Part shown: in pieces, positions 1-61,746 of the stretch
Layout of the letters: each line of letters starts with the position of its first letter
How positions within the stretch are numbered: the stretch's first letter is position 1
Origin: an uncultured Candidatus Cloacimonadota bacterium
GTDB lineage: Bacteria > Cloacimonadota > Cloacimonadia > Cloacimonadales > Cloacimonadaceae
DNA: 61,746 nt
Assembly: GCA_964482845.1 (NCBI GenBank)
Contig: CAYZZE010000001.1
Location: 1-61,746, forward strand
Direction: 5' to 3'
Program-made: the position numbers and the translations under genes
The notes under the pieces: generated by a model
The model's database searches: none
The model's input: only the letters and a program-made list of their open reading frames with translations
What the model was told of the DNA's origin: nothing

Positions 1-11
1 TCATGCATCTC

Positions 12-45
12 CCGAGATCCTGCCGAGTACTCGGGATGATCTCGG
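12..45. terminator. Compound hairpin at window edge, possible terminator of an off-window gene
   Basis: ccgagatc (12-19) pairs with gatctcgg (38-45). Inner palindrome ccgagtactcgg (23-34). Only a weak T-run follows. Confidence 0.25.
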
Positions 46-213
46 AACGATTTTGGATCGAAAGTGGAGCTAAGGATTCTGTCCCTGGGCTCGATCCTTG
101 TGCCGAATCACGGCAGAATAGCCAAAGATTCATTAGGCGGGATGATTTTATTCTTGCAAGAATTGTGGCTTCCGAATTTGTGGTCTCATAAGCAGAAAAG
201 ACAGAGGAAATAT

Positions 214-774
214 ATGGCTACAATGGCTGATATCCGTAACGGAATGATCATAGAATTCAAGGAAGGTCTCTATGAGATCGTTGAGTTTTTGCATGTCAAG
301 CCGGGTAAGGGATCTGCCTTTACCCGCACCAAACTCAAGAACGTCAAGACGGGCAAAGTCCTGGAAAATACCTTCCGGGATAGCGACAGTTTTAATGAGG
401 TTCGCGTCGAACGAACCAAAAAGGAGTATCTGTATCGTGACGGCGATTTCTTTGTCCTGATGGATCTGGAAAATTATGAACAGATCAATGTGGACAAAGC
501 GCTGGTGGGCGAGATGGAAAAACTGATGATGGAGAATATGGAAGTGATGGTTTTGGCGCATGCCAGTGGTGAAGTATTGGGGATCGAATTGCCCACCACC
601 GTCATCCAGACGATCGCAGAATGCGAACCAAACGTCAAAGGCAATACCGCCTCCGGTGGCGGCAAATATGCCTTTACCGAGACCGGTCTGCGCTTGACCG
701 TGCCCTTTTTCGTCGAAACGGGCGACCGGATAAAGATCGACACCCGCTCCAGCGAATACATCGAACGCGCATAG
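214..774 (+). CDS. efp: Elongation factor P
   Basis: 186-aa product MATMADIRNG... with the conserved VKPGKGSAFTRTKLKN loop and full-length EF-P layout. ATG 214 was chosen inside ORF 64..774 because homology starts there. Confidence 0.93.
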   Translation: MATMADIRNGMIIEFKEGLYEIVEFLHVKPGKGSAFTRTKLKNVKTGKVLENTFRDSDSFNEVRVERTKKEYLYRDGDFFVLMDLENYEQINVDKALVGEMEKLMMENMEVMVLAHASGEVLGIELPTTVIQTIAECEPNVKGNTASGGGKYAFTETGLRLTVPFFVETGDRIKIDTRSSEYIERA

Positions 775-800
775 GATAACAAAGACATAAAGAGGATACC

Positions 801-1007
801 ATGGGAAAAGTCAAGAGTTTCGCCGCCAAACTGGCACACGACAGTTCCACCGAAGGTAAGGTGATCTGTCCGGTATGCAATACCGAGATCAAAAGAATCA
901 AACTCGTCAAAAATAAAAAGGGACAGACCGGATGGTCGCCTAACCAGGAGAATGCCAAGGTCTGTAAATGTAACGAGGCAGACGTATTCGCCGGCAAAAA
1001 CCTGTAA
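801..1007 (+). CDS. Small hypothetical protein with zinc-ribbon-like cysteines (CPVC ... CKC)
   Basis: 68-aa ORF 27 nt after efp on the same strand. Cysteine pairs CxxC and CxC. No family recognised. Confidence 0.4.
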   Translation: MGKVKSFAAKLAHDSSTEGKVICPVCNTEIKRIKLVKNKKGQTGWSPNQENAKVCKCNEADVFAGKNL

Positions 1008-1031
1008 GTAATCATAAACGCTTGATATTAT

Positions 1032-1080
1032 ACGCTCGTTTTCCACGCGGTGACAGTGATCGGGGGACGAGCGTTTCTTT
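1032..1080 (+). terminator. Possible hairpin terminator after efp and the small ORF
   Basis: acgctcgt (1032-1039) pairs with acgagcgt (1067-1074), then ttcttt. The 27-nt loop weakens the call. Confidence 0.25.
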
Positions 1081-1182
1081 ATCGGCAAAAAATGAATTGA
1101 CTGCTCATGGGGATATGTTTTTCTGGCGTAAGGTACAAATCCGGCTCTGAAAGATAACCGGTGAGATAGACCCAAGAAGGAA

Positions 1183-4100
1183 ATGCAGATGAAGTGGATA
1201 AATGGACAGATCAATCGGCGGAGCGTCATGTTGCTGGCGCTGCTCATGCTGCTGACCGCGCTGGGCGGCATGGTTCCGCCTCATCCGATGTATCAGGATC
1301 CGCCGGCGCAATTAAAACGGACACAGATCGAAAGAACCGCTCCGTTTGACTTAAAACAGATGCGTAGCATCCCCAATAATATCCTCGTCCTGCGCGTGCA
1401 GTTCAGCGACGTGCATTTCCAGTCCACCCCGGTCTATCCGGATTATCTGGCCCACGATCATGCCTTCTTTGACCGCTGGATGTTGCATCTGTGCGATTTC
1501 TTCTTCGATGCCTCGCACGGGCAATACTCTCTCAATTATTACCTGCCCCAAACGGTTTACACCCTATCCCGGCCGATGGGATATTATGGTGGGGATACCA
1601 GCGAAACCATAGATGCCCGGGTGGAGGAGATGATCGCGGATCTGGTGGTGCTGGCTGATCCCGAGATCAATTTCAATCAGTATGGGGGTTTGATCGTCTT
1701 TCATGCCGGTCCCGGACAGGAATCCGATATCAGCGGGATCAGGCGCGAGCAGATATGGTCAACCTTTATTACCCGCAAAGACCTGCAAGCGGCTTTTGAT
1801 CCTGATAATGACGACTATCCAGGGTTGGTGAGCCCGGATGGGGCGGTTCTCAAGAATATCGTCCTGGTACCGGAAAGCGAATATCAGGATTATTTCCCGC
1901 CGGAAGGTACGCCGGATGCAAGCGTCTATCTATTCAGCATTTATGGAGTATTGACGCATCAATTTGGCCACCTGATCGGGCTACCTACGCTCTTTGATAA
2001 CTTTTCTGCCAACGGACGGTCGCAAGGGATCGGGAATTGGGGACTGATGGGAACCGGCGTTTGGAACGCCAATGGCTACGTCCCGGCTCAACTTAGTGCT
2101 TGGTGTCGGTATTATCTGGGGTGGGAGCAGCCGCTGGTGATCAGTTATGATACGGCCGGTCTGACGGTAAATCACTTTCTGGATCGGACGCCAGGTGCGC
2201 TAAGATTGTATAAAGTCCCGATCTCCGCCCGCGAATATTTCCTGGTCGAGAACCGGCAACAGAATCCGGATGGCAGTTTGGATCCCTATAACAATATGCC
2301 CAGTTTCACTTTCAAACTCCTGCCGGAAGGCGAGCAGGACTATTATGACGATGCGCCTTTGCGGCCGTTCTTTAATTTTATGAAAAACCGGTATCAGGGA
2401 TGTGAGTGGGATTTCTTCCTGCCGGGGCTGGGCGGTCCGCTGCTACCGGGAGAAAATCATCCGACCGAGGGATCCGGGATGCTGATCTGGCATATCGATG
2501 AGAACGTGATCGAGGCGAATTTTGATCCCAACTTCGACAAGAATACCGCCAATGGCAATGCCGCCCACAAAGGGGTTGACCTAGAAGAGGCAGACGGCAT
2601 CCAACACCTTGATACGGCGGTATTTGACTATTACAAGTATGGCGGACCATACGATTCATTCCGGGCTGGAAATAATGACTACTTCGGCAATCAGACGCAT
2701 AACGGACTGCTCCGGCTGCCCACGGCGGAGAGCTATTATGGCGGTATTCCTCTGGAGATCTATGATATCAGCGTATCGGGCAATCAGATGTCCTTTTCGG
2801 TGCGCTTCGACTGGAAGCTGGATACCGGTTACACCGGCATCAATCCCTTTGCGGGATGTGCGGTGGATTTTACCGGTGATGGCGAACACGAGATCTTTTA
2901 TGCTCAGCCGGATGGACAGATCTATATCTGGAAAAACGAACTGCTGATGCCGGGATACCCTCTGGAACTGGATTCGATGACTGTCCATTACGTGTGGGAC
3001 GGCGGGACATTCTATCTCCCGCTGCAAAATCAGAATGCGATCCGACTCTACCGCCTGCGGCATAATAATTCCGGCTATGCACTCACGCTGATCAATCGTA
3101 CTTGGGCTGCAGCTCCCATGGACTGTGGAGAAGTGATTGCCCTGCCTTTGAATAAGACGGATGACTGGCGCAGCGAGATCATTCTCATGAATAAACAAAG
3201 CCAGACGATTGCTGAACGGATCGAGATGAACAGGCGTATTCGTAGCAACCTCGTCTGGGAAAACGGGTCCCTTTATGGATTACATGTCAATCCCATGCTC
3301 AACTATGACCTGTTTTCCTATGATCTTCAAATGGGCACTTACAATGAACTGCCGCTTCCCGTAAGCGCTGATTCGCTGATCATTGGCATCTATCGGGCAC
3401 CGGTCACTCCGGGGGGATTTTACTCGGAGACGATCATCCAGACGCCGCATAGCATCATTATGCTGGACAATCAACGCAATCAAGTTGAGGGCTATCCAGT
3501 GATCCTGCCCTTCAGAACCACGAGTCCATTGACTATCGCTGATGTGGATCGAAATGGCACCCTGGATCTATTGGTCGCTTGCGACAGCACTTTTGCCGTC
3601 TATGACTATGCCGGAAAACTGATGAGTCCGGCGGGACTTAAGGTTCAAAACAGCATTGCTGACGGCAATGGGGGATCGGTGATGGCGCTTGATCTCGATG
3701 GTGACGGCAGGATTGAGTATATTGGCACCTTTGCCCAGAACCGGATGCTCGCCTGGAATGATGATTTCCGAGTCCGAACCGGCTATCCCGTCTCGTTTGG
3801 TGAACGTAGCCGGACGCTGCCGTTCATGGGAAAGGACACGGATAACAGGATATATTTGTATTATTCCTCGGATAATGGCAAGATCTATCGCAAGTATCTG
3901 CCCAATGCCACTATGAACGCTATCAACGGACAATGGTTCACGGAATTTGGAAACCTGCGGCGAACTGCCTTTCGGGGCAGGGATGACCTCAACAATCAGT
4001 ATGCTTCCACGCGCATCTTCGTTCCCGGTGAGGTCTTTGTCTTCCCCAATCCTTACAAGCCCATGTACCGGCGTCAGATGACCCTGCAAGTAATGACCAG

Positions 4101-4299
4101 CCGTGATACCGATATCCTCATCAGGATCTTTGATATCAGCGGAAAACTGGTCTATACCCAAAAAGGCAGATGCCAGGCATATCTGCGCAACCGAGATGTT
4201 ATCGACCTGCCGCTGGAAAAACTCAGCAGTGGTGTCTATATCGCAGTGATTTCCGGTAGCGGCGAATCAGTGCGCTACAAATTTGCAATCGAAAAGTAA
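1183..4299 (+). CDS. Secreted M6 (immune inhibitor A-like) metallopeptidase homolog with FG-GAP/VCBS-like repeats and a T9SS-type C-terminal sorting domain; zinc motif degenerate (HQFGH)
   Basis: N-terminal signal-like segment. The M6-like block YGVLTHQFGHLIGLPTLFD...GNWGLMGTG matches the InhA pattern HEYGHDLGLPDEY...W.LMS.G. Repeats include DVDRNGTLDLLVA and LDLDGDGRIEYIG. The C-terminus VFPNPYKP...LSSGVYIAVISG...YKFAIEK is typical of Por/T9SS sorting domains. ATG 1189 is an alternative start. Confidence 0.75.
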   Translation: MQMKWINGQINRRSVMLLALLMLLTALGGMVPPHPMYQDPPAQLKRTQIERTAPFDLKQMRSIPNNILVLRVQFSDVHFQSTPVYPDYLAHDHAFFDRWMLHLCDFFFDASHGQYSLNYYLPQTVYTLSRPMGYYGGDTSETIDARVEEMIADLVVLADPEINFNQYGGLIVFHAGPGQESDISGIRREQIWSTFITRKDLQAAFDPDNDDYPGLVSPDGAVLKNIVLVPESEYQDYFPPEGTPDASVYLFSIYGVLTHQFGHLIGLPTLFDNFSANGRSQGIGNWGLMGTGVWNANGYVPAQLSAWCRYYLGWEQPLVISYDTAGLTVNHFLDRTPGALRLYKVPISAREYFLVENRQQNPDGSLDPYNNMPSFTFKLLPEGEQDYYDDAPLRPFFNFMKNRYQGCEWDFFLPGLGGPLLPGENHPTEGSGMLIWHIDENVIEANFDPNFDKNTANGNAAHKGVDLEEADGIQHLDTAVFDYYKYGGPYDSFRAGNNDYFGNQTHNGLLRLPTAESYYGGIPLEIYDISVSGNQMSFSVRFDWKLDTGYTGINPFAGCAVDFTGDGEHEIFYAQPDGQIYIWKNELLMPGYPLELDSMTVHYVWDGGTFYLPLQNQNAIRLYRLRHNNSGYALTLINRTWAAAPMDCGEVIALPLNKTDDWRSEIILMNKQSQTIAERIEMNRRIRSNLVWENGSLYGLHVNPMLNYDLFSYDLQMGTYNELPLPVSADSLIIGIYRAPVTPGGFYSETIIQTPHSIIMLDNQRNQVEGYPVILPFRTTSPLTIADVDRNGTLDLLVACDSTFAVYDYAGKLMSPAGLKVQNSIADGNGGSVMALDLDGDGRIEYIGTFAQNRMLAWNDDFRVRTGYPVSFGERSRTLPFMGKDTDNRIYLYYSSDNGKIYRKYLPNATMNAINGQWFTEFGNLRRTAFRGRDDLNNQYASTRIFVPGEVFVFPNPYKPMYRRQMTLQVMTSRDTDILIRIFDISGKLVYTQKGRCQAYLRNRDVIDLPLEKLSSGVYIAVISGSGESVRYKFAIEK

Positions 4300-4325
4300 C
4301 CTTGGGTCACCAAAGTGGAGGAAAA

Positions 4326-5228
4326 ATGAGATCCTGCTTGATTATTGCCGTCATCCTGATCACGGGAATGACGCTTGGGGCTGAAGTCCACGAAGATTCC
4401 GGCAAATATGGTTTTGCCTTCCTGCAAATGCCGGTCAATCCGGTTAGTATGGCTCTGGGTGGCAGAGGAGCTTTTAGTAATGGTAACCACGCCGCCTTTG
4501 CCTTGCAACCGGCAATGCCCACCGTGGAGGCAAATACGGCGGTGACGGTCAGCCATGCCATGTGGCTGGATGACACCCGCTTTACCACCATCGCCTATTC
4601 CAATTCCAACCGCCGCAATCATTTTGGCTTGCTTTACCGGAATCTGGATTACGGCGAGATCGAGATCCGTGATGATAATGCAGCGCTTATCGGTTACTAT
4701 CGTCCGATTGATCTGGCTATGATCGCCAACTATGGACACCGCATTAGTCCCACTCATTATCTGGGGATCAATGGCGGCTTGATATACGAAAAGATCAATA
4801 CTGCTTCTGCCTATGGCGCGGTCATGGATCTGGGATACACTTTTCTGCCCCCGTTCGTGGATAGCCGCATCTCGCTGGCAGTAACCAATCTCGGCATTTC
4901 CTCAAGGATGAATGAGGAGCGGATGAAACTGCCTGCCACGATGGCAATCGACATCAGCAAAGGATTTGAGATGGATCAAAACCGCATCATATTTGAGGGC
5001 AGCGTGACCAAAGCCGTGGACGATAACTGGAAGGGCGCGGTGAATACCGAGATCGACCTTAATTCGATACTCTTTCTACGTGCCGGATACAAGATAAATT
5101 ATGATGCCGAAAACGTCACAGCCGGTTTTGGCATCCAATGGCGGGGGATTACGGTGGATTACGGCTGGTCCCCATTCACCAGTCAATTGAACGATACCCA
5201 CTTTCTTGGCATAACCTATTCTTTTTGA
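4326..5228 (+). CDS. PorV/PorQ-family-like outer-membrane beta-barrel protein
   Basis: Signal peptide MRSCLIIAVILITGMTLGA. The FLQMPVNPVSMALGGRGAF motif resembles the N-terminal PorV/PorQ signature. Alternating beta-strand pattern with C-terminal ...LGITYSF. SD ggagga lies 5 nt upstream of ATG 4326. Confidence 0.55.
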   Translation: MRSCLIIAVILITGMTLGAEVHEDSGKYGFAFLQMPVNPVSMALGGRGAFSNGNHAAFALQPAMPTVEANTAVTVSHAMWLDDTRFTTIAYSNSNRRNHFGLLYRNLDYGEIEIRDDNAALIGYYRPIDLAMIANYGHRISPTHYLGINGGLIYEKINTASAYGAVMDLGYTFLPPFVDSRISLAVTNLGISSRMNEERMKLPATMAIDISKGFEMDQNRIIFEGSVTKAVDDNWKGAVNTEIDLNSILFLRAGYKINYDAENVTAGFGIQWRGITVDYGWSPFTSQLNDTHFLGITYSF

Positions 5229-5235
5229 GGATTTC

Positions 5236-8200
5236 ATGCGTTCAACAAACATCATCGTGCTGCCTGCTGTCATTGCAATCATGCTATTGACATTGATCAC
5301 GGGCAGCGCGCATGCCTTTATCGGTGATCAAGTTAGAACCCACTCGGTCACTCCCAACCAATTGATCTTCAAGACCTCCCGGGTCATTCAGCCAACCCGC
5401 AGCCGTACTGGACTGACCCAGTTTGATAGTTTCCTTGACCAATTGGGAGCCGATAATATCCGTCTCATTCGAGGGATGCATCTGGAGCAGTATTATCAGG
5501 TGGACCTGGTTCAAGAACCGGACTGGGTTGTCGTACGCAGCGGCGGATACAGATTTGAAGGCATCGAATACATCCAACCCATTGGCCTTAGCACCTTCCA
5601 CAGCATGACCCCCAACGACCCGCTTTTCCCATTGCAGCAATTGCATTTATCCTCTATACCCGAGGCATGGAACTATACTACCGGCAGCCCTTTGGTGATC
5701 GTGGGAGTAGTGGATTCGGGCATCCTGCGCGAGCATCCTGATATTACGGCAAACCTGTATACCAATCCCAACGAGACCCCGGATAATGGTATCGATGATG
5801 ACGGCAATGGCTATATTGACGATTGGTGCGGCTGGGACTTTGTGGATTCGCCGGAAATGGCGGATGTGGCTTTGGGCGACTTTATCGTACAGGACAATGA
5901 CGTCACGGACGAAAACTTCCACGGCACCCACGTCTCCGGAATCATCGGAGCGGCCGGAAACAACAATATCGGCATTAGCGGCGTGAACTGGAATGCAAGG
6001 ATAATGCCGCTTAGGGCAGGTTTTAAAACTACCCAGGGCGCTGGTTATCTCCAGGATGACGATGCTGCCGCCGCGATCATTTATGCTGCGGACAACGGAT
6101 GTCACGTGATCAACATGAGTTGGGGCGATCCCAATTACTCACCCATCATTGCAGACGCATGTGAATACGCTTACAACAAGGGAGTCGTCTTGGTCGGCTC
6201 AGCCGGAAACGACCCCGGTCCAAATCTCAGTTATCCTGCCAAGTTATCCACCGTGATCTCAGTCGGTGCGGTCAACCGCTATAAGCACTTGGCAGGTTTT
6301 TCCAGTTATGGGATCGATCTGGATCTGGTTGCGCCCGGAGAACAGATCTGGAGCGCCTACAAACTGGAACCGACGGAACTCTACAGCGAAATGTCAGGCA
6401 CTTCGATGTCCGCTCCTTATGTGACTGGCAGCGTAGCGCTTTTGAATGGACTAATGCCGGGACTGACGCCAGACGAGGTGAGGGCGCGACTTTTGACCTC
6501 GACTGATGATCTCGGAGCGCCTGGCTTTGACATTCACTTTGGCCATGGGCTTCTGAATACCAAAAAACTACTGGAAAATCTTGATCCTCCTATGGTTGCG
6601 ATGGATTATCCCTTCGATAACATGGGCATTTCCTCTGACTTTGATATACTGGGCACGGTTCGGTGTGCTGATTTCTTCCGCTATTCAGTGATGTACACCA
6701 ACAAAACCACTCCTTCCATCCTTGACTGGAAGGATGTGCAACGCCATTCAAACGAACCGACTTATTTCCACCAACCTGTCTCTAATGGACTTATCGCCCG
6801 ATTTAATGTCCCCGCTCACTTCAAGGACGGCGTCTATCTGCTCCGGATCCAATATGAAAATGTGAATGGCAAACGCTACAATTACTACCGTTCAGTTCAC
6901 TACAATACGACCAATCCCACCATGATCATCGAATCCGTGCAGGGTTCCCGCCGTTATGAAGGACAGAACCTGCGTTATTATGTCTCAGCCAAATTCAGCG
7001 AGCCCGTGCATGCGCGGCTCAAGGCGATTGCTGCCGACAATTCCGAATTTCTGGTTTACAGCGTTACCAGGGACAGCATTCAAGTATGGATGCTGCCGCC
7101 GGAGATGCCGCAAGGGCAGGTATCGGTGCAGATCGAAGCATACAACAACGCCAATCTCGAATACTCGTCACCCATCATTAATAACGTGATCAATATCCAG
7201 TATGAGATCGTATCTACTTATGGCTGGACTCACAATGTTATTGGCAGTCCCCGCGTCCCGCTAAACAAGATGTATGACTTTGACAATAACGGACTTATAG
7301 AGTATGTCTCAATGGATTTACCCGTCGCCGGTTATGGACAGGTCTATGTCTATGAACCCGCAACCGATGGACATATACTGAAGCATACATTCAATGATGC
7401 CTTCTGGCCTTTGGATCTGGGCAATACCAATGATCAGGGAAAAGAACTACTTATCCTCAAAGCCGATACTGCCAGCATCCTGGAGACGCCTGCGGGCGGC
7501 AGTTATCCTTCGCAGAATATCTGGAACACCACCGGTATTTCAGGTGGGATTTTTGCCAATTATACCGGCCCTGTAGCGGATGAGGTCTTATTGGTAAAGA
7601 ATCTTCCCGCCGAACGGGTGATCCAGGCTTTCACCCGGGCAGGAGGTACATTCACAGCCCGCAATACACTCCGAAACACGACACCCACCAATCTCCGCAA
7701 CACCTTTGTCCCATCGATCATTTGCCGTAATTTTGATAATGACGCTTTTCCTGATATCCTTGCTGCCGATACCGACGGAGACGTCATGGTCTTTGAGATC
7801 GTTAATCACAACAACCATTCCATGACTTGGACAAAGCGGCAGCCCATAGGCAATTTATATTACCTTACCGCAGGCGATTATACCGGAAATGGACGGCAGG
7901 AATTCTTCGTCGGTGGCTACTACCGCGACATTCTCAATCCCAACCTCAATTTCTGGTTTTTTGAGGGAATCCGCAGCACATCAAATAACGCCTACGTTTC
8001 AATGGGCTCCATCATGATCAATAACTACATGTCCCAAAACGCCGTCCATTCCTTTGATCTGGATAGCGATGGCAAGGACGAGATCATCCTGGCGCTGACG
8101 CCCAACCTTTACGTTCTCAAATACATCAACAACCAGTTTGTGCCGGTGTGGCATGGATCCAGTTCCAATACATACCAGATCGCCGCCTGGCGCGATGCCG

Positions 8201-9453
8201 CTCACCGGAGTCATTTTTTGACCAATTACAAGACGGAGACCGATTCGCTATATGCCACGGAATGGACTCAGATGGATGCCTACACGGCTCCGCCTACCCC
8301 GGCAAACCTGCTGGTCAAACCCTTGAACGAATATTCTGCCCGACTTACCTGGATCGGAAACAATTCTGACCACTACAATATCTACCGCAAGGATGAAGAT
8401 GGTAGTATCATTAGTTTTACCGGCATTACAAGCAACGCTTTTATCGATACCACCCTATCTGCCGGTAGGACCTATCAATATCGATTGACGGCAGTCAATT
8501 CCATGTATCAGCCACCGGAAAGCCAGCCAACGCTATGGCATAGCGTTATCCCCAATCCGCGTCCACACATCACCGAGATCACAATGATCAGCAGCAATGA
8601 AATGAGGATCCTTTTTGACCAGCAGATGGCATCCGCCAATCTCAATCCCGGATACTATCACGTAAGCCACGGCTTGGGAAATCCGCACTCGGTCAATGCC
8701 ACCATGATGCAATTTGGGATGCAACTCAGATTCCGCAACCAGTTTCCGGAGACGACCGAACCATTCGTTCTCACCACGCAAAATATCGTCGGCGCCACAG
8801 GTGTCGAACCGGAGGTCTGGCAGTATCAATTTTACTATGTCCAGGATTGGCTCCCACCGGAGGTAGTGGAAACCATCGTTAACGCCGACAAAAGGACGGT
8901 GGATATCGTCATGAGCGAGGATATCGCCGCCGGTAGCGCACTTGCCCTGTCTAATTACGTTTTCACCCCTCCGCACAATGATCCGGACAATCGCATCATG
9001 GCCATCAGTGTGCATGACAATATCATCCAGCTAAGATTGAGAAACGCCATCCGGTATTCCAACCAGTTATACTACGTCACCATCTCCAATGTGACCGATC
9101 TGGCGGGCAATGTGATTTCACGCCAAAACAATCTTGCCACTTTTGCCCTGCCACCCGTTACCAATCTCGATGCCGTGATCCTCTATCCCAATCCGGTGCG
9201 CAGTGCCGATAATGCCTGGATCGGTATTTTGAACCTCCCGCAGCATAAGAAGGGCAGCATCGCCATCTACAACGCCTCCGGCGATATTGTCTGGAAAAGT
9301 AATATCGCACCGATCACGCCAGTTACCCACAATCCCGTTTTCCGCTGGAACCTCAGAAATATGAATGATCGCAGGGTATCCTCCGGGATCTATTTTTATA
9401 TTCTGGAGATGGGCGGAGAGTATAAAAGAGGAAAGTTCGCGGTCATCAATTGA
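5236..9453 (+). CDS. Subtilisin-like S8 serine peptidase, 1405 aa, with FG-GAP-like repeats, an FN3-like domain and a T9SS-type C-terminal sorting domain
   Basis: Catalytic triad motifs VGVVDSGI (Asp), HGTHVSGIIGA (His) and SGTSMSAPYVTGS (Ser). FN3-like segment PPTPANLLVKPLNEYSARLTW...YQYRLTAVN. C-terminus LYPNPVRS...SSGIYFYILEMGGEYKRGKFAVIN. Confidence 0.88.
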   Translation: MRSTNIIVLPAVIAIMLLTLITGSAHAFIGDQVRTHSVTPNQLIFKTSRVIQPTRSRTGLTQFDSFLDQLGADNIRLIRGMHLEQYYQVDLVQEPDWVVVRSGGYRFEGIEYIQPIGLSTFHSMTPNDPLFPLQQLHLSSIPEAWNYTTGSPLVIVGVVDSGILREHPDITANLYTNPNETPDNGIDDDGNGYIDDWCGWDFVDSPEMADVALGDFIVQDNDVTDENFHGTHVSGIIGAAGNNNIGISGVNWNARIMPLRAGFKTTQGAGYLQDDDAAAAIIYAADNGCHVINMSWGDPNYSPIIADACEYAYNKGVVLVGSAGNDPGPNLSYPAKLSTVISVGAVNRYKHLAGFSSYGIDLDLVAPGEQIWSAYKLEPTELYSEMSGTSMSAPYVTGSVALLNGLMPGLTPDEVRARLLTSTDDLGAPGFDIHFGHGLLNTKKLLENLDPPMVAMDYPFDNMGISSDFDILGTVRCADFFRYSVMYTNKTTPSILDWKDVQRHSNEPTYFHQPVSNGLIARFNVPAHFKDGVYLLRIQYENVNGKRYNYYRSVHYNTTNPTMIIESVQGSRRYEGQNLRYYVSAKFSEPVHARLKAIAADNSEFLVYSVTRDSIQVWMLPPEMPQGQVSVQIEAYNNANLEYSSPIINNVINIQYEIVSTYGWTHNVIGSPRVPLNKMYDFDNNGLIEYVSMDLPVAGYGQVYVYEPATDGHILKHTFNDAFWPLDLGNTNDQGKELLILKADTASILETPAGGSYPSQNIWNTTGISGGIFANYTGPVADEVLLVKNLPAERVIQAFTRAGGTFTARNTLRNTTPTNLRNTFVPSIICRNFDNDAFPDILAADTDGDVMVFEIVNHNNHSMTWTKRQPIGNLYYLTAGDYTGNGRQEFFVGGYYRDILNPNLNFWFFEGIRSTSNNAYVSMGSIMINNYMSQNAVHSFDLDSDGKDEIILALTPNLYVLKYINNQFVPVWHGSSSNTYQIAAWRDAAHRSHFLTNYKTETDSLYATEWTQMDAYTAPPTPANLLVKPLNEYSARLTWIGNNSDHYNIYRKDEDGSIISFTGITSNAFIDTTLSAGRTYQYRLTAVNSMYQPPESQPTLWHSVIPNPRPHITEITMISSNEMRILFDQQMASANLNPGYYHVSHGLGNPHSVNATMMQFGMQLRFRNQFPETTEPFVLTTQNIVGATGVEPEVWQYQFYYVQDWLPPEVVETIVNADKRTVDIVMSEDIAAGSALALSNYVFTPPHNDPDNRIMAISVHDNIIQLRLRNAIRYSNQLYYVTISNVTDLAGNVISRQNNLATFALPPVTNLDAVILYPNPVRSADNAWIGILNLPQHKKGSIAIYNASGDIVWKSNIAPITPVTHNPVFRWNLRNMNDRRVSSGIYFYILEMGGEYKRGKFAVIN

Positions 9454-9468
9454 CCTCGCGGATCGCTG

Positions 9469-9825
9469 ATGATCGCTGCATTGATCTGCTTTATGCAAAA
9501 ACCGCTGATCACTTTGATCCTATCAGCGGTTTTTCTGGTGTTAAACGTTTTGGACGCCCATTCCACCTGGCTGGTGACCGGTAAGCAGCATTATCACCGG
9601 GAACGCAATCCCGTAGCCCGCTGGGTGTTTCGCAAGTTAAAACTACCGCGCGGGATCATTGTATTCAAGACCCTGCTGCTGTCACTGATGGTAATGGCGA
9701 CCGGGTTTTATGCCGCTTGGGAGGCCTTCAACCTCAACGTCATCCTCAGTGTCGCCAATCTCATCTTCCTGCTCGTGGTTATTCATAACTACCGTATCGC
9801 CAGACGCTTAAAGCGTGATTACTGA
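9469..9825 (+). CDS. Small integral membrane protein (DUF5658-like, tentative)
   Basis: 118 aa with 3-4 hydrophobic helices and an LNVLDAHSTWL motif. Family assignment is from memory only. Confidence 0.4.
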   Translation: MIAALICFMQKPLITLILSAVFLVLNVLDAHSTWLVTGKQHYHRERNPVARWVFRKLKLPRGIIVFKTLLLSLMVMATGFYAAWEAFNLNVILSVANLIFLLVVIHNYRIARRLKRDY

Positions 9826-10322
9826 CTCAGAGCCGACAAAGCTTGGTCATAGTCCGGTTCCATCCCGATCTCGGGAACCAATTCCGTGTATTGGACGAGT
9901 CCGGCGGCGTCGATCACTATGACCGCCCGTGCCAATAGGCCGGCAAGGACGCCGTCGATCATCTCCAATCCATAGTCCGAGCCAAATCGACGATCGCGCA
10001 TCTCGGATAGCGTTTCCACATTCTCGATCCCTTCCGCCGCACAAAAACGGCTCAGAGCAAAGGGCAGATCCCGCGAGATACACAGAACGGCGGTGCTATC
10101 CAGTTCCGCTGCCGCTTGATTGAAGCGGCGCACACTCATCGCACATACTGCCGTATCAATGCTCGGAAATACGTTCAGGAGCAGTTTCCTGCCCCGATAA
10201 TCCTGGAGTGTTTTATCTTGCAGGTTGGCTCCGGTCAGGGTAAAATCCGGCGCCGGATTCCCATTCTCCGGCAGCGGTCCCCGGGTTTGGATCTCATGTC
10301 CTTTCAGTTTGGTGGTGGCCAT
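9819..10322 (-). CDS. tpx: Thiol peroxidase (atypical 2-Cys peroxiredoxin, Tpx type)
   Basis: 167 aa. APDFTL...LNVFPSIDTAVCA contains the peroxidatic Cys, and ...LSRFCAAEGI the resolving Cys. Full-length Tpx similarity. The 3' end overlaps the convergent ORF by 7 nt. Confidence 0.9.
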   Translation of the reverse strand: MATTKLKGHEIQTRGPLPENGNPAPDFTLTGANLQDKTLQDYRGRKLLLNVFPSIDTAVCAMSVRRFNQAAAELDSTAVLCISRDLPFALSRFCAAEGIENVETLSEMRDRRFGSDYGLEMIDGVLAGLLARAVIVIDAAGLVQYTELVPEIGMEPDYDQALSALSQ

Positions 10323-10475
10323 TGTATTCTCCTTCGTGACCGAACCAGCCGGTGCCCTTGCTCCAAGCCGTCATCTTCAACCGACGATTCTCCTGAGCAA
10401 GCCCCTTGATCCGCTCGGGCATGTGTTTTTTTACAGATATGATAGGCGGCAACGATCTCTTGGCAAGCTATTTGT

Positions 10476-10738
10476 CCTCCTTGCTTGATAACCTTAGTAT
10501 AACCTTACGACCGTAAGGTTATACTAAGGTTATGGAGCAGGAAGAACCCAGGCGGAAACACAGTCAGCTGGAATCTGGTCCTTCTCGAGACGGGTGAACA
10601 ATTCACAGCGATTGACATTACTGCTATATGCAAACCATCTGCCAGACATAATCCGATGTCATAAGGGGCTGCGCTGGAATGGAGAGACAGTATGTTATTT
10701 TCACGTTCCCGATATTTTGAGATTCCAGTATGTTAAAC
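10476..10738 (-). repeat. Composite intergenic repeat, copy 1 (inverted orientation, diverged)
   Basis: Hairpin core at 10488-10533 (ataaccttagtataaccttac gacc gtaaggttatactaaggttat) with one 11-nt unit per arm. The downstream 200 nt align by eye to the reverse complement of copy 2 (e.g. aaaccatctgccagacataatcc vs aaactatctgacaggcataatcc, and ctgcgctggaa shared). Confidence 0.8.
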
Positions 10739-10792
10739 GCTCTTCCACAAAAAAAGTCCTTGCATGGAACACTATTTGCGTTATCCTGTCAT

Positions 10793-10809
10793 ATACCCCC
10801 ATGGGGTAT
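10793..10809 (+). promoter_or_regulatory. Candidate CsoR operator: 7-bp arms ATACCCC / GGGGTAT separated by CAT
   Basis: atacccc-cat-ggggtat lies 14 nt upstream of the csoR-like ATG. The GC-tract inverted repeat is of the TACCC...GGGTA type known for CsoR operators. A possible sigma70-like promoter is TTGCAT (10760-10765), a 16-nt spacer and TATCCT (10782-10787). Confidence 0.5.
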
Positions 10810-10822
10810 GAAGGAGAACCAT

Positions 10823-11122
10823 ATGGAACATAATGAGTCCCAGCGTCGCAAGGCACATCATACTGATGTCTTCAAGCAAAAATTGCATAACCGCTTGAAA
10901 AGGATTGAAGGCCAGGTGAGAGGAATACAAAAGATGCTCGCCGGGGATGTGTATTGTGATGATATTGTGACCCAGATTGCCGCCACCCGCAGAGCATTGG
11001 CGTCTGTATCTAAGGAGCTGTTTGAAGCACATCTGAATTCATGCGTGCTGGAACAGATCCGATCCGGCTCCTCAGAAGTGCTGGACGAACTAAAAAAAAC
11101 CATCGCCCGAATGACAAAATAA
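10823..11122 (+). CDS. csoR: CsoR/RcnR-family metal-sensing transcriptional repressor (C-H-C, Cu(I)-type ligand pattern)
   Basis: 99 aa. LKRIEGQVRGIQKML...YCDDIVTQIAA...EAHLNSCV is the DUF156 pattern with Cys, His and Cys in the CsoR positions (H-x3-C). SD aaggaga lies 5 nt before ATG 10823. Confidence 0.8.
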   Translation: MEHNESQRRKAHHTDVFKQKLHNRLKRIEGQVRGIQKMLAGDVYCDDIVTQIAATRRALASVSKELFEAHLNSCVLEQIRSGSSEVLDELKKTIARMTK

Positions 11123-11135
11123 AAAGGAATCACAA

Positions 11136-11603
11136 ATGAAAAAAATCATCCTACTCACCGCCATCGCCTGGATAGCCCTGACCCTTGCCGCTCAACACTG
11201 TGGATCGTGCACCTCCCGTACGCAAGCCCAAACCACAAACAATAGCGTCCAGAATCCAAAATCCATCATTCCCGGTCCCAAAAAGGCGCACTGGATTGAC
11301 AGGGAACACTATGTGACCTACGAATGGAACAAACGCCCCAAAATCGGCACCTATATCCTATTGGTAAATGTATTTGATAAAGACAAGAAACGCGTGGATA
11401 ATCTTATCCTTACAGCCGATGCTTATATGCCATCCATGAAGGGTTCTCACGATACTGGAGATAAAGCCATGAAACTGAACAAAAAAGGTCAATACGTCAT
11501 CCCAGTATACTTTATGATGCTGGGTGACTGGGAAATTGAGCTGAAGTTTTCCAAAGGCAACAATCGCTTTGCAAATGCCTATGTAAAACTGGACATCAAA
11601 TAG
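11136..11603 (+). CDS. Secreted protein or lipoprotein, YtkA/FixH-like domain (tentative)
   Basis: Signal peptide MKKIILLTAIAWIALTLAA followed by a CGSC motif. Beta-sandwich-like C-terminal segment ILLVNVFDKDKK...GDWEIELKF. Operonic with csoR. Confidence 0.35.
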   Translation: MKKIILLTAIAWIALTLAAQHCGSCTSRTQAQTTNNSVQNPKSIIPGPKKAHWIDREHYVTYEWNKRPKIGTYILLVNVFDKDKKRVDNLILTADAYMPSMKGSHDTGDKAMKLNKKGQYVIPVYFMMLGDWEIELKFSKGNNRFANAYVKLDIK

Positions 11604-11613
11604 GGATGCCGCC

Positions 11614-12627
11614 ATGAGGTATTACACTCTAACCGGTCTCCGGTTTGTGCCATTGCTTTTGACGCTGCTGCTTGCCTATGCTCCATATGCCGTCAACGCA
11701 CAAAGCAATATCCTCTTCTTTGAGGCTCAGGGGGTTCTGTCATATACAGACCCCCCCTCAAGCTGGCAGGCATATTCACATCATCCTCACGACGCCATGC
11801 AAAAACCCTCGCTGGGTATAGATTATCTGGGCAGAATCAGAGCAAAGTCCACAGATTTGGGATATATGTCTCTCCAGATCCGGCTTGCATATGACGAATC
11901 TGAACCCAACAAGGTTCAGCCTCAGGTTTACAATGCTTTTATAAACTGGAAGACACCTGTGTCAGATTTATGGATTGGCCACAACAAAACAGCCATCGGC
12001 TTAAACTCCTATCTGGACAATCATGCTCTTCTGCTTGCAGACAACACCATGAGCGGATTGAACTTTGACCGGGATTGGGGTGCAGGACTTAAGCATGATG
12101 GTGGGTGGTGGAATATGGACCTTTCTGCCGGAACCGGATCCGGTATGCCCTTGTATCTGGGAGAAAACTACCTGCTGGCTGCCAGGATGGGTTGGGGAGA
12201 TTATTCCCGCAATAATGCCACCATAGGCCTTTCGGCTGCCACGGGAAATGTCCTCAAAAGCATGGGCTACACTGTGATGCACAACAACAAAAAACACCCG
12301 CTTCACCTCGGTGGTTTCGATCTTGGGCTACGATATCTGAATTTTGACATAAAAGCGGATCTGCTGCATGGATCATATGACGGTGATCCGGCTTATGCTT
12401 ATTTAGCCCGGAGCGCATATTACCTGTTACCCGAAGATAGGGCAAATATTGAACTTCAATTACAGGCAAATGATCTCAAGGGCACAAAAAGCACCACCTA
12501 TTCTGCTGGTCTGACTTATCGGATCACGCCGGATATCACTCTTCGCAGCACATATAACCTCAAAGAGCCCACCGATACTCATACCATCGCTCTGCAAGCG
12601 TATTTTTACAAAGGAATCGTTTTTTAA
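11614..12627 (+). CDS. Outer-membrane beta-barrel (porin-like) protein
   Basis: Signal peptide ending AVNA-Q. Alternating amphipathic strands. C-terminal ...LQAYFYKGIVF has the terminal Phe typical of BAM substrates. Confidence 0.5.
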   Translation: MRYYTLTGLRFVPLLLTLLLAYAPYAVNAQSNILFFEAQGVLSYTDPPSSWQAYSHHPHDAMQKPSLGIDYLGRIRAKSTDLGYMSLQIRLAYDESEPNKVQPQVYNAFINWKTPVSDLWIGHNKTAIGLNSYLDNHALLLADNTMSGLNFDRDWGAGLKHDGGWWNMDLSAGTGSGMPLYLGENYLLAARMGWGDYSRNNATIGLSAATGNVLKSMGYTVMHNNKKHPLHLGGFDLGLRYLNFDIKADLLHGSYDGDPAYAYLARSAYYLLPEDRANIELQLQANDLKGTKSTTYSAGLTYRITPDITLRSTYNLKEPTDTHTIALQAYFYKGIVF

Positions 12628-12645
12628 ACAATCAAGGGATACATC

Positions 12646-13254
12646 ATGAACAAATTATACATCCTCATTCTAACGTTGCTGATAATGTTGCCCCTACACG
12701 CAGCAGTGGGTTGCGATTTGAACGACCCAAACAGAGACGTAAAAAGACTTTTCCCGGCTTCCACCGGATTCAAAACCTATTATCGCTCCATCACCAAAGA
12801 CGGCGGTAAAGACCTATTGGAGAAAATTGAAAAGCGCCTTGGCGACAAATTTACGGGGCTGTTCGAAACCATCGATGTCCCCTATACTCTTTACGAGATA
12901 TACCGTGACAATCGAATAATCGGTTACATCCACGGTGTAAATCAAAAAGGCCGTTATGGAGGATTACAGTTATTTTTGGCTTTTGATACCGGAGGAACTA
13001 TCCTCAGCATGTATATACAGAGGATCAGCGGAAAAAATTCCCGCCGTTTCCGGGACGGCGCTTTTACAGATCAGTTTAATGGACTAAACCTCAGAGATTT
13101 TGATTCCTGGAATATCAAAACCCGCTCCGGCACCGGAAAGTTGGCAGGCATCAAAAATCCCGCACCCACTGATGAGGATTTTTATAACATCATGAGGGGA
13201 TTGAAAAAGAACCTGGTCTTAATGAATCACTTTGGTTATTGGAACCCCAGATAG
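12646..13254 (+). CDS. Periplasmic lipoprotein-like protein with a degenerate FMN_bind-like fold (tentative)
   Basis: Signal peptide with Cys (LHAAVGC). IGYIHGVNQKGRYGGLQLFLAFDTGGTILSMYIQ resembles the FMN-binding domain core, but the usual flavinylated Thr/Ser motif was not seen. Confidence 0.3.
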   Translation: MNKLYILILTLLIMLPLHAAVGCDLNDPNRDVKRLFPASTGFKTYYRSITKDGGKDLLEKIEKRLGDKFTGLFETIDVPYTLYEIYRDNRIIGYIHGVNQKGRYGGLQLFLAFDTGGTILSMYIQRISGKNSRRFRDGAFTDQFNGLNLRDFDSWNIKTRSGTGKLAGIKNPAPTDEDFYNIMRGLKKNLVLMNHFGYWNPR

Positions 13255-13264
13255 AGGAACGGAC

Positions 13265-14461
13265 ATGCCAAACATCACTACCATAGCATACAAAAACTTA
13301 CGTCGTAAAAAAGTGCGCAGCATCCTTACCCTCTTTGGAATAGCCCTGTCCACCTGGGTTCTGATAAGTTTGCTGGGCTTTAACCAAGGATATGAGAAAT
13401 CGCTGAATGACGATATTGACAACCTGGGATTCCAGGTTTTACTCACCGCCAAGGGCTGTCCTTATGAAGCCGCCACCCTTATGATGCAGGGTGGAGCGGG
13501 CTTAAGATATTTGCCGGATACGGTATTGAATGATCTGAAAGCTCATCCTGAAGTAGTGGGGCTTACACCCATGTTGATGCAGGCAGTATTTGATCCACTC
13601 GTCGGCGAACATGGAGGCATAGCGGCTTATACCGGAGTGGATCCCCTCACTTTCCCATCTATGAAAACTTACCTGGATTTTGCCCAAGGTAAGTGGTTTA
13701 CAGACCCGTTTGCCCTGGAAGCCGTAATTGGCTACGAGGCTGCTGAATTGGAGCAAAGAGAAGTGGGAGACATGCTGCTTATTCCCGAACATGAAGTGGA
13801 ACTGAAAGTGGTGGGAATCCTAAACCGCAGCGGCACCCAGGACGACGGCACCATATTTGTGCCCTACAAAGCCCTTCAAAACGTTTTTGGCGTTCAGGGC
13901 ATGCTAACTTCCATAGGGATCAAGGTCCATCAGGATGCCGATATGAGCGCCTTTGAGGAAAAACTCTATGACCTCCCGGATGTTCAGGTAGTTTCCATGG
14001 TACAGGTAAAAAATACCATTTCCAATTTGGTGGGTACTGCTCGCATCATGATAATGTCCATTGCCCTCATTGCCATCCTCATTGCCATGATTGGTGTGAT
14101 GAATACCATTCTAATGTCTGTACTGGAGCGATATCAGGAAATCGGTATTATGAAATCCATGGGCGCCGGATCCCGCCAGATTTTTCGGCTCATCTGGACT
14201 GAAACTGTTATCATTTGCCTGGTGGGAGGAATTATGGGGGCACTGCTGGCAATTGGGCTGGCAGCTTTTACAGAAGCGATGATCAGATATATCCTGCCTT
14301 TTTCTCCCAAGGGCTCTCTGATCCTGATCGATTTTTCATTGGTGATCCGCTCCTTGGGTATTATCGTGGGGATCGGGCTTCTTAGCGGTATTTACCCCGC
14401 TTTCCGAGCATCACGGATAAAGCCGATAGAGGCTATCCGCCATAGCGAGGGGGAATTATGA
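13265..14461 (+). CDS. ABC transporter permease, FtsX/MacB type
   Basis: N-terminus IAYKNLRRKKVRSILTLFGIALS, a large extracytoplasmic domain, then a C-terminal FtsX 3-TM block (...ERYQEIGIMKSMGA...). ATG 13265 was chosen inside ORF 13232..14461. Confidence 0.85.
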   Translation: MPNITTIAYKNLRRKKVRSILTLFGIALSTWVLISLLGFNQGYEKSLNDDIDNLGFQVLLTAKGCPYEAATLMMQGGAGLRYLPDTVLNDLKAHPEVVGLTPMLMQAVFDPLVGEHGGIAAYTGVDPLTFPSMKTYLDFAQGKWFTDPFALEAVIGYEAAELEQREVGDMLLIPEHEVELKVVGILNRSGTQDDGTIFVPYKALQNVFGVQGMLTSIGIKVHQDADMSAFEEKLYDLPDVQVVSMVQVKNTISNLVGTARIMIMSIALIAILIAMIGVMNTILMSVLERYQEIGIMKSMGAGSRQIFRLIWTETVIICLVGGIMGALLAIGLAAFTEAMIRYILPFSPKGSLILIDFSLVIRSLGIIVGIGLLSGIYPAFRASRIKPIEAIRHSEGEL

Positions 14462-15138
14462 ACATCATCAGGGCAAGAAATATCAGCAAGATTTACCTGC
14501 GCGGTGCTGAAGCAATTGCAGCCGTAAACGGAATTGATATAGAGATTGAGGCCGGTGAATTTGTGTCTTTCACAGGTGCGTCGGGATCCGGAAAAACTAC
14601 TTTGATCCATTTGCTGGGATGCTTGGAAAATCCGTCCGGCGGAACTTTGGCCATAAATGATACCACTGTCTTTGAAGAGGGAAAAGCCATGCCCGAAAGC
14701 AAACTAAACCTGGTGAGAAGAGTTCATTTTGGTTACATCTTCCAAAAGTTTTACCTGATACCCACTCTCACCGTTGCTGAAAACATCCGGGTTCCTTTTG
14801 CATTTCACCGAAATGCCGGAGCAAACTCAAACGTGCATGACATTGCCTCAATGTTGGGCATTGAAAAGAGGCTAAATCATCTCCCAAAAGAGATTTCCGG
14901 AGGAGAGATGCAGCGCGTGGCCATTGCCAGAGCGCTGATAAACAATCCCAAGGTTCTGCTCGCTGATGAACCCACCGGGAATCTGGACAGCAAACGTAGT
15001 GACGAGATTGCCGATATCCTATCACACCTGAACCGCGAAAAACGGATCACCGTTATTCTCGTGACTCACAATCTCAACCTGGCAAAAAGAGCCGGCAGAA
15101 TACTGGACTTACGCGACGGAAGAATACTGCAATCTTAA
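14458..15138 (+). CDS. ABC transporter ATP-binding protein (MacB/LolD-like)
   Basis: Walker A GASGSGKTT, signature LSGGEMQRVAIARAL, Walker B LLADEPTGNLD. ATGA start/stop overlap with the permease gene. Confidence 0.92.
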   Translation: MNIIRARNISKIYLRGAEAIAAVNGIDIEIEAGEFVSFTGASGSGKTTLIHLLGCLENPSGGTLAINDTTVFEEGKAMPESKLNLVRRVHFGYIFQKFYLIPTLTVAENIRVPFAFHRNAGANSNVHDIASMLGIEKRLNHLPKEISGGEMQRVAIARALINNPKVLLADEPTGNLDSKRSDEIADILSHLNREKRITVILVTHNLNLAKRAGRILDLRDGRILQS

Positions 15139-15174
15139 ATAGGCAGTGATATCTGCAATTAGATTTCAAAGTGC

Positions 15175-15482
15175 GTTGCACATACGGGAATCACCATATT
15201 TTGAGACCGTGAAAAACAAAATCGTCGCTCCTTCCAGCGCAGTCAGTATTAGCTAAGGATTATGCCTGTCAGATAGTTTGGATACTCGTTGAGTCAACCG
15301 CTCCGAGTTGTTTAACGGTCTCAAGAAGGTTTAGATTCAAGCGGAATAGTGCTTTCTCCTGCATTCTCCCTGCTTCATAACCTTAGTATAACCTTACGGT
15401 CGTAAGGTTATACTAAGGTTATACTAAGGTTATCAAGCAAGGAGGATAGTTAAGTCAACTCTCTGATTTATTCAACGGTCTT
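15175..15482 (+). repeat. Composite intergenic repeat, copy 2 (reference copy): modules M1-M2-hairpin-M3
   Basis: M1 is gttgcacatacgggaatcacc... (15175-15260). M2 is ggattatgcctgtcagatagtttgg...ctcctgcattc (15258-15364). The hairpin spans 15365-15446 (left arm has one aaccttagtat unit, right arm has two atactaaggtt units, loop ggtc). M3 is tagttaagtcaactctctgatttattcaacggtc (15447-15482). It lies between convergent genes. Confidence 0.85.
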
Positions 15483-15554
15483 TTCCGATGTCACCTTCTC
15501 GCTTGGGGTTTCAGTTTTGCCCATTTGATCTCGTTGTGCAGGCTTTTGCGCCCC

Positions 15555-18023
15555 TTACATACGGATCAGGGCAAATTTTCCGCGGCGGGTAGTGGAGGAA
15601 GATCCGGAGATCAAGTAGTAATAAACGCCGGAGGAGGCATCTTTGCCGGCTTTGTTTTTGCCGTTCCAATGGAAACGTCCGAATTCATTGATATCGAGTT
15701 TGATTACGAGGTCGCCGGTGCTGTTGTAGATATGACATGTCCTGACATCGGCGGGGAAGTGTGCGTCGGGAAAGTTATTGATACGGATGAATCCGTCACG
15801 GGATGGCGAGAAGGGATTGGGAAAGGCGATCACTGTTTGAATGAATTGGGCGGTTTTGATCGAGCGTCCGATCTCCAAACGATTTACGCCATCGGGAGTT
15901 CCGATGATCAAGTATCCGCCCACAGGGTCATATTCGAGGGCGGTCACGTAGTTTGAGAGCAAGGGTGACACGCTCATATAATAATTGGCAAATCGTTCGC
16001 TAACAGGATCATACATGGAAAAGCCATTGCCTACGCTTCCGATCCAAAGACGGTTGAAAGGATCGAGCTGGAGGGCGGTGGGAGAGGTGCGCACCGATCC
16101 AAAGAGGCGCTCCTCGTCCACGTAATAAAGGATGTCGTTTTCCCAGTCAGCGTTGCCCCATCGGCGTCTTTTAATATCGGTATCGTATTTATACCAATGG
16201 GTTTCATTCCACATAAAGAGTCCGGTGCTGGCCGCGATCCAGTGTTGCCTTTCACCCCATCGGGTTGTAAGGGTCGCCACTTCATAGACAATGCAATTGT
16301 TGAGATCGGAGGGTGGTGGTATGAGCCAGTGTTCGCCACCGGTCACCGGTAGCGAATTGTGGTTCCAGATGACCAGTCCGCGGTCGTTATTGGTGCCGAT
16401 AAAGTACTTATTACCGCTGTGATAGAGATAAACAACGGCTTGCAGGGGGCTATTGGGGATGGTGAAGGTAGTCAGGAGATTGTAGTTGTTATCAAAGACA
16501 TTGACGCCGTCGGTGTAACTTGCGACCAAGATACGGTTATTTTGATCGAGAGCAATATCGCCGATAGTATTGCCAAGCAATCTGGGCGATCCGGGGATAA
16601 CGGACAACCATTCCAAGTTCTCGGGATCCCAGTTCTGGACGCCTTGGCGGGAAAAACGCTGCCAGGTATCGGTTTCATCGTCGTAAACGGTGATCCCAAG
16701 CATCCAGTTTGAGGGGCTTAAGGGTGAAACGTCCCAAGGTCCGAACCACTTCTTGTTGTTGCCGTCCACCGCGACGCAGAGAACATTATCGGCAGTAAGC
16801 GGACTATTCTCCACGTTGAAGGTCTGCCATTGATCGCCATCAAGCACGGAAAACCCCAATGTGCCCTTGCGGACGATGCCAGGTCCCTGATTGCCGCTAC
16901 CGAACCAGATCTTGTGATTTTTGTCCACGGCGATGTCACTTATCTTGGGGAAGCCGACGCAATTGGAACGGTAATTTTGCCATTGGTCGCCTGACTTTCG
17001 GTAAACCCCACCGCCCCATGATGCGAGGTAAAGTTCCACGCCATAATTCACGATACGGCTGATGACGGATGAATGTAAGCCATTGGTGTTGGATGTAATG
17101 TGCTGGATCATGCCATCGGGCTGGATCACCGATAGGAGTTGGTCAGTATTGCGCTGGAAAATGAGATTGTTTTCGTTCCATACTCCATAAGCGGCCCAGA
17201 TATATCCGGCGGTGTCCATCCCCACCGCCGACAGCGGATGATTGATCAATCCCTGGGTTGCGGAGAATAAAGTCCATCCCTGTTCCGCCGGATCGAGGGA
17301 ACGTTTGAGCACCGTAGCACCGAAGGCAAGACAGAGATCGGTCTCATTGGCGGCGAGCATCACAGGATTTCCATCGATCACCGGAGAGTTTAAACTGTTC
17401 CACTTTCGCCAGGAACTGTCAAAATCCAGGGAGTCCACATGGACATAACTAACGCTGATATCTGTAGCAAGATAAAGGTAACCCTGAGGTGAGAGGAGCA
17501 TATCCACGATATTGTTTGAGGATAGTCCGCCGGCGGTATTTTGGACGGTGTAGCGTTGGAGCAACAAAGGAAAAGACACCCCCGGCAGATAGTAGAAAAG
17601 AGACAGACCCTGATCGGTGGCGACGAAGGTTGAGGAGCCGCTTTCGATGATGCGGTTGACCCGATTGGAGGGGAGTCCATTACTGGTATTGATGATCTGC
17701 TTTGATCCATTTCCGATAATGGTTATGCCCTTATCGTATGATCCCAGCCAGATATTTTCCGATGAGGATACATAGGTTACGGTGCGGACGTCATTGGAGA
17801 CAATGCCGTCACTGGTCGTCCACCGTGTCTGGGACAAATCCTGCGTCCAATTCAGGCTTCCGGCATCATTGAGCTGAACCAATCCGCCCCAAGTGCTGAA
17901 ATAGACATCATTATCACTCACCATGAGGTCAAAGACATAGGTGGTATTCGTATCGGTCAACCAAGTGGTGGAAATTAACGGGACACACATCAGGAGTGTG
18001 AGCATTACATAGATACGGATCAT
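15555..18023 (-). CDS. Secreted beta-propeller (two-component-regulator-propeller-like repeats) protein with a T9SS-type C-terminal sorting domain
   Basis: Signal peptide MIRIYVMLTLLMCVPLIS. Many W.G(T/S)..G(L/V) propeller-like repeats. C-terminus AFPNPFSP...SSGVYYYLISG...RGKFALIRM. Its ATG overlaps the upstream stop (ATGA). Confidence 0.7.
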   Translation of the reverse strand: MIRIYVMLTLLMCVPLISTTWLTDTNTTYVFDLMVSDNDVYFSTWGGLVQLNDAGSLNWTQDLSQTRWTTSDGIVSNDVRTVTYVSSSENIWLGSYDKGITIIGNGSKQIINTSNGLPSNRVNRIIESGSSTFVATDQGLSLFYYLPGVSFPLLLQRYTVQNTAGGLSSNNIVDMLLSPQGYLYLATDISVSYVHVDSLDFDSSWRKWNSLNSPVIDGNPVMLAANETDLCLAFGATVLKRSLDPAEQGWTLFSATQGLINHPLSAVGMDTAGYIWAAYGVWNENNLIFQRNTDQLLSVIQPDGMIQHITSNTNGLHSSVISRIVNYGVELYLASWGGGVYRKSGDQWQNYRSNCVGFPKISDIAVDKNHKIWFGSGNQGPGIVRKGTLGFSVLDGDQWQTFNVENSPLTADNVLCVAVDGNNKKWFGPWDVSPLSPSNWMLGITVYDDETDTWQRFSRQGVQNWDPENLEWLSVIPGSPRLLGNTIGDIALDQNNRILVASYTDGVNVFDNNYNLLTTFTIPNSPLQAVVYLYHSGNKYFIGTNNDRGLVIWNHNSLPVTGGEHWLIPPPSDLNNCIVYEVATLTTRWGERQHWIAASTGLFMWNETHWYKYDTDIKRRRWGNADWENDILYYVDEERLFGSVRTSPTALQLDPFNRLWIGSVGNGFSMYDPVSERFANYYMSVSPLLSNYVTALEYDPVGGYLIIGTPDGVNRLEIGRSIKTAQFIQTVIAFPNPFSPSRDGFIRINNFPDAHFPADVRTCHIYNSTGDLVIKLDINEFGRFHWNGKNKAGKDASSGVYYYLISGSSSTTRRGKFALIRM

Positions 18024-19075
18024 TGACGTTTCTCCTTGTGTAACAAAATGTAAGCGACGATCACGCAAACCATCATCAAGACGATAAGGATGGAAAAGAG
18101 CAGTTTGCGCGAGGAAAGTGCAAAGCCGGTAGCAACAAGACCGAAAAGGCAGGTTACGCCATATAGGATGAGGGCGATCGACTTGTGGGAGAGGCCGGCG
18201 GAAAGCATGATATGATGGAGATGCGATCTATCCGGTTTGAAGATATTGCCTTTGCCCAGTCGGCGAAATACCGCCAGGACGACATCAATAACCGGGATGG
18301 ACATTACAGTGATGGGGACGATGATGGTCAGAGTGGTAATCCCTTTGTATTGAGCGGTTCCGGCACTTGCCAGCGCTGCCAGGTTGAGTCCGATAAAGAT
18401 GGCACCGGTATCACCCATGAAAATCCGGGCGGGGTGAAAGTTGTATCTCAGAAACGCCAGATTGCCGGCGATCAAGAGAGAGGTGAGAGCCACTACAGTC
18501 AGATTGAAATCCCGAATACCAAAGACCAGCAGAACGGCAGCGGAAATTATGGCGATTCCACTTGCCAAGCCATCAATTCCGTCGATGAAATTGATCGCAT
18601 TGATAATGACGACATACCAAAGGACTGTGACGGGCATTGAGAGCCATCCGAGATCGATCGTGGCGCCCAAAGGATTGGTGAGTTGCGTCACTCTATAACC
18701 CAATTCATACATAGCCAGTCCGATCCCGATCTGCCAGAGGATCTTAAACCGGGCACGGCTCTCATATTTGTCATCAAAGAGTCCGAGCATAAGAGCAATA
18801 ATACCCACAACGCCGACGCCAAGAAGGTTTTTGGCAAATTCCGGATGTGCCCGGAGGTTGATAAATCCGATAAGGATCTGGGCGAAAACGATCATCAAAC
18901 CAAAGGACAATCCGCCTGCCTCGGGTTGGGTATGTAAATGGATGCGGCGCTCGTCCGGCTTTGCCATAAATCCGTAGCGCAGGGAAAAGCGGATATTGAG
19001 AGGGATCAGCAACAGAGAGGCAATAAAGACAAATGCGGCAGTAATGACGATCTGCCAGATCAGATACAGAGGCAT
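18020..19075 (-). CDS. Polyprenyl-phosphate N-acetylhexosamine-1-phosphate transferase (MraY/WecA family, glycosyltransferase family 4)
   Basis: About 10 TM helices. Motifs LGLFDDKYE and NAINFIDGIDGLA are typical of WecA/MraY. Start 19075 (MPLYLIW...) overlaps the upstream stop by 1 nt. Confidence 0.85.
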   Translation of the reverse strand: MPLYLIWQIVITAAFVFIASLLLIPLNIRFSLRYGFMAKPDERRIHLHTQPEAGGLSFGLMIVFAQILIGFINLRAHPEFAKNLLGVGVVGIIALMLGLFDDKYESRARFKILWQIGIGLAMYELGYRVTQLTNPLGATIDLGWLSMPVTVLWYVVIINAINFIDGIDGLASGIAIISAAVLLVFGIRDFNLTVVALTSLLIAGNLAFLRYNFHPARIFMGDTGAIFIGLNLAALASAGTAQYKGITTLTIIVPITVMSIPVIDVVLAVFRRLGKGNIFKPDRSHLHHIMLSAGLSHKSIALILYGVTCLFGLVATGFALSSRKLLFSILIVLMMVCVIVAYILLHKEKRQ

Positions 19076-20202
19076 CAGGGGCTCCTTAGTGTCCGGTAGA
19101 TATTCAGATAGCCGTCCGCCATCGCCTGATAGGAACACTGGTGCCGGATGCGGGATAAGGCATTATTGCCTTTTTCCCTAATCTGGGAATAGGGGAGGTC
19201 GATGAGAGCAAGGAGCTTACTCTCAAGCAACGGTGGGTTATCCTGCCTGATCAACCATCCGCAATCGTCTGAGACAAGTTCGGCGATGGAAGGGATATCC
19301 GATCCGATGATAGGCAAGCCGCTATGCATTGCCTCGATGATGCTGATCGGTTGGGCTTCCCAATTGGAATAAAGAAGAAAGGCGTCAAATGTGGCGAGTA
19401 GGGGTGGAATATCGGATACCAGTCCGGGCAGGATCACCCGATCGGTCACTTTCAGCGAGTGAACTATCTGGCGGCATAGATCGAGATGTTCACCGTCTCC
19501 GGCAAAGATAAAACGAACGTTTGAATGTTTTTGGCAGATATGACAGGCGGCGGTCACGGTCTGGATGGAATTTTTCTGGGGGGAAAAGCGCATGGTTGAG
19601 CCGATGGTGAATATCTTTGGCGGATTATCATTACGGCGGGAGGCAATATCCACCAATCTTTGGCGGAGTTCGTCAGACAAGGCATTATTGATGGTGATCG
19701 CCTTATCGGGGTGTGTAAGTCCCATTTTTAACCACAATTCACGGTCACAGTTATTAACAAAAACCAAACGCTGATATAAAGGTGCGATCATCCGTTCGAT
19801 AGTCACAAATGACTGATAGACCAAGCGTGACTGTCCCCAGTGAAAAGGATTGCCATGCAGCGTATGAACGGCAAGCGGGACTTTTAGCAGATAAGCGGCG
19901 ATTCCGCCCAAGAGTCCGGTCTTGGATGAATGGGTATGGACGATGTCAAAGCGATGGCGGCGGATGATCCTTAATATCTGACTAAGAGCAACCCAATCCA
20001 TTGGTGAGATCGAATGACGCAAGGCATTGATCGGGGTGTAATTGAATCCCAGTTCTTTGACCTTATACTCCAGCAGTCGTCCGGGCTGGCTGGCGACGTA
20101 GATCTCAAATTGGTCGCGGGGCAATGATTGCATGAGGTGCAGCATCATATTCTGAGCACCGTAGAGCAGGGGGAGAAGTTGGAGATGCAATATCTTGATC
20201 AT
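19075..20202 (-). CDS. Glycosyltransferase, GT-B fold (GT4 family)
   Basis: 375 aa. N-terminus MIKILHLQLLPLLYGAQN, HTHSSKTGLLG, and a C-terminal E..P.S..EAM..G.P motif (NWEAQPISIIEAMHSGLPIIGSD). Confidence 0.85.
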   Translation of the reverse strand: MIKILHLQLLPLLYGAQNMMLHLMQSLPRDQFEIYVASQPGRLLEYKVKELGFNYTPINALRHSISPMDWVALSQILRIIRRHRFDIVHTHSSKTGLLGGIAAYLLKVPLAVHTLHGNPFHWGQSRLVYQSFVTIERMIAPLYQRLVFVNNCDRELWLKMGLTHPDKAITINNALSDELRQRLVDIASRRNDNPPKIFTIGSTMRFSPQKNSIQTVTAACHICQKHSNVRFIFAGDGEHLDLCRQIVHSLKVTDRVILPGLVSDIPPLLATFDAFLLYSNWEAQPISIIEAMHSGLPIIGSDIPSIAELVSDDCGWLIRQDNPPLLESKLLALIDLPYSQIREKGNNALSRIRHQCSYQAMADGYLNIYRTLRSP

Positions 20203-20212
20203 TGTTATCGGG

Positions 20213-21880
20213 TCAATCGGGTGGGCTAAACCGGATCAGCGCAATGGTTCCTTTCTTGATACCGGAGAAGCGGAAAAGATTTCCCTGAATATCGACCTCT
20301 ACGCCGCTGGTTTCGGCAATCTGAAATTCGGAGGATACGGTAAGGCAGAAATGATCCAGTTCATCAGGGAAAAAGACGCTGAGTTCGTAATCGCTTTCTT
20401 CGATGGTCACTCTTTCCCGCTTTTTCCACCAATCGGCAAGTTCCATGCAGGTAGCCTTGTAGATGTTTTCGGAATTGAGCAGAGCCAGGATGTATTGATA
20501 CAATTTGCCACAATAATGGATCTCGGCATAATTGGCAAGCGTGAAATCTAGACACAGAACTCCATGAACCTTGCGCACGGCTTGGTAGATCTTTTTGAAC
20601 TGGACTTTGGCATCTTCGAGGGATACAATGCGATTGCGGGTCAGGCGGAGATAAATGTCGCGGAAGGAGAGAGGTATCTCATAATGGCTGGAGATGGTCC
20701 CTCCAAACCAAGGTTGATAAGGGATAGCGACGCCATTCTTGAATCCGGGCATGCTTTGATAACACAAACTATTGCTGTAAGCCGGTCTGACCTGCTGAAG
20801 GAGTTCGCGGATCTGGTCATGGATGCGGAAGTCAAACTGGCGGATGCCGATGCTTTGGGTTCCGATGTTGTGCGACAGGATCTGCTTGCGGGTAATGTAG
20901 TCCTCACGGTTTGGTTTATCGTTCGTTGCCAGCAGTCCGATCTCGCTTCCGGCGGCTTTGATCTTGCCGATATCTTCCTGCAGGTCTGTATCTTCCAGGG
21001 TGTAATCGATATCGGCATTTTCCTCGGCAGCAACAAAGAAAGTGGATCGGCTGTTAAATTGCTGTTCCAGATCAAGATACTCCACAAAGTTCCAATAAAC
21101 CTCGTAATTGGTAAAGAGGTATTTGAGTTTGCCGGCGATGGAGCGGAAGAGTTGCATTATCTTGAGAGTAAAAAGCATGATAAAATCATCCACCACCGAG
21201 AGCAATAAGGAATTGAAACTCCACTTTTGCAGGTCGTCCACGCTGTGGGTGAGGATGGCTGCCATGATCTGATGTTCGGGGTAAAGACATTTGCGGGCGA
21301 TGATCTGTTTTTTGGCTTTGGAGTGTTCCATGAGCATATTGTCGATCAACCATAAAAGATTGTGGACGATCGGGGTTTCGCGCCATTGGTAAAAGAGACG
21401 TGCTTCATCAGGAAAGCACTGGTATTGGTCCCGCTGAGGATCGATCTGCGATTCGAATTCGGATAGGTGGAAAAAGACATTGCCAGCAAGGTCAAAATTG
21501 ATCTTTCCGCCGTGGATCTTCTTTTCGGAATAATTTTCGGCAGGGTAGGTGAATTTGAGTTCCGAGATCACGGGCGTCAATGTGAGCAGTTTGGTTTCGC
21601 GAATACTGCGGCGGATCTTCTCTATGCTATAGCCCTTGGGGTCATACAAATTGGGATCTGCCTGGATAAAGACAGTGATGTAATGACGCGAGATCTGTTT
21701 TAGTTCCTCGGCAGTCGGTGCCAGCAGTCCGTAGATGAGCAGGATGTCCGATTCACGCAGTTTTTGGATATCATCTATGTACCTGTGGCTGTAGCCCAAA
21801 GTGTGGAAGATAAAATTGAAACTATATTTTATCTCCTTCTGATAGCGTTCGAGTTTGTAGTCCGTATATATTGAGATCAT
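20213..21880 (-). CDS. Hypothetical protein with a polysaccharide-deacetylase-like central region (degenerate NodB motifs)
   Basis: 555 aa. RSTFFVAAEE...AGSEIGLLAT resembles the NodB TFFV / GHEIG(S)H motifs but lacks the His residues. The N-terminal part may correspond to DUF7033 (from memory). Confidence 0.35.
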   Translation of the reverse strand: MISIYTDYKLERYQKEIKYSFNFIFHTLGYSHRYIDDIQKLRESDILLIYGLLAPTAEELKQISRHYITVFIQADPNLYDPKGYSIEKIRRSIRETKLLTLTPVISELKFTYPAENYSEKKIHGGKINFDLAGNVFFHLSEFESQIDPQRDQYQCFPDEARLFYQWRETPIVHNLLWLIDNMLMEHSKAKKQIIARKCLYPEHQIMAAILTHSVDDLQKWSFNSLLLSVVDDFIMLFTLKIMQLFRSIAGKLKYLFTNYEVYWNFVEYLDLEQQFNSRSTFFVAAEENADIDYTLEDTDLQEDIGKIKAAGSEIGLLATNDKPNREDYITRKQILSHNIGTQSIGIRQFDFRIHDQIRELLQQVRPAYSNSLCYQSMPGFKNGVAIPYQPWFGGTISSHYEIPLSFRDIYLRLTRNRIVSLEDAKVQFKKIYQAVRKVHGVLCLDFTLANYAEIHYCGKLYQYILALLNSENIYKATCMELADWWKKRERVTIEESDYELSVFFPDELDHFCLTVSSEFQIAETSGVEVDIQGNLFRFSGIKKGTIALIRFSPPD

Positions 21881-21959
21881 CGCTTAACATTCACCACTTT
21901 TTTTACTTTTTGTCCCCCATCAGTTAAACAATGAAGTGGTGTCAAGGAAAATCGGCAGC

Positions 21960-22189
21960 CCCTTGTTTGACTATAGTCCTCCTTGCTTGATAACCTTAGT
22001 ATAACCTTAGTATAACCTTACGACCGTAAGGTTATACTAAGGTTATGAAGCAGGGAGAATGCAGGAGAAAGCGCTATTCCGCTTGAATCTAAACCTTCTT
22101 AAGGCAGTTGCATGATTCAGAGCGGTTGACTCCATGGTCATATATACGCCTTCTGTCAGGCAAGACCCGGTGTCTTAACATTGCTGCCG
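21960..22189 (-). repeat. Composite intergenic repeat, copy 3 (inverted): M3-hairpin-M2 part
   Basis: Hairpin at 21977-22058 (two aaccttagtat units on the left, one on the right, loop gacc), which is the reverse complement of the copy 2 hairpin. The following gaatgcaggagaaagcgctattccgcttgaatctaaaccttctt is the reverse complement of the M2 3' part. Confidence 0.85.
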
Positions 22190-22432
22190 GATGTTAGGCG
22201 GTAACTTCCATCACCGTCCGGAACGCCGCCAACGATCAACCAGCAAGGGTATCCGGACTTTGGGAGGACTTTAGTCCGGGAGAAATCCCCTCTCGCCGGT
22301 CAGGCCTCATTCTTTTAATACGCTGGCATATGTCTCTCGTTCGGACAGAAGTCCTCTCAACGTCTAAAAACCCAGTAGGGTTGTATGTACTCTCACGATC
22401 CGAAACGGTGGTTGAAACCACCGCCTAACATC
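22190..22432. repeat. 243-bp segment bounded by a 12-bp perfect inverted repeat (gatgttaggcgg / ccgcctaacatc), nested in repeat copy 3; candidate MITE or structured RNA
   Basis: Termini at 22190-22201 and 22421-22432. Several internal hairpins (ggtggt-ttca-accacc, ccggact...agtccgg, ggac-ttct-gtcc on the minus strand). Only the 60-nt end (22376-22432) recurs, at 52580-52640. Confidence 0.45.
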
Positions 22433-22562
22433 TGATGGCGCTGGAAAACTTATTATAAAGACCGTTGAATAATCAGCAACACCGGATTTATCCGGCACCC
22501 AGCACGTTTGCCCAGATGTCATAAACAAATGTCATACAAGCATATAGATTTTACCATGCACC

Positions 22563-22700
22563 GACTGAAGTCAGTGCAACGACCGGCTGAAGCCAGTGCA
22601 ACGACCGGCTAAAGCCGGTGATACACCTATGTGCAACGGTCTTTTATATTGCGTTCTCTCGATCTTAATCTCTGGTGAGCCCATTATGTGCAATGGTCTC
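22563..22700 (-). repeat. M1-type repeat modules (two, inverted), including a 22-nt tandem duplication
   Basis: Tandem units agtgcaacgaccggctgaagcc (22573-22594) and agtgcaacgaccggctaaagcc (22595-22616), then ggtgatacacctatgtgcaacggtc. A second M1 runs to atgtgcaatggtctct (22686-22701). Their reverse complements match 61690-61746 and 52495-52560. Confidence 0.7.
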
Positions 22701-23334
22701 TAAAATACAAATTTACAGGATCATTCGTGATAAAAAAACCTGATAGCTGGCAAGAAAAAAGGCGGTTTGGGAGAGAATGCCCTTCTCTGGTGATTGACTC
22801 TTTGACAGAATTGGTTCGAGGAATATCCTGCAGTGCCGTATTATCAGAGGCATCGGAATCCTCCTTTACAAACTGCACCGGAGTGCTATGCGGCAGATGA
22901 CCATGGCTCCCTTGGATAATCTATCCTCAGTTCATCCAGCGACGTCCATATCCTGGTCTCGATCAAGAATTGGCAAAAATTCATTTGACAGAAACAGTAC
23001 TGCCGTCCCTTTGGACTGTTGTAGTAAATAGTGAAAGAGATGATTGAAAAGCATGATGATAGATACATACCCAAGGGAGCGATACCTCATCCTGGTCAGC
23101 ACGATTCTGCTATTCGGTAGAGTGATTATGACGATTGACAATCTGGTGACACCTGCACCAATGTAGATATTGACATTGCCATCACGATCATAGTACCGGG
23201 GTGGCAATATCCATCTCTGGATGCAGCGCTGGTTCGTTGTTACGCATAAGCGACGGGGCGAAGCTGTATCGTATAATGTTGATCACTATAATGGCGAAAT
23301 GGAAGCCAAATCAGCCAAGTGAGGAGGGTTTATC

Positions 23335-24522
23335 ATGGATAACAAAGCCAGATTTGATACTTTACTGATTCACGGAGGTCAGAAACCTGATACTCTGAAG
23401 GCGGTGAGTCCACCGATCTACCAAACATCCACATTTGCTTTTTGCAATGCGCAAGACGGAGCGGATTGCTTTGCCGGACAGAGCGATGGCTATATCTATA
23501 CCCGTTTGGGCAATCCCACGATCCGTCACCTCGAAAATGCGGTCGCTGCTCTTGAAGGCGGATTGGGCGGGATCGCCACTGCCAGTGGGATGGGAGCGGT
23601 AACCACAGTTTATATGTCCTACCTTGGAAACGGTAGTCATATCGTATCCACCGATGCCGTTTATGGAGCTTCCCGCACTGTCCTGGAGAAGTTGCTATCG
23701 AGGTTTGGGGTGGAAGCGACTTTCGTTGATACAAGCAAGATAGAACTGGTCGAACAAGCCATCCGTCCCAATACAAAGCTTCTGTTCATAGAAACCCCGG
23801 CAAATCCCACCATCTCCATTACCGACATCGCCGCGTGCGCCGTTATTGCCCGAAAATATGGGATCAAACTGGCAGTGGATAATACCTTCTGTTCGCCTTA
23901 CCTGCAAAGACCGCTGGAACTGGGTGCGGATATTGTCCTGCATTCCATTACCAAGTTTATCAATGGTCATGCTGATGTGGTCGGCGGCGTCATCGTGACT
24001 ATGACGGAAGAAGACCACAAGTTGATGTATGGTGTCATGACCAACATGGGTCCAAACATGGATCCGCATCAGGCGTATTTGGTTATCCGCGGCTTAAAGA
24101 CGTTATCCATCCGGATCGACCGGGCGCAGGCAAATGCCGTGAGGATCGCATCCTATCTGGAAACGCATCCCCAGGTTGCCTGGGTCAGATATCCAGGACT
24201 GCCCTCCCATCCGCAGTTTGATTTGGCAAAAAGGCAGCAGAAGGGACCGGGAGCGATGATCTCATTTGGACTCAAGGGTGGCCTTGAAGCGGGCAGGACA
24301 GTCATGGATAATGTCAAGGTTGCGATTCTTGCAGTTTCTCTCGGTGGCGTGGAAACGCTGATCCAGCATCCAGCATCCATGACTCATGCCAAGGTTGCCC
24401 AAGAGGCAAAACTCAGAGCCGGGATCACCGATGATCTGGTTCGGCTATCGGTAGGAATCGAGGATGTGGAAGATCTGATCGAGGATCTGGAACAGGCATT
24501 AGCGATGATTAAGCATAAGTGA
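23335..24522 (+). CDS. mgl: Methionine gamma-lyase / Cys-Met metabolism PLP-dependent enzyme
   Basis: 395 aa. FDTLLIHGG, PPIYQTSTF, and the PLP-lysine motif SITKFINGHADVVGG. Best fit is methionine gamma-lyase, but O-acetylhomoserine sulfhydrylase cannot be excluded. Confidence 0.8.
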   Translation: MDNKARFDTLLIHGGQKPDTLKAVSPPIYQTSTFAFCNAQDGADCFAGQSDGYIYTRLGNPTIRHLENAVAALEGGLGGIATASGMGAVTTVYMSYLGNGSHIVSTDAVYGASRTVLEKLLSRFGVEATFVDTSKIELVEQAIRPNTKLLFIETPANPTISITDIAACAVIARKYGIKLAVDNTFCSPYLQRPLELGADIVLHSITKFINGHADVVGGVIVTMTEEDHKLMYGVMTNMGPNMDPHQAYLVIRGLKTLSIRIDRAQANAVRIASYLETHPQVAWVRYPGLPSHPQFDLAKRQQKGPGAMISFGLKGGLEAGRTVMDNVKVAILAVSLGGVETLIQHPASMTHAKVAQEAKLRAGITDDLVRLSVGIEDVEDLIEDLEQALAMIKHK

Positions 24523-24541
24523 ATAAGGACAGATAACGCTC

Positions 24542-25675
24542 ATGCATCGTTTATCAAACACGGGAGAAACCGATGTCCTGATCATCGGTACCGGCATTTA
24601 CGGGCTTTATGCTGCGGATATGCTTTCCCGCAAAGGGCAACGTGTCATGATCATCGATTGCGATCCGGAGTCATTCGGCAGGGGTTCTTATGTAAACCAA
24701 GCGCGTGTCCACAATGGATACCACTACCCCCGCAGTGTATCCACCGCCGCCAAATCCGCCTATTATTTTCAACGTTTTAACCAGGACTTTGGTTTTGCTA
24801 TTAACGGCAAATTCAAAAAGATCTACGCCATATCCGCCAAGTTTTCCTTTACCAGCGGGACTCAATTTCGGAAGTTCTGCTCCTATACCGGCATTCCCTG
24901 CCGGGAGATAGATGCCTCCGAGTACTTTCAAGGGGGGATGGTGGAAGCGGCTTTTGAAACCGAGGAATTTGCCTTCGACGCTTTTTTGATAAGGGACTGG
25001 TATAAAGAACGCTTAAGACAGCGGGATAATATTTCCTTCCAGTTCAGCTGCCGGATCGAAGGGATCGATATCTCCAACGATCGCTATCAGCTTACTCTCA
25101 ATGATGGATCACTCGTCAGTGTTCCATTCGTGCTGAATGCCACCTATGCCAGCGTAAATCAATTGTTGGAACGCTTCGGCTTTGAGAAGTTCCGCATCAA
25201 GTATGAGATCTGCGAAATCGCCTTATGTAAACCTAATCCAGCCCTCGACAGCGTCGGCATTACTGTCATGGATGGCCCTTTTTTCTCGGTCATGCCATTC
25301 GGTGTTGATGGCTTGTATTCATTGACTTCCGTCACTTTTACTCCACACATTACCTCTTATGAGCAGTTACCCCGCTTTGCCTGCCAGCAGGTTAATACAT
25401 ACTGCACCCCCGAATTTCTGCAGAATTGCAATACTTGTCCGGCCCGTCCACATACCGCTTGGGGATATATGCATCAATTGGCACGACTCTATCTTGATCC
25501 CCGCTTGGAAATGGAATACAAAGAGTCGCTCTTTGCCATCAAACCGATCTTACTTGCTTCCGAACTTGACGATTCCCGACCCACAGTCATCCGGGAGTTC
25601 TCCCAGAGCCCGAGATTCGTTTCCGTTCTTTCGGGCAAGATAAACACTGTTTATGATCTTGATGAGGTACTATAA
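24542..25675 (+). CDS. FAD-dependent oxidoreductase
   Basis: Rossmann dinucleotide motif DVLIIGTGIYGLYAADMLSRKGQRVMIID at the N-terminus. 377 aa. First gene of the polysaccharide block. Confidence 0.7.
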   Translation: MHRLSNTGETDVLIIGTGIYGLYAADMLSRKGQRVMIIDCDPESFGRGSYVNQARVHNGYHYPRSVSTAAKSAYYFQRFNQDFGFAINGKFKKIYAISAKFSFTSGTQFRKFCSYTGIPCREIDASEYFQGGMVEAAFETEEFAFDAFLIRDWYKERLRQRDNISFQFSCRIEGIDISNDRYQLTLNDGSLVSVPFVLNATYASVNQLLERFGFEKFRIKYEICEIALCKPNPALDSVGITVMDGPFFSVMPFGVDGLYSLTSVTFTPHITSYEQLPRFACQQVNTYCTPEFLQNCNTCPARPHTAWGYMHQLARLYLDPRLEMEYKESLFAIKPILLASELDDSRPTVIREFSQSPRFVSVLSGKINTVYDLDEVL

Positions 25676-26607
25676 TGCGTGAGAAATCATTCGTATCATT
25701 CGTGGTCTATGTCTATAACGCCGAAAAGGTTATCCAAGAGTTTATCAAGAGTTTGGATCAAGCCGCTGCCCAGAAGTTTGAGACCTATGAGATAATCTTG
25801 GTCAACGATCATAGCGATGACGGCACCAAAGCACAGATCAAAGCTGCTGGCGCTGGTATAAAAGGCAATCTGACCGTACTTAACTTGGCATGGCGTCATC
25901 GCCGGGAATTGGCGATGCTGGCTGGAACCGATCTGGCGATTGGTGACTTCGTTTTTGAGCTCGAGACCACCCGTCCCGACTTCACCTGGGACATCATCGT
26001 TCAGTTGTATGATAAATGTGTCAGTGGTTTCGATGTAGTCTTCGCTTTTCCCAAAAACAAGACCAAGACACGCTCACGCTTGTTCTATTGGCTGCTCAAC
26101 AAACTTTCCTACCTGAATGTGGAGACCTCGACGGAGACGGCGAAGATCGTCTCACGCAAAGCACTGAACCGGGCACTGCTGGAGCGCGGCAAGATCAGAT
26201 ACCGCAAGGTGCTGTATAAGTATTGCGGTTTTCCCACAGCAGCGGTTGTCTATGAGCCTATCTCCGGCACAACGGATAAGAACGAGATGACCCTATTGCA
26301 GAAGACCACCTTGGCTACTGATGTCTTCGTCGTTTTTTCCAATATTGGCATTCATATAGCCATGTTGTTTTCTGTGTTGTCGATGATCATTTCTGCAACG
26401 ATCGGGATTTATGCGTTGATTGCTTATATCAGCGGGCTGCCGATCATTTCCGGTTGGACAACGACGATGCTCTTCCTATCAATGGGTTTCTCGGGAATTT
26501 TCCTGACTCTCACTATCTTGGCTAAGTACATCAGCACGATCTTACAGGAGCAGAGACAGGGTTCCTTGTACACCGTGGAAACAATTGACCGCATCATTAA
26601 CCGCTGA
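25675..26607 (+). CDS. Glycosyltransferase family 2 with C-terminal TM helices
   Basis: SFVVYVYNAEKVI...YEIILVNDHSDDGT (GT-A DxD region). Two C-terminal hydrophobic helices. ATG overlaps the upstream stop. Confidence 0.8.
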   Translation: MREKSFVSFVVYVYNAEKVIQEFIKSLDQAAAQKFETYEIILVNDHSDDGTKAQIKAAGAGIKGNLTVLNLAWRHRRELAMLAGTDLAIGDFVFELETTRPDFTWDIIVQLYDKCVSGFDVVFAFPKNKTKTRSRLFYWLLNKLSYLNVETSTETAKIVSRKALNRALLERGKIRYRKVLYKYCGFPTAAVVYEPISGTTDKNEMTLLQKTTLATDVFVVFSNIGIHIAMLFSVLSMIISATIGIYALIAYISGLPIISGWTTTMLFLSMGFSGIFLTLTILAKYISTILQEQRQGSLYTVETIDRIINR

Positions 26608-26664
26608 TGTAAAACTATTTTGGGCGATAAGATAAGATGAAATTTTTCGAGTACAGGAGGAAAG

Positions 26665-27276
26665 ATGCTCGGCATCAAGGTTGATAATATCGAAGTTAGA
26701 CTGGTTGAGGTGACTGATGCTGGGGATATTGTGAGGATCAGAACCGCACCCCAGCGAGATAAATACATCAATCCTACTTCCAAGGACATCGAGGAACAAC
26801 AGCAATGGATCGCTGAATACAAGAAACGTGAACAAATGGGCAAAGAGTTGCTCTTTGTATTCATCGAAGAGGGACTTCTCAGAGGAACCTACCGCTTATC
26901 GAAAATCAATCGTTTCTCCTTTGAAGCGGGCAGCTGGGTCTTTGAAAAAACCATAAACAAGGCATTGCCCAAACTGGCTGACGTGATTATGACCGATTTT
27001 GGCCTTTTCACACTCAAACGGAACGTTATGCTATTCAATATAATCAAAGAGAATGAACGGGTGTGGAGGATCCAAGACCGGAAAAACCCAATTTGGCTGG
27101 ATGAAAGCAACACCCATTTTCATTTTGCTTTGATTGCCGATACTTGGCAAAAGAGCAAAGCGGAATTTCTGTCATTTTGCCAAGTCGATCCTGTATATTA
27201 TGAACTGTTTCACACGGCATTACAAACGGCTTACAATGATTGGCCGCTCAGAGATCAATACGAATTGAAGCAATGA
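26665..27276 (+). CDS. GNAT-like N-acyltransferase (tentative)
   Basis: 203 aa. N-terminal [16 protein letters not shown]...QQQWI pattern resembles RimJ/RimL-type GNATs. Translationally coupled (ATGA) to the DegT aminotransferase gene. Confidence 0.4.
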
Positions 27277-28400
27277 GAAAGGTCAAGTTTCTCGATATTC
27301 CTGCAATCAGTGCTCTGCACGCGCGTGAGATGATTGATGCGTTTCAACGGGTGCTTGCTTCCGGTATGTTCATTCAAGGAACTGAATACAAGGCATTCGA
27401 TGAAGATTATGCCGCTTACATCGGGTGTAAACAGAGCATCGGTGTAGCTAATGGACTGGATGCGCTGCGCGTGATCATACGGGCATACTTACATCTGGGA
27501 AAGCTACAGCCGGGGGATGAGGTCATCGTCCCGGCAAATACTTTCATTGCCTCGATCCTGGCTATAACTGAGAATCGTTTAACGCCAATTCTGGTCGAAC
27601 CGGACATACTGACCTTCAATATCGATCCAGATCGGATAGAAGCGAAAATAAGCAGTAGAACCAGAGCAATAATGGCTGTCCATCTGTATGGACAAAATGC
27701 TATTACGCCAGCTTTGGAGGAGATCATTCATCAATACGGTTTGATCCTCATTGAAGACAATGCCCAGGCACATGGTTGTATTTACAGGGGAAAGCGTACC
27801 GGGTCGGTCGGTCAAGCCGCTGGACACAGCTTTTATCCCGGCAAGTTATTGGGGGCTTTGGGCGATGGCGGCGCGGTCACTACGAATGATGTGGAACTGG
27901 CACAGATCATCAGGGCTATGATTAATTACGGTTCGCTTCAGAAATACATCCACAACGTCCAAGGACTCAATTCCCGGCTGGATGAACTTCAGGCGGCATT
28001 TCTGAGGATCAAACTGCGGTATCTTGATGAAGAGAATGAACGCCGGCGCCAAATTGCGGCAATCTATGACGTTAGTATAAATCATCCGCAGATCATCATC
28101 CCGAAATTGACCGATGCGTCCTTGCCCATCACCGACAATCCGTCCCATGTCTGGCACCTCTATGTGATCAGGCATCCTCAGCGGGATAGACTCCAGCAGT
28201 ATCTGACAGAAAATGGCGTGGAGACTATCATTCATTATCCCATTCCACCGCACAGACAGAAGGCATATCAGGGATGTTTCCCGGGCAGCTATCCGATTAC
28301 CGAGAAGATTCATAACGAGGTGTTGTCCCTGCCGATCAGTCCAGTGCAGTCCGATGAGGATACGCAGTACATCATAGACCTATTGAACGGTTTTCAATGA
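27273..28400 (+). CDS. DegT/DnrJ/EryC1/StrS-family sugar aminotransferase
   Basis: 375 aa. [30 protein letters not shown] (PLP Lys region), [12 protein letters not shown]. Typical of a nucleotide-sugar 3- or 4-aminotransferase. Confidence 0.9.
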
Positions 28401-28825
28401 TGAGTGGACTTGTATCCGCGTTTGATCAATACCGGCATCGGGTGATGCAATTCAGCCGTTTCCTGATCGTAGGCGGATCGGTAACAGTATTGTCCTTGTT
28501 ACTAAGTTACGTGTTCCTTAAGGTGCTTGAAGCACCGTTGATCATCACCTATGTTCTGATCTATGTGGCAACCATCTTCATATCCTATCAATTGAATGCC
28601 AGATTTACATTTCAGGCGGGTCGGACGCTAAGGAGTTTGTTCTTGTTCTATGGATCCTATATCTTTACTCTGGGCTTTGGCACGGCACTATTGGCGTTGT
28701 TGAGGAAGGTTTTGGACTTTGAGAATTGGGTGCTGGTTTTTATGGTGGTTCCGGTTACCACCGTGATGAATTACCTGCTTTCAGTATTGATATTTACACC
28801 GCTGCAAAGGAGAGGGGATGAATAG
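28397..28825 (+). CDS. GtrA-family membrane protein
   Basis: 142 aa with 4 TM helices. [23 protein letters not shown] is the GtrA N-terminal signature. Confidence 0.75.
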
Positions 28826-29576
28826 GGATAAACTGGAGCACGGAGATTGCTTGCTGGTGGTGGGAACTTACAACAACGGCGACCGCTTACTTAAAACTAT
28901 GCAAAGCACCCCGCCGGACTTTCCGATAGATATCCTGGTGATTGACGACGGCTCTACAGATAATTCCCTTGATATGATCAAGGATTATAGTTTCACGGTG
29001 TTGCGGCATGAGACCAATCGGGGTATCGGCGTCCTCATCCGCACTGCCTGTAATTATGCATTGACGAAGGGATACAAGGCAGTGGCATTGATTCCGGGCA
29101 ACAACAAAAACACTATCGCCGAAGTACCGCGGCTGGTGGAACCGATCCTTTCCGGACAAGCAGATTACGTGCAAGGTTCCCGTTATTTGCCTGGGAGCCG
29201 CCGGGATCATACTCCGCTTTTCCGGCTTATCATGGTCAAATTGATCGCTCTATTCCTCACGATCATCACCTTCCGAAAGATCACGGACTCGATGGAAGGT
29301 TTTCGTGCTTTTAGGCTCAGTATCCTCGATGATCCCGATATTGATATAAACCAGGAATGGCTTGACCGGTATGCATTGGAAATTTACCTCTTTTTCAAGG
29401 TTACCAAAGGGCACAAGTATCGTTACAAAGAAGTGCCCATTTCCAAGATCTATCCGCCGGTCAAGAAAAGCATCGTCAATCAGAAAGGGGTAGAATATAC
29501 CAAGATAAGACCCTTTGTAGACTGGTGGGACATTATGAAGCCGATATTTTATCTGTGGCTGGGCTTACGGAAATGA
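28818..29576 (+). CDS. Glycosyltransferase family 2 (polyprenyl-phosphate sugar synthase-like)
   Basis: LLVVGTYNNGDRL...DILVIDDGSTDNS. DPM1/GtrB-like layout, next to GtrA-like and GT-C genes. Confidence 0.8.
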   Translation: MNRDKLEHGDCLLVVGTYNNGDRLLKTMQSTPPDFPIDILVIDDGSTDNSLDMIKDYSFTVLRHETNRGIGVLIRTACNYALTKGYKAVALIPGNNKNTIAEVPRLVEPILSGQADYVQGSRYLPGSRRDHTPLFRLIMVKLIALFLTIITFRKITDSMEGFRAFRLSILDDPDIDINQEWLDRYALEIYLFFKVTKGHKYRYKEVPISKIYPPVKKSIVNQKGVEYTKIRPFVDWWDIMKPIFYLWLGLRK

Positions 29577-29722
29577 AGATGATGGCAAAGAAATCCAGCC
29601 GACTAGCCACCCTTATTTACCGAATCCTTTTTGTGGCTTATGCTATCATTCTCGGAGTGATCATGTTCTCGGATAAGATAGCCAGTTATGCCCCTTACCT
29701 GATACGTCTGGCAGGATCATAA
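29573..29722 (+). CDS. Small membrane protein (49 aa), hypothetical
   Basis: MKMMAKKSSRLATLIYRILFVAYAIILGVIMF has one TM helix. ATGA overlap with the upstream GT2 gene. Could be real or an artefact. Confidence 0.35.
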   Translation: MKMMAKKSSRLATLIYRILFVAYAIILGVIMFSDKIASYAPYLIRLAGS

Positions 29723-29723
29723 G

Positions 29724-31601
29724 ATGCATAACCTGATCTATCTGCTTCTAATCAGCATATTGTGCTACCTTTTGGGACGCAGAATGCTCAGCGCTTTGGG
29801 TTACGTTCACGGTTCGATGGCTGAATCCCTGCTGCTGTCAGTGACGGGAGGCCTGGGAATCACAGCGCTTTATATGCTGCTGTTGGGGTTGACTGGGATG
29901 ATGTATCGTTTGCCGGTGATCCTTTATATCTCAGTTATCTTGCCTTTGCTGCTTTACTTCGGTGGATGGCGGCAGTTACGTGCTTTGCTATCGGGAGTAT
30001 GGGGGGCGAGAAAGCGGATTTTACCTGCATATTGGGCTGTCCTTGCGGTGTTTATCTTGTATGCGCTATTCAGGTTGATGAACTGTTTGACGCCCGTATT
30101 GGACGGCGACTCCACTTCATGGTATCTGGGCATACCAAAATTGTATATCGAAAACGGCTCGATTTTGAACCCTCCGGTTTCGGTGGATTATCTTTCCAGT
30201 AATCTGCCGCAGAATATGTACATGCTCTCGGTATTTGGGATGCTGTTGGAATCGGAGATATTATCGCAGTTGATTCTCGGATGGCTCTGCGGGATGTTGA
30301 GTATGCTGGCGGTCTATGTGATAAGCCGCAATTTCGCCTCCCGTCAAATCTCTCTGGTGATGGCGATCATTTTTTTTACAATGCCGACTCTGTCATGGTT
30401 GATCTACAGCGCTAAACTTGATCTGGGCTTTACTATGTTTGAATTGTCTTTCTGGGTCCTGCTGATCAAATATATCCGCTCCGCCTCACCACGGGATCTC
30501 TTTATTTCGGCTATCTTTCTTGGTTTTGCCGTTGGCAGCAAGTATCACGGCTTGATCGCTTTAACCTTTACGGCTGTGGTCATATTCATCATCGACTTGG
30601 TCCGTAAGAGAAAATTCTGGAAGGTTATAGGGACGATTTTTGTCTTTTCGGTTATCACCCTGGCGATCGGATCGCCGTCCTATATCAAGTCACTCTTGAT
30701 GGTACGTGATCCGTTCTTTCCTTTTCTCAGCAATCCTGGAGTAGTTGAGGGAGAGGGATTTAATATCTACAAAACAGGATGGGATTATTTCCGCTTTCTT
30801 TATAACATGGTCTTCTACCGTGATTTTTTGATCAGACCCATATCCTATGCTGACCGCGCCATCGGTTTTCTGCCTGTGATGTTTTTGCCCTTTTTGCTTT
30901 GCTGCTTTCGCCGGATAAGCCAGCTAAAACGGCAACTCATCGTTGTTTTTGGGGTCTATTTTGTCCTGCTTTCGATGGCTATCTGCTGGTCTGTCTGGCC
31001 TTTCCCCCGTCACTTCCTGCCGGCGATTGGCTTAATGACTGCAACCGGAGCTATTGGTCTTGCACATATGAACCGCATTATTGGGAGGAGGATTACATTA
31101 CCTGTCGTAACCGTCTGTATATTGGCTATGGTTTTAACTATGAATGTGTCGTATTCCAAGATTGATCGTCAGATCAAATACCTAAGTGGTTCAATCTCCA
31201 AACAGCATTACCTGGAGCAAGTGCTATTCAATAACGGCAGACACATGAATTCCGGGATGCTTGCCTATGTATCGGTTATGGATCCTGCCGCCAGGATTGT
31301 TACTTTGGACTATGGCAATGGGTTCTATGTCCCGCGACCTTTTCTGAAGAAGAAGTATGTCTATCTGATATCAGATGTAGAGGAACTAATGGCATCATTG
31401 AAAGCTGATGGATTCTCGCATGTCTATTACTCAAGTACAAATACAGCGATGTTTGTCGAGAAATTCAACTCTGGCAGGCAAGTAGCGCTTCTGGAACCGC
31501 AAAACAGTCACCTCCTGTCAGTTCAATATCAATCGGGTGATCAGTACTTATTGCGGATTGATTATGACCAAAACAAAACTGAACTACCAAATCAGGATTA
31601 G
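29724..31601 (+). CDS. Polytopic GT-C-type glycosyltransferase (ArnT/PMT-like)
   Basis: 625 aa. More than 10 hydrophobic helices in the first 450 aa, then a soluble C-terminal domain. Context (GtrA plus a polyprenyl-P sugar synthase) fits a lipid-linked sugar transferase. Confidence 0.55.
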   Translation: MHNLIYLLLISILCYLLGRRMLSALGYVHGSMAESLLLSVTGGLGITALYMLLLGLTGMMYRLPVILYISVILPLLLYFGGWRQLRALLSGVWGARKRILPAYWAVLAVFILYALFRLMNCLTPVLDGDSTSWYLGIPKLYIENGSILNPPVSVDYLSSNLPQNMYMLSVFGMLLESEILSQLILGWLCGMLSMLAVYVISRNFASRQISLVMAIIFFTMPTLSWLIYSAKLDLGFTMFELSFWVLLIKYIRSASPRDLFISAIFLGFAVGSKYHGLIALTFTAVVIFIIDLVRKRKFWKVIGTIFVFSVITLAIGSPSYIKSLLMVRDPFFPFLSNPGVVEGEGFNIYKTGWDYFRFLYNMVFYRDFLIRPISYADRAIGFLPVMFLPFLLCCFRRISQLKRQLIVVFGVYFVLLSMAICWSVWPFPRHFLPAIGLMTATGAIGLAHMNRIIGRRITLPVVTVCILAMVLTMNVSYSKIDRQIKYLSGSISKQHYLEQVLFNNGRHMNSGMLAYVSVMDPAARIVTLDYGNGFYVPRPFLKKKYVYLISDVEELMASLKADGFSHVYYSSTNTAMFVEKFNSGRQVALLEPQNSHLLSVQYQSGDQYLLRIDYDQNKTELPNQD

Positions 31602-31607
31602 GTGGAG

Positions 31608-32303
31608 ATGAAAGCAATAATATTATCCGGCGGGCTGGGCACTCGGCTGAAGCCCTTTACGGAAGCCATACCCAAACCGCTTCTGCCGATAGGTGAGAAA
31701 GCGGTGTTGGAGATTCAAGTAGAACACCTCAGGGATAATGGTTTTAACGAGATCTACCTGGCGACAAACTACAAATCCGCCTATATTGAGAATTTCTTCG
31801 GCGATGGCTCACAATATGGCGTCAAACTCCATATCAGCAAGGAAGAAAAACCATTAGGCACGGTGGGGCCGGTCAAGCTTTTGGAGTCAGAAATGTCAGA
31901 AGAACCTTTTTTGGTGATGAACGGGGATATACTGACCTTGCTCAACTACCGTAATATGTATGATTTTGCCTTGAGTAAGGATTCTCTCCTCACCATCGGT
32001 ACCAAAGAGATTATCACACCGTTCCAATTTGGAAACATCTTTTTTGACGGTGACTATGTGACCGGTATCGACGAAAAACCGGATATCCGGACAACTATCT
32101 TGGCCGGGATTTATATCTTCAAGCCCGAATTGCTGCAGATTATACCCCCGGATGAACGCTACAATATGGATACTTTGATCCTAAATATGCTTGCCCAGGG
32201 AAAGCCGATAACTCACTATCCCATAAAAGAATACTGGCTCGATATCGGCAGGCCCGATGATTATGAGAAAGCGCAACAGGTTTATAAGGAAAGATTCTCA
32301 TGA
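31608..32303 (+). CDS. Sugar-1-phosphate nucleotidyltransferase (PtmE-like?)
   Basis: MKAIILSGGLGTRLKPFTEAIPKPLLPIGEK is the canonical NTP-transferase motif. ATG 31608 is preferred over GTG 31602. ATGA overlap with the next gene. Confidence 0.85.
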   Translation: MKAIILSGGLGTRLKPFTEAIPKPLLPIGEKAVLEIQVEHLRDNGFNEIYLATNYKSAYIENFFGDGSQYGVKLHISKEEKPLGTVGPVKLLESEMSEEPFLVMNGDILTLLNYRNMYDFALSKDSLLTIGTKEIITPFQFGNIFFDGDYVTGIDEKPDIRTTILAGIYIFKPELLQIIPPDERYNMDTLILNMLAQGKPITHYPIKEYWLDIGRPDDYEKAQQVYKERFS

Positions 32304-33277
32304 AAGCATTAGTAACCGGCGCCGATGGCTTTATCGGCTCCCACCTGACCGAATTACTCCTCAGTTCGGGTTACAAGGTAAGAGCCCTGTCATATTACAA
32401 TTCTTTCAATTTTTGGGGATGGCTGGAAGATATCCCGCCGCAGGAAAATCTGGAAATCGTCTGCGGCGATATCCGCGATCCCAATCTCTGCCGTCAGATC
32501 GTCAAAGATGTGGATGTCATTTTCCATCTTGCCGCGCTCATCGCTATCCCTTACTCATATACCGCACCCGATAGTTATGTGGATACTAATGTCCGGGGGA
32601 CGCTCAATATTTGTCATGCTGCCCGGGATGCTGGAGTTCAGAGGATTATCTGTACTTCCACCAGCGAAGTATATGGAACAGCCCAATATGTGCCGATCGA
32701 TGAAAAGCACCCTCTTCAACCTCAATCTCCGTACAGCGCCTCCAAGATCGGGGCGGATGCCATTGCCATGAGTTTTTACAATGCCTTTGGCTTGCCCCTA
32801 ACGATTGCCCGTCCCTTCAACACTTATGGTCCGCGCCAGTCTGCCCGGGCAGTGATCTCCACCATCATATCCCAGATCGCCTCCGGAATCAAATCCATCT
32901 CCCTTGGGGATGTCACGCCCACCCGAGATTTTACTTACGTGGAAGATACCTGCCGTGGTTTTGTGGCAATAGCCAGATGCGACAAAGCCATCGGGGAGGT
33001 GGTAAATATCGGGTCAAACTATGAGATATCGGTCATGCAAACCCTTGAAATGGTCAAAGATATCATGAATAGCGACGTGATATTCGTAGTGGATGAACAG
33101 CGGATAAGGCCAGAAAAATCAGAGGTCTTCCGTTTGTGGTGCGATAATGCCAAACTTTATGAACTAACTGGCTTCGTGCCAGAGATATCCATCCAAGAAG
33201 GATTGCAGCGTACGATCGCCTGGTTCAGCAAATCCGAAAACCTTGCCAGATATAAAAGTCGGATCTATAATCTATAG
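32300..33277 (+). CDS. legB: NAD-dependent nucleotide-sugar 4,6-dehydratase, LegB-like
   Basis: MKALVTGADGFIGSHLTE, the YYNSFNFWGWLED segment remembered as characteristic of LegB-type dehydratases, and a YSASK catalytic motif. Confidence 0.65.
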   Translation: MKALVTGADGFIGSHLTELLLSSGYKVRALSYYNSFNFWGWLEDIPPQENLEIVCGDIRDPNLCRQIVKDVDVIFHLAALIAIPYSYTAPDSYVDTNVRGTLNICHAARDAGVQRIICTSTSEVYGTAQYVPIDEKHPLQPQSPYSASKIGADAIAMSFYNAFGLPLTIARPFNTYGPRQSARAVISTIISQIASGIKSISLGDVTPTRDFTYVEDTCRGFVAIARCDKAIGEVVNIGSNYEISVMQTLEMVKDIMNSDVIFVVDEQRIRPEKSEVFRLWCDNAKLYELTGFVPEISIQEGLQRTIAWFSKSENLARYKSRIYNL

Positions 33278-33292
33278 CACGTTTCAGCACAT

Positions 33293-34657
33293 ATGATCAA
33301 CCTGATCAAGCAATATTACAACCGATTCTTTGCAAGTAGGAACGAACGTACACGCATCGTCAAAAAGAATATCATCTGGGGTTCAATCATCAGAGTGACC
33401 GGTATTCTGGTAAATATCCTCTATGTGCCTATTCTGATCGACTATTTGGATGCCGAGCGGTATGGTGTCTGGATCGCGCTTACTTCATTTCTGACCTGGT
33501 TTAACCTCTTTGATATTGGCTTGGGCAATGGCTTGCGCAACAAGCTGACGGAAGCCCTTGCTGTGGATGATATTACCCGGGCAAGAAAGTATGTGAGTAC
33601 ATCCTATGCACTGATGACGTTGATCTTTATACCCATCTCCATTATTTTCTTTGTCATCAGTGGGTTGTTGCCTTGGGATAAAATCCTCAACGTTCACTTT
33701 ATCAGTCACTCAGAATTGAGTATGCTGGGCAGCATTGTCTTTATCTTTTTCTGCATCCGTTTCATTGTGCAATTGATCCAGCCGATCCTGTTTGCTGTCC
33801 AAAAATCCGCCTTTGCCTCCAGCTTCCCTGTACTGGGACAACTGATGGGCTTAATCTGTATTTATTTCCTTCGCTCTACCTCTCTACCGCCGCTTTTGTC
33901 GGCTGGCATGATCCTCAGCTTGCTTCCCGTTTTGGCATATTTGGCAGGCGGGGTGATCCTTTTCCGTTATGGATATTCCCATATCAGGCCTGCTATCGGA
34001 TTTGTGGATTTCTCCGTTTCACGGGATATCCTGTCATTGGGGATCAAGTTTTTCATTGTGCAGATCGGCGGGGTTATCATCAATGCCAGTTCGTCATTTA
34101 TTATCATCCAATTGATGGGACCCACAGAAGTGACCCAATATAACGTCAGTTTCCGGTATTTCAAGCTGGCGCTGCTGCTCAATACGATCCTGATGACTCC
34201 ATTGTGGTCGAGCTTCACCGATGCACTGGCGAAAAAGGACTTTGTTTGGGCAAAAAGAGCGATCAGGAAATTGAATCTGTGGTCATTTTACCAAGCGCTC
34301 CTGGTTCTTGTAATGCTCATTGTCTCGCCTTTGGCATTTCGGGTGTGGGTAGGTGACCTGGTAATGATCCCCTATCAGATTTCTGCCGCAATGGCAATAT
34401 TCTTTATAATCAATGTTTTTCTATCTCCATACAGCCAGTTTATCAATGGCTCGGGTAAATTGAAACTCTCGGTGTATCTCATCTGGGCGGGATGCGTTAT
34501 CTTTATTGTCACCGCCATATTGCTGGGCAGGACTTCACTGGGTGTCACCGGAGTGGTCATAGCATCGATACTTACCCGGGCGATATCGCTGATCTTGAGT
34601 TATCATCAGACCCGGTTGATTCTCGATAACCGTACTTATGGGATCTTCGGCAGATAA
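33293..34657 (+). CDS. wzx: Oligosaccharide flippase (Wzx, MOP superfamily)
   Basis: 454 aa with about 12 TM helices and polysaccharide-biosynthesis-protein-like spacing. Lies within the glycan locus. Confidence 0.7.
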   Translation: MINLIKQYYNRFFASRNERTRIVKKNIIWGSIIRVTGILVNILYVPILIDYLDAERYGVWIALTSFLTWFNLFDIGLGNGLRNKLTEALAVDDITRARKYVSTSYALMTLIFIPISIIFFVISGLLPWDKILNVHFISHSELSMLGSIVFIFFCIRFIVQLIQPILFAVQKSAFASSFPVLGQLMGLICIYFLRSTSLPPLLSAGMILSLLPVLAYLAGGVILFRYGYSHIRPAIGFVDFSVSRDILSLGIKFFIVQIGGVIINASSSFIIIQLMGPTEVTQYNVSFRYFKLALLLNTILMTPLWSSFTDALAKKDFVWAKRAIRKLNLWSFYQALLVLVMLIVSPLAFRVWVGDLVMIPYQISAAMAIFFIINVFLSPYSQFINGSGKLKLSVYLIWAGCVIFIVTAILLGRTSLGVTGVVIASILTRAISLILSYHQTRLILDNRTYGIFGR

Positions 34658-34662
34658 TGTTG

Positions 34663-35122
34663 TCCACGAATTACACGCATTGGCACAAATTGTCATAGAG
34701 TGTTATGAATAGCCCGGAACTACTTTACAAAGAAGAGTGTTACAATATAATCGGTGCATGTATGACAGTGCATCGAGAAATGGGTAATGGTTTCCTTGAA
34801 TCAGTTTATCAAGAAGCCCTGGCAATCGAACTGGAAAATCGTAGGATACCCTATAAGAGGGAGAAAGTGATCAATGTATCGTACAGGGGCATTGATTTAA
34901 AGTCAACTTTCAAAGCTGACTTTGTTTGTTATGAGGAAGTAATTGTCGAAGTCAAAGCACTGAGTTTACTAAGCAATGATCATACTTCTCAAGTAATTAA
35001 CTATCTAAAAGCAACCGGATTAAGAGTCGGTTTGCTGGTCAACTTTGGCACATCAAGTTTACAACACCATCGCTATGTGCTCTAAACCTTTAGTAATCTG
35101 TGTAATTAGTGTAATTCGTGGA
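34663..35122 (+). mobile_element. GxxExxY cassette A: mini-gene boxed by inverted arms of gtgtaatt-type 9-nt units
   Basis: Perfect 14-bp inverted repeat tccacgaattacac (34663-34676) / gtgtaattcgtgga (35109-35122). The arms extend imperfectly to about 32 nt (34663-34694 and 35092-35122), with 9-nt phasing tagtaatct|gtgtaatta|gtgtaattc|gtgg. Mobility is not demonstrated. Confidence 0.45.
34705..35085 (+). CDS. GxxExxY protein (PD-(D/E)XK nuclease fold, PDDEXK_3-like)
   Basis: 126 aa. GFLESVY matches GxxExxY. ADFVCYEEVIVEVKA gives D...E.K. The C-terminus QVINYLKATGLRVGLLVNFG is typical of the family as I recall it (TIGR04256). Confidence 0.8.
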   Translation: MNSPELLYKEECYNIIGACMTVHREMGNGFLESVYQEALAIELENRRIPYKREKVINVSYRGIDLKSTFKADFVCYEEVIVEVKALSLLSNDHTSQVINYLKATGLRVGLLVNFGTSSLQHHRYVL

Positions 35123-35126
35123 TAAA

Positions 35127-36350
35127 ATGGACTATAGGACTATAATCGACTTCATCCGCTCGCTGTATCCCAACCGCGACCTCATCCCGCTCCATGAACC
35201 CCACTTCGGTGGCAACGAAAAGAAGTATGTCCTGGATTGCCTTGATAGCACCTTCGTGTCCTCCGTCGGCAAATACGTTGACCGGTTTGAGGAAATGGTT
35301 CAGGAATACACGGGAGCCAGGAAGGCGGTGGCAACGGTCAATGGTACTGCCGCGCTGCATATAGCGCTGCTACTTGCTGGAGTCCAGCCCGGCGATCTGG
35401 TCATTACCCAGCCCCTCACCTTTATCGCCACCTGCAATGCTATCTCCTACTGCGGTGCAGAACCCGTCTTTATTGATGTCGATAAAAAGACCTTGGGTAT
35501 GTCCCCTGAGTCATTGGAACTGTGGCTTATGGAGAATGTTGTTGGGATCAGTTCAGAAGGCCGGGAAGGTGTAGAGTGTTTGGCAGGAAGTTCTCTACCT
35601 TCTCAACGGCGTGGCGCTCAACCCCCTCAACCTGTGGTTTTACACAAAGCGACACAGCGACGCGTCTCCGCCTGTGTACCCATGCACACCTTCGGCCATC
35701 CCTGCGAGATCGACCGGATCGTCGAGATCTGCAACCGTTACCATATACCGGTCGTGGAGGACTCCGCAGAATCCATCGGCAGTTATTACCGGGGATATCA
35801 CACCGGGACCTTCGGCAAACTGGGGATCCTCAGTTTCAATGGCAATAAGACGATCACCACTGGCGGCGGCGGGATGATCCTGACCAATGATGAAGAATTG
35901 GGCAAACTGGCAAAGCATATTACCACCACGGCAAAAAAGCCGCATCCCTGGCTTTTTGAACATGATATGACCGGATACAACTACCGACTGCCCAATATCA
36001 ATGCCGCCATCGGTTGTGCTCAGATGGAAAACCTCCCAGAGATGCTGTCCCGGAAACGCGATTTGGCTCAGAAATATCAGGAGTTTTTCGATCACATTCC
36101 TGAGGTCGAATTTGTCCCCGAGCCCCCCAACTCAATATCCAACTATTGGCTCACCAGCATTCTTCTTTCCGATGAACAGGAAAGAGATGTATTTCTACAA
36201 GAAACTAACCAGCAGAAGGTCATGACCAGGCCGGCATGGATCCTGATGAATAAATTACAGATGTTTGATTCCGCCATTTGCGGTAATTTGGATAATGCTG
36301 AGGACATGGCGGCACGACTGGTCAATATTCCAAGTAGCGTGAGGTTATGA
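35127..36350 (+). CDS. legC: DegT-family aminotransferase, LegC-like, with an apparent in-frame insertion
   Basis: IPLHEPHFGGNEKKYVLDCLDSTFVSSVGKYV..., VEDSAESIGSYY, SFNGNKTITTGGGGM, and the C-terminal NIPSS motif recalled for LegC-type enzymes. ATG 35127 is preferred over GTG 35118. Confidence 0.75.
   Translation: MDYRTIIDFIRSLYPNRDLIPLHEPHFGGNEKKYVLDCLDSTFVSSVGKYVDRFEEMVQEYTGARKAVATVNGTAALHIALLLAGVQPGDLVITQPLTFIATCNAISYCGAEPVFIDVDKKTLGMSPESLELWLMENVVGISSEGREGVECLAGSSLPSQRRGAQPPQPVVLHKATQRRVSACVPMHTFGHPCEIDRIVEICNRYHIPVVEDSAESIGSYYRGYHTGTFGKLGILSFNGNKTITTGGGGMILTNDEELGKLAKHITTTAKKPHPWLFEHDMTGYNYRLPNINAAIGCAQMENLPEMLSRKRDLAQKYQEFFDHIPEVEFVPEPPNSISNYWLTSILLSDEQERDVFLQETNQQKVMTRPAWILMNKLQMFDSAICGNLDNAEDMAARLVNIPSSVRL
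35565..35634 (+). repeat. Intragenic hairpin plus 9-nt tandem ctcaacc units inside the legC-like gene
   Basis: gaaggtgtagag (35565-35576) vs ctctaccttc (35593-35602). ctcaac occurs at 35602, ctcaacccc at 35617-35625 and ctcaacctg at 35626-35634. The tract encodes the low-complexity segment GREGVECLAGSSLPSQRRGAQPPQPV. Confidence 0.5.
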
Positions 36351-36907
36351 TGAAGAAGAAAATCAGAGTTTATCTGCGGGCTTTGGAGCCGGAGGATTAT
36401 CAACTCCTGCACAAGTGGCGCAATGACGAGGAGATCGGCCACTGCTTCAGCGGTACCCGTCGCTTTACCTCCACCCTCAATGAGAAGAAATGGATCGAGG
36501 ACAAGATCTTTGACAAAAACAGCGTCAGTTGTGCCATCTGTCTCAAGGACACGGACGAATTCATCGGTTGCGTCTTTCTGAGCGGCATCGATTGGTTGAA
36601 CCGTTCCGGGTGCACTGCCATCTTTATTGGCGCCAAGGAACACTGGGGCAAGGGCTATGCCACCGACGCCCTTGTCCTTATCCTTAAGCATGCCTTCCAC
36701 GACAAAGGCTTGGAGCGTATCGGGGCCCAGGTTCACGAGGATAACTCCGGATCGCTGAGGATGCATGAGAAATGCGGGTATAAACAGGAAGGCGTCCTGC
36801 GCCGGGCTTCCTATGTCGATGGCAGATTCGAAAACATGATCATGCTATCCATCCTGCGCGATGAATTTGAGACACTTCTTGAGCAGTATGACCTGTCAAC
36901 GGAATAG
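36347..36907 (+). CDS. GNAT-family N-acetyltransferase (RimJ/RimL-like)
   Basis: 186 aa. LRALEPEDYQLLHKWRNDEEI..., and HWGKGYATDAL...AFHDKGLERIGAQVHEDNSGSLRMHEKCGYKQEG is the typical Acetyltransf_3 core. Confidence 0.8.
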   Translation: MMKKKIRVYLRALEPEDYQLLHKWRNDEEIGHCFSGTRRFTSTLNEKKWIEDKIFDKNSVSCAICLKDTDEFIGCVFLSGIDWLNRSGCTAIFIGAKEHWGKGYATDALVLILKHAFHDKGLERIGAQVHEDNSGSLRMHEKCGYKQEGVLRRASYVDGRFENMIMLSILRDEFETLLEQYDLSTE

Positions 36908-36920
36908 GGTGGTTCAGGGG

Positions 36921-38012
36921 ATGCCAGATTTTGAAATTCTTGGTTGGGAAGACCGGGAAAAGTGGAAACATTATCTATCCCTGTTGCCTTACGAGCAGCA
37001 GGATGTGTATTTTTTACCGGAATACGTCCGATTATATGAAGAGACGGGCAATAACAAAGCCCGCTGCTTTGTCTTCAGGAGTGGCAATGATGTAGCGTTG
37101 TATCCTTTTCTTCTGGGGAGAATCAATGACCTCGGCTATAAGTTGGATCGGGATTATTACGACATTCAGGGTGCTTACGGATACAATGGCGTCGTTTCCA
37201 CCAGCGATGATCGATCCTTTCTTCAAGGTCTGTCCGATGCCTGGCGGCAATGGTGCCGAGAGCAATATGTCGTGGCTGAGTTTATCCGCTATAATCCAGT
37301 GCTGCAAAATGAGAACCGCTGCGTTTGGGCACCGCCCATCGAAGCGTTGGATAATGTCCTGCTATATCTCAATTCCTACGAGGAAATCTGGAAACACGCC
37401 TATCACAGAGACGTAAGAACCTCGATCAGAAAAGCCGGGCAATATGGTCTTACCTTCAGCGCCTACTTTGGCTCTGAGATCACTACCGCCCAATTTGATA
37501 TCTTCCAGTCACTATATCTCCATACGATGCAGCGGAGAAATGCCAGCAGTTTCTACCTCTTTTCCGACCAGTTCTATCAGTCATTGAGAGACAAACTTGC
37601 CGATAATCTGTTCATCGGATTTGCATTCTACGAGGGCAAGCCAATATCGGCGGACATGTATCTGCACAACGGGATCAATGCCTATGGCTTTCTCTCTGGC
37701 ACTTTGGAAGAGTACTATTTCACCAAGCCCAATAGGTTTTTAAGGGACGCTGGGATCAAAGCGCTGATAGCCAGAGGATTCCAGCATTTGTGCATGGGCG
37801 GAGGGATGAGCAGAGATGATTCGACCTATAAATACAAAAAGGCGTTCAGCGTCAATACGGAATCGATGTTTTACACCGGCAAGTGCATCCACAATCCTGC
37901 CGAGTACGATGAAATCGTTCGTCAATGGTCTGACCGGTTACAGGGAAGAGCGGACGGGTTTAAGCACCTTACGCTGAGATACCGCTATGGGATCAGTGAT
38001 CCTATCACGTAA
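36921..38012 (+). CDS. FemAB-like / GNAT-fold aminoacyl- or peptidyl-transferase (tentative)
   Basis: 363 aa. Length and the YFLPEY...YDIQGAYGYNG...FIRYNP pattern resemble FemX/lipid II glycyltransferase-like proteins found in glycan loci. Confidence 0.45.
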   Translation: MPDFEILGWEDREKWKHYLSLLPYEQQDVYFLPEYVRLYEETGNNKARCFVFRSGNDVALYPFLLGRINDLGYKLDRDYYDIQGAYGYNGVVSTSDDRSFLQGLSDAWRQWCREQYVVAEFIRYNPVLQNENRCVWAPPIEALDNVLLYLNSYEEIWKHAYHRDVRTSIRKAGQYGLTFSAYFGSEITTAQFDIFQSLYLHTMQRRNASSFYLFSDQFYQSLRDKLADNLFIGFAFYEGKPISADMYLHNGINAYGFLSGTLEEYYFTKPNRFLRDAGIKALIARGFQHLCMGGGMSRDDSTYKYKKAFSVNTESMFYTGKCIHNPAEYDEIVRQWSDRLQGRADGFKHLTLRYRYGISDPIT

Positions 38013-38070
38013 ACCGATGGAGGTTTACTAATGGACTGCCTTGCTGTGGCAGCTCCATGATCGGTGAATT

Positions 38071-39339
38071 ATGATAAAAGATAGAATATTGGTAGCGATC
38101 GTGATCGTGATCATCCAGGCGATGATCTCCCGTGTTGTGGCGTTTAACCTGGACATTAGAATTCTTGGGATCGGACCATTGAGCCTGTATCTCTGGATGG
38201 GTTTATTGATCATCCGGATCCTGATGGTACGCGCCGCGATCCTCACCACGAGGACGATGCAATACCTGTACCTGTTCATTATCGTTACAATGATCCAATC
38301 CTATATCCATAACCTATTCAGCTTTTGGTGGCTGGAGAGGTGGGTATTGCCGATCGCCCTGTCCGTATTGTTGCATGAGATCCTGATGTACTACTTGCCC
38401 AAGGAATCTCTGCGGTTCATACTACGCTTCACCCTGATCTTCATTGCCTTTACCTGCGTTCTGAATATCATCGGCCTGATCAGATTTCCTTTAGCAGTAA
38501 GAGCGATTGTCGGTGGCGGCGGTGACGTTGCACCCGAAGAAGCCACTTTTTTTACCCGTATCGGCATTTCAAATTACGGGTTCTTCTCCGGATTGCCATA
38601 TTTATTGCCAGTCGTATATTACCTGTATCGCAAGTCATCCGGAACACTGAACAAGGCAATGTATCTCGGATTGGTCATGTTAATGATCCTCGCGGTTTAT
38701 TTCAGCTCCATAGCGACCCCCCTGCTGTTGGCCTCGATCGCGCTATTGGTTTCGATCTATAGCGGGACCATGCTGAGGCGCGGTATGGGGGTGATTGCGA
38801 CATCAGCGATCATCATCCTGATGATCGTCTTTACCCCCGAAGGCGTGATCGACAGGTCGCTGAGTTTTGTCGGCAATATCACTCCCTCCGAGGCTGTCCA
38901 ACGACGAGTGACCGATATTCAAAGGGCACTTCAGGAAGGGATCGAGGTGGAGGCGGAGACCGAATTCCGGGGGCTGACGACGGTGGAATTGCGTCTGCAG
39001 AGGATATACTGGATTATAGATGGTTTCTTGAAGCGCCCCCTGACCGGATCCCCAAACGAAATTCCGCCGGAAGCGTACCACTTGCACTGGTTGTATCTCC
39101 TCGGTGCCACAGGAATACTGGGATTCGGATCCTTGCTGCTGCTCCTGGTAAAAGCATTCAAGAACGACCTCAAAGTGTTTAATAAAGAATACAGGCATTT
39201 TTACATCATTTCACTTTTAACCTTTATTTCCATGGGGATCCTGAAGGTGATCACTGGATGGTTCATGTATTTGGGCATCTTTGTCATCGTTCCTCTATCC
39301 TATCATCTTATCAGGGAAAAGCCCCGATCAGAGACATAA
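38071..39339 (+). CDS. wzy: O-antigen polymerase-like polytopic membrane protein (Wzy candidate)
   Basis: 422 aa with about 10 TM helices, one large hydrophilic loop (RRVTDIQRALQEGIEVEAETEF...) and low sequence complexity, as is usual for Wzy. Assigned by context. Confidence 0.45.
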   Translation: MIKDRILVAIVIVIIQAMISRVVAFNLDIRILGIGPLSLYLWMGLLIIRILMVRAAILTTRTMQYLYLFIIVTMIQSYIHNLFSFWWLERWVLPIALSVLLHEILMYYLPKESLRFILRFTLIFIAFTCVLNIIGLIRFPLAVRAIVGGGGDVAPEEATFFTRIGISNYGFFSGLPYLLPVVYYLYRKSSGTLNKAMYLGLVMLMILAVYFSSIATPLLLASIALLVSIYSGTMLRRGMGVIATSAIIILMIVFTPEGVIDRSLSFVGNITPSEAVQRRVTDIQRALQEGIEVEAETEFRGLTTVELRLQRIYWIIDGFLKRPLTGSPNEIPPEAYHLHWLYLLGATGILGFGSLLLLLVKAFKNDLKVFNKEYRHFYIISLLTFISMGILKVITGWFMYLGIFVIVPLSYHLIREKPRSET

Positions 39340-39363
39340 GTTCAGGAGATCTCCGATAGAACG

Positions 39364-40575
39364 ATGGATAGGCAGAAACCCCTCAAAGTCGTCTGGATCT
39401 GTAATTCCAGCAATGAGAAGATATGTCGTGCTGCTCGTCTTCCAGTGTTCGTACAGGCGCCATGGATATCCATGTGGATCAGCGAATTTGAAAGACGCAG
39501 GGAAGTAGAACTCCACATTATAAGCCCGAATCGATTTATTCCCTGGATACGTAATTTTACGATTGACGGGGTTCACTACCATTACTTCAACCATCGAGTG
39601 CCCATCATCAAAAAACCCTGGCTCTGGAATCTGGATGCGCGCAGCAGCTATATCCTGAATCGCCTCATAATACGACATTTCGTCAACATGATCAAGCCAG
39701 ATCTGATTCATATTATTGGGGCAGAAAATGCCTTGTATTCATCAGTTTATTTTGATCTCAGGCGCCGTTATCCCATATTGATCGGCATCCAGGGCTTTAT
39801 TTTCATGGCGAATGTCAACATGACCAATCCGACTCGAAAGAGAATAAAGATCGAAGGGGCAATCCTGAGCACGGCCAAGTATTTCAATGTCAATTCGGAC
39901 TATGCAGGATCGATCGTGCGTGGTTTCAATGACCATGCGTCAATCTACAAGTATCCCACACCATTCAAACCGGAGGATTATCCCTTGTATCCGGATACCA
40001 AGAAAGTGTGGGATTGCGTGTTTTTTGGCAGGATAGAATATAACAAAGGCATATTCGATGCCATTAAAGCGCTGGCGATGGTCAGAAACCAAATGGAAAG
40101 AGCCAATCTGCTGATCATCGGCGATATCTCCGCAAGCGTCAAACATGAAATCCTGAGATTGATAAATGAACTCGAGCTGGTCTCTGCCATTACTTTCGCG
40201 GGAAGAACTGCTACCCGGGATGAATTGTTCGACTACGTCAGACAAGCCCGGATCAGCGTACTTCCTTCGCTCAACGACATCTCACCCGGCACCATCACCG
40301 AGAGCTTGCTCTTGGGTAATCCCGTAGTGTCTTATTCCGTAGGTGCCATAGATGAGTTGTTCAATCATACGGACCGAAGAATCAATACGGTTGAACGGGG
40401 TAATGTGCAAGCGTTGGCAGAAGAGATGCTAAGGATCCTGAATGACTATGATACGGCCAAAGCAGTGGCGTTGGAAGCACGGGAGTCTTTCTTGGAAGAA
40501 CGCCAAAATGTAAACATTGCTGACCTATTCATCGGGTTTTATCGGCAGATCTTACAAGAATCATCCCGCGCATAG
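39364..40575 (+). CDS. Glycosyltransferase, GT-B fold (GT4)
   Basis: 403 aa. C-terminal GRIEYNKG...SVLPSLNDISPGTITESLLLGNPVVS matches the E-x7-E-like GT4 motif region. Confidence 0.8.
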   Translation: MDRQKPLKVVWICNSSNEKICRAARLPVFVQAPWISMWISEFERRREVELHIISPNRFIPWIRNFTIDGVHYHYFNHRVPIIKKPWLWNLDARSSYILNRLIIRHFVNMIKPDLIHIIGAENALYSSVYFDLRRRYPILIGIQGFIFMANVNMTNPTRKRIKIEGAILSTAKYFNVNSDYAGSIVRGFNDHASIYKYPTPFKPEDYPLYPDTKKVWDCVFFGRIEYNKGIFDAIKALAMVRNQMERANLLIIGDISASVKHEILRLINELELVSAITFAGRTATRDELFDYVRQARISVLPSLNDISPGTITESLLLGNPVVSYSVGAIDELFNHTDRRINTVERGNVQALAEEMLRILNDYDTAKAVALEARESFLEERQNVNIADLFIGFYRQILQESSRA

Positions 40576-41750
40576 TGAAAATAATCCTGATTACCGGACA
40601 TCAATATCCGATCGGTACAGCCCTTACCAACCGGATCAGATCATATCTCGAAGTGCTGGCTACGTTGGATAATGACGTAAGCGTATTGGTATATAAACCT
40701 ACTGAAGACCGGGAAAATCCCCAGAACCAAGCGGCAGGAACACTAAACGGCGTAAGGTACAAATATACTTCTTATTCCGTTTACCGGCCCAAGACATATT
40801 TTATGACCATGATCTCTTGGGTCTATGGGTATTTGAATTGTCTAACACATCTCGCCCGGGAAAATCGCCTCAAACACACGGACATCATAATACTGGCCCA
40901 AGCCAGAAGTTCATTGATCCCTTTGGTCTATCTCCTGAGCCGGATGTCCAAGACCGAGTTTGTCCTGGAGAATAGCGAATATCCTTGGTTCATTATCAGG
41001 AGAAAATCGAGTAACATCATCTATAAACCTCTGTACCAGTGCCTTTATTACCGGATGTTTGATGGTGTGATCGCTATGACGAGTGCTTTGCAAAAGTATC
41101 ACCACCGATATGGTAAAAAGGGCATCAGGATCATTCACCTGCCCATGACGGTCGATGCACGCCGTTTTGGGATTGATGCAGAAAGAGAGAATAGCATTAC
41201 CTATATCGGCAATAAAAGCTACCACAAGGATGGCGTCGGCGTATTGGTCGATGCGTTCGTCTCGATAGCGGATAAATTTCCTGACTGGCGTTTGATCATC
41301 ATCGGTGATAGCGGCTATGACAAAGAGATCATCAGCAAAGCCCAGAACAACGCTTTGACGGGACGCATAATCACCATGGGCAACATACATCGGGATGATG
41401 TTCCGCCATTACTTATCAAGTCAAAGATACTTGCCCTTGCCCGTCCCCGGGGGATTCAAGCCGAAGGCGGATTTCCCACCAAGCTGGGTGAGTATCTTGC
41501 TACAGGCAATATGGTTGTTGTTACCGATGTGGGTGAGATTGGCAGTTATCTCCAGGATGGCATATCGGCATTGATGGCGAAACCGGGTGATGTACAGAAT
41601 TTTGCCGATAAGCTTGAGCAGGGGATTGTAAATTATGATCTTATGCAACATGTCAGGCAGGGAGGATTGGATGTCTGCAATCGTCATTTCAACGCTCAAC
41701 TCCAAGGCAGGCGGCTAAACGAATTTTTCCAATCAATGATAACCTCGTAG
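40575..41750 (+). CDS. Glycosyltransferase, GT-B fold (GT4)
   Basis: 391 aa. The GTG start overlaps the upstream TAG by 1 nt. GNKSYHKDGV..., ARPRGIQAEGGFPTKLGEYLATGNMVVVTDVG. Confidence 0.8.
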   Translation: MKIILITGHQYPIGTALTNRIRSYLEVLATLDNDVSVLVYKPTEDRENPQNQAAGTLNGVRYKYTSYSVYRPKTYFMTMISWVYGYLNCLTHLARENRLKHTDIIILAQARSSLIPLVYLLSRMSKTEFVLENSEYPWFIIRRKSSNIIYKPLYQCLYYRMFDGVIAMTSALQKYHHRYGKKGIRIIHLPMTVDARRFGIDAERENSITYIGNKSYHKDGVGVLVDAFVSIADKFPDWRLIIIGDSGYDKEIISKAQNNALTGRIITMGNIHRDDVPPLLIKSKILALARPRGIQAEGGFPTKLGEYLATGNMVVVTDVGEIGSYLQDGISALMAKPGDVQNFADKLEQGIVNYDLMQHVRQGGLDVCNRHFNAQLQGRRLNEFFQSMITS

Positions 41751-41762
41751 AGGATCAGCGAC

Positions 41763-43073
41763 ATGATGGATACTACAAAACTCATTGATCTAATTAGTGG
41801 AAAACAAATAGAGAAGTGTTATCAGTTATATAATCAAACCCAGTGGTATTCACCGGATGAAATGAGAGCATTTCAAACGCACAAACTCAAACGCTTGCTC
41901 ATGCATTGTTATGCACATACTCCGTACTATCGGGATCTGATGATCGGCAAAGGCATTCATCCGAATGATGTCAAGGATCTTTCCATACTTCAGGAGTTCC
42001 CCATCATGACCAAGGAGCAGATCAAAGCGGAATACGACCGGTTCACGCCCCGGAATGAACACCAGATCAAGGGCATCAAGACCAGCCAGACCGGGGGAAC
42101 CACCGGCAATATCCTGTACAAGCGCAATGACGCCCAAACCCGCAGCTCGGTCTGGGGAAGCTATAAAAGGTTCTATGACTGGATGGGGATCCGCCCGGGA
42201 GACCGGGTGATGAACTACTGGGGCGGGCATGTGATCAAACATTCCCGGAAGGAAAAATGGTCAAAATTGATCGTTGATCTGCTTCGTAATTCGGTTTCCT
42301 ATGATGCCTATGACACCCGATCCGAACTTTTTGACGATATAGTCAATACCCTTAAGCATAAAGATGTCAAACTCATCCGCAGTTATCCCCAGGCTTTATA
42401 TTCTCTTGCCCGCAAACTCGAGGACAGAGGGATGAAATTCAGTATCAAAGCGATCTTGACGACCTCTGAACCCATCATGCCCCAACATAGGGAGATATTC
42501 AAGCGGGTATTTGGGGCAGATTCATTCGATCAATACGGCTGCGGGGAGATCGGCGGCATTGCCTATGAATGTGCTGCTCACAAGGGCTTACATGTTACGG
42601 AGGAGCGGGTCATCCTTGAATCAAATGACCAAGACGAACTCCTTATCACTGATCTTGATAACTACGCCATGCCATATATCCGCTATTGGAACGCCGATCA
42701 GGCGGTGTTTTCGGATGAAGAGTGTCCCTGCGGCAGAAAGAGCAGAATGGTCTCCCAAGTAATGGGAAGAACCTGTGATTATCTGATCGGCGCCAACGGA
42801 CAGACCCTCCATTGGGCATATTTCTGGCATTTACTATTTGATACCAGTATCGCCATTGACCGCAACTTCGTCAAATTCCAGATCGTTCAGAAAGAACCGG
42901 ATCTGATCCTCTTCCGCACCGTTTCAGACCCCTTGACCGATGCTGACAAGGAGACATTGATCCAGATGATCCGTCAAAAAATGGGCGATATGCGGGTGGA
43001 ATTCAATCTGGAAGAAGACATCCCCCATACCGCTTCAGGAAAGTACCGTCCCGTGATCAATGAACTGCTCTGA
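41763..43073 (+). CDS. Adenylate-forming enzyme, PaaK/CapK (F390-synthetase-like) family
   Basis: 436 aa. SQTGGTTGN (AMP-binding P-loop-like), YGCGEIGGIAYEC, and a C-terminal SGKYRPV lysine motif. Confidence 0.75.
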   Translation: MMDTTKLIDLISGKQIEKCYQLYNQTQWYSPDEMRAFQTHKLKRLLMHCYAHTPYYRDLMIGKGIHPNDVKDLSILQEFPIMTKEQIKAEYDRFTPRNEHQIKGIKTSQTGGTTGNILYKRNDAQTRSSVWGSYKRFYDWMGIRPGDRVMNYWGGHVIKHSRKEKWSKLIVDLLRNSVSYDAYDTRSELFDDIVNTLKHKDVKLIRSYPQALYSLARKLEDRGMKFSIKAILTTSEPIMPQHREIFKRVFGADSFDQYGCGEIGGIAYECAAHKGLHVTEERVILESNDQDELLITDLDNYAMPYIRYWNADQAVFSDEECPCGRKSRMVSQVMGRTCDYLIGANGQTLHWAYFWHLLFDTSIAIDRNFVKFQIVQKEPDLILFRTVSDPLTDADKETLIQMIRQKMGDMRVEFNLEEDIPHTASGKYRPVINELL

Positions 43074-43109
43074 GACATTCACACCTTTGTTGACAATTTC
43101 ACGAAGATA

Positions 43110-43982
43110 ATGCATTACTTTTCTTCCCGATACAATAGAATCATAGATCCCCAAAGCGATGCCTGCACCTTTGAGGAATGGATCTCAGGTGCCAGTAATT
43201 CCCTTTACGCCATCCATCCAGATGGTTGCCCCGTTTTTCTCGATCCATCCAGGATAGTTTCGTGTGATGAATATTTACATGGCGATCCCTTTGGAACTGA
43301 AGACAATCTGGACAGCCCTTTCCAGAAAGCCCGCATAGCCAATACTAAACTACTGCTGGGGCAAGTCATCCAGCGCAACTCGCGGGACAGGATCCGTCTG
43401 CTGGATATTGGCTGCGGGCAAGGATACATTACTACAAGTATCCGTCAGGCATTTCCCCAGTGCCTTGTGTCGGCTGTCGATATTTCTTTATCTGCCATAA
43501 AACGGGCTCGGGCAATGGATGACCGGATCGACTATATCGTGGCCGATGCCAATGATCTGCCCTATCCTGAGCATGAGTTCGATTGCCTCATAATGAATAA
43601 CATTTGGGAACACCTGACCGATCCCATCGGTCTGCTGATGAATGCCAAACGGGTACTCAAACCGAGCGGACACTTGATCATATCCACGCCCAGCAGATAT
43701 CGGTTTTCCAATCTGATCCGGGAATTACGCGGCAAGCCCTTGCTGATCAGCCCGCATCATATTACAGAATATACCATTGGTCAAGTTAAAGAGCAATTGC
43801 ACTTTGCCGGATTTGATGTGGTTCGCACGGTCAGTACCGATACATCAAGCCGTCGGGGATCACATTCACCTGTTGCCATCATATCCCAAATGTCCAGATC
43901 TGCTCTGTCGCTGTTCCTAAGGTTCACGGGTTCGCATCATGTCCTTAATTCCACCGCATTTTTTTTGGCGCAGCGAAGATGA
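43110..43982 (+). CDS. Class I SAM-dependent methyltransferase
   Basis: LLDIGCGQGYIT (motif I), VDISLSAI, ADANDLPYPEHEFDCLIMNNIWEHL. Confidence 0.85.
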   Translation: MHYFSSRYNRIIDPQSDACTFEEWISGASNSLYAIHPDGCPVFLDPSRIVSCDEYLHGDPFGTEDNLDSPFQKARIANTKLLLGQVIQRNSRDRIRLLDIGCGQGYITTSIRQAFPQCLVSAVDISLSAIKRARAMDDRIDYIVADANDLPYPEHEFDCLIMNNIWEHLTDPIGLLMNAKRVLKPSGHLIISTPSRYRFSNLIRELRGKPLLISPHHITEYTIGQVKEQLHFAGFDVVRTVSTDTSSRRGSHSPVAIISQMSRSALSLFLRFTGSHHVLNSTAFFLAQRR

Positions 43983-44066
43983 TGGTTGTATCATGATTAC
44001 TTCACATCAGAATCCATCAAAATGATAAAGTAGCAAAAATCCTTATAAGTGACCAGTTTTCCTGCG

Positions 44067-44149
44067 TCCTCCCTGCTTGATAACCTTAGTATAACCTTAC
44101 GGTCGTAAGGTTATACTAAGGTTATACTAAGGTTATCAAGCAAGGAGGA
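44067..44149 (+). repeat. Stand-alone copy (4) of the 82-nt hairpin, inside a co-directional operon
   Basis: tcctccctgcttgat-aaccttagtat-aaccttac-ggtc-gtaaggtt-atactaaggtt-atactaaggtt-atcaagcaaggagga. The outer stem is fully complementary here (cttgat/atcaag). Only about 25 nt of M2-like sequence lie upstream, and there is no M1 or M3. Confidence 0.85.
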
Positions 44150-44189
44150 TAAGGGTAGGTAAAGGGAAAAAGGAACAAAACGAGATAGC

Positions 44190-45530
44190 ATGAACCGCAG
44201 TTCACTGACTTTTATGCTTCTGGGCAGGAAACACGGGTTTGACATGAACCGCATGGTGAAGTTCGTCATGGAAAACCAATACTGGAATCAGGATCAGATC
44301 ATTGATTATCAGACCCGGCGGATGCGGGAAATGATCGCTCATGCCTATGCCAATACGAGGTTTTACCGGCGGATAATGGAAGAGCGGGGTTTGACTCCAT
44401 CGGACATCCGGGATCTGAGTGATCTGAAAAAGCTTCCCACCATCGGCAAGCAGGACATAAACCCATGTTGGGACGATATAATCGCCACTGATTCCGCCCA
44501 ATACAAACCCATGCACCGGGTAACCAGCGGGACGACCGGTGTGACCTTTCAGTATTACAACGATGTCCATAGCTGGGGTCTGAATTGGGCGACCAAGATC
44601 CGGACTTTCAGTTGGGGCGGATACCGCTTTGGCGCAGACCGGATCGCCACGCTCAAGGGCGGTTCCATGCTTGCCAGAGCAAAGCCATCCCTGAAAAGTA
44701 AGATCTGGAAATGGCTGCACAATTACGTGGATCTGCCGGTGGTGCATCTGTCCCCGGAAGCGATGGAGTCGTATTATCAACTGATGTTAAGGCAGAGGAT
44801 CAGGTTCCTGCGCGGCTTTCCCTCAGCGGTCTATACCTTTGCCAAGTATATCCATGAAACACATGGGAACTCGCCTTTGACGGCCACTTTTACCTCCGCG
44901 GAGCTCTTGCACGGCTATCAACGTCAGCAGATCGAAGCGACATTTGGAACAAAGCACATAGATGCTTACGGCTGTGGCGACGGAATGGGCGGCGCCAATC
45001 AATGCGAACTTGCCAGGGGTTATCACACGAACGTCGAGACCTCGATCCTGGAAGTGATCAATGCCCAAGGCAAGGATTGCCTGCCGGGGGAGGAGGGTGA
45101 GATCGTGCTGACCTCGCTGCATGATTTTGCCATGCCCTTGATCCGTTACAAGCCGGGTGATATGGCGATGGTCGGCGCGCAAAGGTGTCCCTGCGGCAGA
45201 TCCCTGCCGGTATTGGACAAGATCGTCGGGCGCACGTCGGATCTGCTCGTCCTGCCCAATGGGAGAACTCTGAATGGTATCGCCATCCCCTTTGCCGATT
45301 GGGCGGATCGGATTGAGAAATTTCAATTGTGGCACACGGCACCGGATGAGATCCGGCTCAAGATCATAGCCAAACCGACCTTGACGGAAAGTGATTTGCA
45401 GCATATCCATACGATCATGACCCACCACTTGGGAGAAGGCGTCCGCTTTGGCATTGACCGGGTGGATGAGATCCCGCTGACCAAATCCGGCAAATTCAAA
45501 TACGTGATCTCGCTGTTGGAAAAGCCATGA
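44190..45530 (+). CDS. Adenylate-forming enzyme, PaaK/CapK family (second paralog)
   Basis: 446 aa. VTSGTTGV, YGCGDGMGGANQCE, C-terminal SGKFKYV. ATG 44244 is an alternative start. Confidence 0.75.
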   Translation: MNRSSLTFMLLGRKHGFDMNRMVKFVMENQYWNQDQIIDYQTRRMREMIAHAYANTRFYRRIMEERGLTPSDIRDLSDLKKLPTIGKQDINPCWDDIIATDSAQYKPMHRVTSGTTGVTFQYYNDVHSWGLNWATKIRTFSWGGYRFGADRIATLKGGSMLARAKPSLKSKIWKWLHNYVDLPVVHLSPEAMESYYQLMLRQRIRFLRGFPSAVYTFAKYIHETHGNSPLTATFTSAELLHGYQRQQIEATFGTKHIDAYGCGDGMGGANQCELARGYHTNVETSILEVINAQGKDCLPGEEGEIVLTSLHDFAMPLIRYKPGDMAMVGAQRCPCGRSLPVLDKIVGRTSDLLVLPNGRTLNGIAIPFADWADRIEKFQLWHTAPDEIRLKIIAKPTLTESDLQHIHTIMTHHLGEGVRFGIDRVDEIPLTKSGKFKYVISLLEKP

Positions 45531-46618
45531 AACCGAAACCACTGACCATCGTCTGTACCGCCCGAATGGGACATGGAACGTTTGAAGCCAAGTTCGAGCC
45601 CATGGTGCAAATGGATCAGATCGGCAGGATCATCGTCGTGCGCAAGGACAAGGGTCCGGATATTCCCAAGTTATCATACCGCATCCTCCCGCACTGGTGT
45701 CGCAATCCCCTTTTCAATATCATCATTGCGCCATTTGTCCTGATGCAGGAGGTGAAAAGGCACAAAGCGGATCTGATCCTGGCATATCATTATCTGCCGC
45801 ATTTTTACTTTGCCTGGATCGTGGGGAAACTCACGGGAAAGCCATACATATTGGGACAGACGGGTACCGACATTCAAGCGCTTGGCGCCAAACCCATCCG
45901 TGGATGGTTAATGCGGCATATCCTCCGCAATGCGCTCAGTTTCAATGTCCCCGGTACCCAGACGCTGAAATTCTGGATATCGCAGGGTATCCCGCCCGAG
46001 CGGATAAGAGTTTTACACAGCACGATCGATACGGACTATATGATACCGGTGGAGCAGCCCCGCAAATATGATTTTGTCTTTGTGGGACGGCTATCGGAGG
46101 TGAAGCGGATAGACAAACTCATCATAGCAACCGCCGCTTTGATCCAGGACTTTCCCCAGTTGCGTATCTGTCTGGTGGGCGATGGGCATCTGATGCAGCC
46201 CCTCAAGAAAATGGCAGAAAAATATGGGGTTCATAACACCTTGGATTTCGTAGGCTTGCAGAGCAATATCCGGGACTGGCTCAATAGTGCGCACGCCTTC
46301 GTTATGATGTCCGACAGCGAAGGCTTGCCTTGCGCCATGATGGAAGCCATGAGTTGCGGATTGATCTGTATTGCACCGATGGTGAACAATATGGGGGATC
46401 TGATCAAACATGGCGAGACAGGATTGGGTTTTGATACGTCCAGCATTGATCAATTGACCGAACTTATGCGCTATGTCCTGGAGAAACGGGATTCTTTGGA
46501 TCATATCAGACGCGGTGCCAGAGATCACATAGTAGCCCGTCATTCCTTCCTTAGAGCCAGGGAAGAGTGGACAAATGTCATTATGCTATATTGGAAAAGG
46601 ATTGACAATGAAAAGTAG
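45527..46618 (+). CDS. Glycosyltransferase, GT-B fold (GT4)
   Basis: 363 aa. FVGRLSEVKRIDKLI..., MMSDSEGLPCAMMEAMSCGLICIAP. ATGA overlap with the upstream gene. Confidence 0.8.
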   Translation: MKPKPLTIVCTARMGHGTFEAKFEPMVQMDQIGRIIVVRKDKGPDIPKLSYRILPHWCRNPLFNIIIAPFVLMQEVKRHKADLILAYHYLPHFYFAWIVGKLTGKPYILGQTGTDIQALGAKPIRGWLMRHILRNALSFNVPGTQTLKFWISQGIPPERIRVLHSTIDTDYMIPVEQPRKYDFVFVGRLSEVKRIDKLIIATAALIQDFPQLRICLVGDGHLMQPLKKMAEKYGVHNTLDFVGLQSNIRDWLNSAHAFVMMSDSEGLPCAMMEAMSCGLICIAPMVNNMGDLIKHGETGLGFDTSSIDQLTELMRYVLEKRDSLDHIRRGARDHIVARHSFLRAREEWTNVIMLYWKRIDNEK

Positions 46619-47084
46619 GACGCCGATGCAGATAATCGAGGGACTTTGGAAGCGGCTCATGCATCATTTTGCCAGGCATTGTTTTCCGGGCGTGGTCAGA
46701 GTGTTTTTTCACCGATTGAGGGGAGTGCATATCGGCAAAAACGTTCTGATTGGGCTGGATGTGCATATTGACGATGATTCGCCGCATATGGTGTATATTG
46801 AGGACAACGTGTTTCTAACTACCGGCTGCATGCTCCTTACCCATCAGAGGGATCTAACTGCTTATGGCAGGGGCAAGTGGATCGGCGATCAACCCTTTAA
46901 GAAAGGGAAAATAATCATCAGAGAAGGGGCTCATATCGGGATTGGTGCGATCATCATGCCGGGTGTGACCATCGGCAAGGGGGCAGTGATCGGAGCAGGG
47001 TCAGTGGTGACCAGGGATATCCCGGAATACTGTGTGGCAGTGGGATGTCCTGCCAAAGTGATAAAGGAGTTTTGCGATGAATAA
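46608..47084 (+). CDS. Hexapeptide-repeat (left-handed beta-helix) O-acetyltransferase
   Basis: IGKNVLIGLDVHID, REGAHIGIGAIIMPGVTIGKGAVIGAGSVVTRDIP. ATG 46608 was chosen inside ORF 46575..47084. Confidence 0.8.
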   Translation: MKSRTPMQIIEGLWKRLMHHFARHCFPGVVRVFFHRLRGVHIGKNVLIGLDVHIDDDSPHMVYIEDNVFLTTGCMLLTHQRDLTAYGRGKWIGDQPFKKGKIIIREGAHIGIGAIIMPGVTIGKGAVIGAGSVVTRDIPEYCVAVGCPAKVIKEFCDE

Positions 47085-48543
47085 TACAAGAACGATTTAT
47101 CTTCTCATCCTGCTAATCTTTATCAGCATGTTGTTCCTTTTTACCGGCTGCGATTCAGGTGATAGGACCTACAGCATCAAAGGCAGGGTGGAACTGATCC
47201 CCCTGGAGAAGTATGGAATTGAAGTGCCGAGAGATTTTGCCAATGTGACCGTGCTCGCTTACCGGACGGTAGCGATCGATCCGGTGATGGCTGATCTGAA
47301 TGCATCGCATCCCAATCATGGGGTTGTCTTTGATCAGAGTGTAGTTTTCGACCATCGCTTGGGGATTCCCCATGCCACTACACAAACTGCGGCTGATGGA
47401 CAATTCACTATTAAAAAACTATCCGAGGGGAGATACAATATTGTTGCTTACAGAGAAGACTGGGGATTTAAGTACTTGTTAGATGTGAATGTGCAGGATG
47501 ACATCAATGGACTGACGATACACGTGCCACCGGTTATCGATCTGCCACTGCAGTTAAGCTCAGATTATCAGATGATCGATGGAGTTGTGTACCGTGCAAC
47601 AAGCGATATGATAGTACTACCGGACCAAAAACTAAGCGCCCACGGAAACCATACAATTATGTTAGCACCAAACTCCAGTTTAAGTATCTATGGCGGTATA
47701 AATGTCATCGATAACGCAACCGTCAGATTTATGTCATCAGATAAGACATACAGTCATTCTCAAACGGAAGTTGGCAGGTTTAACCAGATTAACATTGTAG
47801 GCATATCCGATCAAATCCTGCAAGGTCTCAGAATTAGAGATAGCATGTATGGAATAAGGGTGACGAACTGCGGAAGGATTAGTATATTGAACTCGGTATT
47901 TGAGGGTTTCTACCAATCGCTTATACTATCCAATACACAGAATATCAATATTTCAAAATGTGTATTTAGCAAATCCACCGATTCATCACTCGGTGCTCTT
48001 TATGGGGAGTTTGTGCAGAATATCACTATCGAAAGATCTGTGTTTTATGACAATGCAATTGGCATGACTCTGACAGGTTGCCATCCGGGTTTGGTCAAGA
48101 ATAACTATTTTAAAAACAACAGCGTACGGGACGTGCATAGCGGGACGTCATCAGTAACAACGATCGAATACAATGCATTCCCAAATTCAATTACTGCCAT
48201 AACCAATTTTGCCGGGACGATCGAGGCATATTACAACGATATAACAGCCGTGACGGGGATACATAGTTATCAAAATGCCGCGACATTCACGGCTCGATAC
48301 AACAATCTTGACTGCACAGAGTATGGGATAATCAGCAAGGGCACCTTTGGAGGGACGGGCATCAGGGAAATGATCGCCACCAATAATTTCTGGTTCACAA
48401 CATCAGCTTCCGAAATCGAGCAGAAGATATATGACCGTAATGACGAAGATCCTCAGAATCCCAATTATGATCTACTGAAAACGGTGGTAATCTATCGGCC
48501 CTATGCCCATAACCGGATATCTGCTGCCGGGTTACGGAACTAA
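47077..48543 (+). CDS. Lipoprotein with a carboxypeptidase-regulatory-like N-domain and right-handed parallel beta-helix repeats
   Basis: Lipobox LFLFTGC. DGQFTIKKLSEGRYNIVAY is CarboxypepD_reg-like. Repeated 22-25-aa segments (ILNSVFEG, ISKCVFSK, IERSVFYDN, VKNNYFKNN) are typical of PbH1 repeats. Confidence 0.55.
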   Translation: MNNTRTIYLLILLIFISMLFLFTGCDSGDRTYSIKGRVELIPLEKYGIEVPRDFANVTVLAYRTVAIDPVMADLNASHPNHGVVFDQSVVFDHRLGIPHATTQTAADGQFTIKKLSEGRYNIVAYREDWGFKYLLDVNVQDDINGLTIHVPPVIDLPLQLSSDYQMIDGVVYRATSDMIVLPDQKLSAHGNHTIMLAPNSSLSIYGGINVIDNATVRFMSSDKTYSHSQTEVGRFNQINIVGISDQILQGLRIRDSMYGIRVTNCGRISILNSVFEGFYQSLILSNTQNINISKCVFSKSTDSSLGALYGEFVQNITIERSVFYDNAIGMTLTGCHPGLVKNNYFKNNSVRDVHSGTSSVTTIEYNAFPNSITAITNFAGTIEAYYNDITAVTGIHSYQNAATFTARYNNLDCTEYGIISKGTFGGTGIREMIATNNFWFTTSASEIEQKIYDRNDEDPQNPNYDLLKTVVIYRPYAHNRISAAGLRN

Positions 48544-48546
48544 TCC

Positions 48547-49629
48547 ATGAATTACCTCATCGACATCAACCACCCGGCTCAGGTGCATTATTTTCGCAAT
48601 CTATATCCTATCCTCGGAGCGCGGCACAAGATCATCTATACTGCAAAGGAAGTTCCGGTCATCAGGCGTCTCTTGGCGGCATATGGCATACCATTCGTCA
48701 GTTACGGAACGAAAAAAGACGGTCTCCTGAGCAAGGCGACCACCCAGATCAAATATGACTGGCAATGCTACCATCTGCTGAAAGAACACGATATCGACAT
48801 TACTCTGGGCTCTTCGGCATCAAACGTCCATGCCGCACTCCTGACCAAAGCGATTTCCATTGCTACGACCGATAGCGATCTGGCGGTGTTGCCGCTGGCG
48901 GTGAAGTTTGTCTATCCCTTTGCCGATTATCTGATGACTCCCGATGCCTTGGCATTCCAGAAACACAACAAGCAGATCTGTTATCCTGGATACCAGGAAC
49001 TGGCATACCTACACCCCAAGCGATTTACTCCTGACCCGGAGGTCTTGACGCAATGCGGCATCAAAGAGGGAGAGATCTTCTTTGTCCTGCGTTTTACGGC
49101 GTTTAAGGCACATCATGATATCGGGATGCACGGGCTGTCCAAAATCCAGAAACGGGAATTGGTCAATCTACTCTCCGAGTATGGACGGGTGTTTATCACT
49201 TCCGAGGTCATTGACGCTGAGTTTGAGCGGTATGCCCTGCCTATCGAACCACACAAGATCCATTCGCTGATGTCTTATGCCACAATGCTGATCTGCGACA
49301 GCCAGACAATGACCACCGAAGCGGCGATCCTGGGCACTCCCGCCTTTCGTTGCAATACCTTTGCCGGCAAACTGACGGTGATCGAGGAAGTGGAAAAGCG
49401 CTATGGGCTTGCCTTTAGTTTTTTGCCACGCCATTATGATTGGATGCTCGCCAAGATCAAGGAGATGTTACACCGCCCCGACTTGAAAGAAGAATGGAGC
49501 CAAAGACGGCGTATTCTGTTGGCAGATAAGATCGATGTGACGGCATACTGGGCTTGGCTCCTGGAGAATGCTCCCGGTTCCCTGGTTCAGACCAAGCAAG
49601 GGAAAGTGGATTTTGATCAGTTCCGGTAA
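48547..49629 (+). CDS. DUF354-family protein (GT-B-like, function unknown)
   Basis: MNYLIDINHPAQVHYFRNL... matches the DUF354 N-terminal pattern as I recall it. 360 aa. Confidence 0.5.
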   Translation: MNYLIDINHPAQVHYFRNLYPILGARHKIIYTAKEVPVIRRLLAAYGIPFVSYGTKKDGLLSKATTQIKYDWQCYHLLKEHDIDITLGSSASNVHAALLTKAISIATTDSDLAVLPLAVKFVYPFADYLMTPDALAFQKHNKQICYPGYQELAYLHPKRFTPDPEVLTQCGIKEGEIFFVLRFTAFKAHHDIGMHGLSKIQKRELVNLLSEYGRVFITSEVIDAEFERYALPIEPHKIHSLMSYATMLICDSQTMTTEAAILGTPAFRCNTFAGKLTVIEEVEKRYGLAFSFLPRHYDWMLAKIKEMLHRPDLKEEWSQRRRILLADKIDVTAYWAWLLENAPGSLVQTKQGKVDFDQFR

Positions 49630-49697
49630 TGCTCTGATGCCAAGAAATCAACTCCCAATAAGGACATGACACTCATGCAAGAGATAGAGGAAGAAAA

Positions 49698-50711
49698 ATG
49701 TTTAACAACAAGATTATAATGATCACCGGCGGCACCGGCTCTTTTGGCAATACCGTGCTCAATCGTTTTCTGGATACCGGAGTAAAAGAGATCCGGATAT
49801 TCAGCCGGGACGAGAAAAAACAGGATGATATGCGCAAAGATTACCGGAATGACAAGATCAAGTTCCATTTGGGTGACGTCCGTGATTATGACAGCGTGTT
49901 CAATGCCATGCAAGGGGTGGACTATGCGTTTCATGCCGCAGCCCTGAAGCAAGTGCCATCCTGTGAGTTCTTTCCGGTGCAGGCGGTCAAGACCAATATC
50001 CTCGGTGCCGAGAATGTGATCAGGGCTGCCATTGCCAATCAAATCAGCAAAGTAATCGTTCTTTCCACCGATAAGGCGGTCTATCCGATCAATGCCATGG
50101 GTATGTCCAAAGCGCTGATGGAAAAGGTAATGGTGGCTTATTCCCGGCAGCAGCCAGATAATGGGACTGTCCTCTGTGGGACGCGTTATGGCAACGTAAT
50201 GGCATCACGTGGTTCGGTCATACCGCTTTTTATCGAACAGATCAAGGCAGGTAAGCCCATTACTATCACCGATCCCGACATGACGAGGTATCTGATGTCG
50301 CTGGAAGAAGCGGTGGAATTGGTTGTGTATGCCTATCAGAATGGAGTGCAGGGTGACATCTTTGTCCAAAAATCGCCGGCATCCACGATCCAAGACCTGG
50401 CACAGGCACTTATCGAACTATTTCATGCCAATACTGAAATCCGCATCATTGGTACCCGGCATGGAGAAAAGAAACACGAGACGCTGATCAACCGGGAAGA
50501 AATGGCAAAGGCAGTTGACCTCCCGGGTTACTTTCGGATTCCCGCTGATACACGTGACCTGAACTATGACAAATACTTCAGCAATGGTGAAGCTAAGGTC
50601 ACTGAAATCGAGGAATACACATCAGAAAATACGTACCGCCTCAGCATCCCGGAGATTAAGGAGAAACTGCTATCTCTTCAGTATGTGAGAGACGAACTGG
50701 GTTCCAACTGA
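49698..50711 (+). CDS. fnlA: UDP-GlcNAc 4,6-dehydratase/5-epimerase (FnlA/CapE/WbjB)
   Basis: Near-collinear identity with the remembered S. aureus CapE sequence: ITGGTGSFGN, EIRIFSRDEKKQDDMR, HAAALKQVPSCEFFP, CGTRYGNVMASRGSVIPLFI, ITDPDMTRYLMSLEEAVELV, GTRHGEKKHETL. Confidence 0.93.
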   Translation: MFNNKIIMITGGTGSFGNTVLNRFLDTGVKEIRIFSRDEKKQDDMRKDYRNDKIKFHLGDVRDYDSVFNAMQGVDYAFHAAALKQVPSCEFFPVQAVKTNILGAENVIRAAIANQISKVIVLSTDKAVYPINAMGMSKALMEKVMVAYSRQQPDNGTVLCGTRYGNVMASRGSVIPLFIEQIKAGKPITITDPDMTRYLMSLEEAVELVVYAYQNGVQGDIFVQKSPASTIQDLAQALIELFHANTEIRIIGTRHGEKKHETLINREEMAKAVDLPGYFRIPADTRDLNYDKYFSNGEAKVTEIEEYTSENTYRLSIPEIKEKLLSLQYVRDELGSN

Positions 50712-50725
50712 GAATATTTATCTGA

Positions 50726-51157
50726 CACCACCGAGGACACTGAGAACACCGAAAATGATTTTCGAAAAGGACTTGAGCGATAAGATAATTGGTTGTGCCA
50801 TTGAAGTTCATAAGCAACTTGGATCCGTTTACATGGAGAAACTTTACGAAAAAGCCATGCTGATAGAGCTTTCAGAAGCAGGACTCAAAACGAGAAACCA
50901 AGTTCCAATTCACGTGGTATTCAAGAATCATGTTATCGGGGACTACATACTTGATATTGTTGTCGAGGATAAAGTAATTCTTGAACTCAAAGCGTGTTCA
51001 AAAATAATCCCTGTGCATGAGGCTCAATTGATTCAATATCTACATACGTCAAAGTACAAAATAGGTTACATTATCAATTTTGGCAGTAACTATAAACTAG
51101 AGTTTGTTAGGAAAGTACTATGACGGTTTTCTCGGTGCTTTCGGTGTTCTCGGTGGT
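50726..51157 (+). mobile_element. GxxExxY cassette B: mini-gene boxed by inverted arms of caccgag-type 9-nt units
   Basis: The left arm at 50727-50754 reads accaccgag|gacactgag|aacaccgaa|a. The right arm at 51127-51157 has the reverse complement accaccgag|aacaccgaa|agcaccgag|aaaa. The left arm abuts the ATG, and the right arm ends 10 nt before the fnlB ATG. Mobility is not demonstrated. Confidence 0.45.
50755..51123 (+). CDS. GxxExxY-family protein (PD-(D/E)XK fold), variant first motif (VYMEKLY)
   Basis: 122 aa. LDIVVEDKVILELKA gives D...E.K. QLIQYLHTSKYKIGYIINFG tail. The Gly of GxxExxY is displaced by two residues. Confidence 0.8.
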   Translation: MIFEKDLSDKIIGCAIEVHKQLGSVYMEKLYEKAMLIELSEAGLKTRNQVPIHVVFKNHVIGDYILDIVVEDKVILELKACSKIIPVHEAQLIQYLHTSKYKIGYIINFGSNYKLEFVRKVL

Positions 51158-51166
51158 TAAAACAAC

Positions 51167-52402
51167 ATGAAAAAGAGAATTGGTATTACCGGACAGGCAG
51201 GATTTATCGGCACTCACCTGTACAACACCCTCGGCTTGTCCGGAGATCGTTTTGCAAGAATTTCCTTTGAAGACGGTTTCTTCTATTCGGAGGGATTACT
51301 GGATGATTTTGTTCGTAAGTGCGATGTGATCGTGCATCTGGCAGCCGTCAACCGTCACGCTGAGCCAGAAGTTCTCTACAAGACAAATATCGAATTGGTT
51401 CGCAAGCTGATAGCATCAATGGATAGGAATAAGGTTTCACCGTATGTCATATTGAGTTCTTCATTGCAAGAGGAAAGGGACAACCTCTATGGCAGGTCGA
51501 AAAGGGAAGGCAGAGAACTATTTAATCAGTGGGCGGATAGAACGGGTGCAAGTTTCAGCGGATTGATCATCCCCAATGTCTTCGGTCCCTTTGGGGTGCC
51601 GTATTACAATTCCGTGATATCGACCTTCTCTCACCAGATAGTGATTGGAGAAGAACCAAAAATAGAAGTGGATGCCGAACTGAAGTTGATCTATGTGGGT
51701 GATCTGGTGCAACGGATCATTTGTTTAATTGATAGTTACACCGATGTGACGGATAAAACGGATCAATACAGATTTATGACCGAAAGGACAACCACCGGGG
51801 ACACCGAAAACACCGAAAGTAATTCTCAATTCTCAATTATCAATTATCAATTGAACAAGCCGGAACGGCTTATCCAGGTTGAACATCAAGCGGTTTGTAA
51901 GGTGTCGGATTTATTGGCTAAGTTACTTGGATTTCATGGCGAGTATGTAGAAATGGGTGTTTTTCCTGATCTCAGAGATTATTTTGACGTATGTCTGTTC
52001 AATACTTTCCGTTCCTATCTGCCAGTGTCATTTTTCCCCCGACCCTTCAAAGTGAATAGCGATGATCGCGGCGTATTTGTGGAGGTGATGAAATACAGAT
52101 CCGGTGGGCAATCGTCCTATTCGACGACCAAACCGGGCATTACGAGGGGCAACCACTTCCATATCCGAAAAGTTGAACGATTTGCCGTGATCAAGGGCAA
52201 GGCATCCATCAAACTGAGAAAATTGGGGACAGATCAGATCATCGACTATCAGATCGACGGATCACAACCAGCGTATGTGGATATACCAGTGTGGTTTACA
52301 CACAACATCACGAACATGGGTGATGAAGAACTGGTGACACTATTTTGGATAAATGAGTTCTATGAACCACGTGACCCCGATACTTACTATGAAGAAATTT
52401 GA
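51167..52402 (+). CDS. fnlB: Bifunctional SDR + cupin enzyme of L-FucNAc synthesis (FnlB/CapF/WbjC) with an extra linker of about 37 aa
   Basis: N-terminal ITGQAGFIGTHL, VHLAAVNR, YGRSKREGE. C-terminal cupin DDRGVFVEVMK...KPGITRGNHFH...VDIPVWFTHNITNMGDEELVTLFW parallels S. aureus CapF. 411 aa against about 369 aa. Confidence 0.88.
   Translation: MKKRIGITGQAGFIGTHLYNTLGLSGDRFARISFEDGFFYSEGLLDDFVRKCDVIVHLAAVNRHAEPEVLYKTNIELVRKLIASMDRNKVSPYVILSSSLQEERDNLYGRSKREGRELFNQWADRTGASFSGLIIPNVFGPFGVPYYNSVISTFSHQIVIGEEPKIEVDAELKLIYVGDLVQRIICLIDSYTDVTDKTDQYRFMTERTTTGDTENTESNSQFSIINYQLNKPERLIQVEHQAVCKVSDLLAKLLGFHGEYVEMGVFPDLRDYFDVCLFNTFRSYLPVSFFPRPFKVNSDDRGVFVEVMKYRSGGQSSYSTTKPGITRGNHFHIRKVERFAVIKGKASIKLRKLGTDQIIDYQIDGSQPAYVDIPVWFTHNITNMGDEELVTLFWINEFYEPRDPDTYYEEI
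51791..51848 (+). repeat. Solo B-type arm plus heptamer tandem array, in frame inside fnlB/capF
   Basis: accaccggg|gacaccgaa|aacaccgaa|ag (51791-51819) is a paralog of the cassette B left arm. It is followed by aattctc aattctc aattatc aattatc (51821-51848). The tract translates as TTGDTENTESNSQFSIINYQL. Confidence 0.75.
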
Positions 52403-53015
52403 TTACCACCGAGAACACCGAGTTCACCGTTGCTATCTTCAGGATGCAATGTTGAAGACAAAAAGGTGTGTTATGCGACCCAAAGTTATCAAATAGAGAC
52501 CATTGCACATGTTGGGGTCACCGGATATTGAGATTATGAAATCGTGAGAAAGCAATATCATCTGCCTCCCTGCGTCATTGGATGTTAGGCGGTGGTTTCA
52601 ACCACCGTTTCGGATCGTGAGAGTACATACAACCCTACTGCGGATCTTCTGGGGATTATGCCTGTCAGATAGTTTGGCTACTCGTTGAGTCAACCGCTCT
52701 GAGTTATCTAACGGTCTCAAGAAGGTTTGGATTTAAGCGGAATAGTGCTTTCTCCTGCATTCTCCCTGCTTCATAACCTTAGTATAACCTTACGGTCGTA
52801 AGGTTATACTAAGGTTATACTAAGGTTATCAAGCAGGGAGGATAGCTCTAAGTCAACTCTCTGAGTTGTTCAACGGTCTTAATTAGTTTGTCAGATAAGG
52901 ATTTGTAAGTTTAACAGTTAGCTATCAGTTATGAAATCGAACGCCGACATAGCAATCCGCTACCAGTCGTATTTATGTTTGATGTTTCTCGGAACTTTCG
53001 GTGTTCTTGGTGGTA
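52403..53015 (+). repeat. B-type inverted arm pair with no GxxExxY gene between the arms
   Basis: The left arm ttaccaccgag|aacaccgag|ttcaccg (52403-52429) starts directly after the fnlB stop. The right arm at 52985-53015 has the reverse complement taccaccaag|aacaccgaa|agttccgag|aaa. The interior is occupied by composite repeat copy 5. Confidence 0.7.
52495..52883 (+). repeat. Composite intergenic repeat, copy 5 (M1, 60-nt end of the nested element, M2, hairpin, M3)
   Basis: M1 is agagaccattgcacatgttggggtcaccgg... (52495-52578). gatgttaggcggtggtttcaaccacc...ccctactg spans 52580-52640. M2 spans 52653-52760. The hairpin spans 52761-52842. M3 spans 52843-52883. Confidence 0.85.
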
Positions 53016-53035
53016 GTTATCGCAAAGGAAATTAA

Positions 53036-54151
53036 ATGTTAAAAGTAATGACTGTTGTCGGTACGAGACCCGAGATCATCCGGCTCTCAAGAGTGATGCC
53101 ACTTTTGGATCGGTACACCCGCCATATCCTGGTGCATACGGGACAGAACTACGATTACGAACTCAATCAGATATTCTTTGAAGATCTGGAATTACGTCAG
53201 CCTGACTATGTCTTGAACGTAAATACAACATCCTTGGGGCATGTTTTGGGGGAGACACTTATCAAGATCGAAGATGTCGTGGATAAAGAAAAACCGGATG
53301 CAATGCTGATCTTGGGCGATACCAATGCCAGCATCGCCGCTATCATGGCAAAACGCCGGCACATCCCGATCTATCACATGGAAGCCGGTAACCGCAGTTT
53401 TGACGAAAATGTGCCGGAGGAGATCAATCGCCGAATGATTGATCATATCGCCGATTTTAACCTCGTCTATACGGAAAACTCCCGGCGACATCTAATATCT
53501 GAGGGCTTACCGCACCGGCGCATTTACCTGACCGGTTCTCCGATGAATGAGGTCATTTCCTATTATCGACACAAGATTGAAAGATCCAACGTCTTGGAGG
53601 CATTGCAACTTAAGACAAAACAGTTCTTTCTGGTATCTGTACATCGGGAAGAGAATGTTGACAATCCGGAAAACCTGCATCAGATCATTGATGTCCTGAA
53701 CCAGTTGATACAGAAGTATAACCTTCCGGTGATAGTCAGCACACACCCAAGAACCCGAAAGCGACTTGAGTCACTCAATTCGATCAACCCTGACTCGCAA
53801 ATCAAATTCCTCAAGCCCTTCGGGTTCTGTGACTATAACTTCCTGCAGATGAATGCTCTATGTGTGATATCGGATAGTGGGACGATCAGTGAGGAGAGTT
53901 CAATCCTCCGTTTCCCAGCGATCACCATCAGAAATTCCATGGAGCGTCCGGAAGCAATTGATGCCGGGACTATCATTCTCAGCGGTTTCAACACCGATAT
54001 AGTGCTGGATTCTGTTGCTTTAGCAATGGATGAGCAAGCCAGGTGTGATAGAATCTGCCCCGAATATCAGGTTAGCAATACTTCCCACAGGGTTCTGAAA
54101 CTGATCCTTGGAACTGCGAAACTCCACAAGCAGTGGAGCGGGCTTAATTAA
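53036..54151 (+). CDS. fnlC: UDP-N-acetylglucosamine (UDP-L-talosamine-type) 2-epimerase, non-hydrolysing (FnlC/CapG/WbjD)
   Basis: MLKVMTVVGTRPEIIRLS, GDTNASIAA, HMEAGNRSFDENVPEEINRRMIDHI, SDSGTISEE. Third gene of the FnlABC set. Confidence 0.88.
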   Translation: MLKVMTVVGTRPEIIRLSRVMPLLDRYTRHILVHTGQNYDYELNQIFFEDLELRQPDYVLNVNTTSLGHVLGETLIKIEDVVDKEKPDAMLILGDTNASIAAIMAKRRHIPIYHMEAGNRSFDENVPEEINRRMIDHIADFNLVYTENSRRHLISEGLPHRRIYLTGSPMNEVISYYRHKIERSNVLEALQLKTKQFFLVSVHREENVDNPENLHQIIDVLNQLIQKYNLPVIVSTHPRTRKRLESLNSINPDSQIKFLKPFGFCDYNFLQMNALCVISDSGTISEESSILRFPAITIRNSMERPEAIDAGTIILSGFNTDIVLDSVALAMDEQARCDRICPEYQVSNTSHRVLKLILGTAKLHKQWSGLN

Positions 54152-54971
54152 GATCCACTGCGGTAGTTGTAACTTACCCGTGAAAGACTTCACTTTTGAT
54201 ATCTTCATTCTCTTAATAAAAAAACTCAAATCAGCGGGATATTCCTTCCAGACGATAAGGGATTATATTTACCGGCCGGAGAAGAGAGTCGTGTTGCTTC
54301 GTCATGATATCGATATCTGGGCGGGATTTAGCCGCACTTTTTCCAGGTTAGAGCAGAATTTGGGAGTTAGGGGAACCTATTACTACCGAACAATCAAGTA
54401 CTGCTTCGACCCTACTGTAATGAAACAGGTCGCCTTAGCGGGTCATGAGATCGGTTATCACTACGAAGATCTTACCAGTGCGGGTGGTGACGTTGATCTC
54501 GCTCTTGCTTCGTTTAATGTAAACCTCAAGAAGTTCAGACGGGTCTATCCGGTTGAAACAGTGTGCATGCATGGCAGATCCGGCTCGCCCCATGACAACA
54601 GAGATATCTGGAAACATGCCAATCTGGAGGATTACAATTTGATCGCAGAACCATACATCAGTCTCGATTTTAACCGCGTTCTATATCTCTCCGACACATC
54701 ACAGAGTTGGAATGACTCAGGGGTCGCTGTCAGAGACAAAGTGAAATCCAATATAGGAATGGATTTCAAATCAACATGGGATATTATACACAAGATAGAT
54801 GCCTTGCCTGACCAGATTATGTTCACGATACATCCGGAGTTATGGGCGCTCACTTATAGGGGGTGGTTACTAAGAAAAGCCGTATTTACGGGATACAACG
54901 CCTATAAAAAGCACTACAGAAATGTAAGGGTCTCTCCTGTTACCAGGCCTGTTGGGAGGAATAAAGAATGA
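54108..54971 (+). CDS. Polysaccharide-deacetylase-like protein (start uncertain; in-frame GTG at 54180 avoids overlap with fnlC)
   Basis: VVLLRHDIDIW...GHEIGYHYEDL...VCMHGRSGSPHDN resembles NodB/DUF-type deacetylase motifs (D-D, H-x-x-x-H). The ATG 54108 start would overlap fnlC by 44 nt. Confidence 0.5.
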   Translation: MELRNSTSSGAGLIKIHCGSCNLPVKDFTFDIFILLIKKLKSAGYSFQTIRDYIYRPEKRVVLLRHDIDIWAGFSRTFSRLEQNLGVRGTYYYRTIKYCFDPTVMKQVALAGHEIGYHYEDLTSAGGDVDLALASFNVNLKKFRRVYPVETVCMHGRSGSPHDNRDIWKHANLEDYNLIAEPYISLDFNRVLYLSDTSQSWNDSGVAVRDKVKSNIGMDFKSTWDIIHKIDALPDQIMFTIHPELWALTYRGWLLRKAVFTGYNAYKKHYRNVRVSPVTRPVGRNKE

Positions 54972-55900
54972 TGGATAGATATGCGTTGCTGACGAACGAC
55001 GTGGAAACGATGTCTTTATGGTTCAACGATTTGAGGGATGCAACAGGTGAAAAAGTACTCAAAGAGGGAATGCCCATACTCCTGGATCTCTACCGTAAGT
55101 ATAATGTCAAATCCACTTTCTTCTTTACGGGTTACATTGTGGATCTATATCCAGATGTGGTGCGCATGATACTGCATGACGGTCATGAGGTGGGATCTCA
55201 CGGTAAGTCGCATATTACTGAAAATGGCTTTGATGTAATGCCTTTTCAGAAACAGAAGGCACATTTGGATTACTCAAAAAAGCAACTTGAGGACGTATCG
55301 GGTACGGAAGTCCTATCTTTCAGGGCTCCTGCCCTGCGAGTCAGCGATCTTACCGCACGTGCCCTGATCGAGACCGGTTTCCGGATCGACAGTTCGATCG
55401 CACCGCAAAGATTCGACTTCTTTATGTCTTTTGGCAGCAAGCAGAAACTGAAGTTTCTCACTGCCAGGAGGATGCCCTACAGGACGAAAATGAATAATAT
55501 TTATGCTAGGGGAAACAGCCCCTTGGTTGAAGTTCCCATTTCCGGGATCCTGATGCCCTTTGTCGGCACCACCATGCGTATCTTTCCGTGGTCAACCCCC
55601 ATCCAGCAATTGATATCTGAGTTTGAGGCCAGGATTTATAATAAGCCAGTGGTCATGGTCGTTCACCCCAATGAATTTATCGATGAGAGTAACGAAGTCC
55701 GGGTCATCGCGCGCCGTTCGGATAACCTGGTGGACTACATCCTCAAAGACTTTCTCCGATCAAAACTCAAGATCAGGAATTTGGGCGCCGCTGCTGTTCC
55801 CCTCTATGAATCGGTCATAAAGCACTTTAGCCAGAGAAGATACGGTTTCAGCACAATGTCTGACTACGTGAGGCATCTGATTGAGACAAAAAAGGTATAA
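54968..55900 (+). CDS. Polysaccharide deacetylase (NodB homology domain)
   Basis: LTNDVE (Asp motif), KSTFFFTG, DGHEVGSHGKSH (His-His motif), FRAPALR. Confidence 0.8.
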   Translation: MMDRYALLTNDVETMSLWFNDLRDATGEKVLKEGMPILLDLYRKYNVKSTFFFTGYIVDLYPDVVRMILHDGHEVGSHGKSHITENGFDVMPFQKQKAHLDYSKKQLEDVSGTEVLSFRAPALRVSDLTARALIETGFRIDSSIAPQRFDFFMSFGSKQKLKFLTARRMPYRTKMNNIYARGNSPLVEVPISGILMPFVGTTMRIFPWSTPIQQLISEFEARIYNKPVVMVVHPNEFIDESNEVRVIARRSDNLVDYILKDFLRSKLKIRNLGAAAVPLYESVIKHFSQRRYGFSTMSDYVRHLIETKKV

Positions 55901-55905
55901 ATGAT

Positions 55906-56538
55906 ATGAAACCGCTACTCAAGATAGAAAAGCATAACATGCCTTTTCACAAGACCCGTTCATTCTTCCCCGCCCTTGCCCATGCCACTAAGGTTCATGG
56001 CTATAAGGGGTACTTGGCCCAATTACGCTTTCTTTGGGATAGATCAAAGGATCATTGGCTGCAGGTGATATCCCGGATCATGCCTTACAATGGGGTGCGG
56101 ATCAAAATGCAGCGGATGAGAGGTGTGAAAATCGGTAAGGGAGTCCATCTGGGTCCGTTGGTGACCATTGATGACGTATATCCATATTTCGTCAGTATAG
56201 AAGATGGAGCATGCATTTCGGGACAGACGTATATCATCGCCCATTCTATTCCTGATGAGTATTACAGCGATGCTACCGAGTCATTTGTCGCTCCCGTGGT
56301 GATCGGAAAAAACGTATGGCTTGCCATTAATGTGGTCATCCATCCTGGTGTGACGATTGGTCAGGGTTCGATTGTCGCTTCAGGAAGCGTGGTAACAAAA
56401 TCGATCCCACCCTTTGTCATGGCTGCTGGTGCACCGGCGACCGTAAAAAAAGACATAGCGGAAAAGGTAAGGAAGAACTACTCAGAAAAGGAATTCGATC
56501 GTATCATGACAAAGCGTAAAAAAGAATACGGATTCTGA
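55906..56538 (+). CDS. Hexapeptide-repeat acetyltransferase
   Basis: GVKIGKGVHLGPLVTID, IGKNVWLAINVVIHPGVTIGQGSIVASGSVVTKSIPP. Confidence 0.8.
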   Translation: MKPLLKIEKHNMPFHKTRSFFPALAHATKVHGYKGYLAQLRFLWDRSKDHWLQVISRIMPYNGVRIKMQRMRGVKIGKGVHLGPLVTIDDVYPYFVSIEDGACISGQTYIIAHSIPDEYYSDATESFVAPVVIGKNVWLAINVVIHPGVTIGQGSIVASGSVVTKSIPPFVMAAGAPATVKKDIAEKVRKNYSEKEFDRIMTKRKKEYGF

Positions 56539-56570
56539 AGAGCATTCATCAGATGAGTAAAGGATAGAAA

Positions 56571-57500
56571 ATGAGATTTCTTGTAACTGGCGGAGCCGGA
56601 TTTATCGGAAGCAATATTGTCTGTCGGCTGTTGAATCAAGGGCATGATGTTCGCGTATTGGACAATTTTGCCACGGGTAAGCGGGAAAACATCCTGCCCC
56701 TAATGAAAAACCCGAACCTGACGATGATAGAAGGTGATCTGCGTAGTTTTCACATTGTCCGTGATGCTGTCAAAGGAATGGATTTTGTTCTGCATCAAGG
56801 CGCTTTGCCCTCAGTACCCAGATCCATCAATGATCCCATCACTTCCAATGACGTGAATATTCTCGGGACATTGAATGTCTTGGAAGCCGCCAAGGAATTC
56901 AGGGTCAAACGCGTTGTTTGCGCTTCATCCTCGTCGATCTACGGAAATAGCGAGATATTGCCCAAAGTGGAGACGATGCCGGTCAATCCGATGTCGCCCT
57001 ATGCTCTGACCAAATATGCCCAAGAGCGATATTGCCAGATATTCTATGATCTGTATGGTCTGGAAACGGTATCACTCCGCTATTTCAATGTCTTCGGTAC
57101 TAATCAAGATCCGACCTCGCAATACAGCGCGGTGATCCCTAAGTTCATCAAATTGATCAAGAATGGTAAAAGACCGGTTATCTATGGTGACGGATCACAA
57201 TCACGCGATTTTACCTTCGTGGAAAATAACGTAGATGCCAATATTCTGGCTTGTTTTGCGGAGAAAGCGCCCGGCGAAGTGATCAATATTGCCTGTGGAG
57301 AGCGTTTTACCCTGATTGAATTGGTCACAATGATCAACAACATATTGGGAAAGGAGATCGAGCCCTATTTTGAACCAGAACGTCCCGGCGATGTCAAACA
57401 CTCGTTAGCGGATATTGATAAAGCAAGACGTATATTGGGTTATGGCGTCAGAATGGATTTCATCGAAGGACTCAAGCGGACGATCGAGTTTTATGGATAA
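56571..57500 (+). CDS. NAD-dependent nucleotide-sugar 4-epimerase (WbpP/TviC-like SDR)
   Basis: MRFLVTGGAGFIGSNI, LDNFATGKRENI, YALTKYAQE (YxxxK), RYFNVFG, GDGSQSRDFTFV. Confidence 0.85.
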   Translation: MRFLVTGGAGFIGSNIVCRLLNQGHDVRVLDNFATGKRENILPLMKNPNLTMIEGDLRSFHIVRDAVKGMDFVLHQGALPSVPRSINDPITSNDVNILGTLNVLEAAKEFRVKRVVCASSSSIYGNSEILPKVETMPVNPMSPYALTKYAQERYCQIFYDLYGLETVSLRYFNVFGTNQDPTSQYSAVIPKFIKLIKNGKRPVIYGDGSQSRDFTFVENNVDANILACFAEKAPGEVINIACGERFTLIELVTMINNILGKEIEPYFEPERPGDVKHSLADIDKARRILGYGVRMDFIEGLKRTIEFYG

Positions 57501-57520
57501 TTTCGTGATTTGGTGTTGTT

Positions 57521-57961
57521 TTGATACAGTCAAACCAAGTTAAACCATCGCCATCACGGTTGATATTTTGGCTCTGGCTCCTGCTCTTGCTGATCCTTAA
57601 TGTCATCCCCACGAAGGGTACTTTAGTAGATAAAGAGACCCGCGCCGGTTTCCGCTTTGATTATCTGACCCATTTCCTGGCATTCCTGATTTTACCCCTT
57701 GTCTATCGCTGCATACGCTATCATGGCGGCACCCTATTCACAAGCAATCAGTTGCTCAATGCTTTCGTGGTGTCAGGCATTTGCGCCACTGGCTTTGAGT
57801 ATATCCAGCATTTTTTACCATATCGCACATTCAATCCCCAGGATCTGTTTTACAATCTGGCAGGAGTGATCTTTGGTTTTACGGTCGTAGGCATCATTGA
57901 AATCTCAAGGACAAGGGATCGGCGTCCGTCGGTTCCTGATGATGCGGTGATCAACGAATGA
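57521..57961 (+). CDS. VanZ-like membrane protein
   Basis: 146 aa with 4 TM helices. F..DYLTHFLAF and FEYIQHFLPYRTFNPQDLFYNLAGV match VanZ-family motifs. TTG start as given in the ORF track; the true start is uncertain. Confidence 0.6.
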   Translation: MIQSNQVKPSPSRLIFWLWLLLLLILNVIPTKGTLVDKETRAGFRFDYLTHFLAFLILPLVYRCIRYHGGTLFTSNQLLNAFVVSGICATGFEYIQHFLPYRTFNPQDLFYNLAGVIFGFTVVGIIEISRTRDRRPSVPDDAVINE

Positions 57962-59553
57962 AACATAAGATAACCCAATACACGCTGCTTCTCCTCGATA
58001 TCCTGATCGTGGTTTTTGCCTTCCTCTTTATTGCCAAGATCAGTACGGGCACAGTGAGGATCCTGGCACGTTACAGCAGATCACTGATCCCCTTTACCAC
58101 CATCTGGATCTTTACATCCATAATAGGCGGAAAATACTCGTTCAAGACGCTGTGTTCCGGATTTGAGTATGTCCGCCGTCTTTTTTTGTGCAACACAACT
58201 GCAGTGGCGATCATCTTGGGATTGATCTTTTTTGGCAAGTTCCATTATTCGCGCTACGTCGTGTTCAGCACGATCCTCGGCGTTTCCGTCATTGAGTTGT
58301 TTCTCTTCACCGGCATCTATTATGCCTTCCGGTTTAACCGGGAAAACGCCAGTTATGCCTCCACCCGCCTGGTCACGCGTTCCGATGCTCTGGAAGACCA
58401 GCAGATGCCCCGTAATATCCTGGACGGGGACAAGCAGGTGCCCGTCCTCAGCAATGGCGCATACATACCACCATTCTCCAACGATACGGAGGAGGATGCT
58501 GTGCTGGTTCCCTTATGGCGCAAACATCTACAGGACGATGAAGCGCTCTTTGATTTCATCATTGATTACATCGATCTAACCCGATTCCAGGCTTCAAAGA
58601 CATACATCCTCAATAGCGAGACCTACTACAATATTAAGAACGAGCCGGAAAACAGCCGCCAGATATTTATCAACCTCCATCGCATCAATGATCTCCGGCG
58701 GCTAAATCTTTATTTTATTCGGGTAAATGAAATGCTGATGCCGGGAGGAGTGTTCATTTGTCGCGGACAGACGACCACTGAGCGGCGCAATCACTTTTTC
58801 CGCCGTTATACTCCATATCTCGGGGTTTTTCTCTATGGTATGGATTTCGTTATCCGGCGGGTATTCCCCAAGTTGCCCATCTTGCAGGGCTGGTATTTTG
58901 CCCTGACCAAAGGCAGAAACCGTGCCCTATCCGAGACCGAGATGTTGGGTCGTTTCTACTATTGCGGCTTTGAACTGATCCACAAGCGTGAGATAGACGG
59001 GCTGATGCATTTCATTCTCAGGAAAGTGCACGCGCCCAGCACCAATCCCAATCCTACCTACGGTCCTCTTATCCGGCTGAAGCGCATCGGTAAGGACGGC
59101 AAGGTGATCTATATCAAGAAGCTCCGCACCATGCATCCCTATTCGGAATACTTGCAAGATTATGTCTTCAAAACCAGCGCCTTGCAAGAGGGTGGCAAGT
59201 TCAAGGACGATTTCCGGGTCACCAAGTGGGGTGCTTTCCTCCGCAAGCTGTGGATCGACGAATTACCGCAATTCATCAATTTCTTCCGCGGGGATGTGAG
59301 TATGGTGGGTGTCCGTGCTCTCAGCGAACACTACTTCAACCTCTATCCCAAAGACCTGCAAGAACTCCGCATGAAAGTCAAGCCGGGACTCGTGCCACCA
59401 TTCTATGCCGATATGCCAAAGACCATTGAAGAGATTGTCGATTCCGAACGGCGATACATCCAAAGCAAACTGCAAAAGCCCTTCTCCACCGACTGGAAAT
59501 ATTTCTGGAAGGCCTTGTGGAATATCCTCTTCAAACATGCCCGGAGTAATTGA
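57958..59553 (+). CDS. Polyprenyl-phosphate glycosyl-1-phosphate transferase (bacterial sugar transferase, WbaP-like) with an extended central domain
   Basis: N-terminal TM helices. C-terminal ...KKLRTM...DFRVTKWGAFLRKLWIDELPQFINFFRGDVSMVG... is the Bac_transf core. 531 aa. Confidence 0.8.
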   Translation: MKHKITQYTLLLLDILIVVFAFLFIAKISTGTVRILARYSRSLIPFTTIWIFTSIIGGKYSFKTLCSGFEYVRRLFLCNTTAVAIILGLIFFGKFHYSRYVVFSTILGVSVIELFLFTGIYYAFRFNRENASYASTRLVTRSDALEDQQMPRNILDGDKQVPVLSNGAYIPPFSNDTEEDAVLVPLWRKHLQDDEALFDFIIDYIDLTRFQASKTYILNSETYYNIKNEPENSRQIFINLHRINDLRRLNLYFIRVNEMLMPGGVFICRGQTTTERRNHFFRRYTPYLGVFLYGMDFVIRRVFPKLPILQGWYFALTKGRNRALSETEMLGRFYYCGFELIHKREIDGLMHFILRKVHAPSTNPNPTYGPLIRLKRIGKDGKVIYIKKLRTMHPYSEYLQDYVFKTSALQEGGKFKDDFRVTKWGAFLRKLWIDELPQFINFFRGDVSMVGVRALSEHYFNLYPKDLQELRMKVKPGLVPPFYADMPKTIEEIVDSERRYIQSKLQKPFSTDWKYFWKALWNILFKHARSN

Positions 59554-59554
59554 T

Positions 59555-60072
59555 GTTCTCGCAGATTGTCGCAGATGATTTATAGAACGCAGATAGCGCA
59601 GATTCCATAAGGATGAGAGGTTAAAGTGACTGAGAATGAGATTGGCTATAAGATAAGAGGTGCCTGCTTTTCGGTTTATAATACACTGGGACCGGGATTA
59701 CTTGAAAGCACTTATGAGAAAGCACTTTTTTTGGAACTTATTTCAGGATGCAATGCCAAGACACAAGTCGCATTGAACCTTACCTATAAAGAAAAGCAAA
59801 TTGATAGTGCATATCGAATAGATTTGTTGGTAGAAGATAAAGTGATTGTTGAGATCAAATCCATCGAGTCACTAATGCCAATCCACCATAAACAATTGAT
59901 CACTTATTTAAGGCTATCGGGACTGAAACTTGGTTATCTGGTTAACTTCAATACAACCGAACTTGATAAGAACATACATAGATATGTTAACCAACTCTAA
60001 TCCTAGTAGTTACTCCATTCATTCCTTGCGCCGATCTGCGTCTTTTCAAGATCTGCGTAAATCTGCGAGAAC
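59555..60072 (+). mobile_element. GxxExxY cassette C: mini-gene boxed by inverted arms of about 48 nt built from cgcagat units
   Basis: The left arm spans 59555-59604 (gttctcgcagattgtcgcagatgatttatagaacgcagatagcgcagatt, four cgcagat units). The right arm at 60026-60072 has the reverse complement gttctcgcagatttacgcagatcttgaaaagacgcagatcggcgcaa. The left arm starts 1 nt after the upstream stop. Mobility is not demonstrated. Confidence 0.45.
59626..60000 (+). CDS. GxxExxY protein (PD-(D/E)XK fold)
   Basis: 124 aa. GTG start with SD gagagg. GLLESTY matches GxxExxY. IDLLVEDKVIVEIKS gives D...E.K. QLITYLRLSGLKLGYLVNFN tail. Confidence 0.8.
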   Translation: MTENEIGYKIRGACFSVYNTLGPGLLESTYEKALFLELISGCNAKTQVALNLTYKEKQIDSAYRIDLLVEDKVIVEIKSIESLMPIHHKQLITYLRLSGLKLGYLVNFNTTELDKNIHRYVNQL

Positions 60073-60087
60073 CCAGGAAGAAACCAA

Positions 60088-61173
60088 ATGAAAGTAGTTC
60101 AAATCGTCGGTGCCCGTCCCCAATTCGTCAAGCTCGCCCCCCTCTCCCGCGAGATCAGAAAGCGCTTCTCCGAGATCATTATCCACAGCGGTCAGCACTA
60201 TGATATCGAGATGAACGAAGTATTTTTCCGGGATATGGAGATCCCCGCGCCGGATTATAATCTCGATGTCGGATCCGGTTCACAAGCGGAACAGACCGGA
60301 CTGATCCTTGCCAAACTGGGTGACATCCTGGAACAAGAAAGACCTGATATGGTAATCGTTTATGGCGATACCAATACTACTCTGGCAGGTGCCTTGGCAG
60401 CGGTCAAATTGCATCTCCCGACCGCACATGTGGAAGCGGGACTAAGAAGTTTTAACCGCAGCATGCCGGAGGAGATCAACCGTATTGTTAGCGATCACGT
60501 TTGCGACATGCTTTTTGTCCCCACTCCGGCAGCAGTGGAAAACACCCGTCGCGAAGGGCTCGGAGACAAGTGTTTCATGGTGGGCGATATCATGGTGGAT
60601 AGCGTTCGTTACGGCTTGGAAAAAGCGAAGAACAAGATCCGTATCCTGAGTGATATGTACCTTGAACCATCGGGATATGCCCTGCTCACTTTGCATCGCC
60701 CCTACAACGTCGATGACCCCCAAAACCTCCAGCAAATTCTTGATGGATTGGACGCTTTGGGCTCTTTGATCGTTTTTCCCGTCCATCCCCGCACCCGCAA
60801 CATCATCAACACCCACATCTCAAAGTCATACAACAACATCCGCTACATCCAACCCCAAGCATACCTCGATTTCATCTGCCTGATGTCACACTCATCCATG
60901 ATCTTGACCGATTCCGGCGGCATCCAGAAAGAAGCATATATCCTCCGGAAGCCATGCATTACGTTACGCTATGAAACCGAGTGGGTCGAGACCGTCCAGA
61001 GCGGATGGAATCTGCTAATGCCTCCCAATTTTGCCGGATTTCCCGTTCAAATCACAGAATTCGTGCCACCCGTCGAGCATCCTCCCATCTTTGGTGAAGA
61101 CGTGGCAAGAAAAATCTGCGATGCCATTGCCGCCAAACTTATCGAAGATCGAACTACGCCCAGGAAGCCATAA
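60088..61173 (+). CDS. wecB: UDP-N-acetylglucosamine 2-epimerase (non-hydrolysing, WecB type)
   Basis: MKVVQIVGARPQFVKLAP, GDTNTTLAGALAA, HVEAGLRSFNRSMPEEINR, TDSGGIQKEAY. Confidence 0.9.
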   Translation: MKVVQIVGARPQFVKLAPLSREIRKRFSEIIIHSGQHYDIEMNEVFFRDMEIPAPDYNLDVGSGSQAEQTGLILAKLGDILEQERPDMVIVYGDTNTTLAGALAAVKLHLPTAHVEAGLRSFNRSMPEEINRIVSDHVCDMLFVPTPAAVENTRREGLGDKCFMVGDIMVDSVRYGLEKAKNKIRILSDMYLEPSGYALLTLHRPYNVDDPQNLQQILDGLDALGSLIVFPVHPRTRNIINTHISKSYNNIRYIQPQAYLDFICLMSHSSMILTDSGGIQKEAYILRKPCITLRYETEWVETVQSGWNLLMPPNFAGFPVQITEFVPPVEHPPIFGEDVARKICDAIAAKLIEDRTTPRKP

Positions 61174-61290
61174 TTCATGAATAAAACTCCTCTACATCGT
61201 CTCATCTTCATCGTCTTGTTATCATTACCCCTTCTGGCATCGGGCATTTTTGACCGGAAGACCCTCTCCATCGAATACTCTACCAAGCGC

Positions 61291-61600
61291 GTTGCACATA
61301 CGGGAATCACCAAATATCGAGAACGTGAAAAAACAATAGCGTCTTTCCTTCCAGCGCAGTCAGTAATAACTAAGGATTATGCCTGTCAGATAATTTGGAT
61401 ACTCGTTGAATCCCCCGCTCTGAGTTATTCAACGGTCTCAAGAAGGTTAGATTCAAGCGGAATAGTGCTCTCTCCTGAACGCTCCCTGCTTCATAACCTT
61501 AGTATAACCTTACGGTCGTAAGGTTATACTAAGGTTATACTAAGGTTATCAAGCAAGGAGGATAGTTGTAAGTCAACTCTCTGAATTAGTCGACGACCGT
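61291..61600 (+). repeat. Composite intergenic repeat, copy 6 (M1-M2-hairpin-M3)
   Basis: gttgcacatacgggaatcaccaaatatcgagaacgtgaaaaaac... is collinear with copy 2. The hairpin spans 61481-61562. M3 is tagttgtaagtcaactctctgaattagtcgacg. Confidence 0.85.
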
Positions 61601-61689
61601 TTGCCGTATGTTACCAAGATGGCGGGGAACTGGATGCCTGGAAGGTCTTGGAAACTATGGAGACCCACCGTCGTTTCGGGGAAGGACTG

Positions 61690-61746
61690 ACCAAGACCGT
61701 TGCACATAGGGGTATCACCGGCTTCAGCCGGTCGTTGCACTGACTT
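61690..61746 (+). repeat. Partial M1-type module running off the window end
   Basis: accgttgcacataggggtatcaccggcttcagccggtcgttgcactgactt is the reverse complement of 22566-22641 minus one 22-nt unit. Confidence 0.7.

Follow-up and report, generated by a model that had tools for sequence, protein, structure and literature searches.

Intervening sequences (IVSs) of 23S rRNA, situated in helix 25 or 45, carry a small open reading frame (ORF), S23p/PF05635, in the loop of a long stem. In Coxiella and Leptospira this ORF is prone to decay, and a mobile origin with horizontal transfer is suspected in the IVS literature. RNase III removes IVSs from the transcript, and the flanking pieces are not rejoined. 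In the Coxiella IVS, the 5′ arm of the stem consists of tandem GACAGAT heptamers with a copy number that varies between strains, and RNase III cuts at the first repeat (PMC4990558). REP sequences and REPINs are single palindromes of 20–40 nt with GTAG/CGTC tips. Their cognate enzyme RAYT is an HUH/Y1, IS200/IS605-like transposase; its gene is flanked by inverted copies of the short repeat, and the genome carries further hairpins of this repeat, without cargo, between its genes. MITEs and transposons, with the ends of Tn7, Mu and hAT elements as examples, have terminal inverted repeats, several short, inversely oriented subterminal repeats and ORF-less derivatives. Free-standing homing endonuclease genes such as phage seg/mob are small nuclease genes wedged between conserved co-directional genes; they invade and then decay, and different lineages can occupy one junction. 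The element analysed here, a small nuclease gene between mirrored arrays of short units in a surface-glycan operon of an uncultured Candidatus Cloacimonadota bacterium, is compared with these systems below.

The window, i.e., the whole stretch of DNA that was analysed, has 61,746 nt. Features are on the forward strand unless stated otherwise. The upstream host gene (49698–50711) encodes an FnlA-like UDP-GlcNAc 4,6-dehydratase/5-epimerase (TIGR04130, E 2.4e-161, 536 bits with an equivalog cutoff of 730). The product of the downstream host gene (51167–52402), a WbcJ/FnlB-like reductase, matches NF047837 in two stretches (E 9.9e-68) and has a linker made of repeats. Both products are named '-like' because their scores are below the equivalog cutoffs. 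The spacer of 455 nt between the two genes is filled by the ORF of cassette 1 (50755–51123), whose profile matches predict a minimal PD-(D/E)XK nuclease of 122 amino acids of the PDDEXK_3/GxxExxY family. The left arm (50727–50755) reads ACCACCGAG-GACACTGAG-AACACCGAA-A, starts 16 nt past the fnlA stop and abuts the ATG of the cargo gene. The right arm (51127–51157) is the reverse complement of the left-arm units with the tip GTGGTTAA and ends 9 nt short of the fnlB ATG. Together, they form an inverted repeat of 29 nt with 83% complementarity (50727–50755/51129–51157), which pairs in the minimum-free-energy fold of the RNA. Tandem Repeats Finder detected a period of 9 in the right arm at 51130–51155. 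The unit pattern ACCGAGAACACCGA had 9 matches, with 0.31 expected.

The unit of cassette 1 was seen again further downstream, as an ORF-less inverted pair and as a solo array in frame within fnlB. The inverted pair defines box 2. Its left arm (ACCACCGAGAACACCGAGTTCACCG, 52404–52430) starts 2 nt past the fnlB stop, and its right arm (TTCTCGGAACTTTCGGTGTTCTTGGTGGTA, 52985–53015) is located 20 nt ahead of the ATG of an fnlC/wecB-like gene at 53036. The interior (52431–52984, no strand assigned) has no ORF of more than 47 amino acids and holds a copy of a dispersed hairpin element of about 220 nt at 52653–52880. A hmmsearch of the six-frame translation of box 2 found no GxxExxY remnant (E >5), and none was found inside the fnlB linker. 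In the orthologous gaps of the related loci L009–L012 and L166, a GxxExxY gene is present in an intact, frameshifted or truncated form. The linker in fnlB contains an in-frame stack of three tandem arrays (51740–51852): four copies of ACGGATNNN, three copies of the left-arm-type unit CACCGANNN at 51794–51820 and 4.6 copies of AATTMTC. In homologues of fnlB, which vary in length from 372 to 434 amino acids, the in-frame units number between 0 and about 16 and match the adjacent arms in type. Within the window, the units are restricted to cassette sites. The preliminary description of this DNA had counted three sites, each with private arms. With the same arms at box 2, the window holds at least four boxes, and the arms are not private, given the recurrence of the cassette 1 unit in box 2 and in fnlB and the core and tip common to about 140 cassettes.

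Two further boxes enclose genes. The cargo gene of cassette 2 (34705–35085) codes for a PDDEXK_3 protein of 126 amino acids and lies between genes for a Polysacc_synt flippase-like protein and a DegT aminotransferase. Its left arm (TCCACGAATTACAC..., 34663–34692; inverted repeat scored at 34657–34681) is paired in the minimum-free-energy fold. The right arm (AATCTGTGTAATTAGTGTAATTCGTGGA, 35095–35122; inverted repeat scored at 35104–35128) has 9-nt units. Cassette 3 has a left arm of GTTCTCGCAGAT..CGCAGAT x4 (59555–59604; inverted repeat scored at 59555–59576), 1 nt past a Bac_transf stop, a cargo gene for a PDDEXK_3 protein of 124 amino acids (59626–60000; dN/dS 0.09) and a right arm of ATCTGCG x3 ... 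GCGAGAAC (60031–60072; inverted repeat at 60051–60072), 15 nt before an Epimerase_2 ATG and paired in the minimum-free-energy fold. The left arm is kept in the orthologous cassettes of L169 and L170. The three cargo proteins are old paralogues with 31–38% amino acid identity. The flank inverted-repeat (IR) scores of the window cassettes are 34–42; other genes have a median score of 16. The nuclease ORF in the fnlA–fnlB gap, its inverted 9-nt arms and the similar geometry at 34705 and 59626 stand as they had been described from the sequence.

The family assignment of the cassette 1 protein is strong for both profiles, with an E value of 2.6e-37 for TIGR04256 GxxExxY (127.7 bits, cutoff 35) and of 1.6e-39 for PF13366 PDDEXK_3 (135.3 bits, cutoff 22). 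The ORFs at 34705 and 59626 are also above the cutoffs of these families. The catalytic residues D67, E77 and K79 are present, together with Q91 and Y95; in an alignment of 72 sequences, these five positions are invariant or nearly so. The name-giving motif reads VxxExxY in cassette 1: V25 replaces the glycine, and E28 and Y31 are retained. Close orthologues, e.g., P0028, have kept the glycine. An AlphaFold2 model (pLDDT 96.3) has an alpha-beta core. The best fold matches were Cas4 SSO0001 and lambda exonuclease, with query-length-normalised TM-scores of at most 0.61. AdnAB was also among the matches, and the PD-(D/E)XK homing endonuclease I-Bth0305I was a weak one (probability 0.60). According to the model, the protein is a RecB/Cas4-like core with a QxxxY motif. 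A sequence search of the PDB yielded no homologue, and PADLOC and PHROGs gave just faint echoes of Cas4 and endonucleases. Cassette-3-type (w3-clade) gene pairs have a dN/dS of 0.06–0.10, which indicates purifying selection on the cargo gene. Orthologues of cassette 1 have kept the CACCGAG unit despite a saturation of synonymous sites between them (pS 0.84). The literature on the GxxExxY/PDDEXK_3 and PF05635 families contained no functional study and no account of arms. A literature text search for the tip motif of the arms returned miR-27 primer matches only.

The arms are a general property of this gene family. Across at least 12 phyla, arms flank about 51–59% of the GxxExxY genes and about 3% of neighbouring genes. 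In species-representative genomes, 59% of 74 GxxExxY genes reached a flank IR score of 28 or more, as did 2.7% of 263 other genes of the same loci (Mann–Whitney p = 4e-21). With a score of at least 30, the values were 51% of 135 GxxExxY genes and 3.6% of 281 other small ORFs. Metagenome loci showed a similar pattern. About 40% of GxxExxY genes are without arms, and a minority is flanked by complete hairpins or by direct repeats. The earlier statement that gene family and geometry go together is strongly supported by these flank tests. Arms also occur around another family: four genes for PF05635, the 23S rRNA IVS protein, are boxed by similar arms in operons with GxxExxY cassettes. The arms start 0–27 nt past the upstream stop and end 6–20 nt ahead of the downstream ATG. 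The cassette gene is co-directional with 93% of the upstream and 92% of the downstream neighbours; the background is 83%. A location in sugar operons, previously stated for all sites, holds for the window, where the scanned immediate neighbours of the cassettes are sugar-pathway enzymes. It is too narrow in general, as a Bacteroides copy lies between radA and a gene for an FAD-dependent protein. A plasmid collection contained six GxxExxY matches, all single-copy, of which one Bacteroides record of 24.8 kb was informative.

About 140 cassettes have a common arm core, CAC-N-GA, with a period of 8–10 nt. CAC.GA is enriched about 10-fold in arms, and the spacing between AC.GA cores is 8, 9 and 10 nt in 35, 90 and 58 cases. 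The consensus of the outer tip is TTARCCAC. The order of units is mirrored between the arms beyond what a shared composition explains: 25 cassettes were better than permuted arms and 7 worse (p = 1e-4). The clade of the protein predicts the unit type of the arms, and in a Mantel test 0 of 500 permutations reached the observed value. The number of units varies from 3 to about 11 among orthologues. An integron cassette was considered and rejected: the inverted sequences flank the ORF, a compact 3′ attC is not present and no GTTRRRY cores were found by eye. An Rfam scan of the window revealed no rRNA or other family, and on loci with bare hairpins it gave merely sub-threshold noise from miRNA and snoRNA hairpins.

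Several observations concern movement and turnover. The fnlA–fnlB cassette of L166 shares 86% nucleotide identity over 550 nt, arms included, with the fnlB–fnlC cassette of L011. The clade with CGCAGAT arms was found in three different contexts. Likely copying within one genome was found only in L166, where a partial second copy is closest to the first (92.9% vs 88.7%). The occupant of the fnlA–fnlB gap varies between the type of window cassette 1, the type of window cassette 3 and a remnant of a third GxxExxY lineage, although FnlA is 98% identical. This remnant matched only the cassette 2 query (47% over 38 amino acids). All fetched relatives have an intact, truncated or remnant cassette at this junction, and a cassette-free junction was not found among them. 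Around the three window cassettes, no target-site duplication is visible and no direct repeats lie outside the arms. ORF-less forms include 32 short hairpins near GxxExxY genes, and these hairpins resemble the arms in their units and tips. In a Bacteroides finegoldii record, CACCACAGAGGAC has 8 matches forming four inverted pairs, with 0.27 matches expected, and a gene is present inside only one of the pairs. ORF-less armed hairpins are spread over unrelated housekeeping spacers, between genes that are convergent or unrelated. ORF-less Bacteroides copies have arms in common and unrelated loops. As judged from these sequence comparisons, gene and arms move as one unit and cassettes decay in place. 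The mobile part of a former proposal, a small homing or mobile cassette whose nuclease acts on its own arms, gains indirect support from the different gaps, the ORF-less copies with the same arms and the co-variation of clade and unit.

The preferred reading, with a probability of about 0.5, is that cassette 1 is a full-length member of a cross-phylum group of small mobile hairpin-repeat elements with REP/MITE-like ends, an IVS-like RNA stem and a nuclease as cargo. It builds on direct observations: genes and arms are associated and co-vary, ORF-less copies have the same arms, one cassette occupies different gaps and decay series exist. This class of elements is apparently widespread and not previously described. 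The inherited and moving unit would be the whole box, consisting of a left array of 8–10-nt units, the cargo and a mirror-image right array. It would insert where co-transcribed genes leave a few nucleotides to spare. The cargo, here a nuclease gene of about 370 nt, appears to have no sigma-70-type promoter match above chance: a scan of cassettes for sigma-70 promoters and intrinsic terminators detected no excess over shuffles, but carries no information on a promoter type of Cloacimonadota. Presumably, read-through of the operon transcribes the box. The box may then persist under purifying selection or decay to ORF-less boxes and bare hairpins. Like RAYT with REPs and REPINs, the nuclease may recognise or cut arrays of its cognate unit and so drive or maintain the spread of the arms. 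In the transcript, the arms may pair into a stem of about 25–45 bp that resembles the stem processed by RNase III in 23S IVSs with an ORF. With such a stem, a tight operon would tolerate the insertion, and the start site of the cargo gene would be concealed within the stem.

The likeness to REP/REPIN–RAYT systems comprises one gene per repeat type in the records examined, its flanking by inverted short-repeat copies, hairpins without cargo in intergenic spacers of the same genome, a repeat sequence that co-varies with the enzyme clade and a long-term, mostly vertical inheritance with an enzyme under purifying selection. Unlike RAYT, the GxxExxY enzyme has a PD-(D/E)XK fold, and unlike the single palindromes of REPs and REPINs, the arms are arrays of direct units with a TTARCCAC tip. 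A genuine REP-flanked RAYT in L106, a control, looks different. With MITEs and transposons, the boxes share terminal inverted repeats with several short subterminal repeats, and ORF-less derivatives. Unlike a classical transposon or MITE, they have no transposase domain, no target-site duplication was seen and the interiors of ORF-less forms are unrelated. Some facts weigh against the preferred reading. A 122-aa nuclease cannot perform strand transfer alone. The window cassettes show no target-site duplication, their cargo proteins are old paralogues, intragenomic copying is likely only in L166, and about 40% of GxxExxY genes lack arms. The PF05635 cargo is not a nuclease and has an identical architecture, so nuclease activity is possibly not needed for the architecture. 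A co-orientation of 92% is unexpected for a symmetric transposon without selection, and the unrelated loops of the Bacteroides ORF-less copies are unlike classic MITE copies.

A more far-reaching form of this reading is possible but doubtful. GxxExxY proteins would be the cognate nucleases of unrecognised cross-phylum REP-like hairpin repeats, a PD-(D/E)XK counterpart of RAYT, and staggered cuts and repair would spread the arrays of 8–10-nt units. The ORFs of rRNA IVSs, orphan S23p/Avd-like genes and operon GxxExxY genes would all be loop cargo of one kind of mobile hairpin, tolerated within essential transcripts as its arms fold out or RNase III removes them.

A device acting at the RNA level only is rather unlikely as the full explanation. 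The arms would form an mRNA stem that is cut by RNase III, and the insert would be excised or insulated as in rRNA IVSs; the gene would be a passive passenger, with arms that the protein does not recognise. The folding predictions agree with a stem: the arms close the minimum-free-energy fold in all three window cassettes, and the arm-to-arm RNA duplex energies of −48 to −66 kcal/mol compare with −28.8 ± 6.9 for 33 other operon genes. The mirrored unit order, the co-directionality with the operon, the promoter and terminator scan and the PF05635 cargo in the same geometry are further points in its favour. A precedent is the Coxiella IVS, where RNase III sites have been mapped on a stem with arms of tandem heptamers (PMC4990558). 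It is also a published precedent, not named there, for the RNA stem proposed in the preliminary description. As in 23S rRNA IVSs, a small ORF with a tendency to decay is located in the loop of a long stem, and the arms are tandem short repeats of variable copy number. Unlike IVSs, the host transcript of cassette 1 is a protein-coding operon, the cargo is a PF13366 PD-(D/E)XK nuclease under strong purifying selection and the units are mostly 8–10 nt long with a CAC-N-GA core. The mismatches in the arms speak against the device: G.U (162) and A.C (158) are about equally frequent, and many mismatches are transversions at spacer positions. As a G.U over A.C bias is absent, the sequence data do not show selection for a sense-RNA stem, and the stem part of the earlier proposal and of the preferred reading draws only on analogy and predicted folding. 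Moreover, a stem needs neither tandem units with a cross-phylum core nor identical arms at several loci per genome. It does not require that the unit type tracks the protein clade, and fnlB contains a solo, in-frame array of these units.

A selfish gene of the free-standing homing endonuclease type is distinctly unlikely. It would cut cassette-free fnlA|fnlB junctions in sister or incoming DNA and be copied in by repair from the conserved genes on either side, with arms that are secondary, e.g., repair scars or slippage products. In line with it are the position of a nuclease gene between two highly conserved genes of the same direction, the occupation of one junction by different lineages, a full decay series and the weak I-Bth0305I fold match. 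Homing endonuclease genes, however, lack inverted arms of tandem units and armed derivatives without an ORF, and the cassettes have both. The conservation of the arms while synonymous sites are saturated argues that they are not neutral scars. Armed hairpins without ORF in unrelated housekeeping spacers, the PF05635 cargo with the same architecture and the failure to recover a cassette-free fnlA–fnlB junction among the fetched relatives also disagree with homing.

It is very unlikely that the box is a host-beneficial regulatory module that adjusts mRNA half-life or the translational coupling of genes in glycan operons, with a protein that has a cellular role. The arms bridge the upstream stop and the downstream ATG, the right-arm tip GGTGGTGA may resemble an extended Shine–Dalgarno sequence and the box has long been retained under purifying selection in fnl operons. 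However, such a tip is absent from other unit types, decay or loss occurred repeatedly in close relatives, the box is also present outside sugar operons and ORF-less copies have convergent or unrelated genes as neighbours. An inverton gating read-through, as once suggested by the inverted repeats around a segment of about 370 bp in a surface-glycan locus, is hardly credible given the excess of co-directional neighbours, the lack of recombinases among the scanned immediate neighbours of the window cassettes, the same orientation of orthologous cassettes in at least nine relatives with no inverted allele seen, and a variation of the arm arrays in steps of whole units that is unusual for the core sites of a recombinase.

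In surface-glycan loci, the boxes also point to an origin of in-frame repeat linkers and of differences in intergenic length. The small proteins of the GxxExxY/PDDEXK_3 and S23p/PF05635 families, both large and without a known function, are annotated in thousands of genomes. Both have so far been read as linked to the function of their host operons, e.g., cas loci. Seen as loop cargo of a common hairpin-repeat architecture, the two families would call for a new reading of these guilt-by-association assignments, and rRNA intervening sequences, a puzzle for 30 years, would become part of a much broader class of elements.

The 455-nt gap between the fnlA-like gene (49698-50711) and the fnlB-like gene (start at 51167) holds an ORF of 122 amino acids (50755-51123). 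It is enclosed by inverted arms at 50727-50755 and 51129-51157 (29 nt each, 83% complementary), in agreement with the preliminary description. The left arm directly adjoins the ATG; the right arm consists of 9-nt tandem units and terminates in GTGGTTAA. Profile matches to TIGR04256 GxxExxY (E 2.6e-37) and Pfam PF13366 PDDEXK_3 (E 1.6e-39) clearly place the predicted protein in the GxxExxY/PDDEXK_3 family. The flanking genes score under the FnlA and WbcJ equivalog cutoffs and the third gene (fnlC, 53036-54151) encodes a wecB-type 2-epimerase, which makes an L-FucNAc-type pathway plausible, though short of proof. The nearest homologues carry the names Candidatus Cloacimonetes or Cloacimonadota. 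On the + strand, the cluster 23335-61521 is tightly packed, with overlapping genes or gaps of at most 70 nt. Larger gaps are due to boxes with small genes or to a hairpin element, the exception being a 147-nt gap at 29577-29723. Two other PDDEXK_3 genes, at 34705 (cassette 2) and 59626 (cassette 3), also have arms, with unit types different from those of cassette 1.

The arm geometry is a property of the GxxExxY gene family across phyla. Comparison loci (L numbers) included 80 of metagenomic origin and 80 from species-representative genomes, which span at least 12 phyla. The flank score was the best local alignment of 120 nt upstream with the reverse complement of 120 nt downstream. In the genome set, 59% of 74 GxxExxY genes reached a score of at least 28, against 3.3% of cross-locus pairings and 2.7% of 263 other genes of the same loci (Mann-Whitney p = 4e-21 for GxxExxY versus other genes). 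In an independent scan of small ORFs, a score of at least 30 was reached by 51% of 135 GxxExxY genes and 3.6% of 281 other small ORFs. High-scoring ORFs among the latter were mostly cassette neighbours, PF05635 genes or, in one case, a true RAYT with REPs on either side. The observation as such is real and statistically robust. The geometry is present in cultured, RefSeq-annotated organisms and beyond sugar loci: Bacteroides finegoldii has a GxxExxY gene between radA and a gene for a FAD-dependent protein, with arms of CACCACAGAG, GACGCAGAG and GACACGGAG in succession and their mirror image. On the Fusobacteria plasmid pZRK30-1 (L174, 2840-3440), the gene lies between direct copies of the ~22-nt CAGATTTAATCCGTGTACCTAT with right-arm polarity; inverted geometry is therefore common, not universal. 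Two boxed ORFs without Pfam match (L105:3472-3966 and L135:3416-3856) have arms typical of GxxExxY cassettes, with units CACGGAT/CACTGAT and TTAACCACGAAT, which suggests cargo replacement or non-autonomous boxes.

The arms have a common anatomy. A CAC.GA hexamer pattern is enriched about 10-fold upstream, and its complement downstream. Successive AC.GA cores are spaced by 8, 9 or 10 nt in 35, 90 and 58 cases, with almost none between. A T-rich tract precedes the outermost unit, and the tip consensus is TT-A-R-C-C-A-C...GTGGYTAA. CAC.GA arrays have a preferred polarity, upstream of the gene on the sense strand (35 loci, against 10 swapped); the swapped cases inspected were genes between two complete hairpins. 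Unit order is mirrored between the arms beyond shared composition (25 cassettes better than unit-permuted, 7 worse, p = 1e-4). Right arms of the cassette-1 lineage (window 51127-51157; L006-L012) have the outer tip GGTGGTGA, similar to an extended Shine-Dalgarno sequence, 4-14 nt ahead of the downstream ATG. The left arm of L009-L011 and L015 begins inside the TGA stop of fnlA, giving an in-frame TGA each 9 nt.

The AlphaFold2 model of the GxxExxY protein is confident (pLDDT 96.3). Among solved structures it most resembles Cas4 SSO0001, lambda exonuclease and AdnAB and, more weakly, tRNA-splicing endonucleases and the homing endonuclease I-Bth0305I; no TM-score, with query-length normalisation, exceeds 0.61. 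D67, E77-x-K79 and Q91-xxx-Y95 are invariant or nearly so. D/ExK with QxxxY is a motif set typical of RecB-family DNA nucleases and suggests DNA, not RNA, as the putative substrate. In cassette 1, the family glycine at residue 25 is replaced by valine (VxxExxY), a position where close orthologues retain glycine; the catalytic residues are all intact.

In minimum-free-energy RNA folds, the arms close the structure in all three window cassettes. Duplexes between the two arms have energies of -48 to -66 kcal/mol, a level that none of the 33 operon genes used for comparison attains (-28.8 +/- 6.9, minimum -43 kcal/mol). An RNA stem like that of an ORF-bearing rRNA intervening sequence (IVS), one of the earlier proposals, has a published precedent. 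The 23S IVS of Coxiella burnetii carries a decaying S23p ORF within its loop and two to three tandem GACAGAT heptamers in its 5' arm, their number varying by strain; RNase III cuts map to the first repeat of the stem (PMC4990558). Older proposals cited there regard IVSs as remnants of transposition or as mobile elements, with the ORF serving mobility (PMC4990558). Mismatches between the arms have no G.U excess (162 G.U versus 158 A.C) and transversions are frequent (490), so selection for a helix in the sense RNA is not apparent. The mismatch pattern fits conserved cores with free spacer positions between. A stem acting purely at the RNA level, with the gene as passenger, appears unlikely. Genes for PF05635 (23S_rRNA_IVP, bAvd-like) also occupy operon spacers in related loci, within inverted tandem-unit arms (L168:5730-6134, L059:4489-4851, L115:4215-4715(-) and L037:625-1038). 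Their units have 7-9 nt, mostly 7-8 (GTTACGA, GGATTAR, GATKCAA, TTTAACGA); two further PF05635 genes have arrays on one side. IVS-like boxes that sit in protein-coding operons and carry a nuclease gene seem to be new; the literature searched yielded no paper describing them.

The preferred reading, with a probability of about 0.5, joins both levels. The nuclease would recognise cognate unit arrays and generate, spread or maintain them in a RAYT-like manner. The arms would pair in the read-through transcript, making the insertion tolerable and keeping the start site of the cargo within the stem. Units of 8-10 nt might, speculatively, originate from successive rounds of staggered cutting and fill-in at a site with the core.

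Gene and arms form one evolving, moving unit. The cassette-1 clade has CACCGAG or CACTGAG units, the cassette-3 clade CGCAGAT, and other protein clades CACAGAG, CACGGAG, ACAGGAT or GCGGAT. Protein identity correlates with arm k-mer overlap (Mantel test, observed value reached in 0 of 500 permutations). A homing-endonuclease-type gene with secondary arms, a reading in line with the weak I-Bth0305I match, is improbable. Among cassette-1 orthologues, synonymous sites are saturated (pS ~0.84) and the arm unit is still kept, so the unit sequence is constrained or continually homogenised. The number of units ranges from 3 to ~11; arrays grow and shrink. With dN/dS of 0.06-0.10 for pairs of the cassette-3 clade, intact GxxExxY genes are predicted to be functional.

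The CGCAGAT-armed clade occupies three contexts: a Bac_transf/Epimerase_2 gap (window, L169, L170), the fnlB-fnlC gap (L009-L011) and the fnlA-fnlB gap (L166, L168). The fnlA-fnlB cassette of L166 and the fnlB-fnlC cassette of L011 share 86% identity over 550 nt including arms and UTRs, similar to the flanking genes (83-90%). L166 has a second, partial copy in its fnlB-fnlC gap, with 92.9% identity to its own first copy versus 88.7% to the L011 copy, which indicates copying between two gaps inside one lineage. The order at L166:4173-4720 is left arm, unrelated sequence, right arm with the host 'tatgatactATG' junction, GxxExxY 3' half and second right arm; it looks like a partial tandem duplication taking in the host start codon. 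The fnlA-fnlB junction holds an intact cassette-1-type gene in the window and L006-L015 and a cassette-3-type gene in L166 and L168. In the closest relative, L003/L004 (FnlA 98%, FnlB 86% identical), it holds a C-terminal remnant of 38-46 amino acids with eroded arms, matching the cassette-2 query alone (47% over 38 amino acids). The box, arms plus interior, fills spare nucleotides between co-oriented genes and can turn up in another gap; that it is a regulatory module of the host is very improbable. An inverton, as had been considered, is hardly tenable, contradicted by 92-93% co-orientation and by the single orientation shared by all orthologues.

Boxes either persist under selection or decay, leaving ORF-less boxes and hairpins. 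Scanning for left arrays with a right array behind them gave 82 cases at a distance of 300-600 nt (gene-bearing boxes), 35 intermediate cases at 90-300 nt and 32 bare hairpins below 90 nt. The bare hairpins have tips and units of the same kind as gene-bearing boxes and are sometimes serial beside the gene (five in L074, three each in L114 and L022). In the window, the cassette-1 unit ACCGAGAACACCGA (at most 2 mismatches) has 9 matches versus 0.31 expected, and occurs at two places beyond the cassette-1 arms. One is a second inverted pair (52404-52430 and 52985-53015), adjoining fnlB stop and fnlC start. Its 554-nt interior has no ORF above 47 amino acids and no detectable GxxExxY remnant; it includes one copy of a dispersed, unrelated hairpin element. 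The other is a solo array in frame within fnlB (51794-51820). The preliminary interpretation was partly right; its claim of private arms was wrong.

The FnlB linker (51740-51852) is an in-frame stack of (ACGGATNNN)x4, (CACCGANNN)x3 and (AATTMTC)x4.6. Homologues have 0 to ~16 in-frame 9-nt units coding DTE/NTE/TES repeats, in the hydrophilic-coding polarity alone. In most homologues inspected, the unit type is that of the neighbouring cassette-1-type arms of the same genome (CACTGAG in L009-L011, CACCGA in the window and L006); in L166/L168, CGCAGAT cassette arms stand beside linkers of such 9-nt units. The dispersed element of ~90-230 nt has a near-perfect hairpin core with arms of 11-nt tandem units (TAAGGTTATAC x2.8). 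Its six copies in the 62-kb window are all intergenic: 10477-10654(-), 15257-15482, 21977-22132(-), 44057-44151, 52653-52880 and 61374-61595. The fnlB-fnlC gap of L003 has it at another position in opposite orientation, so it is apparently a MITE-like element with mobility of its own, its arms following the tandem-unit principle of the boxes.

One gene-bearing pair plus cargo-less pairs of one repeat, as in REP/REPINs with their RAYT gene, are found in B. finegoldii (L176, NZ_OY725952.1). In this 24.8-kb record, the 13-mer CACCACAGAGGAC (at most 2 mismatches) occurs 8 times versus 0.27 expected, as four inverted pairs in four spacers. One pair encloses the GxxExxY gene; the other three have mutually unrelated loops of ~40-155 nt. 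Hairpins and boxes lie at 5400-5585, 8745-8895, 12838-12905, 15185-15652 and 22228-22308. A fifth hairpin has a different unit, CACAGATT/CACGGATT, and one ORF-less loop contains a terminator-like hairpin. A 'zinc ribbon' CDS has an annotated 5' end that overlaps with the second box, and its start may therefore be mis-called.

The box is best filed as a variant of two known kinds, with IVS-like RNA geometry and REP/RAYT-like genomic behaviour. It stands outside both classes because it lacks defining features of each: there is neither an rRNA host nor an S23p ORF, and the enzyme has another fold and is not a Y1 transposase. Its arms, unlike REPs, are built from direct units. Two large families of 'function unknown' thereby gain a shared, testable lifestyle.

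Follow-up and report, generated by a model that had tools for sequence, protein, structure and literature searches.

The window analysed here is a 61,746-nt stretch of contig CAYZZE010000001.1 from an uncultured Candidatus Cloacimonadota bacterium. It carries a 411-aa CapF/FnlB/WbjC-like gene, referred to below as fnlB, whose ORF (51167-52402) has the bifunctional SDR plus cupin enzyme architecture in Pfam scans and matches S. aureus CapF (PDB 2zkl) at E = 1e-67. The combination of an N-terminal SDR domain, a C-terminal cupin domain and FnlA-like and FnlC-like operon genes is that of FnlB, CapF and WbjC (for the CapF architecture, see PMC5393024), and several fnlB homologs carry the JGI name UDP-2-acetamido-2,6-beta-L-arabino-hexul-4-ose reductase. 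Furthermore, we observe three GxxExxY cassettes in the window, each with its own inverted arms of approximately 9-nt periodicity, and cassettes B and C flank fnlB:

49698-50711, fnlA-like flanking gene (Polysacc_synt_2)
50727-50752, plus strand, left arm of cassette B (arm-consensus match)
50755-51123, plus strand, cargo of cassette B, a GxxExxY protein of 122 aa (PD-(D/E)XK, PF13366/TIGR04256)
51128-51157, minus strand, right arm of cassette B (arm-consensus match), the inverted partner of the in-gene arm
51167-52402, plus strand, host gene, CapF/FnlB/WbjC-like, 411 aa (Pfam Epimerase at residues 7-193, Polysacc_synt_C at 297-407)
52405-52430, plus strand, left arm of cassette C, beginning 2 nt past the fnlB stop codon
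52985-53014, minus strand, right arm of cassette C, a further possible pairing partner of the in-gene arm
53036-54151, fnlC-like flanking gene (Epimerase_2)

Cassettes B and C, as well as those of the related loci L010 to L012, consist of inverted repeats enclosing a small ORF with a PF13366 or PF05635 match. Arm type co-varies with cargo lineage, indicating that the cassettes are coherent units. The function of PF13366 proteins is given as unknown in PMC3424549, and literature searches on GxxExxY, PDDEXK_3 and intervening sequence (IVS) elements with inverted repeats turned up no account of these cassette arms or of copies of them in coding regions. Promoter and terminator consensus scans of 50600-53100 gave nothing above shuffles, no tRNA genes were found, and Rfam searches (gathering threshold over the whole window, E-value mode over 52380-53040) returned no real family, with miRNA-precursor models matching the long palindrome by chance.

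An in-frame insert of three repeat modules

The conserved anchors around one loop of FnlB enclose 147 nt here versus 33 nt in the orthologs L001 and L005. Based on anchor-to-anchor loop lengths, a 120-homolog alignment and AlphaFold (AF2), we place the whole repeat-derived insert at 51737-51865, a stretch of 129 nt that goes about 114 nt beyond the empty loop and adds about 38 aa relative to CapF and to empty-site orthologs. In the alignment to 2zkl, query residue 189 corresponds to CapF 185 and query residue 265 to CapF 223, so that the segment is longer by 38 aa, very close to the approximately 37 aa that the first-pass annotation of this DNA had estimated relative to S. aureus CapF. Going by its sequence, 51791-51848 is made up of two of three adjacent short-period modules; repeats of these kinds serve as inverted arms in the hairpin-flanked GxxExxY mini-cassettes of Cloacimonadota, with the heptamer type absent as a cassette arm from every locus fetched:

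51737-51865, plus strand, whole repeat-derived insert (aa 191-233)
51740-51766, plus strand, module 1, ACSGATNNN x3 (ACCGATGTG ACGGATAAA ACGGATCAA; regex scan), translated TDVTDKTDQ
51791-51819, plus strand, module 2, a full-length copy of a left arm, CACCGRNNN x3 (ACCACCGGGGACACCGAAAACACCGAAAG), translated TTGDTENTES
51821-51852, plus strand, module 3, heptamer array AATTMTC x4.6 (TRF, shuffles), translated NSQFSIINYQL

The in-gene arm (51791-51819) shows 0 mismatches to the arm consensus, and four sites in the window lie within 3 mismatches of it (50727, 51132 on the minus strand, 51791 and 52405), with 0 sites recovered by the same search in 100 dinucleotide shuffles. Ungapped, it is identical at 25/29 nt to the B left arm, which runs in the same direction, and at 24/29 to the B right arm once this is reverse-complemented; the values are 21/29 for the C right arm and 20/29 for the C left arm. 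The heptamer units AATTCTC AATTCTC AATTATC AATTATC occupy 51821-51848, and TRF takes the array on to 51852 (period 7, 4.6 copies, 96% matches; 0 matches in shuffles). Position 51791 opens codon 209 of the ORF, and the translation from there (TTGDTENTESNSQFSIINYQL) is stop-free. The cassette-type arm, the heptamers that follow it and their uninterrupted translation had all been noted in the first-pass annotation and are borne out here, whereas the insert as a whole reaches further than it had recognized, module 1 having been missed. Its proposal that a 9-nt unit makes such insertions frame-neutral applies in part only, since 7-nt and 10-nt units are likewise present and translated.

No cargo ORF is found inside the in-gene segment, which belongs to the fnlB reading frame, and the loop DNA of the window is not significantly self-complementary (fold z = -1.6) and has no partner arm within the gene; the sole pairing partners of the in-gene arm are arms of other cassettes, outside fnlB. 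Having neither a cargo ORF nor an in-gene partner arm, the segment is not itself a cassette.

With respect to protein structure, AF2 assigns a pLDDT below 50 to residues 199-228 and approximately 84-96 per 10-residue block to the flanks, and the insert is predicted to form a disordered surface loop that is compatible with the fold, agreeing with the disordered linker for which structure prediction had been proposed as a check. Absorption of repeat DNA at a domain boundary, as originally suggested, is correct for the in-frame embedding and incorrect for the boundary: the insert sits at the C-terminal end of the SDR domain as matched by Pfam Epimerase (7-193), and some 60 residues with predicted structure (strands 235-245, helices 246-282) separate it from the cupin domain (297-407), which makes it a connector-region loop and not an immediate domain junction. 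We rejected an origin of the gene by fusion of separate SDR and cupin genes across a cassette, because the fused form with a short loop prevails throughout the family and because the insert lies off the domain junction.

Module turnover in the loops of orthologs

The in-gene insert of the arm family is neither a private nor a recent event. In more than 100 orthologs, mainly of Cloacimonadota type, the fnlB loop is pieced together from translated arm repeats of the types GCAGAT, ACGGAT, CACYGAG (in 9- or 10-nt units) and AATTCTC, and the module types apart from the heptamer also flank GxxExxY cassettes in their own or related loci. Whether close relatives lack the insert, a check raised at the outset, depends on the relative: L004 (86% identity) shares the in-gene arm and the heptamer, whereas L001 and L005 represent the empty site, with an 11-aa loop (LVDESSSRQRC) and no cassettes between fnlA, fnlB and fnlC, at a divergence (65% amino acid identity) that blurs the junctions of the insert. 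Most of 80 metagenome loci have a loop of 9-20 aa, and nearly all close homologs have a long one.

Several loops can be related to arms at specific loci. The ACSGATNNN type makes up both arms of the L011 GxxExxY cassette (2518-2541 on the plus strand, 2968-2991 on the minus strand) and also supplies loop modules of L010 and L011, with the ACGGAT loop module of L011 matching the arms of its upstream cassette. L012 has a loop sequence, tttcccgcagatcacgcagaaaaaaacgcagatta, that is nearly identical to the left arm of the cassette directly 3' of fnlB, and a CACTGAG x10 loop tract matches the arms of the upstream cassette. A solo CACCGAR right arm lies 3' of fnlB in L011 (4468-4491, minus strand), and its partners are found only inside the gene. 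A k-mer test gave strong matches between loop and arms of the same locus in L012, L015, L011, L019 and L076; related loci match the loop modules equally strongly, so this test does not demonstrate local gene conversion. The 10-nt units are translated as well and put the repeat in other reading frames (e.g., TEEHRGAPKSTD), which places the origin of the loop modules at the DNA level. The heptamer array is common to L004 and L010, the latter with four perfect AATTCTC units, and in the 120-homolog alignment the peptide SQFSILNSQL is found in approximately 50 homologs, among which the length of the heptamer module is near constant (SQFSILNSQLNKP).

Judging from the alleles compared, gain, loss, expansion and replacement of loop modules far outpace change in the remainder of the protein. 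Identity to L004 is 64% at the amino acid level in the insert versus 89% over the rest of the protein, and 55 pairs with no less than 95% identity outside the loop have loop lengths at least 3 aa apart. In some of these pairs, such as P0013 and P0042, whole modules are replaced. Loop lengths range from 11 to 68 aa, composition and repeat frame vary among near-identical alleles, the copy number of CACTGAG runs from x3 to x10 in close relatives, and modules have been repeatedly gained and lost within the clade in which the empty-loop orthologs are nested. A maximum chi-square triplet scan gave one clean mosaic, P0015, which has its breakpoint within the heptamer module and may be an assembly chimera. 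The notion of the loop as a recombination hotspot was dropped, as other breakpoints fall elsewhere and many calls are artefacts of the partial protein P0112.

The approximately 30 inserts examined as DNA all keep the frame, with stops in none, and this conserved open frame suggests that the insert is translated. In-gene arrays of Cloacimonadota are sense-oriented solo arms in 12/12 cases, with no inverted partner inside the gene. Such sense-only solo arms without an in-gene inverted partner are no simple consequence of hairpin insertion. In the distant orthologs L053, L031, L046 and L027, the same loop holds complete in-frame mini-hairpins (z from -4 to -11), with palindrome fold z-scores of -10.9 in L053 and -7.9 in L031 versus -1.6 in the window and +1.0 in L004. 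FnlC shows similar in-frame repeat inserts at other loci, and a protein search for further hosts with the concatenated module peptide, a low-complexity query, returned none at E <= 0.001.

Origin of the loop repeats and alternative readings

We favor, with a probability of roughly 0.7, the reading that the FnlB loop contains translated, tolerated and fast-evolving repeat DNA, selfish or neutral in nature and comparable to the Rickettsia palindromic elements (RPEs), with no dedicated switch. Arm DNA would enter the gene either as an inserted ORF-less mini-hairpin or through ectopic recombination with, or template switching to, cassette arms; only stop-free frames in the sense orientation would survive selection, and replication slippage together with exchange with other arm copies may later change the tracts. 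Its persistence would be explained by a loop that probably tolerates a hydrophilic T/E/D/N-rich peptide.

The closest parallels are the RPEs of the 2000 work reviewed in PMC10969869 and in-frame MITE/ERIC insertions. As with RPEs, a multi-copy non-coding repeat family is found in frame in housekeeping or metabolic genes, is translated, appears to be fold-compatible and has empty orthologs, and distant FnlB orthologs, L053 and L031 among them, have inserts that form complete palindromes. Unlike RPEs, which are 100-150-bp elements with a conserved peptide, the repeats described here are 7-10-nt tandem units that elsewhere form inverted arms around a GxxExxY ORF, the window copy consists of solo sense-oriented arms and is non-palindromic, several arm families accumulate in one loop and are exchanged among alleles at least 95% identical, and the host phyla differ. 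The title of Ogata et al. 2002, listed in PMC10969869, reportedly describes protein-coding palindromes as peculiar to Rickettsia.

Two further systems share part of this pattern. Hairpin-flanked small-ORF elements include the Coxiella 23S rRNA IVS, with its S23p/four-helix-bundle ORF (PMC4990558), and the GxxExxY (TIGR04256/PF13366) cassettes; the in-gene segment is a sequence paralog of arms like those of cassettes B and C, but lies in an mRNA coding region and not in rRNA or intergenic DNA. Likewise, bacterial simple sequence repeats (SSRs) and heptamer repeats, such as the GGGNATC heptamers in PMC4692102 and the tandem heptanucleotides of Calothrix cited there, have in common with our modules 7-10-nt tandem units that are mostly intergenic, vary in copy number and favor multiples of 3 in coding regions; what distinguishes the repeats seen here is that the arrays come as paired inverted copies on either side of a cargo gene, with a type that co-varies with the cargo lineage, and that the coding copies are multi-type mosaics.

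A wider reading, which we put forward only tentatively, is that hairpin-flanked GxxExxY/four-helix-bundle cassettes and their arms constitute a class of elements, mobile or recombining, that has yet to be described in Cloacimonadota and neighboring phyla. These elements would repeatedly colonize the fnlA-fnlB and fnlB-fnlC junctions and permissive loops of polysaccharide enzymes, with the FnlB loop as an active exchange site visited by at least three cassette lineages and with in-gene arms able to form alternative RNA or DNA stems with neighboring cassettes.

RNase III performs the cleavage of 23S intervening sequences, and regulation at the RNA level could be imagined for fnlB as well, the in-gene arm competing for the B and C right arms in a polycistronic fnlA-fnlB-fnlC transcript and the resulting dsRNA stems altering RNase III processing or fnlB translation. 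The duplexes calculated for the in-gene arm with the B right arm (-47.1 kcal/mol) and the C right arm (-40.3 kcal/mol) match those of the cognate pairs, B left with B right (-44.8 kcal/mol versus -19 ± 4, or about -18 ± 4, in shuffles) and C left with C right (-40.9 kcal/mol), and pairing with both right arms as well as the cognates do makes an RNA-level role possible. The L011 solo arm with its partners only inside the gene fits such a role, as does the excision of a small-ORF hairpin element from 23S rRNA in Coxiella (PMC4990558). The pairing is not conserved, however, as L004 has the in-gene arm but no upstream CACCGAR arms and L010 is without a complementary arm up to 3 kb away in either direction, and module swaps between near-identical alleles are hard to square with tuned pairing, so that we regard this regulator as unlikely.

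It is quite improbable, in our estimation, that an acidic, Thr-rich flexible loop has been selected for a benefit to the enzyme (solubility, spacing or partner binding), with its likeness to the arms being secondary. Retention of frame and sense orientation throughout (12/12 arrays) and the long loop of nearly all close homologs would agree with selection of this kind, but empty-loop orthologs are nested in the same clade, near-identical alleles differ in loop composition, length and repeat frame, and the segment has 25/29 nucleotide identity to a non-coding arm.

Slipped-strand phase variation, with the 7-nt array as a contingency locus for a surface polysaccharide, strikes us as very doubtful. 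Since 7 is not divisible by 3, one unit more or fewer would shift the reading frame of FnlB ahead of the cupin domain, and the 4.6 in-frame copies here, the perfect units of L010 and the variable copy number of the 9-nt unit in close relatives are what such a locus might display. Among long SSRs, tandem heptamers are, moreover, the commonest in most bacterial genomes, possibly through polymerase slippage (Mrazek 2007, as summarised in PMC4679880). Against this, the tract in the window is imperfect (2 + 2 identical units), module length hardly varies across the approximately 50 homologs, and no frameshifted allele occurs in about 30 insert-bearing loci or 120 homologs, drawn from assemblies and ORF databases that are biased to intact ORFs.

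Both this reading and that of an invertible switch draw on general likenesses, namely a surface-polysaccharide gene partly enclosed by inverted repeats and, inside an ORF, a tandem repeat unit not divisible by 3, whereas a recombinase is lacking, the inverted repeat is short, imperfect and unconserved, and neither alternative orientations nor frameshifted alleles are seen. RecA-dependent exchange usually needs roughly 20-30 bp. The on/off switch for L-FucNAc synthesis proposed in the first-pass annotation, in which recombination between the in-gene arm and the B right arm inverts 51158-51790, finds no support and is most unlikely: the inverted pair (51132-51157, minus; 51791-51816, plus) does bracket the 5' part of fnlB with 24/29 identical positions, but its longest exact run is 11 nt and falls below that range, Pfam scans of 44-59.5 kb found polysaccharide-synthesis genes only and no invertase, integrase or recombinase, the pair is absent from the closest relative, L004 (where the fnlA-fnlB cassette has different arms and the in-gene arm is retained), L010 has no complementary arm in the 3 kb to either side, and every related contig fetched shows intact gene orientation. 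Because the same arm type is present in direct and inverted orientation around fnlB, recombination would equally delete or scramble the gene. With inversion control of L-FucNAc synthesis unsupported, we infer no phenotype.

If the preferred reading of translated, tolerated repeat DNA is true, a conserved cytoplasmic enzyme has a hypervariable, repeat-encoded loop sourced from the arms of hairpin cassettes, and FnlB would be a clear case outside Rickettsia of translated repeat DNA within housekeeping genes, with a loop that might be used as a natural marker to track how GxxExxY and IVS-type cassettes spread and are exchanged. Should the wider element-class reading be true, protein-coding palindromes would extend to other phyla and be linked to a cargo that is a candidate nuclease. 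On the preferred reading, annotators should take the low-complexity peptides of these phyla, among them TENTENTE, YTDLTDRTD, FPADNADL and SQFSILNSQL, as translated arm repeats, which break profile-HMM matches to below equivalog cut-offs: fnlB itself scores 228.7 bits against NCBIfam equivalog NF047837 (cut-off 500), the insert splitting the match in two.

Repeat DNA inside the fnlB reading frame

The 411-aa fnlB product matches S. aureus CapF (PDB 2zkl, E=1e-67), a two-domain enzyme in which the cupin carries out epimerisation and the SDR domain carries out reduction (PMC5393024). Both gaps of the fnlA-fnlB-fnlC trio are occupied by hairpin-flanked cassettes (B and C), whose arms are inverted short-period repeats.

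Features of the fnlA-fnlB-fnlC region
49698-50711, fnlA-like gene (Polysacc_synt_2)
50727-51157, cassette B: arms of CACCGRNNN units; cargo 50755-51123, a 122-aa GxxExxY protein (PF13366 / TIGR04256)
51167-52402, fnlB ORF, 411 aa: Pfam Epimerase at residues 7-193 (N-terminal SDR part), Polysacc_synt_C at 297-407 (C-terminal cupin)
51740-51766, repeat module in fnlB: ACCGATGTG ACGGATAAA ACGGATCAA, translated TDVTDKTDQ
51791-51819, in-gene arm
51821-51852, heptamer array, AATTMTC x4.6
52405-53014, cassette C: CACCGRNNN inverted arms as in B; no ORF
53036-54151, fnlC-like gene (Epimerase_2); FnlC, UDP-GlcNAc 2-epimerase, 371 aa

The in-gene arm is a cassette left arm copied at full length, identical at 25/29 positions to the left arm of B and at 24/29 to the reverse complement of its right arm, and it is followed by the heptamer array detected by TRF. 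In the window, the 26-nt arm consensus (≤3 mismatches) matches arm sites only, with 0 matches in 100 shuffles, and shuffles likewise gave 0 matches for the array. Position 51791 is the start of codon 209, and the translation, TTGDTENTESNSQFSIINYQL, contains no stop. Arm identity, TRF, shuffles and open translation confirm the first-pass annotation, which had placed an arm and a heptamer array in frame in fnlB. Both modules stand, but the insert holds three, the additional one (51740-51766) lying upstream of the arm; in the homologous locus L011, both arms of a GxxExxY cassette are made of this repeat type.

The HMMER alignment pairs residues 189 and 265 with CapF 185 and 223, respectively, which makes the segment 38 aa longer than its CapF counterpart. 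Between anchors set on the conserved blocks flanking the loop, we measured 147 nt in the window, against 33 nt in L001 and L005, both orthologs from Cloacimonadota, and the insert spans approximately aa 191-233 (51737-51865). In an AlphaFold2 model of FnlB (mean pLDDT 80, pTM 0.80), pLDDT falls below 50 at residues 199-228 only, between a helix (177-196) and strands (235-245) that are followed by helices (246-282) and, from near residue 296, the cupin strands. On this layout, the insert is predicted to be a disordered loop of the connector region, ~60 residues before the cupin.

The loop in homologous genes

Across the 120 best homologs (62-86% identical, 372-434 aa long; named ones labeled mostly Cloacimonetes/Cloacimonadota), the aligned loop is a mosaic built from few peptide modules: FPADNADLGADFAD, YTDLTDRTD..HGL, TENTENTE / TEGTEGTE, TEEHRGAPKSTD and SQFSILNSQL(ERSD). 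At the DNA level, in five loci, these correspond to tandem GCAGATNNN, ACGGATNNN and CACYGAGNN units, to AATTCTC heptamers, and to a CACCGAG repeat with a 10-nt unit that passes through all three frames. The module types are the GxxExxY cassette arm types of the same loci. The L012 loop, for example, begins with tttcccgcagatcacgcagaaaaaaacgcagatta, the cassette directly downstream of its fnlB having the left arm tttcccgcagataacgcagaaaaaaacgcggattacgcagat, and then runs into CACTGAG x10, a repeat that the upstream cassette has in its arms; the ACGGAT module of the L011 loop matches the arms of the cassette upstream.

L004, the closest relative at 86% identity, carries both in-gene arm and heptamer, indicating that their insertion is older than the split between L004 and the window. 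The empty state is represented by L001 and L005 (65% identical), whose loop is short (LVDESSSRQRC) and whose fnlA, fnlB and fnlC are not separated by cassettes. When the loop was masked for tree building, genes with a short loop came out nested among those with a long one, and therefore the insert has been gained or lost repeatedly. Furthermore, loop turnover is rapid: 55 homolog pairs with ≥95% identity over the rest of the protein differ by at least 3 aa in loop length, and some show whole-module replacement, as in P0013 and P0042 (96.1% identical outside the loop), one with YTDFTDRTDLHGL... and the other with FPADNADCCADHAE... The window and L004 proteins share 64% identity in the insert and 89% elsewhere. 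The proposal that repeat DNA was absorbed into fnlB is supported, but the event is not private to this genome but old, shared and ongoing.

One homolog, P0015, is itself a mosaic: its N-terminal half has 95-97% identity to the P0023 group and its C-terminal half 96% to P0009, the changeover (judged against P0023/P0014 and P0009) falling within the SQFSI|VNSQL module that the heptamers encode. Either P0015 reflects real recombination at this shared repeat, or it is a chimera of metagenome assembly.

In a wider set of 80 metagenome loci (51-64% identity), most loops are 9-20 aa long, and ~15 of the 80 carry other repeat-derived inserts at exactly the same position. These include complete in-frame mini-hairpins in L053 (fold z-score z = -10.9), L031 (-7.9), L027 (-4.4) and L046 (-4.1), and tandem heptamers such as ACGAATT x4.9 in L078, translated RITNYELRITN. 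Every insert keeps the frame and lacks stops. FnlC, too, has repeat inserts with 7-10-nt periods that stay in frame and occupy about three loop positions (e.g., QPLNPSTTQPFNASTLQPLNP, DHPSPITHHPSPITH), in seven loci: L003 (gene at 4174-5517), L050 (4450-5655), L090 (4914-6203), L061 (3765-5072), L031 (4694-6007), L087 (2635-3864) and L069 (4598-5635). As other lineages carry such inserts in both proteins, in-frame repeat insertion is general.

Cassettes and intergenic repeats

Further elements in the window
34668-35118, GxxExxY (TIGR04256) cassette, TTACAC-type arms (ccacgaattacac... / ...gtgtaattcgtgg)
59553-60072, GxxExxY (TIGR04256) cassette, GCAGAT-type arms (cgcagattgtcgcagat... / ...atctgcgtaaatctgcgag), cargo 59626-60000
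10468-10760 (-), 15150-15500 (+), 21960-22720 (-), 44040-44180 (+), 52480-52900 (+), 61266-61620 (+), copies of a non-coding repeat

The two further cassettes belong to the same polysaccharide gene cluster, and each of the two has an arm repeat type of its own. The function of PF13366 is given as unknown (PMC3424549). We compared the cargos of the window (50755-51123, 59626-60000), L010 (2568-2945) and L012 (2557-2934, 4506-4706). The CACYGAG-armed cargos of cassette B and L012 upstream are 73% identical; among those with GCAGAT-type arms, the window cargo at 59626 shares 59-60% identity with both the upstream cargo of L010 and the downstream fragment of L012, and these two share 74% with each other. 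Remaining pairs are 31-53% identical, the top values being short alignments to the L012 fragment. Judged by these identities, cargo lineage co-varies with arm repeat type, the cassettes behaving as coherent units. Cassette lineage at the fnlA|fnlB junction varies between genomes, which favors the view that insertion or replacement has recurred at the same sites and suggests that each cassette moves, or is replaced, as a unit. The FnlB loop holds arms from at least three lineages.

Arms can also enclose non-coding cargo, since cassette C encloses a copy of the intergenic repeat family (core ~330 nt, up to ~750 nt with inserts; one further copy at the L004 end, 4440-4481). All copies share a long, nearly invariant palindrome (ATAACCTTAGTATAACCTTACGGTCGTAAGGTTATACTAAGGTTAT, with TAAGGTTATAC x2.8). 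Rfam has no family for this repeat, and the hairpin gave only chance miRNA-precursor hits; the repeat may be MITE-like or may encode a structured RNA. A 22-nt tandem repeat (ACCGGCTGAAGCCAGTGCAACG x2.8, 22560-22643) adjoins one copy and has a 54-nt inverted match (94% complementary) at the window's right-hand end (61693-61746).

In L012 (2451-2530), the fnlA stop codon falls within a GCAGA-type repeat (tacgcagataa) that passes without a break into the left (CACTGAG) arm of the following cassette, so arm repeats also overlap gene 3' ends. L087 (1889-2614, 336-809) contains ~700 nt of numerous arrays that have a 10-nt period and alternate in orientation (CACAGAGTAC / AAACTCTGTG), resembling several stacked mini-hairpins with no obvious cargo gene.

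Origin of the insert

The best-supported reading is that arm DNA entered a permissive loop, where it would be translated as a disordered, hydrophilic and presumably selectively neutral peptide. Entry may have been through ORF-less mini-hairpins, still seen in other lineages, or through ectopic recombination with cassette arms; slippage (CACTGAG x3 to x10 between close relatives) and exchange with other arm copies could then alter the tract, selection retaining only stop-free, sense-oriented ones. Loop arrays are sense in 12/12 cases; elsewhere 8 are sense and 6 antisense. The fnlB feature is an in-frame repeat-element insertion of an already-known kind, the closest described analogue being the Rickettsia palindromic element, a repeat that has entered many genes in frame (PMC10969869). 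New here are its construction from GxxExxY hairpin-cassette arms and its unusually fast modular turnover; the literature that could be searched gave no description of these arms or of their occurrence within coding sequence. Between fnlB and fnlC, a Bacteroidales genome (L003, 4160-4250) carries a mini-hairpin that lacks an ORF and has ACGAAT/ACGGAT-type arms (…cacggattggaatatccgcgaaaatccgtttaatccgcg…), a small element of the type that might insert in frame.

An RNA-level role, with the in-gene arm pairing with the right arms of neighboring cassettes, is a less likely rival: predicted pairing is -47.1 kcal/mol with B right (cognate B pair, -44.8) and -40.3 with C right (cognate C pair, -40.9), and the only partners of one solo right arm, located downstream of fnlB in L011, lie inside the gene, but neither L004 nor L010 conserves the pairing. 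Heptamer slippage could instead act as a frameshift switch, but the window tract is imperfect, ~50 homologs show hardly any variation in its length, and neither the loci nor the 120 homologs included a frameshifted allele. The suggestion that DNA inversion between the in-gene arm and the B right arm switches L-FucNAc synthesis is not supported, the inverted copies sharing an exact run of at most 11 nt, no recombinase lying in 44-59.5 kb, the inverted pair being absent from L004 and all contigs having the intact orientation. A linker maintained by selection is contradicted by orthologs with an empty loop and by module replacement between near-identical alleles.

Follow-up and report, generated by a model that had tools for sequence, protein, structure and literature searches.

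Within the fnl operon of an uncultured Candidatus Cloacimonadota bacterium, the junction between the fnlB-like and fnlC-like genes carries two inverted arms of the kind that bound a small nuclease cassette elsewhere in the operon, and no nuclease gene lies between them. What is such a pair? The preliminary description of this DNA offered two readings: either a cassette whose cargo has been lost or swapped, or a functional or mobile unit that consists of the arms themselves and can do without the GxxExxY gene. Here we analyze the junction within a 61,746-nt stretch of contig CAYZZE010000001.1 (the window) and in relatives. We find that the arms at 52403-53015 genuinely belong, as a gene-less pair, to the GxxExxY cassette B element family (Table 1); coordinates, motif statistics and relatives all agree with its earlier identification as an arm pair of that family with no nuclease gene inside. 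Taking the evidence jointly, we consider it probable that the arms of this gene-less element are under selection and that it works in mRNA as an intervening sequence does in rRNA. The names fnlA and fnlB reflect family matches below NCBIfam equivalog cut-offs, and fnlC scores above the wecB cut-off; exact-protein look-ups returned no record of the window's FnlB or FnlC.

Table 1 Features of the fnlB-fnlC junction, cassette B and adjoining genes, in window positions
Feature	Positions	Strand	Basis or remark
Left arm, B-type, gene-less cassette	52403-52429	+	Motif match and inverted partner
Interior, left part	52430-52496	.	No ORF, no family match; conserved solely with L006
MITE-like composite repeat, copy within interior	52497-52883	+	9-nt TIRs, TAG duplication, 387 nt
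Interior, right part (filler)	52887-52984	.	Comparison with L006
Right arm, B-type	52985-53015	-	Motif match, inverted partner of left arm
Full cassette B	50727-51160	+	Between fnlA and fnlB; arms and GxxExxY gene
Cassette B left arm	50727-50755		B-type
Cassette B GxxExxY PD-(D/E)XK nuclease gene	50755-51123	+	PF13366 1.6e-39, TIGR04256 2.6e-37
Cassette B right arm	51127-51160		B-type
fnlB-like gene	51167-52402	+	411 aa; stop codon adjoins left arm
In-frame insert, FnlB interdomain linker	51734-51862	+	~38-43 codons, direct-orientation arm units
fnlC-like UDP-GlcNAc 2-epimerase gene	53036-54151	+	Ribosome-binding site just beyond right arm

The two arms fit tightly between the signals of the flanking genes. 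The B-type left arm sets in 2 nt past the fnlB stop codon (TGA, 52400-52402), with identical placement in relatives L006, L134/L132, L135 and L142, and consists of three 9-nt units (ttACCACCGAG, AACACCGAG and TTCACCG). In reverse complement, the right arm reads TACCACCAAG, AACACCGAA, AGTTCCGAG and AAA; a 20-nt gap separates its end from the fnlC ATG (53036), and the AAAGGAA ribosome-binding site of fnlC lies immediately downstream of the arm and outside it. The same boundaries, the upstream stop codon and the ribosome-binding site of the following gene, delimit the pair in L135, L134 and L142. Left and right arms are 94% complementary over 18 nt, and both have ACCACC/GGTGGT outer ends plus CAC(C/T)GAG-type 9-nt units. 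Each also retains the signature of its own side in the gene-less pair: GAG-AA-CACCGAG, oriented with the operon, on the left, and AAG-AA-CACCGAA-AG (reverse complement) on the right, in keeping with the right-arm signature of full B cassettes (GAG-AA-CACCGAA-AG). The close match to the right arm of cassette B that had been reported amounts to 90% identity over 30 nt. In both window arms the third unit (TTCACCG and AGTTCCGAG) is degenerate.

A search with the motif ACCACCGAGAACACCGAR, allowing at most 3 mismatches, gives eight matches, every one within 50727-53014; shuffles yield 0.06 expected matches, and none of 100 reached eight. All five B-type arms listed earlier within 2.3 kb (50727, 51127, 51791, 52403 and 52985) are recovered. 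Their geometry alone, with both inverted and direct pairs, invites the proposal that they invert or delete fnlB or its neighbors in a phase-variation-like switch of a polysaccharide locus. That proposal, also raised in the preliminary description, finds no support, as order is identical in L001 and L002 (independent samples of the same strain), fnlA, fnlB and fnlC are collinear in all relatives, and the repeats are imperfect and just 18-30 nt long; rare events lie beyond such comparisons, and we regard this switch as very improbable. The arm at 51791-51817 belongs to the insert in the FnlB linker, where it follows ACGGAT units and precedes TCTCAA/TATCAA units (51821-51852). This insert is present and hypervariable in many Cloacimonadota FnlB proteins, and is lacking from the 372-aa FnlB proteins of L003 and L007.

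The absence of a credible ORF between the arms, as originally described, is borne out: ORFs overlapping the interval encode only 40-66 aa, tblastn with the three GxxExxY proteins of the window has a best E of 0.23 between the arms, and a six-frame Pfam scan of the same interior detects no protein family at E <= 10. Nucleotide local alignment of the interior with six full cassettes, with shuffle controls, reveals no remnant apart from a single run of 14 identical nt shared by 52438-52451 and part of the cassette-C ORF (59742-59755; z = 5.3). Because no GxxExxY remnant lies between the arms, we class the pair as a gene-less derivative rather than a full cassette. Promoter and terminator scans do no better than shuffles, no Rfam family, rRNA included, matches anywhere in the window at gathering thresholds, and a permissive Rfam scan of the interval returns only hairpin-shaped noise from microRNA models. 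We also reject a conserved function for the interior, as the interiors of gene-less pairs at seven sites are mutually unalignable and the ~165 nt of filler that remain without the composite repeat differ between the window and L006, its closest relative, at about the rate of silent codon positions (88% identity in the left part of the interior, compared with 78-88% at third codon positions of neighboring genes). The loop here thus combines ~165 nt of filler, drifting neutrally, with a MITE-like repeat of 387 nt.

This composite repeat has its own ends, 9-nt TIRs of AGACCATTG and CAACGGTCT, a TAG duplicated on either side (52494-52496 and 52884-52886) and a central hairpin of 11-nt tandem units (52759-52843). 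Further copies lie at ~15169-15460 and ~61285-61576, the hairpin module occurs by itself at 10468, 21970 and 44060, and no match was found among viral contigs. Its location inside the arms stands as first described, and its extent is better given as 52497-52883 than as 52495-52883, judging from the flanking TAGs. The orthologous L006 site has a single TAG and no composite repeat, and the repeat entered the filler once the L006 lineage had split off. That the arms enclose the repeat in the window is the one point in favor of reading them as its outer ends or as chance matches. That the L006 site has the left arm and interior without the repeat means that the arms are not its termini, an assignment that we reject; in addition, no B-type arms occur near other repeat copies, arm pairs in relatives enclose a gene or other fillers, and the motif count far exceeds that in shuffles. 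We give neither chance nor repeat ends any serious weight.

Relatives show what else this junction can hold. A GxxExxY gene, looked for at the same site, is intact in L135 and L142, where a B-clade gene 78-79% identical to the window cassette-B nuclease sits between B-type arms at the same positions, and is truncated to half a gene between C-type arms in L138. The slot is gene-less with B-type arms in L134/L132 and L006, gene-less with D-type arms in L148 and L149, and without any insert in L003 and L007. L142 mirrors the window, in that its full B cassette occupies the fnlB-fnlC junction and its gene-less B pair the fnlA-fnlB junction, and the L135 locus has cassettes beside fnlC in which 23S_rRNA_IVP (PF05635) genes occupy the same arm architecture. 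These states are intermingled across the FnlA tree; because most relatives are metagenome contigs, entire fnl loci that recombined may also have contributed to the pattern. The suggestion that cargo was lost or exchanged, or that the arms are the unit and the gene optional, is thus supported: slots vary among relatives, and the arms diverge much less than do the silent sites of the gene or the interiors. Gene-bearing and gene-less relatives alike share the arms as a pair, so these are not unrelated chance matches, even though the window interior is free of a gene remnant. Comparison of the insert-free junction (L003 and L007) with occupied junctions reveals no target-site duplication and no transposition footprint at the arms.

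Could the pair simply be a decayed cassette, the former B-type gene deleted or overwritten and the arms left as a recent, functionless relic? The intact and half genes in other genomes would suit this history, as would the degenerate third units of the window arms, an eroding left arm in L006 (ACAAACGAG) and the 14-nt identity, which could be a vestige. However, tblastn, HMM and nucleotide alignment all fail to detect a remnant, gene-less interiors share no sequence, and the arms are well conserved. Between genomes, identity over the first 18 nt of the arms is 0.89-0.93, also when gene-less pairs are counted, as against 0.42 at third codon positions of the gene that they enclose, where dS is saturated; gene-less pairs of such lineages still keep ~90% identity in their arms. 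Moreover, most hairpins in metagenomes lack a gene. Plain decay is an unlikely explanation in our judgment. Instead, these comparisons of sequence suggest that the arms are under purifying selection and are the defining part of the element, with the gene optional.

The metagenome sample places this locus within a larger family. Hairpins of CACNGAG heptamers are common across diverse metagenomes and mostly gene-less: more than 120 loci include 65 convergent arm pairs, most with an interior of 18-130 nt, and only five contain a GxxExxY ORF. The members of the element family are small cassettes at junctions between a stop codon and a ribosome-binding site, with inverted arms in which a 9-nt unit, made up of a conserved heptamer and 2 nt of spacer, is repeated in tandem two or three times, and a loop free to hold a GxxExxY gene, a 23S_rRNA_IVP gene or filler alone. 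The three cassettes of the window, like all those seen in relatives, run in the same direction as the genes around them. Separately, contig breaks in Cloacimonadota assemblies coincide with arm-type repeats. In a literature search on GxxExxY, PDDEXK_3/PF13366, the IVS protein and repeats in Cloacimonas, we came across no account of such cassettes.

A more active role for the gene is envisaged by a homing-endonuclease cycle, in which the gene-less pair is an unoccupied or vacated landing site for a B-type GxxExxY nuclease. The nuclease would recognize its own heptamer arms, as DNA and perhaps as a hairpin or cruciform, and cut, and repair from an occupied copy would move the gene between pairs of the same type. 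In favor of such a cycle, the 122-aa product of the cassette B gene has a modeled Cas4/lambda-exonuclease-like PD-(D/E)XK fold (pLDDT 96) and is under strong purifying selection (dN/dS 0.03-0.08 where measurable). It has orthologs 70-81% identical in the fnl operons of relatives; searches against solved structures and defense and phage libraries give just weak Cas4-like or generic PD-(D/E)XK matches. A single nuclease clade (69-87% identity), always flanked by CAC(C/T)GAG arms, occupies either slot depending on the genome, and genes in the fnlB/fnlC slot are no farther from those in the fnlA/fnlB slot than the latter are from each other. C-type arms accompany C-like nucleases, the L138 remnant being 59% identical to window nuclease C and 35-47% to others. 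Among the five genomes with one full and one empty pair, the full cassette being in the other slot of the same operon, the arm types of the two agree in four (the window, L132/L134, L142 and L148), L149 being the exception. Against homing, the same arm architecture carries non-nuclease 23S_rRNA_IVP cassettes, an L051 nuclease merely 40-46% identical to the B clade also lies among CACCGAG arms, ~27-nt arms offer very short homology for repair, arm-only hairpins abound at loci with no nuclease gene in view, and the function of the GxxExxY family is listed as unknown (PMC3424549). We rate a homing cycle as a less probable account, although a stronger contender than decay.

The reading that we favor, a gene-less cassette B relative with selected arms, suggests how such an insertion could persist inside an operon. 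In the fnlA-B-C transcript, the arms are predicted to fold into an interrupted stem of ~23-27 bp. This stem would bring the fnlB stop codon and the fnlC ribosome-binding site together and loop out the insert, and we propose that the operon tolerates the insertion for this reason. By analogy with rRNA, the stem could also serve as an RNase III substrate. Predicted folds do place the arms in a closing stem, both with and without the MITE (z = -7.6 and -4.4, respectively), and the arms of cassette B are likewise its predicted closing stem. Two tests for constraint on pairing were negative. First, a signature of the RNA strand is rejected, as G.U-compatible differences are not commoner on the sense strand (21 versus 24). 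Second, in 62 metagenome hairpins, the variable positions match no better between partner arms (0.43) than between non-partner arms (0.41). Given this lack of covariation between partners, it is the sequence of the heptamers, and not pairing in itself, that is conserved, a pattern that a sequence-specific protein fits as well as a simple RNA helix does, or better. The direct, unpaired unit arrays read in frame in the FnlB linker are not accounted for by the stem model.

The closest known analog of the arm pair is the 23S rRNA intervening sequence (IVS). In Coxiella, Leptospira and Salmonella, RNase III excises it from the rRNA. There, as here, terminal inverted repeats form a stem of ~25-28 bp with a mismatch or bulge, and the predicted fold of the element here has a closing stem of at least 20 bp. 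Both kinds of element have a small optional ORF in the loop and come in ORF-bearing, decaying and ORF-less forms; ORF-less forms of the IVS exist in Salmonella. The Coxiella IVS, closed by a terminal stem of 28 bp in which GACAGAT heptamers are repeated in tandem, is cut by RNase III in mid-stem and contains a decaying loop ORF, and the number of repeat units in IVSs differs between strains (PMC4990558). Tandem arm heptamers are found here as CGCAGAT, CACCGAG, ACGGAT and AGTTACA, and the IVS protein family itself, PF05635, occupies identical cassettes by fnlC in L135. By contrast, the present element lies between the genes of an mRNA operon rather than in helix 9, 25 or 45 of 23S rRNA, it typically carries a PD-(D/E)XK GxxExxY nuclease, and related arm units also occur as translated direct arrays within a gene. 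A role for RNase III here is carried over from the rRNA case; both the processing of the arms as RNA and the way in which they would move are inferred.

Other small elements share some of these features. Like MITEs, ERIC/RU-1, Correia and Rickettsia palindromic elements, the pair is short and gene-less with inverted ends, multicopy, and present or absent between relatives; such repeats can also sit in operons and have units readable in frame, and in-frame cases are the subject of reviews by Delihas (PMC2229807, PMC2759123). The arms are terminal inverted repeats, as in MITEs. Matching ends also bound gene-bearing partners (cassette B and those of L135 and L142), whose product is a minimal PD-(D/E)XK protein and putative nuclease. 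Unlike MITEs, the arms lack a target-site duplication, the partner's nuclease is not known as a transposase, and the ends are heptamer arrays at 9-nt spacing rather than a unique TIR, with interiors unconserved between copies. Homing endonuclease genes offer the parallel of a small nuclease gene, under purifying selection, that is present, truncated or absent at one exact intergenic site, but here the gene-less allele retains conserved arms rather than a clean target site, a truly insert-free allele is also found, and the same architecture holds non-nuclease cargo. RAYT-mobilized REP/BIME elements are likewise abundant intergenic hairpins, sometimes in tandem arrays such as those seen here in L111, L051 and L092, whereas each arm here is a tandem heptamer array rather than a single palindrome with a GTAG-type head, and the hairpins can enclose genes. 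Finally, integron attC cassettes have small promoter-less ORFs, co-oriented with the host, and imperfect inverted repeats. The cassettes here differ in having repeats on both sides of the ORF instead of a single 3' attC, in their ACCACC...GGTGGT termini instead of the attC core GTTRRRY, and in being scattered singly through a biosynthetic operon rather than arrayed by an integrase.

More broadly, this junction bears on two long-standing puzzles. GxxExxY proteins (TIGR04256/PF13366) form a very large family without known function, and where the intervening sequences of 23S rRNA come from, and what they are for, has been debated since ~1990. The full, truncated, gene-less and empty states of a single junction constitute a natural series, in which the arms, rather than the gene, appear to be what selection keeps, and the IVS protein family uses the same architecture. 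Arm-derived units also account for odd low-complexity peptides in annotated proteins, such as TENTENTE, FPADNAD, TDLTDRTD and NSQFSILNSQ. More tentatively, and with more doubt than conviction, we suggest that heptamer-repeat arms define one widespread, undescribed class of selfish cassettes, of which the intervening sequences of 23S rRNA would be the rRNA-resident members. If so, the active module would be the arms, acting through RNA processing, through a trans-acting factor that recognizes their sequence, or through both, and the cargo could be either a GxxExxY nuclease or an Avd-like IVP protein. Pairs without a gene, such as that at 52403-53015, would then represent the non-autonomous majority of elements that colonize stop-codon/ribosome-binding-site junctions and even, where their units form direct arrays, the linkers of proteins.

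The preliminary description had proposed that a pair of B-type arms (heptamer unit CACCGAG) lies between fnlB and fnlC with no nuclease gene inside. The pair is real: allowing three mismatches or fewer, the B-type motif has eight matches in the window against 0.06 expected, all within 50727-53014, and left and right arm show 94% complementarity across 18 nt. As also claimed, the right arm is nearly identical to that of cassette B, the GxxExxY cassette between fnlA and fnlB (90% identity over 30 nt). Among the surrounding genes, FnlC passes the wecB cut-off (NCBIfam), FnlA and FnlB have strong family matches yet fall under the NCBIfam equivalog cut-offs, and three small genes at 34705, 50755 and 59626 encode PF13366/TIGR04256 GxxExxY proteins (Pfam and NCBIfam, E 1e-37 to 1e-43).

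Features of the window at and around the gene-less arm pair, with copies of the repeat found in its interior
Feature	Position	Remark
fnlA-like gene	49698-50711	
GxxExxY gene (nuclease B)	50755-51123	122 aa; between fnlA and fnlB
fnlB-like gene	51167-52402	
Gap, fnlB to fnlC		633 nt
Left arm	52403-52429	ttACCACCGAG-AACACCGAG-TTCACCG; directly after fnlB stop
Composite repeat, copy in interior	52497-52883	most of the interior
Right arm	52985-53015	ends 20 nt before fnlC ATG, just outside AAAGGAA ribosome-binding site
fnlC-like gene	53036-54151	
Composite repeat, two other copies	~15169-15460, ~61285-61576	
Hairpin module standing alone	10468-10571, 21970-22073, 44060-44163	

The space between these arms indeed holds no gene. 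A six-frame Pfam scan at E <= 10 matches no ORF of the interval to a family, tblastn of the three window nucleases against the interior, suggested earlier as a search for a decayed gene, returns noise only, and Rfam gives nothing real on the window or the interval. Local alignment of the interior with six full cassettes stays at shuffle level, bar one 14-nt exact identity, TTCAGGATGCAATG, shared by 52438-52451 and 59742-59755 in the cassette-C ORF (‘SGCN’; z = 5.3 versus shuffles, within-window blastn E = 0.046), which may be left over from a C-like gene or be coincidental.

The composite repeat of ~390 nt, already reported to occupy the interior, is a later insertion, because the closest relative (L006, FnlB 86% identical) has the same interior without it: the window reads ...ATCAAATAG-AGACCATTG...CAACGGTCTTAAT-TAG-TTTG and L006 reads ...ATCAATAG-TTTG. 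With 9-nt terminal inverted repeats (8/9 matching), a TAG duplication and this empty site, the repeat behaves, by its sequence, like a MITE. Without it ~165 nt remain; these share 88% identity with their L006 counterpart, a value inside the third-codon-position range of neighbouring genes (78-88%), and thus look like neutral filler. Among 151 loci, the hairpin module of the repeat occurs only in the window and L006. The central hairpin of the repeat is made up of 11-nt units (TAAGGTTATAC x 2.8), tandemly repeated and arranged as inverted arrays, a design principle common to the cassette arms; in the interior copy, an additional ~60 nt at 52575-52634 are related in sequence to the small hairpin repeat of 22190-22432. 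Elsewhere, a repeat-rich 1.4-kb stretch with no ORF of at least 100 aa (21880-23335) contains 2.8 tandem copies of a 22-nt unit (ACCGGCTGAAGCCAGTGCAACG; 22560-22620). A GTTGCAC...ACCGGCTTCAGCCGGT motif within this stretch recurs at the window end (61690-61746) and is similar to the beginning of the composite repeat, GCGTTGCACATACGGG.

In a FnlB genome scan, the window falls within the Cloacimonadota. Logan contigs L001 and L002, assembled from other runs, match it without a difference wherever they overlap it: both cover cassette B and the part of fnlB next to it, and L001 continues through the remainder of fnlB and the left arm into the MITE. The cassette-B nuclease has many homologues with 70-81% identity, and these are located in fnl operons; comparing relatives, as the preliminary description advised, shows that the two intergenic slots are variously filled.

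Contents of the fnl slots in the window and in contigs of relatives (arm types: B, CACCGAG; B', CACTGAG; C, CGCAGAT; D, CACGGAT)
Source	fnlA/fnlB	fnlB/fnlC
Window	full B-type cassette	gene-less B-type pair + MITE
L006	decayed GxxExxY remnant	gene-less B-type (left arm seen; contig ends)
L135	full D-type cassette, 140 aa	full B-type, 78% to window nuclease B
L142	gene-less B-type pair, 72-nt interior	full B-type, 79% to window nuclease B
L134, L132	full B-type cassette	gene-less B-type pair, ~100-nt interior
L148	full D-type cassette, 143 aa	gene-less D-type pair
L149	full C-type cassette	gene-less D-type pair
L138	full B'-type	C-type arms, 190-nt filler, half GxxExxY gene
L141, L145	full B-type cassette	beyond contig end
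L003, L007	no insert, 75-nt spacer	no insert, fnlB stop ~15 nt from fnlC ATG

At the fnlB/fnlC junction, L135 and L142 carry an intact B-type GxxExxY gene with arms positioned as in the window (in L135, TGA ttt ACCACCGAGAACACCGAGGACACCGAA ... TTCGGTGCTTTCGGTGTTCTCGGTGGTG caataaaggaacaaaATG), and L142 mirrors the window, with gene-less and full B slots swapped. In L006 the left arm comes straight after the fnlB stop; the contig ends inside another hairpin repeat, placing the right arm outside view. At the fnlA/fnlB junction of L006 (5779-6000), where the window has intact cassette B, only a decayed C-terminal GxxExxY fragment is present (...QLFNYLNATNLEIGFVFNFGPSPE...). The half gene in L138 (6880-7230), a 3' half nearest among window genes to nuclease C (59% identical), lies between the two copies of a 62-nt duplicated segment that comprises the C-type right arm and the first 14 nt of fnlC, an arrangement that looks like the footprint of recombination importing a part-cassette plus flanking host sequence. 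Slot states are interspersed on the FnlA tree, which implies, judging from these sequences, repeated gain, loss or exchange of slot contents. The slot states thus bear out the original interpretation of a cassette with lost or exchanged cargo, or of arms as the unit with an optional gene, and the arms are clearly conserved as a pair across relatives. The suggestion that the arms support inversion or deletion, rare events aside, finds no backing: gene order is the same in independent samples and all relatives, and the repeats are short and imperfect.

Selection appears to act on the sequence of the arms, both where they enclose a gene and where they do not. In B-clade nuclease genes dN is 0.08-0.26, dS is saturated and third positions are only 0.42 identical, whereas the first 18 nt of the arms in the same genomes, cassette and gene-less arms both included, are 0.89 (left) and 0.93 (right) identical, and gene-less interiors of different lineages cannot be aligned. 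Left arms follow the signature GAG-RA-CACCGAG-RA-CACCGAA and right arms, in reverse complement, GAG-AA-CACCGAA-AG-CACCGAR; the gene-less pair of the window obeys both. All cassettes seen are co-oriented with flanking genes (three in the window and those of L132, L135 with two GxxExxY and two IVP genes, L138, L141, L142 with two, L145, L148 and L149).

More broadly, at least 120 loci in metagenome contigs match the pattern ACCACCGAGRACACYGAR exactly, with G+C from 0.33 to 0.76 among the matches listed. A fuzzy rescan gave, among the matches listed, 300 arm matches and 65 convergent pairs; because arm-to-arm intervals are mostly just 18-130 nt and a GxxExxY ORF is present at only five loci, gene-less hairpins appear to be the common form of CACNGAG arms among these matches. 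Some loci have tandem hairpin arrays (L111, with a 116-nt period, L051, L092 and L015). Across 62 distinct hairpins among the matches listed, the CAC-N-GAG heptamer and its 9-nt spacing are conserved at >90%. At the N position and 2-nt spacers, partner arms match no better than arms of unrelated loci (0.43 versus 0.41), and sense-strand G.U pairs show no excess in fnl cassettes (21 versus 24). The conserved entity is the motif array, with complementarity its consequence.

Other arm types and cargos exist. Cassette A has GAATTACAC units and cassette C CGCAGAT units, and CACGGAT arms enclose another GxxExxY subtype in L135 and L148. Downstream of fnlC in L135, among polysaccharide genes, two genes for 23S_rRNA_IVP proteins (PF05635, Avd-like four-helix bundle; 6550-7030 and 8020-8505) are each bordered by inverted arrays of AGTTACA units, and cassette architecture is therefore independent of the nuclease.

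Partner arms show no covariation, left and right arms differ in a conserved way, and arm type correlates with nuclease subtype; all three observations fit a sequence-specific protein that recognises the arms at least as well as an RNA-level role. For this reason we retain, as possible although rather unlikely, a homing-type explanation in which the nuclease recognises the arms as sequence. Its structure model is confident (pLDDT 96) and shows only a generic Cas4/lambda-exonuclease-like PD-(D/E)XK core, and the literature searched gives no function for the GxxExxY family. We favour instead a role like that of 23S rRNA intervening sequences (IVSs), since the predicted arm-arm stem closes the element with the MITE (z = -7.6) or without it (z = -4.4), as in cassette B (z = -5.0), and IVSs are the closest described system. 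In Coxiella, the terminal inverted repeats of the IVS form a 28-bp stem interrupted by one mismatch and one bulge; the 5' arm contains tandem GACAGAT heptamers in strain-variable number, cleavage by RNase III falls in mid-stem, and the loop holds a decaying S23p ORF (PMC4990558). By analogy, the arm stem would bring the fnlB stop beside the fnlC ribosome-binding site, as in insert-free relatives, so that the operon would tolerate the insert at the RNA level, perhaps via RNase III; the cargo would be dispensable. The nuclease B start codon abuts the last arm unit (50752-50757; CACCGAAAATG) without a Shine-Dalgarno sequence, as do the cassette starts of L141 and L142. In the stem this codon would lie hidden at the inner end, which suggests that cargo translation is kept very low or depends on stem opening.

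Arm-type units also occur within FnlB, whose interdomain linker (window 51734-51862) contains an in-frame hypervariable array of such units, all in direct orientation: ACGGAT encodes TDxTD, CACCGAG TENTE or TTEEHR, GCAGAT FPADNAD and TCTCAA NSQFSILNSQ. Linker arrays recur in L132, L134, L135, L148, L149 and proteins P0003-P0058; FnlB of L003 and L007 is 372 aa without an array, and that of other relatives reaches 434 aa. The stem model leaves these translated, unpaired arms unexplained. Units also multiply as direct arrays outside coding regions, as tandem left arms upstream of single cassettes in L145 (three B-type; 3815-3995) and L138 (C-type then B'-type; 4890-4985).

We found no description of heptamer-armed, IVS-like cassettes in mRNA operons in the literature searched. 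The pair between fnlB and fnlC is an ordinary gene-less member of this family, whose cassettes have heptamer-repeat arms, reside in mRNA operons and carry GxxExxY or IVP cargo, with gene-less forms abundant.
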